Virus record (IMG/VR): IMGVR_UViG_3300022158_000006
Span: 1-31,546 of that record
Strand: one strand, 5' to 3'
DNA from: a virus
Lineage: Duplodnaviria; Caudoviricetes
DNA length: 31,546 nucleotides
Each line of letters begins with the position of its first letter. The first letter of the stretch is position 1. Positions 1-31,546 of the stretch are shown here, piece after piece. The notes under the pieces are model-generated. The model made no database searches. It saw only the letters and a list, made by a program, of their open reading frames with translations, and had not been told where the DNA came from. The translations under genes were made by a program, and so were the position numbers.

Positions 1-2316
1 ACAGGAGGTGGTGATTCTATCAAATCTACCTCTACGTCCTCAACAAGTTATAATTCATCTAAATTTTACAATGATAATTCTAAAGGATGGCACAATTTAG
101 TTTATGGTTCTGCTTATTCAGGCGGTAGTTTATTGAATGTTGGTGCTGACGGTGCTATTATTTACGGAAACACAACTTCAGGGATTACGACACTTGGTGC
201 TTTTAATTTGCTTTTTGGTACTAACAACACCCCCCGAATGACGATAGATTCGAGTGGGAATGTAGGAATAGGGACTGATAATCCGAGCGCGGGGATTCAC
301 GTTAAACACGGAAGTATAACTACTTCTTCTGACTATTCAAGTTTTTTATCAAACGCAACTGCTAAAATAGTTGCAAATCATTCAAGTGAATATGGTATTT
401 CGATTGGTTATGCTAATGCCTCAACTGACACTATTGGAATACAGTCTGGTAATACAGGAGCATCAAGACCTTTAAGTTTACAGCCTTTTGGTGGCAACGT
501 AGGAATAGGTACCAGTAGTCCAACAAGAACGCTTGAAGTAAATAGCGGAACTGCTTCTGATATTGCTAAAATTGGAAACAATAGTGGTGCGTTTACTTTT
601 GGTTATAGTGCTTCTTTAGCAAGTATTGATTTAGCAGCAAGTAATGCTTTTAGAATAAGACAGGGTGCTGTTATTCCTTTTTATATAAACACAGATAGCA
701 ACGTAGGAATAGGCACTACGAGTCCTAATTATAGGCTTAATTTATCTAATTCAAGTACTTTAACCCCAGTTTACCAACAATTTACAAACGGAACAACTGG
801 AACTACCGCAAACGATGGAACCGTTATGGGTATTGATTCAGATGGAGATTTTATAATTAACAATTTAGAAGCTAAAGATATAAAATTATACACTTCTGAC
901 ACCCCCCGAATGGTTATAGACTCGAGTGGGAATGTTAAAATTAACAATGGTTCTTTAGAATTAGGTTCAGAGGGTATTTCTTCAGGGTATGTTTACTCTC
1001 AAGAGTCTTTATACTTTAATGTTGATTCAAACAATACTCCTGAAAATTCTGTTATTGTCTTTGGAACAGGAAGAACAGGTAATACAGGTGGTAGTGAACT
1101 TATGCGCATAGAATCCGATGGAAAAATAGCTATTGATGGATATTCTAATGGTGCTTATATTAAATCTGTCGGTTCAATAAGATTTGACATAGATAGTGAC
1201 AATAATCAAACGGATAGGGCTTTTGTTGTTGGGCATAATAACGCTGCAAGTGATTTATTTATTATAAAAGAAAGTGGCAACGTAGGAATAGGGACGAGTC
1301 CGACTGCTAAATTAACTGTAAATGGAAATATTAATTTTCCATACTCTACTACTGGAACTTCTACTATCGGCATACAACAATCTCCAACAAACCCATATTC
1401 TACAACAGCAAGAGAATTACTAATAAAAGGAGCGAATGCTGAACCTACTGGGGCATCTGGACAAGCCCAACAAGGAGGTAATGTAAGAATATCAGCAGGA
1501 TTAGCACGTGTAAATACTGGTCTTGGGATAAGGGCTGGAGATGTAATTATTGAAGGTGGCTTGCACCACGATGGAGTAGGTGTTACTGATGGTGCTGGAA
1601 GAATTATTTTTAATACGGCAGGCACCGAACGAATGCGCATAACGAGTGGGGGGGATTTCTATATCGGAACTGGTGCAAGTGTAGCTTCCTCTACACAAGG
1701 TGGCGCATCTTTTGTGGTTGATACTAATGATAGGAGAACACTTTTATTATCCACACAAACAACATCAGCTAATAGTTTAGTAATTTTTTATAATACAAAT
1801 GGTGTAGTAGGTACAATTAGCACAAGTGGCTCTTCAACTGCTTACAACACAACTTCTGACTACCGACTAAAAGAAAACGTAGTGCCTATGGAGGGTGCTT
1901 TAGATAGAGTAGATGCGCTAAAACCAAGTCGCTTTAACTTTATTGCAGATGCTGACAAAACGGTAGATGGATTCCTTGCTCACGAAGTAGCCGATGTAGT
2001 ACCTGAAGCTATTAGCGGAGAAAAAGATGCTGTGGAGACTCAAGAGTATGAAGTATCTCCTGCTGTTTATGAAGATGTAGTTCATCCTGCTGTAGAAGAA
2101 GTGCTAGATGATGATGGCAATGTAGTAACTCCTGCACAAGAAGAATACACAGAAAGAGTTTTGGTTAGTGAAGCTGTTATGGGAACTAGAGAAGTTCCTG
2201 TTTATCAGGGAATCGATCAAAGCAAATTAGTACCTCTACTTACAGCAGCTTTGCAAGAAGCACATACTTTAATTAAAGAGCTAACTGCTAGAGTAGAGGC
2301 TTTAGAAAGTAATTAG
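1..2316 (+). CDS. Tail fibre/receptor-binding protein, 3' part (frame open from base 1), with GNVGIGT-linked modules and a C-terminal peptidase S74 intramolecular chaperone
   Basis: Frame 1 has no stop from 1 to 2313; repeated (E)RMxIDSSGNVGIGT linkers; S74 motifs TSDYRLKENV, GFLAHEV, IDQSKLVPLLTAALQE plus terminal coiled coil. Confidence 0.9.
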   Translation, partial: TGGGDSIKSTSTSSTSYNSSKFYNDNSKGWHNLVYGSAYSGGSLLNVGADGAIIYGNTTSGITTLGAFNLLFGTNNTPRMTIDSSGNVGIGTDNPSAGIHVKHGSITTSSDYSSFLSNATAKIVANHSSEYGISIGYANASTDTIGIQSGNTGASRPLSLQPFGGNVGIGTSSPTRTLEVNSGTASDIAKIGNNSGAFTFGYSASLASIDLAASNAFRIRQGAVIPFYINTDSNVGIGTTSPNYRLNLSNSSTLTPVYQQFTNGTTGTTANDGTVMGIDSDGDFIINNLEAKDIKLYTSDTPRMVIDSSGNVKINNGSLELGSEGISSGYVYSQESLYFNVDSNNTPENSVIVFGTGRTGNTGGSELMRIESDGKIAIDGYSNGAYIKSVGSIRFDIDSDNNQTDRAFVVGHNNAASDLFIIKESGNVGIGTSPTAKLTVNGNINFPYSTTGTSTIGIQQSPTNPYSTTARELLIKGANAEPTGASGQAQQGGNVRISAGLARVNTGLGIRAGDVIIEGGLHHDGVGVTDGAGRIIFNTAGTERMRITSGGDFYIGTGASVASSTQGGASFVVDTNDRRTLLLSTQTTSANSLVIFYNTNGVVGTISTSGSSTAYNTTSDYRLKENVVPMEGALDRVDALKPSRFNFIADADKTVDGFLAHEVADVVPEAISGEKDAVETQEYEVSPAVYEDVVHPAVEEVLDDDGNVVTPAQEEYTERVLVSEAVMGTREVPVYQGIDQSKLVPLLTAALQEAHTLIKELTARVEALESN
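259..415 (+). repeat. Copy 1 of the 157-bp repeat also found at the window end
   Basis: Identical to 31390-31546 except C288/T31419. Confidence 0.97.
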
Positions 2317-2324
2317 TATCTTTG
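2317..2324 (+). promoter_or_regulatory. Possible Bacteroidota housekeeping promoter -7 element
   Basis: TATCTTTG matches TAnnTTTG, 23 nt before ATG 2348. Confidence 0.45.
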
Positions 2325-2347
2325 AGGATAACTCAAAATTTATAATT

Positions 2348-2575
2348 ATGAAACTAGAAGAAAAAGAATTACAAACATTAAAAGAGCAAGAGACTAAAAA
2401 GAATGTGATCCTAAGAGATTTAGGCATCCTAGAAACTCAAAAGCACTCTTTGTTACACGCTTATGCTGCAATACAAGAACAGCAAGAGGGAACTAAGAAA
2501 GAGCTTGAGGAGAAGTATGGAAAAATCTCAGTCAATTTAGAGGATGGCTCTTATGAAGAAGTAAAAGATGAATGA
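2348..2575 (+). CDS. Hypothetical coiled-coil protein (75 aa)
   Basis: ORF track; E/K/L-rich; follows the tail fibre. Confidence 0.75.
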   Translation: MKLEEKELQTLKEQETKKNVILRDLGILETQKHSLLHAYAAIQEQQEGTKKELEEKYGKISVNLEDGSYEEVKDE

Positions 2576-2711
2576 TATAAAGATATATGCCTTAAACATA
2601 GCAGCTCTGCTTGTAAGTAGTGTAAGTGTTATTAATCCTTACTTGCAGACTGCTTCTTTGTTACTTGCTATAATTTACACAATAATCCAAATATACCACA
2701 AACTTAAATGA
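2568..2711 (+). CDS. Small membrane protein (47 aa), holin-like
   Basis: Hand-translated MNDIKIYALNIAALLVSSVSVINPYLQTASLLLAIIYTIIQIYHKLK; two hydrophobic segments; fills the gap and overlaps both neighbours. Confidence 0.7.
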   Translation: MNDIKIYALNIAALLVSSVSVINPYLQTASLLLAIIYTIIQIYHKLK

Positions 2712-2989
2712 GCGGAATTGATATTAATGGAGATGGCAAAGCAGACTTTTCTATCTCAATAACTCAGATTATCACTATAGCAGCTATGTTTGCTTCTATT
2801 GTCGGATCTTACTACACTTTAAGTAACAGAATTGCTATTCTAGAAGAAGAAGTATCTAAGCTAAACTACAATCAAAAGGAGTACACTTGGAAAGCACAAA
2901 GAGCTTTAGAGGCAGATGTTAAAGAGCTAGAGCTAGAAATGAGAGCTTTTATGAAAGACATAGAGTATCTTCAAAGAGAAAAAAGATGA
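2708..2989 (+). CDS. Membrane-anchored coiled-coil protein in the lysis cluster
   Basis: One TM segment (ITQIITIAAMFASIVGSYY) followed by a coiled coil. Confidence 0.7.
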   Translation: MSGIDINGDGKADFSISITQIITIAAMFASIVGSYYTLSNRIAILEEEVSKLNYNQKEYTWKAQRALEADVKELELEMRAFMKDIEYLQREKR

Positions 2990-3126
2990 TTAAGAAAATA
3001 GCTAAGAAGATTAAATACTGGTTTATAGAAAGAGCTGCAAGTGGTACAGCTTTTGATTATTTTTTGATAGGATTAGTAGGTATGCTATTCTTAATTTTAG
3101 TTAGCTTAATTGTTGAGTATGTATGA
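2986..3126 (+). CDS. Small membrane protein (46 aa)
   Basis: Hand-translated MIKKIAKKIKYWFIERAASGTAFDYFLIGLVGMLFLILVSLIVEYV; ATGA overlap with the upstream gene. Confidence 0.6.
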   Translation: MIKKIAKKIKYWFIERAASGTAFDYFLIGLVGMLFLILVSLIVEYV

Positions 3127-3478
3127 TCTTAAACACTTTTCGCTCTCAGAATTTGACTCTCCTGATCTTAAAAATAGTGGTGTTAATATGGATGCTACTT
3201 TTTTGGAGTTGCTCGATACAGCAAGAGATAAAGCAGGAGTACCATTCAAGATTACAAGTGGTTACAGATCTAAGGAACATAATGCAAAGGTCGGAGGAGT
3301 TGAGAACAGCTCGCACCTTAGAGGATACGCTGCTGATATTGCCTGCACCTCAGGCTCACAAAGATGGCAAATAATTAATGCACTTATAGAGGTAGGATTT
3401 TCAAGAATAGGAGTTGCTAAAACTTTTATTCACGTAGATAATGATCCTGACAAGTCTAGTGCTATTTGGACATATTAA
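3119..3478 (+). CDS. Endolysin, peptidase M15 family (Zn peptidase)
   Basis: ITSGYRS..HN..VGG..NSSHLRGYAADI...FIHVD motifs; ATG 3119 preferred to TTG 3110. Confidence 0.88.
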   Translation: MYDLKHFSLSEFDSPDLKNSGVNMDATFLELLDTARDKAGVPFKITSGYRSKEHNAKVGGVENSSHLRGYAADIACTSGSQRWQIINALIEVGFSRIGVAKTFIHVDNDPDKSSAIWTY

Positions 3479-3494
3479 TGGCTGAAATAAAAAA

Positions 3495-3908
3495 ATGAGT
3501 AAGAAGTTTAAAGATACAGCAGTAGGAAAATTCTTGCTTCAAAAGATACCTCAAGTGGTAGGCAAAATAGCTGAGGACACTCCAGTAGGATCGGTTATAG
3601 AAGCTATCATAGGCGGCTCAGATATGCCTCAAGAGGATAAGGATGTAGCTTTAAAAAAACTAGAATTAGAAAGAACAGAGATAGATGGAATCACTCGCAG
3701 ATGGGTGGCTGATAGTCGCAGTAGCAGTTGGCTTGCTCAAAATGTGCGACCTCTTACTTTAGCTTTTCTTACTGTGGCTTTTGTAGTAGGATGGTCTATG
3801 CAACTAGAGGAGCTAGAAGTAGTAAAAGAGCTGCTTCAAATTGTTTTCATAGGCTACTTCGGATCAAGAGGAGCTGAAAAGATACTAGGAGACAAGCATC
3901 ACAAATAA
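3495..3908 (+). CDS. Holin-like protein (3TM holin type)
   Basis: W..NVRP motif followed by TM helices and GYFGSRG.EK; adjacent to the endolysin. Confidence 0.7.
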   Translation: MSKKFKDTAVGKFLLQKIPQVVGKIAEDTPVGSVIEAIIGGSDMPQEDKDVALKKLELERTEIDGITRRWVADSRSSSWLAQNVRPLTLAFLTVAFVVGWSMQLEELEVVKELLQIVFIGYFGSRGAEKILGDKHHK

Positions 3909-4040
3909 GCTCGTAGAAGCATTTTAAGGTACTTTAGAGCGACTTTTAGTTGTTTAAGGTGTCTGAGTATTACTGAGCAAGAGATAAGCTCTTAGAGAGG
4001 CTCTATTTAACTCTCTTATCACAAACCTTAAAATTCCCTG

Positions 4041-4175
4041 CTACTCTTAGAATAGCTAGTAGCAGTTATATAGCTACTCTAAGGATAGCTAGTTATTAGT
4101 TATTTAGTTATACTATAGAGTTACTCTTAGAATAGCTACTCTTAGAGTTACTCTTAGTAGCTACTTCTTAGCTAG
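4041..4175. repeat. Cluster of short direct repeats (TACTCTTAG) and TAGCTA palindromes; possible replication origin
   Basis: TACTCTTAG at 4042, 4122, 4137, 4149; 17-mer TACTCTTAGAATAGCTA at 4042 and 4122; A-tract follows; longest non-coding gap. Confidence 0.75.
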
Positions 4176-4219
4176 ATGTAAAAAAAATAAAAAAAAATTG
4201 TAACTTGCAAGAAAAAGAT

Positions 4220-4474
4220 ATGAAAACTTCTGAAGTATTAGATAGAGCTGCTAAGATAATGAGCTACAAAACTTATAGCACAAGAAGGAAAATAGATTCT
4301 TTGCTAGAGTTAGATAGTATGATGTACACAGAGAGGGGTATTGACTCAACTCTTAGCGAAATGAGAGAAACAAAAAAAGCTAGTAAAAGAATTTACAGGA
4401 TGATAGCAGATATATCTCCTGTGGATGGATTTTTACTCAGAGCATTAAGCGTAGATATTCCTGAGATTGAATGA
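4220..4474 (+). CDS. Hypothetical protein
   Basis: ORF track 4205-4474; ATG 4220 is the likelier start. Confidence 0.7.
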   Translation: MKTSEVLDRAAKIMSYKTYSTRRKIDSLLELDSMMYTERGIDSTLSEMRETKKASKRIYRMIADISPVDGFLLRALSVDIPEIE

Positions 4475-4869
4475 AACAAAAGAAACCTGCTAAAAAGCCA
4501 GTAAGATCCAAACTAGTAAAAAAGCTAGATGTGATTTTCTCTCAGTACATAAGAAACAAATATGCCAACAAAAGAGGGATAGTAAAATGCTTTACTTGTG
4601 ATAGAGAGTATGAGGTGAAGAATATTCAAAATGGACACTTTATGAGCAGGAAAAACTATGCAACAAGATGGCACGAAGATAATTGCCGACCTCAATGCTA
4701 TGGATGTAATGTTATGCAACAGGGGCAGCAGTATGTATTTGCAATGAAACTGGGAAAAGAAAAAGCAGATGAGATGTATCAGCTCAGCAAAGAGACAATC
4801 AAGTTCTCAAACTATGAGCTAGAAGAAATGATAGAATACTATCAAAAAGAATTAAAAAAACTATTGTAA
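4471..4869 (+). CDS. ninG: NinG/Rap-like recombination endonuclease
   Basis: LD.IFSQYIR, CFTC, GHFMSR, RWHEDNCRPQCYGCN pattern. Confidence 0.8.
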   Translation: MKQKKPAKKPVRSKLVKKLDVIFSQYIRNKYANKRGIVKCFTCDREYEVKNIQNGHFMSRKNYATRWHEDNCRPQCYGCNVMQQGQQYVFAMKLGKEKADEMYQLSKETIKFSNYELEEMIEYYQKELKKLL

Positions 4870-4892
4870 GTACTTAGAAATGCTTATATTTG
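4864..4892 (+). promoter_or_regulatory. Bacteroidota-type promoter with no ORF before the next terminator
   Basis: TTG-N18-TATATTTG. Confidence 0.55.
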
Positions 4893-4897
4893 CTGCA

Positions 4898-4960
4898 AGT
4901 TATATCATAATGCTTGTTAGAAAGAGGTTAGAGTTTAAAAAATTCTGCCTCTTTTTTTTT
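4898..4960 (+). ncRNA. Candidate ~60-nt small RNA
   Basis: Lies between a promoter motif and an intrinsic terminator; complementary to start regions of several early genes. Confidence 0.35.
4921..4960 (+). terminator. Rho-independent terminator
   Basis: AAAGAGG...CCTCTTT stem followed by a T-run. Confidence 0.75.
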
Positions 4961-4987
4961 GCAATTAAAATTAGTTATCTATATTTG
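4958..4987 (+). promoter_or_regulatory. Bacteroidota-type early promoter
   Basis: TTTG-N18-TATATTTG upstream of ATG 5006. Confidence 0.65.
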
Positions 4988-5005
4988 TGAATAAATAACA
5001 ACATT

Positions 5006-5146
5006 ATGAATATTAAATACTACACAAACGAACAGCTTTGGGATGCTGTAAATAATCCTGAATTACTTGTAGCTTACAGAAGAGCTTGCAAAGAAGAGTT
5101 AGAGTCAAGAGGTAACTTTAAATTAGTAACTGATGACCTATACTGA
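5006..5146 (+). CDS. Hypothetical protein (46 aa)
   Basis: Hand-translated MNIKYYTNEQLWDAVNNPELL...; follows a promoter and A-rich leader. Confidence 0.6.
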   Translation: MNIKYYTNEQLWDAVNNPELLVAYRRACKEELESRGNFKLVTDDLY

Positions 5147-5252
5147 AGATTTGCTAAGACTCTATGTGGCTAGAATCGAAGCACTAGAGAATCGTATAGA
5201 GGAACTAGAAGCAAAATTAGAAATATCTAAAAACAATTATTATGCAAAGTAA
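5133..5252 (+). CDS. Small coiled-coil protein (39 aa)
   Basis: Hand-translated MTYTEDLLRLYVARIEALENRIEELEAKLEISKNNYYAK. Confidence 0.6.
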   Translation: MTYTEDLLRLYVARIEALENRIEELEAKLEISKNNYYAK

Positions 5253-5604
5253 AATTACTCACGTAGAGCCAAAAGGAACGTGGAACAATGGACAGCGAAC
5301 ATTTAACAAGTATCAGGTTAGTTTCGCAAACGGAGACTCTCTTAGCTTTTTAGCGGTAGGAGAGTTTAAAAAGAAAGTAGGAGAAGTTATCTCTTATGAA
5401 AAGAATGAGCAGCATCAGACTGGTAAGCTAGTTTATGAGCAGCCTCAAGCACAAGCAAGTCCTAAAGATGATGTACAGAAATACATTATCAGACAAAGCT
5501 CACTAAACAGAGCTACAGATTTATTCTCAGGATCAGGAACTTGGGATGAAGAGCAGATTATAGAAACAGCAAGAATATTTGAAAATTACGTTTACAATGG
5601 ATAA
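5242..5604 (+). CDS. Hypothetical protein, possibly ssDNA-binding or recombination-related
   Basis: Beta-rich N-terminus, IIRQSS helix; replication-module context. Confidence 0.6.
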   Translation: MQSKITHVEPKGTWNNGQRTFNKYQVSFANGDSLSFLAVGEFKKKVGEVISYEKNEQHQTGKLVYEQPQAQASPKDDVQKYIIRQSSLNRATDLFSGSGTWDEEQIIETARIFENYVYNG

Positions 5605-5872
5605 CAAGAAACTTTTTGCAGATGGAATGTTTGCATACGAAACAGACAAAGACTGGCTACCTATGAGAATATCTTTTAGAGTTAAAGAATTTGCAGAGAC
5701 TCTAATTAAGTACAAAGACTTAGCAGATCAGAATGATGGCAAGCTAAATATAGACATCAAGAAATCTTCTAAGGGAAGCCTCTTTGCAGAGATAAACACT
5801 TGGAAAAAAGAAAGAGAAGTAACTACTGCGGATCACTCACCTGATCGTCAGGAAGCAGATTTACCATTCTAA
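5597..5872 (+). CDS. Putative single-stranded DNA-binding protein
   Basis: C-terminal SSB-type acidic tail EADLPF; ATG 5597. Confidence 0.65.
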   Translation: MDNKKLFADGMFAYETDKDWLPMRISFRVKEFAETLIKYKDLADQNDGKLNIDIKKSSKGSLFAEINTWKKEREVTTADHSPDRQEADLPF

Positions 5873-5876
5873 GACA

Positions 5877-5903
5877 GGGAGGCTTTTTGCCTCCTTTTTT
5901 TTT
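5877..5903 (+). terminator. Rho-independent terminator
   Basis: GGGAGGC-loop-GCCTCCT followed by a T-run. Confidence 0.8.
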
Positions 5904-5933
5904 GTTTAACTTTTTTTTATATAACTTAGTATT

Positions 5934-6833
5934 ATGATATTAAACATACAAGACCAAATTGACAAGCTAAATAAGATCCGCAAAGGAGAAGTAAGACAAG
6001 CCTATACTCTTGGAATACCTGACTTTGACGAGTATTTTAAATTATCCTTAGGACAATATAATATTATTTTAGGGCACGCAAACGTAGGAAAGACTACAAC
6101 TCTTTTGTTTATTATGTTACTCTATTCTGTTAAACATAATTTAAGATGGTTGATATACAGCTCAGAAAATGAAGCTCACACTATTATTAGAAAGTTAGCT
6201 GAATACTTAACTGGACTTCCAATAAATAAAATTGAGCAAGATGTATTTGAAGAAAAAGCTAAGTGGATAGATAAACATTTTAAAATTATTGACCCAAATA
6301 CGTTATATAGTTATAAGAAACTGCTGAATTTGGCACAAGAAATCAAAAAAGCGTGGGATTATCAGGGATTTATGATAGATCCTTATAACTCTCTAATGAT
6401 AGACAAGACTGAGCTAAAGGGTATTTCTAAGCACGATTATGACTATGAAGCATCATCAGCATTTAGAGTATTTTGTAAAACAAATAATGTAACCATAATG
6501 CTATGTATGCACGCTGCTACAGAAGCTCTAAGAAAGCTACATCCTGCTAATCACGAATATGCAGGGCATCCTGTAGCTCCTTGGGGATCAGATGCTGAAG
6601 GAGGAGGCAAGCATATTAATCGTTGTGATTCATTTTTAGTTTTTCATAGAATGACTCAACATAGTCAAGACTGGATGTATTCAATGATGCACGTTAGAAA
6701 GATAAAGGACATAGATACAAATGGGAGACCCACTTCTATAGATAGTCCTATTATGATGAGGTCTGTGCAAAACAATGTAGGCTTTACGTTAAGAGGAGAA
6801 AATATGTTACACAAAACACTTGGAAAAATATGA
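5934..6833 (+). CDS. DnaB/T7 gp4-like (SF4) replicative helicase domain protein
   Basis: Walker A GHANVGKT, YSSEN, Walker B FMIDPYN, late VRKIK motif. Confidence 0.8.
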   Translation: MILNIQDQIDKLNKIRKGEVRQAYTLGIPDFDEYFKLSLGQYNIILGHANVGKTTTLLFIMLLYSVKHNLRWLIYSSENEAHTIIRKLAEYLTGLPINKIEQDVFEEKAKWIDKHFKIIDPNTLYSYKKLLNLAQEIKKAWDYQGFMIDPYNSLMIDKTELKGISKHDYDYEASSAFRVFCKTNNVTIMLCMHAATEALRKLHPANHEYAGHPVAPWGSDAEGGGKHINRCDSFLVFHRMTQHSQDWMYSMMHVRKIKDIDTNGRPTSIDSPIMMRSVQNNVGFTLRGENMLHKTLGKI

Positions 6834-7027
6834 TAGAGTTTTTCTTTTTTGATTATGCAGTAAACATTCAATTTATACCTATCTATGGGTGTAACTTGGG
6901 AGTGCTTTACTATAATCCTAATTTGCAGCCTGATGAAGAGGATGTGCCTGAGGATGAGTTTTATCATCAGATCACAGTTATGTTATTATTTTTTGGAATA
7001 CACTTGACAATTTGGAAGTATTATTAG
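6830..7027 (+). CDS. Hypothetical protein (65 aa)
   Basis: ORF track; ATGA coupling to the helicase gene. Confidence 0.6.
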   Translation: MIEFFFFDYAVNIQFIPIYGCNLGVLYYNPNLQPDEEDVPEDEFYHQITVMLLFFGIHLTIWKYY

Positions 7028-7500
7028 AAGCATATAGAAAACACAAAACGTGGGTAGATATTGTTAAGTCCTTCGGGTGCAATCCTGACACTGCTGAGGA
7101 TATAGTACAGGAAATGTATATTAGACTAAATAGATTATCTAATAATGGATTAAATATTACTTATAAAAATGAATTGAATTATTATTATATATATAAAATT
7201 TTAAAAACTATGTTTTTAGATTTAAAGAAAAAAGAAAAAAAAATTATGTATATAGATAATCCTCAAGAATATATAAATCAATTAGAGGATAATATGGATG
7301 TTAATGTTTCTTATGATGATTTATATCAAAAAATTATGAGCGTGTTAAATGAATTATATTGGTATGATAGAAAAGTATTTGAATTATTAGATGGTGAAAT
7401 AAGTATATCAGAATTATCAAGAAATACTGGTATAACTTATGCTTCACTTTATAATACATATAGAAAAGTAAAACAAATATTAAAAAATAAATTATTATGA
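7012..7500 (+). CDS. Phage-encoded sigma70/ECF-like sigma factor
   Basis: Region 2 AEDIVQEMYIRL; region 4 HTH ISELSRNTGITYASLYNTYRKVK. Confidence 0.75.
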   Translation: MEVLLEAYRKHKTWVDIVKSFGCNPDTAEDIVQEMYIRLNRLSNNGLNITYKNELNYYYIYKILKTMFLDLKKKEKKIMYIDNPQEYINQLEDNMDVNVSYDDLYQKIMSVLNELYWYDRKVFELLDGEISISELSRNTGITYASLYNTYRKVKQILKNKLL

Positions 7501-7700
7501 GACTAGGAGATTTATTAGAAACAATATTCAAGTACACAGGAATCAAGTGGCTAGTTAAAACAGTTACAGAAGCTGTAGGCGTAGAGGACTGTGGATGTGA
7601 AGATAGAAAGCAAGCACTTAATAAGATTAAAATAGATAGAAAATATGGAAGCACAAGATCTACCGAAGTGGGAAAAGTTCAGAGAAAAAAAGAGAAATAG
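7497..7700 (+). CDS. Hypothetical protein with a DCGC motif
   Basis: ORF track; LGD...TGIK...DCGCEDRK.ALN. Confidence 0.7.
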   Translation: MRLGDLLETIFKYTGIKWLVKTVTEAVGVEDCGCEDRKQALNKIKIDRKYGSTRSTEVGKVQRKKEK

Positions 7701-7842
7701 CATCACTAATGCAGAGTTTGAGTTAATCTGTGAGCTGCACGCTAAATACTTTAATCACCAGTACTACAAGCCTTGTACTTGTAATCCTAAGACTGTAAAA
7801 AGATGGATAGCTGACCTGAATATGTACTATGAGGCTATCTGA
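7645..7842 (+). CDS. Hypothetical protein with a PCTC motif
   Basis: ORF track. Confidence 0.7.
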   Translation: MEAQDLPKWEKFREKKRNSITNAEFELICELHAKYFNHQYYKPCTCNPKTVKRWIADLNMYYEAI

Positions 7843-8245
7843 TGTACACAAGTGGGAGAAAGCAGTAATAGCAGTTCTTAATTTTGATGGATGGGATCTG
7901 CAATGGTGTGGAGGTGGCTATGAGCATTACGATGCTGTGGGTGCAACTCCTAAAGGAAACGAGTGTGTAATAGAGATGAAGTTTAGAACTACATACTATG
8001 ACACTAAGATGCTAGAGAAATACAAATACGATCAGCTAATGGATATGCCTGCTGATATGGTTAAGCTATACTTTGTTAATGATCCTAAAGCTAATTATCT
8101 CTTTTGGCTTAATGAGATAGCTATGCCTGAGCCAGTAGAAATGTACTGCCCTGATACTACATTATGGACTAAGAGCAGAACAACAAAAGAAGTATATTTG
8201 TTAGAAGAGAGTCAAGCAACTATAATGAACCTAAACAATGAGTGA
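7829..8245 (+). CDS. PD-(D/E)XK family nuclease-like protein
   Basis: YDA...VIEMKFR catalytic-type pattern. Confidence 0.6.
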   Translation: MRLSDVHKWEKAVIAVLNFDGWDLQWCGGGYEHYDAVGATPKGNECVIEMKFRTTYYDTKMLEKYKYDQLMDMPADMVKLYFVNDPKANYLFWLNEIAMPEPVEMYCPDTTLWTKSRTTKEVYLLEESQATIMNLNNE

Positions 8246-8531
8246 TACAGTTACTAAGTATTTTGAGATGTTAGAAGCAGGAGGCTATATAACAGACACT
8301 ACTGATGCTTTTATGATAGAGAAAGACCCTATAGTAGAAGCAGTAAAGTTTGAGCTAGATCAGAGAAGCAGAAGAGGAGTGCAAAAATACGGCACTACAC
8401 TCTATGACAGCAATGAGCCTTTAGAAGAGTGGCTGCAACACGCTAAGGAAGAAGCCTTAGACTTTGCTTGCTACTGTCAAAAGATGATAACTAAACTTAA
8501 AAACGAAAAGTATGCCAATTCCAAAGCCTAA
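8238..8531 (+). CDS. Hypothetical protein, possible all-alpha NTP pyrophosphohydrolase fold
   Basis: R...G..KYGTTL and WLQHAKEEALD..Y acidic helix. Confidence 0.5.
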   Translation: MSDTVTKYFEMLEAGGYITDTTDAFMIEKDPIVEAVKFELDQRSRRGVQKYGTTLYDSNEPLEEWLQHAKEEALDFACYCQKMITKLKNEKYANSKA

Positions 8532-8652
8532 AGCAGAAGAGCAGCAGAAAGACTACATACAAAGATGTATGAGCAACTCTACTATGAGAGCTGAGTATCC
8601 TGATGAGCAGCAGAGGTTAGCAGTATGCTATACCATATTTAGAAAAAAATAA
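8512..8652 (+). CDS. Small hypothetical protein (46 aa)
   Basis: Hand-translated MPIPKPKAEEQQKDYIQRCMSNSTMRAEYPDEQQRLAVCYTIFRKK. Confidence 0.7.
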   Translation: MPIPKPKAEEQQKDYIQRCMSNSTMRAEYPDEQQRLAVCYTIFRKK

Positions 8653-8675
8653 TTTTTTTTTAAAGAAAACTTATT

Positions 8676-8683
8676 TATATTTG
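8676..8683 (+). promoter_or_regulatory. Bacteroidota-type -7 promoter element
   Basis: TATATTTG in an AT-rich gap upstream of ATG 8701. Confidence 0.55.
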
Positions 8684-8700
8684 TTAAAAAATACAACATT

Positions 8701-8994
8701 ATGATACAATCAAGAACTGATAAGGAAACTACTTATCTAAAATTAGAAACTCTTGAGGATATTAAGTATATGAATAACTTCAACTTAGTGTCCTCTATGC
8801 TTTTAAAGTGGTCTAAGATTAAAAAGAACCCTGACTTAAATTCTATGATGGAGGCTATGAATGAGATAGCTTTCTACAATCTCAAGCTAAAGAGAGAAAG
8901 AGATGACCTATTAGAGATTATCTCCACATATCGAGCTGATAAGATCAGAGCTATTGAAAGAGCTAGAAGATGTGAAGAAAAACTACAGAACTAA
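8701..8994 (+). CDS. Hypothetical protein with C-terminal coiled coil
   Basis: ORF track. Confidence 0.75.
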   Translation: MIQSRTDKETTYLKLETLEDIKYMNNFNLVSSMLLKWSKIKKNPDLNSMMEAMNEIAFYNLKLKRERDDLLEIISTYRADKIRAIERARRCEEKLQN

Positions 8995-9077
8995 TGGGAT
9001 GTGTAATATATATGCTAGCCTTTGGCATTTTTGGATTTGTTATGGGAATAGCAGTAGCATTAAATAATAAAGAGTAA
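8994..9077 (+). CDS. Tiny membrane peptide (27 aa)
   Basis: Hand-translated MGCVIYMLAFGIFGFVMGIAVALNNKE; TAATG coupling; fills the gap. Confidence 0.5.
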   Translation: MGCVIYMLAFGIFGFVMGIAVALNNKE

Positions 9078-9078
9078 G

Positions 9079-9846
9079 ATGATAACATTACTAGATGGAA
9101 CACAGCATAACAAAAAGGAGCTTATAGAGCAGATGCACTCAGATGAGTTCTACTACGGTTACTTATCAAAAGCAGCTCTTAGTAGTTCTTCTTTAAAACT
9201 ATTGCTTACAAGTCCTAAGACGTATTACAATGTTACTAAGTACGGTAATCCTGAAAGTCAAGCACTAAGAGATGGCTGGTTATTTCACACAGCTATACTA
9301 GAGCCTGATGTGTTTGCCTCTCAGATATTTGTAGATGTGGACAGCAAGAACTCTAAGGCTTACAAGTTAGCGAAAGAGGAACACGGTAAGGTGTTTACTA
9401 GAAAGGAAAAGCAAGATGCTGAGAGACTAGCTGATGCCTTTCTAAGAAACGAGAAGGCACTAAAGCTAATACAAGATGCAGAGTTTGAGATACCAATGAT
9501 AGGAGAGGTGATGGGGATGCCTTTTAGAGCTAAAGCAGATGTATTAGGTAATAATAAAATCATTGATTTAAAGTCTACAAGCGATATAAAAGCTTTTCCT
9601 TATAGTGCTAAAAAATATGGATACTCTGTTCAGTGTTATTTATATTGTGAATTATATGGAATAGATTACAAAGACTTCACTTTTATTGCTATGGATAAAG
9701 GAAGTTTAGATGTTGGAATTTTCCATTGCTCAGAAGAATTTTACTTAGATGGAAAAGAAAAAACTATTAAAGCAATAGAAATATATGATACGTATTTTTT
9801 ACAAGCTACAGATTTAGATCAATATTACTTAGAGGGAATATTATGA
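9079..9846 (+). CDS. Exodeoxyribonuclease VIII-like (RecE/DUF3799-type PD-(D/E)XK) exonuclease
   Basis: LSSSSLK.L..SP, G.LFHTAILEP, RAKAD, IIDLKST, Y..Q.Y.Y motifs. Confidence 0.85.
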   Translation: MITLLDGTQHNKKELIEQMHSDEFYYGYLSKAALSSSSLKLLLTSPKTYYNVTKYGNPESQALRDGWLFHTAILEPDVFASQIFVDVDSKNSKAYKLAKEEHGKVFTRKEKQDAERLADAFLRNEKALKLIQDAEFEIPMIGEVMGMPFRAKADVLGNNKIIDLKSTSDIKAFPYSAKKYGYSVQCYLYCELYGIDYKDFTFIAMDKGSLDVGIFHCSEEFYLDGKEKTIKAIEIYDTYFLQATDLDQYYLEGIL

Positions 9847-10109
9847 ACATACTAGAAGAAGCAAATAAAATAGTAAACGAAAGATCAGAAGAAAAAGAAA
9901 GAATGTATGGACCTTTTTCTGAAGGAATGAAAAGAGCTGCTATGATAGCATCTGGAGCTACGGGTAAAGATATTACAGCTAAAGATATGTATATGTGTTT
10001 AGTTGCTTTAAAATTGTCAAGAGAATCATTTAATCATAAAGAAGATAATTTGTTAGACGCGGTAGCATATTTAGCTGCATTAAATAACTATAATAAAGAT
10101 GATTTATAA
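9843..10109 (+). CDS. DUF6378-like protein
   Basis: ILEEA.KIV...R...YG, M..LKLSR, HKEDNLLDAVAY pattern. Confidence 0.65.
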   Translation: MNILEEANKIVNERSEEKERMYGPFSEGMKRAAMIASGATGKDITAKDMYMCLVALKLSRESFNHKEDNLLDAVAYLAALNNYNKDDL

Positions 10110-10731
10110 TAATGCACAAGAAGCTTTTGAGTTTTATTATTCATATATATCTAAGTATGGTGTCAATTTTAATAACACAAAAGCATTGTTTAATCAAAGT
10201 TTTGAAATATTAAATCCATTAGACAATAACATTAAAACAGAGTGGAGAAATTTTTCTATTAAATATGCTAAAAGAGAATGGCAATGGTATTTAAGTGGTG
10301 ATCCTAATGCTAAAAATATAGCTTCTTTTGCTCCTATATGGAATAATATGATGGACAAAAATGGAAATGTTAGGTCAAATTATGGCTGGCAGTGGCAAAG
10401 AAACAATCAATTGTCTAAGGTCATAGATATTTTAAAATCGGACAAAAATAGTAGGCAAGCAGCTATATCTATATATGATGGCAAAGAAATAAACACTTAT
10501 AAATATGATACTCCTTGTACTTATGCTATTCAATTTACTATATTAAATAATAAATTAAATATGAGTGTTTTAATGCGTTCTAATGATTTATGGTATGGAT
10601 TCTGTAATGATCAATATTGTTTTAGCAAATTGCAAGAATTAGTTTGTAAAGAAATAAACATTGAAATAGGAACATATTATCATTTTGCTCACAACTTACA
10701 TATATACAACAAATTTTTAAATAAAAATTAA
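10099..10731 (+). CDS. Thymidylate synthase superfamily enzyme of the dCMP hydroxymethylase type
   Basis: REWQWYLSG, SNYGW, SRQA, catalytic DTPCT, MRSNDLWYGFCND, HNLHIY; Asp at the position of E. coli ThyA Asn177. Confidence 0.8.
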   Translation: MIYNNAQEAFEFYYSYISKYGVNFNNTKALFNQSFEILNPLDNNIKTEWRNFSIKYAKREWQWYLSGDPNAKNIASFAPIWNNMMDKNGNVRSNYGWQWQRNNQLSKVIDILKSDKNSRQAAISIYDGKEINTYKYDTPCTYAIQFTILNNKLNMSVLMRSNDLWYGFCNDQYCFSKLQELVCKEINIEIGTYYHFAHNLHIYNKFLNKN

Positions 10732-11463
10732 ATGTATTATATATATCATATTCCAGAAATAAAAAAAATAGGATGTACTAATGATTTAAAAAACAGAGTA
10801 GAAAAACAACAGGGATATAAAAAATATATAGTATTATATAAAACACCAAGTATTAAAAAAGCATCAGAAAAAGAAATAGAGTTACAAAAAAAATATAATT
10901 ATAAAATAGATATAAATCCTTATTTTAAAGCTAGAAGTATGCAAAGTAAAATATACAAAACATCACACACTACTACATTTATAAATAGCAATAAAGAGAA
11001 CATACATACTTATAATTTTCCAAAATATATAGATGTAAATGAAACAAGAATATATTTAAATGAAGATATGTTAAGGTGGATAAAGAGTAATAATCATAAA
11101 TCTCAATACTCTGAAGAAAGATTTATATATAATCAGTCATTATTTAATTATTATTCAGCTAACAAAAAAAATAATATTTTTGATGATATAAGATCGTGGG
11201 CAAATGAAAGAGGTATATATGATAAAGGGGATCCTAAAACACAATTAATTAAACTATATGAAGAAACAGGAGAACTTGCCCAAGCATTACTTAAAAATGA
11301 TAGAAAAGGTATTATTGATGCTATTGGTGATAGTGTTGTTGTACTTACTAATTTCGCTAAACTTGTCGGTACAGACATTGAAACTTGTATACAGTCTGCT
11401 TATGATGAAATTTCTAATAGAACTGGCGAAATGAAAAATGGTACTTTTGTTAAAAATAAATAA
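10732..11463 (+). CDS. Fusion of an N-terminal GIY-YIG-like domain and a C-terminal MazG-like NTP pyrophosphohydrolase
   Basis: YYIYHI....KIGCTNDL..R at the N-terminus; WANERGI...QLIKLYEETGELA...DAIGD...AYDEI..R.G.M.NGTFVK at the C-terminus. Confidence 0.75.
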   Translation: MYYIYHIPEIKKIGCTNDLKNRVEKQQGYKKYIVLYKTPSIKKASEKEIELQKKYNYKIDINPYFKARSMQSKIYKTSHTTTFINSNKENIHTYNFPKYIDVNETRIYLNEDMLRWIKSNNHKSQYSEERFIYNQSLFNYYSANKKNNIFDDIRSWANERGIYDKGDPKTQLIKLYEETGELAQALLKNDRKGIIDAIGDSVVVLTNFAKLVGTDIETCIQSAYDEISNRTGEMKNGTFVKNK

Positions 11464-11464
11464 T

Positions 11465-11875
11465 ATGACCACTGAAGTAAAAGTAGCTAAGCAGATTAGC
11501 AAGTTAGCAGGATTCGATATCCTAAAGAAAACAAGAAAAAGAGAATACATAGAAGCAAGATCATTACTATTCTATGTTCTTAGTAAGTACTACGAGCAAA
11601 GAAACTGTAGCATTAAGAGGCATATTAAAGTAGGAGGCAAACCACTAAACCACGCTACGATACTACACTCAGTAAAGAGTTTTGAAATATACAGAAGATA
11701 CAACAAGAACTTAGACAAGTGGCTAGATGCTATTACCATAGATGAGGATGACCAAAGCCCTAGAGAGCTAAAGATTAACTACATTAAAAGCAAGCTAGAC
11801 TACTTACTACCTGAAGATATAGACCAGTTAGCAAATCAAGTCAGAGATATGTTTGAAGAAGCCATAATAGAATAA
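11465..11875 (+). CDS. DnaA C-terminal-like HTH DNA-binding protein
   Basis: KTRKREYIEAR...NHATILHSVK signature; ATG 11465. Confidence 0.7.
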   Translation: MTTEVKVAKQISKLAGFDILKKTRKREYIEARSLLFYVLSKYYEQRNCSIKRHIKVGGKPLNHATILHSVKSFEIYRRYNKNLDKWLDAITIDEDDQSPRELKINYIKSKLDYLLPEDIDQLANQVRDMFEEAIIE

Positions 11876-11946
11876 GATAGATTAAACCATTCAGACTTAG
11901 ATATGAGCTATGTGGGCGAGCATTAATTTATACAAATTACACACAA

Positions 11947-12294
11947 ATGAGAGATAAAGAGAAGTTTTTAGAAGTATTTGCCAATAACTTAGGCAATGTG
12001 CAGGACTCTTGCAAAGCAGCAGGCATAGCTAGAAAAACATTCTATAACTGGAAAGATGGTGATGAGGACTTTGCACAAGCAGTAGAAGAAATACAAGAGG
12101 GATTAATAGACTTAGCAGAAAGCAAGCTATTAGAGAACATAAAAAGTGGCAAAACAAATGAGATACTCTTTTACTTAAGAACAAAAGGAAAGTATAGAGG
12201 CTATGTAGAAAGGCAAGAGATAACAGGAGCTGATGGATCACCACATAAAATAGAAATAGAAATTGTCAATAAATTTGAAGATAAGGACGAATAA
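11947..12294 (+). CDS. terS: Terminase small subunit
   Basis: HTH SCKAAGIARKTFYNW, AESKL, FYLRTKGK.RGYVERQE; directly upstream of TerL. Confidence 0.85.
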   Translation: MRDKEKFLEVFANNLGNVQDSCKAAGIARKTFYNWKDGDEDFAQAVEEIQEGLIDLAESKLLENIKSGKTNEILFYLRTKGKYRGYVERQEITGADGSPHKIEIEIVNKFEDKDE

Positions 12295-13423
12295 GGTCTT
12301 TCACTCTCTGCAAAAATCTGATAAAAAGATAGTAGCACATCAGGGAGGGACAAGATCAGGCAAGACCTATAACATCTTGCTTTGGATTATCTTTGACTAT
12401 TGCGACAAGAACACAGACAAGACTATAACAATCTGTAGAAACACTTTTCCTGCTCTTAGAGCCACAGTAATGAGAGACTTCTTAGAAATCCTAAAGAAGC
12501 ATCAGATATACTCAGAGCAATATCATAACAAAACAAACTCAGAATATAAACTCTTTGGAAACCTAGTAGAATTTATCTCTTTAGATTTTCCACAGAAAGT
12601 AAGAGGTAGAAAAAGGGATTTGCTATTCTGTAATGAAGCAAACGAGCTAACATACGAGCAATGGAATCAGTTGGTATTTAGAACAGAGGGTAGGATAATA
12701 ATTGACTTTAACCCATCAGATGAATTTCACTTCATATACGACAAGATACTAACTAGAGATGACTGCGACTTCTACATAACTAACTACACAGATAATCCTT
12801 TCTTAGATCCTAGCTTAGTAGAGGAAATAGAAAGGCTAAAAGAAACAGATGAGCAGTACTGGCAGATATATGGACTAGGACTTAAAGGGATAAGCAAAGC
12901 TACTATATTTACTTTTACAGAAGGCAAGAGACCTGAGGATGCACAGCTAGTAGGATATGGTATGGATATAGGATATTCTGTTGATCCTAGCAGCTTAGTT
13001 GAGGTATATCAAAAAGACTACACACTCTACTGCAAGGAGCTGCTCTATAGAACAATGATGACCACAACAGACATTCATAGATTCCTACAAGAGCAAAACC
13101 TAGAGGAATATGTTTACATAGATTCAGCAGAGCCTAGATTGATAGAGGAACTCAGAAGAATGGGCAATATGGTAAGACCCACAATAAAAGGGCAAGATAG
13201 TATTAGAGCAGGAATCGACTTACTAAAGAGATACAAGCTAGTTATAGACCCTCAGAGCGACAATCTAATAAGAGAGATGCGTAACTATAAGTGGCAAGAA
13301 GATCGTACAGGAAAGCTGCTTAATAAGCCTCAGCAAGGTAATGACCACACTATTGATAGTTTAAGATATGCTACATATAACATCCTCTCTAGACCTAACT
13401 ATGGAAAATATGCAGTAAGCTAA
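12263..13423 (+). CDS. terL: Terminase large subunit (PBSX/XtmB-like); start may be TTG 12275
   Basis: Walker A GGTRSGKT, Walker B FCNEANE, DFNP, nuclease GMDIGY, DSAEP, NDHTIDSLRY. Confidence 0.93.
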   Translation: MSINLKIRTNKVFHSLQKSDKKIVAHQGGTRSGKTYNILLWIIFDYCDKNTDKTITICRNTFPALRATVMRDFLEILKKHQIYSEQYHNKTNSEYKLFGNLVEFISLDFPQKVRGRKRDLLFCNEANELTYEQWNQLVFRTEGRIIIDFNPSDEFHFIYDKILTRDDCDFYITNYTDNPFLDPSLVEEIERLKETDEQYWQIYGLGLKGISKATIFTFTEGKRPEDAQLVGYGMDIGYSVDPSSLVEVYQKDYTLYCKELLYRTMMTTTDIHRFLQEQNLEEYVYIDSAEPRLIEELRRMGNMVRPTIKGQDSIRAGIDLLKRYKLVIDPQSDNLIREMRNYKWQEDRTGKLLNKPQQGNDHTIDSLRYATYNILSRPNYGKYAVS

Positions 13424-13494
13424 AAAAAAAGTTATTTTTATTTGTTAATTAAAAAAATAGTTATAAATTAGCTATAACATTAAAAACAAGTATT

Positions 13495-13638
13495 ATGAAA
13501 AACTACGATTGGACACCTGACAGAGAGCTAACACCTCCTGATGTTTACGAGAGAGAATGCTGCGAATGTGGCAGACCTATAAGCGATTATAGCGATTACT
13601 GGTGCAGCGATGCCTGCTTTGAAGCAAGTTTATTATAA
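13495..13638 (+). CDS. Small zinc-finger protein (47 aa)
   Basis: Hand-translated MKNYDWTPDRELTPPDVYERECCECGRPISDYSDYWCSDACFEASLL; CxxC...CSxxC. Confidence 0.7.
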   Translation: MKNYDWTPDRELTPPDVYERECCECGRPISDYSDYWCSDACFEASLL

Positions 13639-13649
13639 ATTAAAGTATT

Positions 13650-13748
13650 ATGAAAGATTACATTTTTTTAACCACACCTTTTTTCATTTTGACCTTCATC
13701 TTTCTACTGCTTTGTAAATTTGCAGATAGCTTGATGGGAATAGGTTGA
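13650..13748 (+). CDS. Small membrane peptide (32 aa)
   Basis: Hand-translated MKDYIFLTTPFFILTFIFLLLCKFADSLMGIG; same AAGTATTATGAAA start context as 13495. Confidence 0.55.
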   Translation: MKDYIFLTTPFFILTFIFLLLCKFADSLMGIG

Positions 13749-13774
13749 TTTTTGTTTTTGTTTAATTGGGGAAG

Positions 13775-13804
13775 AGAGCAGCAGAAATGTTGCTCTTTTT
13801 TTTT
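13775..13804 (+). terminator. Rho-independent terminator
   Basis: AGAGCAGCA-GAAA-TGTTGCTCT followed by a T-run. Confidence 0.85.
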
Positions 13805-13807
13805 ATT

Positions 13808-13841
13808 TTTAAAAAAAACTTGATTTATACGTTATATAGAT
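13808..13841 (+). promoter_or_regulatory. Putative late promoter, copy with degenerate upstream box
   Basis: CGTTATATA at 13830-13838, 3 nt before ATG 13842. Confidence 0.65.
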
Positions 13842-14492
13842 ATGAAGATAGATATTACAGTACCTGATAAACTTTCTGAGATTACTCTAGGACAGTATCA
13901 GAAATTCTTAAAGATACAGAAGGAGTCAGAAGATGAGAGATTCCTATCCTCCAAGATGATAGAGATCTTTTGCAATGTTAATTTGTCAAAGGTGATGAAC
14001 CTAAAGCTATCAGATGTGAATGGCATCTGTAGTATCTTATCAGATATGTTTAATGAAAAGCCTGCACTTAGACGTAGATTCTTTTTAAATGGAGTGGAGT
14101 ATGGGTTTGTGCCGAACTTAGAAGATATATCTTTTGGGGAGTATGTAGATCTTGATAACTATTTGTCGGACTGGGAGATGATGGACAAAGCTATGGGAGT
14201 TCTATACAGACCTATTAAGACTAAATACGGAGAAAGATATTCTATTGAGGAGTATAATGCTAGTGATACTGGGGTAATGAAAGATATGCCATTAGATGCT
14301 GCTCTAGGTGCTGTGCTTTTTTTTTATCATTTAGGGATAGACTTATCAACGACTATTCTGAACTATTTGGAACACAAGGAGGAGACAGCTTTACAGCAGT
14401 ATCTCAATTTAGCAGGAAGTGGGGATGGTATCAATCTATTTACACGCTCGCTCAAGGAGATGTTACAAGATATGAAGATATCACTCAACTAA
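13842..14492 (+). CDS. Putative tail assembly chaperone (zero-frame product)
   Basis: ITLGQYQ and ISFGEYVD motifs; internal T9 slippery site; first gene of the tail operon. Confidence 0.65.
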   Translation: MKIDITVPDKLSEITLGQYQKFLKIQKESEDERFLSSKMIEIFCNVNLSKVMNLKLSDVNGICSILSDMFNEKPALRRRFFLNGVEYGFVPNLEDISFGEYVDLDNYLSDWEMMDKAMGVLYRPIKTKYGERYSIEEYNASDTGVMKDMPLDAALGAVLFFYHLGIDLSTTILNYLEHKEETALQQYLNLAGSGDGINLFTRSLKEMLQDMKISLN

Positions 14493-14578
14493 ACGTACAT
14501 AAAGCACTATTAGCATTGTCATTCATAAAAGAAAAATCAGAATTAGAATCTAAACAAATAAAAAGCAAGTTCAAATGA
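14324..14578 (+). CDS. -1 frameshift extension of the 13842 gene (fusion about 245 aa)
   Basis: ATG-less -1 frame open for 84 codons from the T9 run: LSFRDRLINDYSELFG...KWGWYQSIYTLAQGDV...KSKFK; stop overlaps the next ATG. Confidence 0.75.
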   Translation, partial: LSFRDRLINDYSELFGTQGGDSFTAVSQFSRKWGWYQSIYTLAQGDVTRYEDITQLNVHKALLALSFIKEKSELESKQIKSKFK

Positions 14579-15045
14579 GTTATCAAGCAGCAAGAGGCTT
14601 TTATTTAATAACAAACCTTATAGAGGATTTACTTATAGCAGATGAATACATCAACACAGTTACTTATGGAGACATCTCTGATGTAGATCTAAACAAACAG
14701 ACTATCTTTCCTTTAGGACACCTTATAGTAAACTCTATTACATCCTCAGAGCAGACACTTACTTTTAATGTTAGCATCTTAGCTATGGACTTAGTTAATG
14801 TAGAGAAGAAGCCAACTACAAACTGGTTTAGAGGTAATACGAATGAGCAAGATGTGCTTAATGCTCAATTCAAGGTACTTAATAAACTACTGCAAAAGAT
14901 AAGAATAGGAGACCTTTACAGAGAGGGTTATCAGATTATAGGAGATGTATCATTTGAGCCTTTTACAGATAGATTTGAAAACCTATTAGCAGGATGGGCA
15001 GCTACATTTGATATAATGATTAACAATGACCAATCTGTTTGCTAA
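14575..15045 (+). CDS. Putative tail terminator/completion protein
   Basis: Size, position, FPLGHL and PFTDRFEN.LAGW motifs. Confidence 0.55.
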   Translation: MSYQAARGFYLITNLIEDLLIADEYINTVTYGDISDVDLNKQTIFPLGHLIVNSITSSEQTLTFNVSILAMDLVNVEKKPTTNWFRGNTNEQDVLNAQFKVLNKLLQKIRIGDLYREGYQIIGDVSFEPFTDRFENLLAGWAATFDIMINNDQSVC

Positions 15046-15548
15046 TGCAGCTAAAGAATACCAAAGATGAGCTAAACAAGTTTGCTAAGTATGTGATACA
15101 GCAAGCTAGGACTAATCTGTCTAAGCAAAAGAAAAATGTTTCTAGCGACTTATACGGCTCTCTAGGATATGATTTAAACGTATCAGCTAATAGCTTTTCT
15201 TTAGAGTTCTATATGCTGCCTTATGGAGCTTATGTAGATAAGGGGGTATCAGGTACAAAGAAGAAGTATAACACGATATTTTCTTTTACTAATAAACAGC
15301 CTCCTTCTGAGCCTTTAGCTAAGTGGGCAAAAGCTAAGAATATCAGATTAAGAGATGAGAAAGGAAGATATACTAAGGGAACATACAAAAGCATAGGATT
15401 TATTCTAGCAAGATCTATTAAGGAGAAAGGCATTAAGCCTTCTTTGTTTTTTACTAAGCCTTTTGAGAAAGCCTTTGAGAGACTTCCTGCTGACCTTATA
15501 GATAAATTCAATTTAGATTTAGATGACTTATTAGATTTTACGACATAA
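15045..15548 (+). CDS. Putative neck/tail completion protein (HK97 gp10-like)
   Basis: Basic; L..SL, YGAYVDKG, PP, GIKP..FF motifs; ATG 15045. Confidence 0.6.
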   Translation: MQLKNTKDELNKFAKYVIQQARTNLSKQKKNVSSDLYGSLGYDLNVSANSFSLEFYMLPYGAYVDKGVSGTKKKYNTIFSFTNKQPPSEPLAKWAKAKNIRLRDEKGRYTKGTYKSIGFILARSIKEKGIKPSLFFTKPFEKAFERLPADLIDKFNLDLDDLLDFTT

Positions 15549-16462
15549 TGGCAAATATATTACTCAGATCACCTTACTACGAATACAACACTCAAGCAGG
15601 TTCAGCAACAGCTACTATGGAGCTTTTCATAGATGGCACATTAAGATATACACTCTCAAAAGATGTAGATTCTGCTGAGGGAGCATTATTTGAAATCAGC
15701 GAGCTAGCAAGAGATTACTTAGACATAACATTTGATGGAACATACACCTCTCAAGTGCTAACCGTTACAGGAGATATAAAGTTCTACGATTCTAGTGATG
15801 CACAGGTAGGTTCTACAGTTAGCTTCTCACATAAGGGATTTGATGGCTATGGAGAGTTTTTAGATGGTGCTAATCCTACTATAACATCAGCAAGTCTGCT
15901 GCAAAGTAACACAACAATGTACTGGCTAGAAGGACAAGCAGGAAGAATACCTGAAGAAAGCTCAGGAGCTATAAACTATTACTCTTTTGGATCATCAGAT
16001 ACTACAGCATCAGCAGGAGGACAGTCAGTAACTATAAAGAGAGTTTGCGAGGCTAGATACACACCTATCTTAGTGACCTTTGTAAACAAGTTTGGAGCAT
16101 TGCAAGATATGTACTTCTTTAAAAAATCTATAGAAAGTGTTAGTACTAGTTCAGAGACTTACAAGCGGTCTTTAGTTGATAGCACAGGGAGCTACTCTAC
16201 TAACAAGCACTCAGTAAGAACTCTCAGAACCATAGGCACTCAGTCAATCACTATGAATACAGGCTATATGGATCAGGGAATGAATCCAGTATTAGAGCAG
16301 CTATTAATGTCTCAGCAAGTGTGGATGAATTATGAGTCTAATGTAACGCCTATTACAATTACAAGCAATCAGCTAACTTATAAAACTAGCGTCAATGATA
16401 AGCTAGTAGATTACACTATAACAGCTCAGATGGCTTTTAATCTTGCAAATGACCTCAGATAA
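15548..16462 (+). CDS. Tail-tip structural protein
   Basis: Beta-rich; FVNKFG motif; coupled to the large tail gene. Confidence 0.6.
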   Translation: MANILLRSPYYEYNTQAGSATATMELFIDGTLRYTLSKDVDSAEGALFEISELARDYLDITFDGTYTSQVLTVTGDIKFYDSSDAQVGSTVSFSHKGFDGYGEFLDGANPTITSASLLQSNTTMYWLEGQAGRIPEESSGAINYYSFGSSDTTASAGGQSVTIKRVCEARYTPILVTFVNKFGALQDMYFFKKSIESVSTSSETYKRSLVDSTGSYSTNKHSVRTLRTIGTQSITMNTGYMDQGMNPVLEQLLMSQQVWMNYESNVTPITITSNQLTYKTSVNDKLVDYTITAQMAFNLANDLR

Positions 16463-19400
16463 TGCAGACAATACAGCTATACATAGATGGACAAAGAGTA
16501 GATCTTTTTAAAGATGAGTCAGTAAGCATAACTCAGACCATACAGAATGTAAAAGATATAGCTAAGGTATTTACTGATTTTAGTAAGACCTTTAATTTGC
16601 CTGCCTCAAGAACTAATAACAAGATATTTCAGCACTATTATAACTACCACATAGATGATGGCTACGATGCTAGAAAGAAAGTATCAGCAAGAATCGATCT
16701 AAACAACAAAGAATTTAGAAAAGGAAAAATAAAGCTAGAAGGAGTAGATTTAAAAGAGGGTGAGCCACATACCTATAGAATTACTTTCTTTGGCAATACA
16801 GTCAATCTTAAAGACTTAGTAGGAGAAGATACATTAAGCTCTTTAGACTGGCTAAACAACTTCAATGCTACTTACAATGCAGCGACAGTAAAAACAGCTC
16901 TTACAGCAGGAATAGACAAAACTGTAGATTCTGTTACATACACAGATGCTCTAGTAGCACCTTTGATTACACATACTACAAGATTATTTTATAACACAGC
17001 CTACTCTAATATAGCTTATCCTGATGAGAACTCAGGCAACTTATATCCTAATGGCACTACCTCTCCAACTATGCACGGAGTTTATTACGGAGAGCTAAAA
17101 TATGCCATAGCAGTACATCTTATAGTAAAAGCAATAGAAGAGACATATAACATAAGATTCTCAGATGACTTCTTTGATAGCACAAATGACAGCTACTATG
17201 ATTTGTATATGTGGCTACATAGAAAGAAAGGAGATGCCTTTGAGGAGGATGAACCAATAACAGAGCTAATAGATAACTTTACAGTAGATACATCTTCTAT
17301 GAGTAAGGTGCTATTTCTACAATCTAGCTTTTTTATATTTGGATTAGTAGGTTCTCAGTCGCTTCCTTACACTCTTACAGTTAATAGTTCTACATCTAAT
17401 CCTTACACAGTTATCATTAAAAAGGATGGACAAGTATTTGCTCAGCAAAGTGTTACTAGTGGCAATAATGTTTTAACAGGATATTTGACTAACAGCTCAT
17501 CAGGCTACTCTGTTTACATTCAGACAGACACAGCTATGACAGTTACCTCTGTTACAGTAGAAATTACAGATCCTTACATCTCACAAAGTAATACTTATTC
17601 TACTAGCGGTTCTTCATCAATAACCACTACAAGAAACTTCATTATAACAGAGCAGATTCCTAAGATAAAAGTAATAGACTTCCTTACAGGACTTTTTAAG
17701 ATGTTTAATTTGACAGCTTACTATGATGGGGAGACTATTGCAGTAAAAACTTTAGATGAGTACTATTCAGATTCTACTACGACTTGGGATATTACAGAGT
17801 ATGTAGATAACACTCAAGGATCAGTAGATATAGCCTTGCCTTTTAAAGAGGTAGATTTTAGCTATGAGGGATTAGGAACTAAACTAGCACTAAGACACGA
17901 GCAAGATAATAATCAAGGATGGGGTACTACAGAATATAGAGGGGGAGATAACTATGATGCAGGAGGGGATGTGTACTCTGTGAAAGCTCCTTTTGAACAC
18001 GTTAAATATGAGAGGCTAATTGATGGTGCTACTTCGTCAGCTACCTTTGTGCAAGTGGGCTGGTTTGTAGATGATAACAATGATCCTTACTATGGAAAGC
18101 CTTTGTTGTTTTATCCTATTTTAAATTCAGGTACTACGATACGATTCTTAGAAGATTCGACAAGCACCTACTCAGATATATCAGCCTATTTCATTCCATC
18201 TAATAGCGTTTCTTTAAATTCACTTACAAGCACTAGAAACATTAACTATAATCTAGAGGTAAATGAGTACACAGCAGATACTAGCTTTTCAGGAACGTTA
18301 TTTCAGCAGTATTATAGCAGCTATATTTCAGAAGTGTATAACAACAAGCTAAGACTCACTAAATATAAAGCATATTTGCCTCTTAAATTCTTGCTTAATT
18401 ACAGCCTAGCAGATGAGGTGCAAGTCTTAGATAGAAAATACAGAATAAATAGCATACAAACTAACTTAGAAACAGGAGAGAGCGACTTAGAGCTGCTTAA
18501 TATAATCACCTTTCCTCCTCCTCCTGAGCAATCAGTAGCAGCAGTAGCTACGACTAGTCAAACATCAGTTACACAAACCTCAGCAGTATTTAATGGGCAA
18601 GTAACAGATGAGGGCAATCCTGCATATACAGAGAGAGGATTTTACTGGAAAGTAGGCACAGGCACTCCAACAGCTTCTGATAATAAGCAAGTAGTAGCAG
18701 GAACAGATACTAATTCTTACTCATACACTAATAGCTCACTATCAGCAGGCACTACTTACACCTACATAGCCTTTGCTACTAACTCTATAGGCACTTCCAC
18801 AGGTGCTGCTATAACTTTTACTACATCAGCAGCTCTTAGTTTGCCAGTAGTTCAAACATCAGGCACATCTTCAGTTACTCAGACCTCTGCTAACTTCTTA
18901 GGATATGTATCAAGTGTGGGTAATCCTAACTATACAGTAAAGGGATTCTATTGGGTGCAAGGTACAGGCACACCTACTGCTAGTGATAACGTGGTGAATG
19001 TATCAGGAACATCATCAGGATCATATCAAACAAACGTTACAGGACTTAGCTCAGCTACTTCTTACTCTATTGTGGCTTTTGCTACTAACACTCAAGGAAC
19101 AGCTACAGGCTCTAAGTTTACTTTTACTACTGCTGCTAGCACTTATGCTCCATCAGTAACAACTAATGCAGCTACAGGAGTGGGAACAGGAGGAGCTACA
19201 TTAAACGGAGACATCACAGACGTAGGTAATCCTAATTACACAGAGAAAGGCTTTGTTTACTTAGCAGGATCAGGAACACCTACTACAGCAAACACAAAAG
19301 TAACAGTATCAGGCACGTCATCAGGAGCGTATAGCACGATTATAAGCTCTCTTAGCTCATCTCAGCTATATTCCTATAGAGCGTATGCTATAAACACAGT

Positions 19401-20493
19401 AGGAACATCCTATGGAGCTACACAGACCTTTACAACAGCCTCTGCGGTTACCTGTGATGGAGGTACGTTATACTTCCAAAACCATCAAATATCAGGAATC
19501 AATGCTACACTAGCAAATGGTACTTTGACCTATGGCACAGGAGAGTGTGGTGATCCTATTAGTCCTCAATTAGAATTACTATTCACTAACAATGAAGGAG
19601 AGTGGGTATCTACTTCTCAGATTACTAGCTTGCAGTTATACGAGGGAGCAACAAATGTTACAAGCCAGTACACTATTGGTGCTACACTAACAGGAGATGT
19701 GATGAAGATTACGCTATCAGGCAACTTCCCTAGTGATACAAATGATGGAGACCACACCTATAGCTTCCACATTACAGCTTACAATGTAACATCTTATACT
19801 ACAACTATAACACTACCTACTGCTAGTGATGTAGAGAATAGCTCATTAACAGTTACTCCTGATACATCAGCTTCTTATCCTGCTTCTAAGACAGATACAG
19901 ATTACAATGTATCTACTTTATATCCTAGAGGTGAGGTAGGAGATGCTTACAGATACACTTTGACATACACAGCAGATTCAGGATTTGAGTGGACAGGCTT
20001 AGGAAACATAACAAGCCCTACAGTTAGTCCATCAGGTACAGGGGTGTCAGCAACGGCAAGCTCATATACTAGCACAACACTTACAGTAATTATAAGTGGC
20101 ACTATTCAGTCTAGCGATAAGTCAGCTACTGTAGCTTACACAGGTAGTCCTATAGCTGATGCTGCCACATCAGTAAGTCAGATTAGATATAAATTATCAA
20201 GCGGATCAACTTGGATAACAGTTACTACTCCTAGAGCTATTCAAGTTAATGAGAACACTTCTTATGATATTGAGGTAACAGCTAATGGAGCATACTATGT
20301 AAGCTATCAAAATAGCACACTCGTTGCATCATTATCTCCAACAGTAAACGACACAGGAGATGTTATGGTACATACCTTAGTAACAAATAATGGCTTAGTA
20401 GGAGGTGGTGATTTGACAGGACAATTCTTGATTTATCCTAGAGGTAGTGTTACTCTACTATCAGGAGTAAGATTAGATTTTATAGATTCATAA
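16462..20493 (+). CDS. Large tail-tip/hub protein with C-terminal FN3/Ig-like repeats
   Basis: FSKTFNLPA...NN.IF, FLTGLFKMFNL, YRINSI..NL.TG.S.LEL; three ~102-aa repeats after a PPPP hinge. Confidence 0.8.
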   Translation: MQTIQLYIDGQRVDLFKDESVSITQTIQNVKDIAKVFTDFSKTFNLPASRTNNKIFQHYYNYHIDDGYDARKKVSARIDLNNKEFRKGKIKLEGVDLKEGEPHTYRITFFGNTVNLKDLVGEDTLSSLDWLNNFNATYNAATVKTALTAGIDKTVDSVTYTDALVAPLITHTTRLFYNTAYSNIAYPDENSGNLYPNGTTSPTMHGVYYGELKYAIAVHLIVKAIEETYNIRFSDDFFDSTNDSYYDLYMWLHRKKGDAFEEDEPITELIDNFTVDTSSMSKVLFLQSSFFIFGLVGSQSLPYTLTVNSSTSNPYTVIIKKDGQVFAQQSVTSGNNVLTGYLTNSSSGYSVYIQTDTAMTVTSVTVEITDPYISQSNTYSTSGSSSITTTRNFIITEQIPKIKVIDFLTGLFKMFNLTAYYDGETIAVKTLDEYYSDSTTTWDITEYVDNTQGSVDIALPFKEVDFSYEGLGTKLALRHEQDNNQGWGTTEYRGGDNYDAGGDVYSVKAPFEHVKYERLIDGATSSATFVQVGWFVDDNNDPYYGKPLLFYPILNSGTTIRFLEDSTSTYSDISAYFIPSNSVSLNSLTSTRNINYNLEVNEYTADTSFSGTLFQQYYSSYISEVYNNKLRLTKYKAYLPLKFLLNYSLADEVQVLDRKYRINSIQTNLETGESDLELLNIITFPPPPEQSVAAVATTSQTSVTQTSAVFNGQVTDEGNPAYTERGFYWKVGTGTPTASDNKQVVAGTDTNSYSYTNSSLSAGTTYTYIAFATNSIGTSTGAAITFTTSAALSLPVVQTSGTSSVTQTSANFLGYVSSVGNPNYTVKGFYWVQGTGTPTASDNVVNVSGTSSGSYQTNVTGLSSATSYSIVAFATNTQGTATGSKFTFTTAASTYAPSVTTNAATGVGTGGATLNGDITDVGNPNYTEKGFVYLAGSGTPTTANTKVTVSGTSSGAYSTIISSLSSSQLYSYRAYAINTVGTSYGATQTFTTASAVTCDGGTLYFQNHQISGINATLANGTLTYGTGECGDPISPQLELLFTNNEGEWVSTSQITSLQLYEGATNVTSQYTIGATLTGDVMKITLSGNFPSDTNDGDHTYSFHITAYNVTSYTTTITLPTASDVENSSLTVTPDTSASYPASKTDTDYNVSTLYPRGEVGDAYRYTLTYTADSGFEWTGLGNITSPTVSPSGTGVSATASSYTSTTLTVIISGTIQSSDKSATVAYTGSPIADAATSVSQIRYKLSSGSTWITVTTPRAIQVNENTSYDIEVTANGAYYVSYQNSTLVASLSPTVNDTGDVMVHTLVTNNGLVGGGDLTGQFLIYPRGSVTLLSGVRLDFIDS

Positions 20494-20494
20494 T

Positions 20495-20647
20495 ATGTTA
20501 GAAAATATATTAGAACTGCTACGGCACGTTAATGGAGAGACAGAGAATATCAGAATAGCACAAGGAAAGTATCTTTTGCCTGATGGTTTTAAAATGGTAT
20601 ACAGACAAGTTAAAAAGGAATATAAATGGCACAAAAGTATCAAATAG
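20495..20647 (+). CDS. Small hypothetical protein (50 aa)
   Basis: Hand-translated MLENILELLRHVNGETENIRIAQGKYLLP... Confidence 0.65.
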   Translation: MLENILELLRHVNGETENIRIAQGKYLLPDGFKMVYRQVKKEYKWHKSIK

Positions 20648-22239
20648 AAATTGATGTAGATTCTAGATCCTTAGGGGAGTTAGAAGATATGTTACAAGAT
20701 GTTAATGAAGAGTTAAAAGACTTAGACAGGAATAGTGATGCTTTTAAAGAGGCTGCTGCTAAATCTCAAATACTAAGCAAAGAAATTGAAAAAATCAACA
20801 ATGAGATAGAGGGTTTTGATCTAGAGGACAAAATAATGGCAGCAGATGGAGCTGCTAAAGTTTTTGGAGGATCACTCTCTGCTGTTGTCGGCACGTTGGG
20901 TACACTAGGTATAGAATCGGAGGCATTTGGTGAATTTGAAGAAAAGGCTGCCTCTGCTATTGCTGTAGGGTTAGGTATTAAAGATGTATCAGAGGGATTT
21001 GGTCAGCTTAGAATAGCTATTGCTAAATCAGGGGGAGCATCTAAGTTATTTGGCATAACAACAAAAAAGGCATTAATAGCTACAGGTATAGGTGCTTTTG
21101 TAGTCGCAATAGGAAGTATAGTTGCTTATTGGGATGAAATTAACGCTGCAGTAAAAAGGTTTGGGCAAAACGTGCCTTTTGTTGGTAAAGCTATAGAGTT
21201 AATTCAAGATAGTTTTAATTCACTTTATGATGCTGCTAAGCCTGTATTGCAATTTTTAGGCATATTGCCTAGTGAGGCGGAAGAGGCACAAAAGAAAATA
21301 GCAGAAACTAGTTCAAAGACTATAAGAGAACTACAAAGAGAAATAGCATTAGCTCAAGCAAGAGGAGATTCAGAGAGAGAACTGTTCAAGCTTAGAGAAA
21401 AATTATTACAAGAAGAACTTTCAATGCTAGAAAGAGGTAATGCTGAGAAAGATGAAATATATAAAAAAGAAACAGAGTTACTTGCATTGCAATTAGCTGA
21501 GCAAAAAAGATTAAGAGAGGAGTCTGAACAAACTGTAGTTAGAGAAAAGGTAAATACAGTAAATGCTATTAAAACTACAGCAGATGAAGAGGTAAAAACT
21601 GAAGGAATAAAAACTCAACAAATAAGCATATTTAATAAAGCAGCACACGATCAAAACGCACAAATGCTCTTAGATCAAATAGATGCACAAGCTCAACTAG
21701 ATGCAGCACGACAAAACTCACTTAACAATATTATTGCAATAGCAGGTACTGAAAGCAGAGTAGGCAGGGCGGCATTAATAGCTAAACAAGTGCTATCTGC
21801 TCAAGAAATGATAATAAATGCTAAAAAAACTTTAAGTAATATAGCATCGAGTTCAGCAGAAGCAGGTGTATCTACAGCAACAGGATTTGCTCAGACATTA
21901 AAAGCTGGTTTCCCTCAAAACATTCCATTGTTAATAGCTTATGCAGCACAAGCTTATAGTATTGGCGCAAGCATTGCATCTGCTATAGGTAAAGCAAAAA
22001 GCAGTGTTGGAGCGGCAGGCGGTGGTGTCAATATTCCTAGTATGAGTACTATATCTGCACCTACAGCATCAGCACCACAAGCACCTGCCTTTAATGTAGT
22101 GGGAGCATCAGGTATGAATCAGCTTGCAGAGGGGATAGCAGGCGCACAAGCTAGACCACAGAGAGCCTATGTAGTAGCTAATGATGTTACAACAGCTCAG
22201 GGTATGGATAGAAACATAGTAGAAGGTGCTAGTATTTAA
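20626..22239 (+). CDS. Tail tape measure protein (short, 537 aa)
   Basis: Helical, Ala/Gly/Glu-rich; ALIATGIGAFVVAIG; C-terminal RAYVV..DVT. Confidence 0.8.
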   Translation: MAQKYQIEIDVDSRSLGELEDMLQDVNEELKDLDRNSDAFKEAAAKSQILSKEIEKINNEIEGFDLEDKIMAADGAAKVFGGSLSAVVGTLGTLGIESEAFGEFEEKAASAIAVGLGIKDVSEGFGQLRIAIAKSGGASKLFGITTKKALIATGIGAFVVAIGSIVAYWDEINAAVKRFGQNVPFVGKAIELIQDSFNSLYDAAKPVLQFLGILPSEAEEAQKKIAETSSKTIRELQREIALAQARGDSERELFKLREKLLQEELSMLERGNAEKDEIYKKETELLALQLAEQKRLREESEQTVVREKVNTVNAIKTTADEEVKTEGIKTQQISIFNKAAHDQNAQMLLDQIDAQAQLDAARQNSLNNIIAIAGTESRVGRAALIAKQVLSAQEMIINAKKTLSNIASSSAEAGVSTATGFAQTLKAGFPQNIPLLIAYAAQAYSIGASIASAIGKAKSSVGAAGGGVNIPSMSTISAPTASAPQAPAFNVVGASGMNQLAEGIAGAQARPQRAYVVANDVTTAQGMDRNIVEGASI

Positions 22240-22240
22240 A

Positions 22241-22274
22241 ATGCAAAACATTAAGATATAAACGTTATATAATT
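22241..22274 (+). promoter_or_regulatory. Putative late promoter
   Basis: ATGCAAAA-N14-CGTTATATA-N3-ATG. Confidence 0.75.
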
Positions 22275-23177
22275 ATGAGAATAGTAGAGCTTATCTTAGA
22301 CGAGGATCAAGAGATGGCAGGAATCGAAGCCATTTCAGTAGTAGAGAATCCTGCAATAGAAGAGGACTTCATAGCTTTAAAAGCAGAAGAGATAAAACTA
22401 GCGGAAGTATCAAGTGAGAAAAGAATCCTTATGGGTGCTTTATTGATACCTAACAAGCCTATATATAGAAGATCAGGAGAAGATGAATATTACATATACT
22501 TTTCAAAAGATACTGTCTTAAAAGCCTCTCAAATGTATTTAATGAAAGGCAATCAGAATAACTCAACGCTAGAGCATCAATATGAATTATCAGGACTTAG
22601 CTTAGTAGAGTCTTGGATAGTAGAAGATGAGGTACACGATAAGAGCAGAAAATATGGAATGAATGTTCCTATTGGCACTTGGATGGGTACTGTCAAAGTT
22701 AATAACTCTGATGTGTGGGAGAACTATGTTAAAACAGGAAAAGTAAAAGGCTTCTCTATTGAGGGTTACTTTGCAGACAAAATGGAAAGACCTCAAGATA
22801 ATGTAGGGATGAGCAAAGAAGAGCTAGAAGCAAATAGCCTTATAGAGCAAATTAAAGCCATTTTAAGAGAAGAACTCGAATCATATACAGATTATCCTGA
22901 ATCAGCTTCAAACAACGCTAAGAAAGCCTTAGAATGGGCAGAAAAGAATGGATGGGGAGATTGTGGAGAGGCTACTGGAAAGCAAAGAGCAAACCAATTA
23001 GCTAACAAAGAGCCGATCTCAAGAGACACGATTGCTAGAATGGCATCTTTTAAGAGACATCAGCAAAACAAAGACGTTCCTTATTCAGAAGGATGCGGAG
23101 GTCTTATGTGGGATGCGTGGGGTGGCACTAGCGGAGTAGAATGGGCAATCAATAAGCTAAAAGAAATAGATGGCTAA
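22275..23177 (+). CDS. XkdF-like prohead serine protease with an extra C-terminal domain
   Basis: AISVVENPAIE, LEH, ESW, GTW, VKGFSIEG. Confidence 0.75.
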   Translation: MRIVELILDEDQEMAGIEAISVVENPAIEEDFIALKAEEIKLAEVSSEKRILMGALLIPNKPIYRRSGEDEYYIYFSKDTVLKASQMYLMKGNQNNSTLEHQYELSGLSLVESWIVEDEVHDKSRKYGMNVPIGTWMGTVKVNNSDVWENYVKTGKVKGFSIEGYFADKMERPQDNVGMSKEELEANSLIEQIKAILREELESYTDYPESASNNAKKALEWAEKNGWGDCGEATGKQRANQLANKEPISRDTIARMASFKRHQQNKDVPYSEGCGGLMWDAWGGTSGVEWAINKLKEIDG

Positions 23178-23304
23178 GATTCAAATATCAAACTATAGAA
23201 AAAAGCCAAAGGTTAGCAGACCTAATGTTCACGCTAAAACTAAGATGAGCAAACTAAAATCAAGCAAGAGCTATAAGAAACTATACAGAGGACAAGGTAG
23301 ATGA
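23170..23304 (+). CDS. Small basic peptide ending YRGQGR (44 aa)
   Basis: Hand-translated MAKIQISNYRKKPKVSRPNVHAKTKMSKLKSSKSYKKLYRGQGR. Confidence 0.7.
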   Translation: MAKIQISNYRKKPKVSRPNVHAKTKMSKLKSSKSYKKLYRGQGR

Positions 23305-23930
23305 TTAAAAACACTTCATATAAAGTACAAGCAGACGTAGATAGCGAAGAAGTAAGACTCCAATACCAAATAGAGGAGGGTGCTTATGTTACTACTTCTA
23401 CAGGAGTGTGGACTGTGTGGAATGGAGATTGGAGAAAGATATATCCTCAGTCAGGAGCAGGATCAGGATTAGGATGGGGTAGATATATAGATACAGAGTA
23501 CACAGAGGTAAGTCCATTATCTTTAGCTGCCGACACTTTAACTGTATTGCCAAACAATAAAGATAGCGTAATAACAAGCGATCCTTCTGTTGATTATTAT
23601 GAGAATGGTGCTAATCAAAAAATAAAAGGAGACAACTTAAATGATGTTTTTATAATTACTATAGAATGGAAAGCACAAGCTCCTAATGCTAATCAAACTC
23701 ACTTAAACTTATCAATACAGAATGGTGGCGGTATTATTGAAAATTTAGATATTGCCTTAGCATATGTAAAGGGCAATTCAGAAACACAGGTGTTTCATAA
23801 TGTTTTTCAGTATTACATAGATCAAAATTTCATAGATAATGGTGCTTCATTATATATACAGTCTCACGGAGGAACTTCTACTGTGTGGGATATAGAATAT
23901 TTCATTCAAAAAACTCAAAGCTATGCCTAA
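23301..23930 (+). CDS. Hypothetical beta-rich virion protein
   Basis: ORF track; head-operon position. Confidence 0.7.
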   Translation: MIKNTSYKVQADVDSEEVRLQYQIEEGAYVTTSTGVWTVWNGDWRKIYPQSGAGSGLGWGRYIDTEYTEVSPLSLAADTLTVLPNNKDSVITSDPSVDYYENGANQKIKGDNLNDVFIITIEWKAQAPNANQTHLNLSIQNGGGIIENLDIALAYVKGNSETQVFHNVFQYYIDQNFIDNGASLYIQSHGGTSTVWDIEYFIQKTQSYA

Positions 23931-24075
23931 ACACGACAACAAAACCCCTAGTAGAACATCACCTAAAGGAAGCAAGAGAGGCTGCCTTTGCAAAGACTCT
24001 AACACATATTCTAGCAAGTGCTGTGATGGCTCTTTGTGGGCGCAGGGAATAGGTAACATCTACGGAAATAACTAA
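23923..24075 (+). CDS. Small Cys-rich protein (50 aa)
   Basis: Hand-translated MPKHDNKTPSRTSPKGSKRGCLCKDSNTYSSKCCDGSLWAQGIGNIYGNN. Confidence 0.7.
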   Translation: MPKHDNKTPSRTSPKGSKRGCLCKDSNTYSSKCCDGSLWAQGIGNIYGNN

Positions 24076-24077
24076 AA

Positions 24078-24111
24078 ATGCAAAATACTAATTAATAATC
24101 GTTATATAAAT
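24078..24111 (+). promoter_or_regulatory. Putative late promoter
   Basis: ATGCAAAA-N14-CGTTATATA-N3-ATG. Confidence 0.75.
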
Positions 24112-24708
24112 ATGAAAAATCCAACAGAAATGCTAAAAGAGATTAAAAACCTTCTAGGCATTGAGCTTTCTGAGGAAATTAAAGAGCGAGAAGTTACTAC
24201 TGAGCAAGTAGAGGCTAGCTCTGAGGTAAATCTAGCTCAAGCAAAACTAGAAAACGGAACAGTCCTTGAAGCTGAGGCTTTCGAGGCAGGCAATGAAGTC
24301 TTCATCATAACAGAAGATGAAAAAATACCTGTACCAGTAGGAGAGTACCAAATGGAAGATGGTATGATCTTAGTAGTATCAGAGGAAGGAATGATAGCAG
24401 AAATCAAAGAAGCTGAAGCCGAAGTAGAAGAAGAAGAGGTAGAAGCTGCTGCTGACTATGCTACTAAAGAAGAATTAGCTGAGATCAGAACTATGGTAGA
24501 AGAGATCAAAGCTATGATTAAGGAAAAAGAAGAAATGGCTACTGTAGAAGAAGAGGCTCAACTTAAAGAAGAGTTATCTAAACCTGCTGCTGCTCCATTG
24601 AAGCATAATCCTGAATCAGAGAACAAAAAACCTCAAGTGTTATTTAGCCAAAAGAGAGCATCTAGCACAAGAGATCGAGTATTTCAAAAAATTGCAAACC
24701 TAAAATAA
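24112..24708 (+). CDS. Putative capsid scaffolding protein
   Basis: Very Glu-rich; directly upstream of the major capsid gene. Confidence 0.7.
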   Translation: MKNPTEMLKEIKNLLGIELSEEIKEREVTTEQVEASSEVNLAQAKLENGTVLEAEAFEAGNEVFIITEDEKIPVPVGEYQMEDGMILVVSEEGMIAEIKEAEAEVEEEEVEAAADYATKEELAEIRTMVEEIKAMIKEKEEMATVEEEAQLKEELSKPAAAPLKHNPESENKKPQVLFSQKRASSTRDRVFQKIANLK

Positions 24709-24717
24709 AAATTAAAA

Positions 24718-25665
24718 ATGGCGACTACAACTAGTATTACAAGTACTTATGCAGGGGAATTTGCAGGCAAGTATATTTCTGCTGCACTACTTTCTTCTCC
24801 AACTTTGGAGCAAGGAAACATCGAAATCAAACCTAATGTAAAATACAAAGAGGTTATCAAAAAATTAGCAACCGATTCTAACGTAATCAAAGATGCTACT
24901 TGCGACTTTACAGACACAGCTACAATTACTTTGACTGAGCGTATTCTTCAGCCTGAGGAGTTCCAAGTGAACCTTGAGCTCTGCCGTAAAGATTTTCACA
25001 GCGACTGGGAAGCTGTTCAGATGGGATATTCTGCATTTGACAACCTACCTCCTGCTTTTAGTGATTTTTTAATTGCTCACGTTGCAGGTCTAGTAGCTGA
25101 GAAAAACGAGCAAAACATCTGGGGTGGTGTTACAGGTAACGCAGGAGAGTTTGATGGTATTACTGTACTAGCTGCTGCTGATGCTGATGTAAACGATGCT
25201 GCTAATGGTGGAGAAACTGCTTTCTCTTCTACTAACATCATCACTTTGTTAGAGAATGTAGTAGATTCTCTTCCTTCTGCTGTTTATGGTAAAGAGGATT
25301 TGACTATCTATATGCCTACTATTGCTTGGCAGTCTTACATCCGTCAATTAGGTGGATATGCTGCTAACGGAGTTGGTGCTGCGGGTTACGAAAACAGAGG
25401 TTCTCAATGGTATAATATGGGCAATGCACTTTCTTTCGATGGTATTAAGTGTGTTCTTGCTCCGGGTATGCCTACTAACCACATCGTAGCAGGACAAAAA
25501 TCTAACTTCTACTTCGGTACTGGTCTTTTATCAGATCATCAAGAAGTTAAATTGTTAGATATGGCTGATCTAGATGGTTCTCAGAATGTTCGTGTAGTAA
25601 TGCGATTTACTGCTGGTGTACAGTACGGAATTGGTTCTGATATTGCTTTGCTTACTTTAGCTTAA
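24718..25665 (+). CDS. Major capsid protein
   Basis: 315 aa; follows the scaffold and precedes a terminator; YAGEFAG.YI and RFTAGVQYG motifs. Confidence 0.8.
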   Translation: MATTTSITSTYAGEFAGKYISAALLSSPTLEQGNIEIKPNVKYKEVIKKLATDSNVIKDATCDFTDTATITLTERILQPEEFQVNLELCRKDFHSDWEAVQMGYSAFDNLPPAFSDFLIAHVAGLVAEKNEQNIWGGVTGNAGEFDGITVLAAADADVNDAANGGETAFSSTNIITLLENVVDSLPSAVYGKEDLTIYMPTIAWQSYIRQLGGYAANGVGAAGYENRGSQWYNMGNALSFDGIKCVLAPGMPTNHIVAGQKSNFYFGTGLLSDHQEVKLLDMADLDGSQNVRVVMRFTAGVQYGIGSDIALLTLA

Positions 25666-25686
25666 TAAATAATAATTGTCTAATAT

Positions 25687-25724
25687 AAAGGGTGGGTAAG
25701 GACAGTTCCTGCCTGCCCTTTTTT
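25687..25724 (+). terminator. Rho-independent terminator after the major capsid gene
   Basis: AAAGGGTGGGT...GCCTGCCCTTT followed by a T-run. Confidence 0.75.
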
Positions 25725-25736
25725 AATACTTAAAAT

Positions 25737-26264
25737 ATGGCTTGTGCATTAACAACAGGAAGATCACTACCTTGTAAGAGTGCTGTAGGTGGACTTAAAA
25801 CAGTTTACTTTGCGGACTATGGCACTTTAGGTACAGCTACCATTTCAGCAGGTGAGATTACAGCTCTATCAGGCACTCCTTCGTGGTATCAGTATGATAT
25901 TAAAGGAAACTCTAGCTTAGAGACTACTGTAAACTCATCAAGAGAAAATGGTACTACTTTTTACACGCAAACTCTTAACTTGACACTCACTTACTTAGAT
26001 AAGGCTACTCAAGAGGAGATTAAACTACTAGCTGCTGCTAGACCTCACGTTGCTATCGAGGATTACAATGGAAACTTTTTCCTAGTAGGACTTGAACACG
26101 GAGCAGAGGTAACTGGTGGTACTATTGTTTCAGGTGCAGCAATGGCTGACCTTTCAGGATTTACTTTGACTTTTGAAGCTATGGAGACAGCTCCTGCATA
26201 CTTTGTTACTTCTACAGTAATTACAGATGATGCCTCAGCTACTCAGATTGATCCTGATGCTTAA
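25737..26264 (+). CDS. Major tail (tube) protein
   Basis: MAC.L..G...C...VGG start; ENGT.FY.Q, DYNG, GFTLTF motifs. Confidence 0.7.
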   Translation: MACALTTGRSLPCKSAVGGLKTVYFADYGTLGTATISAGEITALSGTPSWYQYDIKGNSSLETTVNSSRENGTTFYTQTLNLTLTYLDKATQEEIKLLAAARPHVAIEDYNGNFFLVGLEHGAEVTGGTIVSGAAMADLSGFTLTFEAMETAPAYFVTSTVITDDASATQIDPDA

Positions 26265-26285
26265 TATTGTTTTTTAGAGAGAAGG

Positions 26286-26314
26286 AGGCTAGCTTAATGT
26301 TAGCCTTTTTTTTT
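26286..26314 (+). terminator. Rho-independent terminator
   Basis: AGGCTAGC-TTAAT-GTTAGCCT followed by a T-run. Confidence 0.8.
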
Positions 26315-26320
26315 GCACCT

Positions 26321-26354
26321 ATGCAAAATAATTGCTTTTTAGCGTTATATATGT
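26321..26354 (+). promoter_or_regulatory. Putative late promoter
   Basis: ATGCAAAA-N14-CGTTATATA-N3-ATG immediately after a terminator. Confidence 0.75.
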
Positions 26355-26774
26355 ATGAAGATACTTACTACTAGTACGGCAGCACAGAGTCTAAGATTTG
26401 TTCCTAGAGATTATGTTACTAGTGCTACGCTATATATAAGAGATGATAGTACCAATGTAACTACTAATCAAGCGGTAGAATTAATACAGGATGGTGATGA
26501 GCTAGTATATACAGCAAGTTTTGAGCTAATAGAGGGAAGATTCTATGATTTTGATTTTGTTGTAGATCCTAACTTGTGGGAGCAAAACACTTTGCTATGG
26601 AATATGAACTATGACAAGTGGGAGGATTCTCAGGGTGCAGCTCTTAGTTTGTATAAGGATAAGATATTCTGCACGGATCAGCCTTTAGATCAGACAGAGG
26701 ATGAGTACTACACAGTAAATAAAAATGAGTATGTTACAGAAAAGACATACGATAATGAGTACATAATAATATGA
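26355..26774 (+). CDS. Hypothetical virion protein (possible head closure)
   Basis: ORF track; directly upstream of the portal. Confidence 0.65.
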   Translation: MKILTTSTAAQSLRFVPRDYVTSATLYIRDDSTNVTTNQAVELIQDGDELVYTASFELIEGRFYDFDFVVDPNLWEQNTLLWNMNYDKWEDSQGAALSLYKDKIFCTDQPLDQTEDEYYTVNKNEYVTEKTYDNEYIII

Positions 26775-28552
26775 GAAAGCTAAAGAATCAAAGACCTGCT
26801 TTAAAGCCTAAGTCTCAATCAGAGGTGCATCTAGTTAATCTAAGTACCTACACTTCTCCTAAAATCAAGGAAGTAAGAGGCAAAGAATGGGTGTCCTATG
26901 GAGAGGATAACAATTACTATCAGTTTTTGATTGATAGATACAATGGATCGCCTACTAACAATGCCGCTATTAATGGCTTGTCAGAGATGATTTACGGAAA
27001 AGGCTTAGATGCTACTGACTCTAACAGAAAGCCTGACCAATATGCACAGATGATTACTTTGCTTAAAAAAGACTGTGTAAGAAAGCTAGTTTTTGACTTA
27101 AAACTAATGGGTAGCTGTGCAATGCAGATTATCTACTCTAAGGACAGAACAAAAGTAGCTCAGGTAGAGCATTTTCCTATTGAAACACTAAGAGCTGAGA
27201 AATGCAATGAAGAAGGAGATATAGAGGCTTACTACTATTTTAAGGACTGGGCAAATATCAAACCCACAGATGAGCCTAAAAGAATACCTTGCTTTGGATA
27301 TAGCAGAGAGTCAATAGAGATTTATGTAGTTAAGCCTTACAGAGCAGGATTTTATTACTATTCACCTGTAGATTATCAAGGAGGATTGCAGTATAGCGAG
27401 CTAGAGGAGGAAATTTCTAACTATCATTTAAATAATATCCTAAATGGCTTAGCACCATCTATGCTTATCAACTTCAATAATGGAGTACCTAATGAAGAGC
27501 AAAGAAGATTGATTGAGAATAGAATATATGAGAAGTTCTCAGGCAGCTCAAATGCAGGGAAGTTTATTCTTAGCTTCAATGACAATGCAGATGCACAGGC
27601 TAATATTGAGCCAGTTCAACTATCAGATGCTCACAATCAGTATCAGTTCTTATCAGATGAGAGTGCTAGAAAGATACTAGTAAGCCATAGAATCGTTTCT
27701 CCTATGCTTTTAGGTATCAAGGATAACACAGGGCTAGGAAATAACGCAGACGAGCTTAAAACAGCCTCTATTTTGATGGATAACACAGTTATTAGACCTT
27801 TTCAAACTTTATTGATAGATGCTTTTGATCAGATACTAGCTTATAACAGCATTTCTCTTAATCTATACTTTAAAACTCTACAGCCACTAGAATTTACAGA
27901 CTTAGAAAATGTGGTAGATGATGAAACAAGAGAAGAAGAGACAGGAGTAAAAATGAGCAAGCAAAATCCTGAGGCTACTGAGGAGCTTGCAGACCTATTG
28001 CAAGAGTTTGGAGAAGATGAGGATTTAGATAACTGGGTGCTTGTTGATGAGAGAGCGGTAGATTACGATCAAGAGGAGGCTTTAGATAAAATGATAGGAC
28101 TAGCCTCTACAGGAACTGCTAGACCAAATGCAAAGAGCGAGCAAGATGGAGAAGAGGATAACCTAAGATTCAAAGTAAGATACCAATATGCACCACTAAG
28201 AACCTCAGATAACTCAAGAGAGTTTTGTCAAAAGATGGTAGCTGCTAAAAAGATTTATAGAAAAGAGGATATTCAAGCTATGGGTCAAAGAGCAGTTAAT
28301 GCAGGATGGGGTCCAAATGGAGCTAGTACTTATGATATTTGGCTATATAAAGGAGGAGGAGACTGTCATCACTTTTGGATGAGAAAAACCTATATGGCTA
28401 AGGGTGTTAATCCTGATGCTACTAATCCTAATGCAGAGATAAGCGTCAATAAAGCAAAGAAGGAAGGCTTTACTCCTGAGGTAAATGATCCTAAAGTAGC
28501 TAAGAGACCAAAAGATATGAAAAATAGAGGATTTTTAAAACCTAGAGGATAA
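26771..28552 (+). CDS. Portal protein with a C-terminal extension
   Basis: YGEDN.Y, SPTNNA, NGLAPS, FSGSSNAGK, HRIVSPMLLGI..GLGNNA motifs. Confidence 0.8.
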   Translation: MRKLKNQRPALKPKSQSEVHLVNLSTYTSPKIKEVRGKEWVSYGEDNNYYQFLIDRYNGSPTNNAAINGLSEMIYGKGLDATDSNRKPDQYAQMITLLKKDCVRKLVFDLKLMGSCAMQIIYSKDRTKVAQVEHFPIETLRAEKCNEEGDIEAYYYFKDWANIKPTDEPKRIPCFGYSRESIEIYVVKPYRAGFYYYSPVDYQGGLQYSELEEEISNYHLNNILNGLAPSMLINFNNGVPNEEQRRLIENRIYEKFSGSSNAGKFILSFNDNADAQANIEPVQLSDAHNQYQFLSDESARKILVSHRIVSPMLLGIKDNTGLGNNADELKTASILMDNTVIRPFQTLLIDAFDQILAYNSISLNLYFKTLQPLEFTDLENVVDDETREEETGVKMSKQNPEATEELADLLQEFGEDEDLDNWVLVDERAVDYDQEEALDKMIGLASTGTARPNAKSEQDGEEDNLRFKVRYQYAPLRTSDNSREFCQKMVAAKKIYRKEDIQAMGQRAVNAGWGPNGASTYDIWLYKGGGDCHHFWMRKTYMAKGVNPDATNPNAEISVNKAKKEGFTPEVNDPKVAKRPKDMKNRGFLKPRG

Positions 28553-29052
28553 TGGCTACAGCACTTTTTATAACAAGAACGGATCTAGTAAGAAATAGTG
28601 TCTTAGATGGCAACGTAGATACTGATAAGTTTATTCAGTTTATCAAAATTGCTCAAGAGATTCACGTCAGAAACTATCTAGGATCAGATTTATACAACAA
28701 GATTAGCAATGACATTCTAGCTAGTAACTTAACAGGAGACTATCTAACACTAGTAAACAATTATGTACAGCCTATGCTGATACACTATGCTATGATGGAC
28801 TACTTGCCATTTGCAGCCTATACAATTAAAAATGGAGGCATCTATAAGCACGTTAGCGAAACAGCAGAAACAGTTACAAAAGAGGAGGTGGATTACTTAG
28901 TGCAAAAGGAATTAGACATAGCAGAATACTACACAAGAAGATTCATAGATTATATGAGCTTTAATCAGAGCAAGTTTCCTGAGTACACATCTAACTCAAA
29001 TGATGACATCTATCCTTCACACGATGCAAACTTTAATGGCTGGGTGCTATGA
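28552..29052 (+). CDS. Putative head-tail adaptor protein
   Basis: AQE.H...LG..LY helical pattern; coupled to the portal gene. Confidence 0.6.
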   Translation: MATALFITRTDLVRNSVLDGNVDTDKFIQFIKIAQEIHVRNYLGSDLYNKISNDILASNLTGDYLTLVNNYVQPMLIHYAMMDYLPFAAYTIKNGGIYKHVSETAETVTKEEVDYLVQKELDIAEYYTRRFIDYMSFNQSKFPEYTSNSNDDIYPSHDANFNGWVL

Positions 29053-29144
29053 AATATAAACCAAAGCAAACCAATATTACAAAACTAAAACAGTACTTAA
29101 ATAAAATAACAAACAATGGCAACACTAACAGGAAATACAATTAA
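29049..29144 (+). CDS. Possible small basic peptide (31 aa)
   Basis: Hand-translated MKYKPKQTNITKLKQYLNK...; ATGA coupling. Confidence 0.4.
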   Translation: MKYKPKQTNITKLKQYLNKITNNGNTNRKYN

Positions 29145-31546
29145 GGACACTTATCAGTCGCTCCTTAAAGTAAATGACAATGGAGAGCTAGCAGCAACTC
29201 TTCAAGAGATTACAGATGGAGTTGGTAATGGCTCAGGTGTCAGCTTAAACACAACTGGTGATCTTAAAGCAGAGGGAACTATTGAGTTTGGCTCTTTGAA
29301 AGACACAGGAGAAGCTATCACTATAACAAAGTTTGTAGATGAGGCTGATGGTATTGCAAATAACGATAATGATACTTCTATTCCTACTTCTGCTGCCATT
29401 ATAGATTATGTAGCTGCAAAAATTACAGAAGAGGATTTAGACTTTGCAGGAGATTCAGGTACTGGCTCTGTAGATTTAGACTCTCAGACTTTCACTATTG
29501 GAGGTACTGCTAATCAAATAGAAACTACAGCAACTGGTCAAAGCCTTACTATAGCTTTTCCTAGCGCAGGTGTTGTTTTACCTGATGGTTCTACTGCTAC
29601 TACTCAAGCTATTTCTGACGACTCAACAAAGGTTGCTACTACTGCTTATGTTAAATCAGTTCTTACTCAAGAGGACTTAGATTTTCAAGGTGATACAGGA
29701 ACAGGAAGTGTGGACTTAGATTCTGAGGTGCTAGATATTGCAGGAGGTACAGGAATTGATACGGTAGCATCAGGGCAAACTCTTACAGTTAATATTGATA
29801 GCACAGTAGCAACGCTTACAGGCACTCAGACGCTTACTAACAAAACAATAAATGCTGATAATAATACTATCTCAAACTTAGAAGTAGATAACTTAAAAGC
29901 AGGAGTATTAGATACAGATTTGACTACTGTTTCAGCATCAGATGATACTTTAGCTTCGGCAAAAGCGATTAAGACTTATGTAGATGCTAATATCACAGCT
30001 CAGGACTTAGATATAACAGATGGAACTACTACCTCAGCAGTAGATTTGGATTCTCAGACAATGACTATCCAAGGCACAGCTAATGAGGTGGAGGTTAGCT
30101 TAACAGATCAGACTTTTACAGTAGGACTTCCTGATACTATCAATGTAAATGTTTCAGGTAACATCACAGGAGACATCACAGGCAATGCAGGTACAGCTAC
30201 TGCTTTAGAAACAGCTAGAGATATTGCATTATCAGGAGACGTAGTAGGATCAGCTAGCTTTGATGGTACTGCTAATATTACAATAGCTGCCACTATTCAG
30301 GCTGACTCAGTAGCACTAGGAACAGATACCACAGGAGACTATGTAGCTAACTTAGGAACTGGTACAGGGGTTACTATTGCAAGCAACACAGGAGAAGGAT
30401 CACAGCCTACAATTTCAGTAGATTATGGCTCAACAGCTAACACAGCAGTAGAGGGAGATACTGAGATTACAATAAGCGGCACTACAAACCAAATAGAAAT
30501 AACAGGAACTGCTAATCAAGCACTAGGAGGTTCACCATCTTACACAGTAGGCTTACCTGATGATGTTACAATAGCAGGCAGCTTGATAGTTAGCAATGAT
30601 CTAACAGTAAATGGTACTACTACCACAGTAAACACTCAGACGCTATCAGTAGAAGATCCACTAATTGCTTTGGCTATTGCTAATGATGCTAACTCAGTAG
30701 ATACAGGATTCTATGCTAAATACTCTTTAGATTCAGGTGTTACTACTAAGTTTGCAGGGTTATTTAAGGATGCTTCAGATACTGATACTTTTAAGCTATT
30801 TAAAGGCTTAGAGGTAGAGCCTACTACTACTGTTGATACGGCAGGCACAGGATATGCTTTAGCAGACATTCAGGTAGCAGGATTAGAGGCCACTACAATT
30901 GTAAAAACAGGAGGATCATCTACAGAGTTCTTAAAAGCAGATGGCTCAATAGATTCTAACACTTACCTCACAGCAGAAAGCGACACTTTAGATGCTGTTA
31001 CAACAAGAGGCAACACTACTACTAACTCAATAGAAGTAGGAGCTGCTACAATCACAGGCGACCTTACAGTAGATACAAACACTTTATACGTTGATAGTAC
31101 TGACAATCGAGTGGGGATAGGTACTACGAGTATTAATTCTAAAGTTCAAATAGAACAACCGCAACAAATATCAGGTGCATTTTCAAATCCATTTATTAAA
31201 TTATCAAATTCAGCACAAACTGACAATATTGGTACAACTGCAATAGCTTTAGCAACTTCTACTGCTGATAATTATGGATATGCTATAAGTGCAAAAAGAG
31301 GCACAAGTGGAGCTGATTCAAGTTTTATTATAACACATCACGACAATAGTTTAACTGGCACAGAACGAATGCGTATCGACTCAAGTGGTAATGTAGGAAT
31401 AGGGACTGATAATCCGAGTGCGGGGATTCACGTTAAACACGGAAGTATAACTACTTCTTCTGACTATTCAAGTTTTTTATCAAACGCAACTGCTAAAATA
31501 GTTGCAAATCATTCAAGTGAATATGGTATTTCGATTGGTTATGCTA
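29116..31546 (+). CDS. Tail fibre protein, 5' part (runs off the window; absent from the ORF track); joins 416-2316 in frame, about 1443 aa in total
   Basis: ATG 29116 MATLTGNTIKDTYQSLLK; no stop seen; three DLD..D....VDLDS repeats, VEDPLI, then RVGIGT/GNVGIGT modules; repeat offset 31131 is a multiple of 3. Confidence 0.88.
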   Translation, partial: MATLTGNTIKDTYQSLLKVNDNGELAATLQEITDGVGNGSGVSLNTTGDLKAEGTIEFGSLKDTGEAITITKFVDEADGIANNDNDTSIPTSAAIIDYVAAKITEEDLDFAGDSGTGSVDLDSQTFTIGGTANQIETTATGQSLTIAFPSAGVVLPDGSTATTQAISDDSTKVATTAYVKSVLTQEDLDFQGDTGTGSVDLDSEVLDIAGGTGIDTVASGQTLTVNIDSTVATLTGTQTLTNKTINADNNTISNLEVDNLKAGVLDTDLTTVSASDDTLASAKAIKTYVDANITAQDLDITDGTTTSAVDLDSQTMTIQGTANEVEVSLTDQTFTVGLPDTINVNVSGNITGDITGNAGTATALETARDIALSGDVVGSASFDGTANITIAATIQADSVALGTDTTGDYVANLGTGTGVTIASNTGEGSQPTISVDYGSTANTAVEGDTEITISGTTNQIEITGTANQALGGSPSYTVGLPDDVTIAGSLIVSNDLTVNGTTTTVNTQTLSVEDPLIALAIANDANSVDTGFYAKYSLDSGVTTKFAGLFKDASDTDTFKLFKGLEVEPTTTVDTAGTGYALADIQVAGLEATTIVKTGGSSTEFLKADGSIDSNTYLTAESDTLDAVTTRGNTTTNSIEVGAATITGDLTVDTNTLYVDSTDNRVGIGTTSINSKVQIEQPQQISGAFSNPFIKLSNSAQTDNIGTTAIALATSTADNYGYAISAKRGTSGADSSFIITHHDNSLTGTERMRIDSSGNVGIGTDNPSAGIHVKHGSITTSSDYSSFLSNATAKIVANHSSEYGISIGYA
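31390..31546 (+). repeat. Copy 2 of the 157-bp repeat (circularisation overlap)
   Basis: Matches 259-415; the last 127 bp are an exact match to 289-415. Confidence 0.97.

What the first reader, a model, noticed from the sequence alone, without database searches (positions are those of the whole stretch)
227..1655. Fibre linkers conserved at synonymous sites: candidate recombinase-free module-shuffling system
Seen: GCAACGTAGGAATAGG is identical at 494, 698 and 1277, and AATGTAGGAATAGG occurs at 259 and 31390, so V-G-I uses GTA GGA ATA in all five. 227-263 and 899-935 match at 33 of 37 nt while keeping codons otherwise rare here (ACC CCC CGA, TCG, GGG). GGCACnGAACGAATGCG recurs at 1621 and 31357. 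The ~60-110 aa modules between linkers are unrelated to each other. Inference: the linkers are in-frame microhomology crossover points for exchanging receptor-binding modules, possibly using the phage RecE-like and NinG-like proteins. No invertase or reverse transcriptase is present, so this is neither a shufflon nor a DGR.
Basis: partly seen in the sequence, partly recalled or inferred. Interest (0 to 1): 0.72.

Follow-up and report, generated by a model that had tools for sequence, protein, structure and literature searches.

The report
Phage fibre modules swapped at linkers
The fibre gene of this uncultured aquatic phage is a chain of unrelated modules of about 80 amino acids joined by one repeated 18-amino-acid linker; related phages, including distant ones, carry the same modules in other orders with the switch points inside the linkers, most likely through ordinary homologous recombination, and the linker DNA shows an unexplained C-rich-then-G-rich spelling bias also seen in some bacteria.

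Summary
The motifs are present, but 259 and 31390 are one locus: the contig ends overlap, and bases 1-258 come from a minority haplotype. The gene encodes an S74-chaperoned fibre: unrelated modules joined by an 18-residue linker that aligns with Bdellovibrio MAT fibre structures.

Module exchange at the linkers is well supported: 53 of 58 non-redundant homology breakpoints fall inside the linker (chance 0.36). All eight reference modules occur beside other neighbours, some at 98-100% identity in a phage with a 66%-identical portal.

Synonymous conservation is only partly confirmed. Over whole window linkers it equals the codon null (0.41). In relatives, linkers within one gene exceed it (0.55 vs 0.44); linkers in different genes do not. 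Linkers favour C-ending codons before the crossover zone and G-ending codons after it, also in other viruses and Patescibacteria.

No recombinase, reverse transcriptase or annealase was found; a role for RecE or NinG is unsupported, and receptor binding untested.

Verdict: a many-linker variant of known conserved-motif fibre recombination (T-even gp37/gp38), not a dedicated system. The scan noted this earlier on other DNA, and the skew lead came from one such note.

The parts
29116..31546 (+). 5' part of the fibre gene: anchor region with three DLD[FI] repeats, then linker 1, module w1, linker 2 and the start of w2. It continues in frame at window 416 (majority gene about 1443 aa).
   Evidence: (L001/L002 99.97% identical and continuous)
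259..2316 (+). 3' part of the same fibre gene (259-415 duplicates 31390-31546): modules w2-w7, tip region, S74 chaperone
1..258 (+). Alternative module (cluster m5) and its linker start, from a minority haplotype or co-occurring phage, joined by the assembler through the shared module w2
   Evidence: depth 21.9 vs 222.2; m5 at 97-99% in L241, L242, L255, L257, L259, L294; m5 directly before w2 in L242/L257/L259
31081..31134 (+). Linker 1 (TLYVDSTDNRVGIGTTSI); L004, L005 and L006 stop matching the window here
31135..31362 (+). Module w1 interior (76 aa); 95-96% identical copies with other neighbours in L003 and L267
31363..31416 (+). Linker 2 of the majority haplotype (ERMRIDSSGNVGIGTDNP); L003 stops matching here
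232..285 (+). Linker 2 as spelled in the minority haplotype (PRMTIDSSGNVGIGTDNP); same locus as 31363-31416
286..468 (+). Module w2 (61 aa); 10 occurrences, with at least 5 different left and 6 different right neighbours
469..522 (+). Linker 3
523..672 (+). Module w3 (50 aa)
673..726 (+). Linker 4
727..903 (+). Module w4 (59 aa)
904..957 (+). Linker 5 (PRMVIDSSGNVKINNGSL)
958..1095 (+). Module w5 (46 aa)
1096..1149 (+).
1150..1251 (+). Module w6 (34 aa); skipped in a contig of run X16; sits between other neighbours in L006
1252..1305 (+). Linker 7
1306..1626 (+). Module w7 (107 aa)
1627..1680 (+). Linker 8; L002 carries an extra 207-nt module between two copies of this linker
1855..2010 (+). 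Peptidase_S74 intramolecular chaperone (SDYRLK motif)
   Evidence: PF13884 E=1.7e-8
9079..9846 (+). RecE/exonuclease VIII-like PD-(D/E)XK nuclease; involvement in shuffling not shown
4471..4869 (+). NinG/Rap-like junction endonuclease; involvement in shuffling not shown

Best explanation
The gene encodes an S74-chaperoned fibre made of unrelated modules joined by a repeated 18-residue linker, and relatives differ by whole modules gained, lost or reordered at switch points inside the linkers, most likely through ordinary homology-driven recombination between co-infecting phages. SHOWN: the architecture, the breakpoint positions, module sharing between phages with diverged backbones, excess DNA similarity among linkers of one gene, and a local switch from C-ending to G-ending codons centred on the crossover zone. 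INFERRED: (1) the linker is the beta-helix capping-loop joint seen in Bdellovibrio MAT fibres, so it is both the only homology shared by unrelated modules and a joint at which a chimera keeps frame and fold; (2) short overlaps of roughly 8-24 nt inside it seed crossovers, by host or phage recombination proteins not identified here; (3) repeated crossovers homogenise linker DNA within a gene pool as a by-product; (4) the polar bias likely records strand-specific processing of the heteroduplex. One model, fitted after seeing the data and given about 0.3: G-T mispairs near each annealed 3' end survive trimming and are then repaired to G-C, whereas A-C mispairs are trimmed away. UNTESTED: that the modules bind receptors and that swaps change host range.
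For: Breakpoints: 180 of 217 alignment ends (>=90% identity, >=120 nt) lie inside the 54-nt linker, null 0.22; 53 of 58 with one changepoint per module cluster and side, chance 0.36; left ends centre near nt 23 and right ends near nt 41, overlapping on GNVGIG. Each of 8 reference modules has alternative neighbours. Modules are 98-100% identical in L241, whose portal is 66% and head gene 67% identical to the window's. L002 has a clean 207-nt extra module between two linker copies. Independent run contigs show insertion, deletion and reordering at linkers. Same-gene linkers with unrelated flanks: synonymous identity 0.554 vs 0.437+-0.009; exact runs of 15 nt or more in 15.7% vs 3.4% of 568 pairs; 42 of 49 ORFs above their own null. 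Core-gene orthologues at 80-90% amino-acid identity exceed their null by only 0.05-0.09. Skew in 182 non-redundant linkers: C/(C+T) 301/694=0.43 at codons 5-10 and G/(G+A) 158/377=0.42 at codons 13-17, against 0.11-0.19 in the flanks; left C above the gene's own background in 111 of 117 ORFs and right G in 100 of 117. Not explained by dipeptide context, residue conservation or a hairpin. The linker aligns to PDB 8OJN (Bd3182) and 8OND (Bd2133), E 8.7e-8 and 4.3e-7.
Against: The window's own whole linkers are no more synonymously alike than the null (0.413 vs 0.396-0.423). Across genes, mean identity is 0.405 vs 0.419-0.425; only long runs are slightly enriched. Only 3 of 18 recombinant-plus-two-parent triplets fit with at most one mismatch (overlaps 8, 10 and 15 nt); the other 15 need 2-13 mismatches. 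No annealase found. The mispair model without its added repair step predicts A enrichment on the left, which is absent (G share 0.17 vs 0.13). All evidence is from assembled contigs; no raw or long reads were laid. Many relatives were recruited with the window's own modules.
Confidence: 0.82

Rival explanations
1. Protein filter only: joints arise by illegitimate recombination anywhere, only in-register joints within the structural linker fold and survive, and linker DNA similarity is leftover ancestry.
For: The linker is a conserved structural motif (capping loops in PMC10769870). No mean synonymous excess in the window or across genes. Breakpoints in linkers are also what selection on folding alone would leave.
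Against: Linkers of one gene with unrelated flanks are more alike at silent sites than core orthologues at 80-90% identity. A strand-polar codon switch sits on the crossover zone and is spelled with different codons in viruses and in cells. The three clean triplets show 8-15 nt overlaps.
Confidence: 0.09
2. A dedicated system: a site-specific recombinase, or the phage's RecE-like and NinG proteins acting on a fixed DNA site, shuffles the modules.
For: RecE-like and NinG genes are present. A purine core GTA GGA AT is over-used at V-G-I (GTA 0.62 vs 0.39, GGA 0.66 vs 0.35).
Against: Changepoints spread over the whole 54 nt, and triplet crossover midpoints range from nt 0 to 44. Linker DNA is not fixed across genes. 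No recombinase family was found. The same linker and skew occur in Patescibacteria and other cellular genomes.
Confidence: 0.05
3. Assembly artefact: short shared linkers make assemblers join modules from different phages.
For: The window's own first 258 nt are such a join, through a shared module of 127 nt or more. Paralogous linkers share up to 19 nt exactly in the window. 97 of 130 variable junctions are seen in one locus only.
Against: 33 of 130 variable junctions recur in two or more loci (whether those loci come from independent samples was not checked). Shared modules differ by up to about 10%. A single contig of run X23 carries m5, 247 other bases, then w2, the order also seen in L241. 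The codon skew does not depend on junction calls.
Confidence: 0.04

Closest known systems
Recombination between conserved motifs in T-even distal tail-fibre and adhesin genes gp37/gp38 (Tetart et al. 1998, seen only as a citation; Trojet et al. 2011, PMC3157838, passages read)
   Same: Conserved motifs alternate with variable segments inside one fibre gene; exchanges fall in or near the motifs; no site-specific recombinase; a population-wide library of parts.
   Different: Unrelated motif and protein family (no gp37/gp38 family hit). Here 8-9 equivalent linkers allow modules to change position and number. Whole unrelated modules move rather than hypervariable loops. A change of host range is not shown.
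Bdellovibrio mosaic adhesive trimers, MAT (Caulton et al. 2024, PMC10769870; sections 11-13 and passages read)
   Same: Same linker sequence (alignment to Bd3182 8OJN and Bd2133 8OND); S74 chaperone with SDxxxK; both S74 and non-S74 ends exist among relatives (68 and 38 of 106 complete ends); tips described as exchanged in evolution.
   Different: A phage gene with a different N-terminal anchor. In the parts read, the paper treats the capping loop as a structural motif and does not analyse it as a DNA crossover point.
Conserved DNA motifs flanking the receptor-binding domain in E. coli tailspike genes (PMC10408124, passages) and putative N-terminal hotspots in Klebsiella phage RBPs (bioRxiv 10.64898/2026.05.12.724579, passages)
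   Same: A short conserved coding stretch proposed as a recombination hotspot across phage genera.
   Different: One anchor-to-domain joint per gene there, many joints here. Here crossovers were mapped to the motif and a codon null was applied.
Shufflons and tail-fibre invertible systems (Rci, Gin, Cin); diversity-generating retroelements (both recalled, not read)
   Same: Diversify an adhesin or fibre gene.
   Different: No recombinase or reverse transcriptase; linkers are direct repeats within one frame; parts come from other genomes.

Membership tests
Conserved-motif recombination in fibre/adhesin genes (T-even gp37/gp38 type) | Conserved motifs alternating with variable segments in one fibre gene | tested here: met
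   744 linkers in 128 ORFs, 0 in shuffles at the threshold used; median spacing 79 aa; 594 interiors fall into 409 nucleotide families
Conserved-motif recombination in fibre/adhesin genes (T-even gp37/gp38 type) | Exchanges fall in or near the motifs | tested here: met
   180 of 217; 53 of 58
Conserved-motif recombination in fibre/adhesin genes (T-even gp37/gp38 type) | Exchange alters host specificity | not testable with these tools
   uncultured phage, host unknown
T-even gp37/gp38 protein families | Sequence homology to gp37 or gp38 | tested here: not met
   The only Pfam hit in either part of the fibre is Peptidase_S74; it works like them but is not one of them
Bdellovibrio MAT fibres | Capping-loop motif between beta-helix segments | tested here: met
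   Linker aligns residue by residue with 8OJN and, in three stretches, with 8OND
Bdellovibrio MAT fibres | C-terminal S74 domain with SDxxxK (or an alternative tip) | tested here: met
   PF13884 at aa 619-670, SDYRLK
Bdellovibrio MAT fibres | Signal peptide followed by a conserved ~130-aa N-terminal beta domain | not tested
   The N-terminal part was not compared with MAT N-termini; its PHROG hits are phage baseplate, minor tail and unknown families
Bdellovibrio MAT fibres | Trimeric beta-helix fold | tested here: inconclusive
   Single-sequence monomer model of 232-960 had mean pLDDT 38.8; no trimer was modelled
Shufflon / invertible fibre switch | Site-specific recombinase gene and inverted crossover sites | tested here: not met
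Diversity-generating retroelement | Reverse transcriptase and a template/variable repeat pair | tested here: not met
   No RT; the only long repeat is the end overlap
Red/RecET-type phage recombination pair | Exonuclease plus single-strand annealing protein | tested here: inconclusive
   Exonuclease present. RecT, ERF and Rad52 each 0 of 1 genome. Candidate 5242-5604 models as a small beta barrel plus two helices with only weak OB-fold hits. A remote annealase is not excluded.

The most novel reading that the evidence does not exclude
One structural linker serves as a common recombination joint for a shared library of fibre modules in aquatic phages and in host-attaching cells (Patescibacteria, Bdellovibrionota, Woesearchaeota). 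Its C-then-G codon polarity is the footprint of a strand-biased conversion at annealed 3' ends, or of selection on silent sites for staying recombinable. The switch would then mark active crossover joints from a single sequence, and silent sites would be under selection for evolvability.
Probability: 0.3. Interest if true: 0.75.

Novelty: new variant of a known kind. Interest (0 to 1): 0.52.

Why it matters
It ties a structurally solved motif (the MAT capping loop) to mapped crossover points, and shows near-identical fibre modules moving between phages with diverged backbones. This offers a reason why such genes break metagenome assemblies and why fibre diversity is combinatorial. The polar codon switch gives a measurable handle on an old question: are recombination-promoting sequences in adhesin genes by-products, or are they maintained? 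The basic mechanism is known, which limits the score.

Tried and rejected
1. Five independent V-G-I copies: rejected; 259 and 31390 are one locus.
2. A tandem duplication of module w2 in one genome: rejected; L001/L002 have it once.
3. A family-wide fixed DNA site: rejected; cross-gene synonymous identity is at the null.
4. Window-only tests of mean identity and of a position-specific codon score: negative.
5. Dipeptide context: does not give the bias, e.g. AAC before Val 0.27, TCG before Pro 0.09, ACG after Gly 0.10.
6. Conserved residues simply keeping CpG or C-ending codons: conserved columns of three core genes have CpG o/e 0.66-0.68, against 1.08 in linkers.
7. RNA or DNA hairpin: energy equals base-shuffled and half-recombined controls; top mean pair probability 0.14.
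8. Leading/lagging-strand skew: the bias is confined to the linker.
9. Deamination of exposed single strands: by my reasoning it predicts the opposite sign outside the joint, and the flanks are flat.
10. 5242-5604 as an annealase: no match at E<=0.001 in PDB. 5579-5872: Atlas neighbours unnamed.
11. Monomer fold of the module region: uninformative.
12. The 29000-31546 end was not covered by run data; statements about it rest on loci L001-L006 and on loose ends seen.
13. Host assignment: terminase best hits are Bacteroidota phages at only 33-34% identity; host left open.
14. Prior description of this linker as a crossover site, or of the skew: not found in searches (open-access library only; no supplements read).
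Full report
SETTING. The window is the whole record (CheckV estimate 98% complete). It is a phage with terminase, portal, thymidylate synthase, MazG, DnaB-like helicase, a RecE-like nuclease (9079-9846) and NinG (4471-4869). Of 24 runs listed, 23 hold it: 22 freshwater and 1 estuary metagenome. The host is unknown; the best terminase hits are Bacteroidota phages at 33-34% identity. The fibre gene follows the portal and a DUF6712 gene, so its place on the virion is not established.

THE OBSERVATION. All quoted strings are present, and 227-263 matches 899-935 at 33 of 37 nt. But 31390-31546 repeats 259-415 with one difference, and the last 127 nt are identical; 127 is a usual top k-mer in SPAdes (recalled). 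Upstream of the linker the two ends are unrelated. L001 and L002 match 28552-31546 at 99.97% and run on into window 416 and beyond. The majority gene is therefore 29116-31546 plus 416-2316 (about 1443 aa) on an inferred circle of 31,131 bp. In run X4 the contig covering 1-272 has depth 21.9; the contig covering 253-531 has depth 222.2, and its loose end reads like the 31350 region (4 of 24 runs laid, contigs only). Bases 1-258 are module m5, found at 97-99% in six loci and directly before w2 in L242, L257 and L259.

CODON NULL IN THE WINDOW. GTA, GGA and ATA are the commonest codons of the genome. Four identical V-G-I spellings have P about 5e-4, but the triplet was chosen after the fact. Over all 8 majority linkers, synonymous identity is 0.413 against 0.396 (genome usage) or 0.423 (module usage); 1874 and 2981 of 5000 simulations reach it. 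A position-specific score trained on other viruses is not significant either (906 and 2640 of 5000). Two features do exceed chance: 3 of 28 pairs share 15 nt or more exactly (P 0.004 and 0.007), and the linkers hold 21 CpG against 9.2 or 7.0 expected.

WHAT THE PROTEIN IS. The C-terminus is a Peptidase_S74 chaperone. The four PDB sequences matched at E<=1 were Bd3182 (8OJN, E 8.7e-8), Bd2133 (8OND, E 4.3e-7) and two chance hits, and the alignments centre on the linker (entry identities). Caulton et al. (PMC10769870; sections 11-13 read whole, plus passages) describe these as trimeric beta-helix fibres with repeated capping loops, two beta-helix regions in the Bd2133 tip, and exchanged tips. 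That the phage modules are beta-helix segments between such loops is inferred from this. My own monomer model was uninformative.

DATASET. 297 loci came from scans with the anchor, the upstream gene, the S74 end and the modules. Two loci that are the window's own contig were left out of the fibre set. 153 linker-bearing ORFs fell to 128 after removing contained copies. A profile (consensus ERMRIDSSGNVGIGTTSP) found 744 linkers and none in shuffles at the threshold used; median spacing is 79 aa. 594 interiors of 60-600 nt form 435 clusters at 85% identity and 409 families at 65%. Module sharing with the window is partly by construction; neighbours and breakpoints are not.

BREAKPOINTS. Of 217 distinct ends of alignments with 90% or more identity, 120 nt or more, and unrelated flanks, 180 lie in the 54-nt linker (null 0.22) and 199 within 10 nt of it (null 0.30). 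These ends are not independent. With one changepoint per module cluster and side, 53 of 58 lie in the linker (chance 0.36); left ends centre near nt 23 and right ends near nt 41. All eight modules of L002 occur with other neighbours; w2 has at least 5 left and 6 right neighbours in 10 occurrences. L241 shares m5, w2 and w8 at 98-100% nucleotide identity although its portal is 66% and its DUF6712 protein 67% identical. L003 (97%) leaves the window at linker 2; L004-L006 (95%) leave at linker 1. L002 has an extra 207-nt module between two linker copies. Run contigs show 247 extra bases between m5 and w2 (X23), a skip from 1110 to 1273 (X16) and a joint from 1314 back to 1 (X20). Of 130 variable junctions, 33 recur in two or more loci and 97 do not; sample independence was not checked. 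Of 18 triplets with two candidate parents, 3 fit with at most one mismatch (overlaps 8, 10 and 15 nt); the rest need 2-13, as expected if the true parents are unsampled.

SILENT SITES IN RELATIVES. For 568 pairs of linkers in the same ORF with unrelated flanks, synonymous identity is 0.554 against 0.437+-0.009 under each ORF's own usage. Runs of 15 nt or more occur in 15.7% against 3.4% of pairs, and 42 of 49 ORFs exceed their null. Orthologues of three core genes exceed their null by 0.02-0.07 at 70-80% amino-acid identity and by 0.05-0.09 at 80-90%, so paralogous linkers look younger than their flanking modules. For 3000 sampled cross-ORF pairs the mean is 0.405 against 0.419-0.425, with a small excess of runs of 20 nt or more (1.0% vs 0.3-0.4%). 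The linker is thus homogenised within gene pools, not fixed across the family.

POLAR SKEW. Linkers have CpG o/e 1.08, modules 0.56 and simulated linkers 0.53. An earlier scan note (e1-6004643) pointed to a C/A-then-G/T switch, which I tested. In 182 non-redundant linkers, C/(C+T) is 301/694 at codons 5-10 and 49/528 at codons 13-17; G/(G+A) is 66/387 and 158/377. Flanks are 0.15-0.19 and 0.11-0.16. Per ORF, left C exceeds the gene's own background in 111 of 117 and right G in 100 of 117 (11 of 128 ORFs lacked data). A codon-agnostic pattern scan gave 124 viral loci (10 of 64 parts scanned) and 132 cellular loci (52 of 64 parts); 99 and 60 ORFs had enough background. C share is higher left than right in 82 of 98 viral and 44 of 59 cellular ORFs; G share is higher right than left in 54 of 88 and 36 of 51 (ties dropped). 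By taxon, labelled from the first 80 loci only: Patescibacteria 11 of 13 on both sides; Bdellovibrionota 5 of 5 left but only 3 of 5 right (0.46 vs 0.43); Woesearchaeota 2 of 3 on both sides. Some cellular contigs may be misbinned phage. Viruses and cells use different codons to the same effect (GTC 0.11 vs 0.64, TCG 0.41 vs 0.07), which suggests a process rather than one inherited spelling. Dipeptide context, residue conservation and hairpins do not explain it.

MECHANISM. Inferred: two fibre genes pair over a short stretch inside any two linkers, and the crossover yields an in-frame chimera whose joint is again a linker. Crossovers between different linkers change module order or number. Repeated exchange homogenises the linker DNA. 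The polarity implies strand-specific handling of the heteroduplex. One model: near each annealed 3' end a G-T mispair is tolerated and an A-C mispair is trimmed and recopied, and surviving G-T pairs are repaired to G-C. This gives C gain on the left and G gain on the right with muted A and T effects, as observed. The repair step was added after seeing the data, so I give it about 0.3; selection on silent sites remains open. The enzymes are unknown. RecE-like and NinG genes are present, but no RecT, ERF or Rad52 (0 of 1 genome each, controls ringing). The candidate 5242-5604 models well (pLDDT 89) as a beta barrel plus helices, with no PDB match at E<=0.001.

COMPARISON. Exchange in or near conserved motifs of fibre and adhesin genes is described for T-even gp37/gp38 (PMC3157838, passages; Tetart 1998 seen only as a citation). 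A conserved joint at tailspike anchors is described in PMC10408124 (passages) and in bioRxiv 10.64898/2026.05.12.724579 (passages). Variable fibres in aquatic phages are reported in PMC3909814, PMC7468147, PMC12379486 and PMC7029224 (passages); the passages read do not describe this linker. Searches found no paper on this linker as a crossover site or on the skew; the library is open-access only and no supplements were read (the MAT paper's Supplementary Fig. 18 aligns capping loops and may bear on this). The scan has noted linker shuffling in at least seven other genomes; those notes are unchecked and are not counted as support.

VERDICT. Real and well supported as module exchange at linkers. 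It works like T-even conserved-motif recombination, in a many-linker MAT-like fibre, and is not a dedicated or recombinase-specific system. The unexplained polar silent-site bias is the part worth following. Interest 0.52; new variant of a known kind.

Noticed in passing
window 4040-4170: Non-coding cluster of GCTACTCTTAG-type direct repeats between the lysis and replication genes; possible origin iterons.
   Followed up: no
window 13812-13858, 22238-22281, 24075-24118, 26325-26371, 6283-6319: A shared CGTTATATA motif; four copies lie just upstream of structural-region gene starts and one lies inside the helicase gene. Possible late promoter (families D8, D9, D13).
   Followed up: no
window 29434-30057; L007 3293-4918; L009 5559-7016: The anchor region also varies by repeats: the window has three DLD[FI] repeats and one NKTI segment; L007 and L009 have two and two.
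   Followed up: partly
L257, L259, L242, L205, L252, L280 and others: 19 of 103 loci carry two or more linker-bearing ORFs, so exchange between fibre genes of one genome is possible.
   Followed up: partly
L004 3350-6749; L006 3-3819: Phages whose anchor is 97% identical to the window's end in a non-S74 tip (LDDYEEG type). Among 106 complete ends: 68 S74, 15 LDDYEEG, 23 other.
   Followed up: partly
window 5242-5604 and 5579-5872: Two unnamed virus-specific proteins next to the helicase. The first models as an OB-like barrel plus two helices with a conserved QxxIIRQS motif; the second ends in an acidic DLPF tail, like single-strand binding proteins (recalled).
   Followed up: partly
window 2030-2200: The S74 chaperone has an acidic insert that is much shorter in L016.
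   Followed up: no
L303-L434: The exact linker peptide occurs in many Patescibacteria, Bdellovibrionota and some Woesearchaeota genomes, all groups with host-attached lifestyles (recalled).
   Followed up: partly
L002 11641-15038: A relative 99.97% identical over the head gene and fibre anchor has a diverged replication block (NinG 89%, helicase 71%), suggesting a further module swap outside the fibre.
   Followed up: no
window 16462-20493: 1343-aa tail-region protein with several internal repeats of about 100 aa and no Pfam hit.
   Followed up: no
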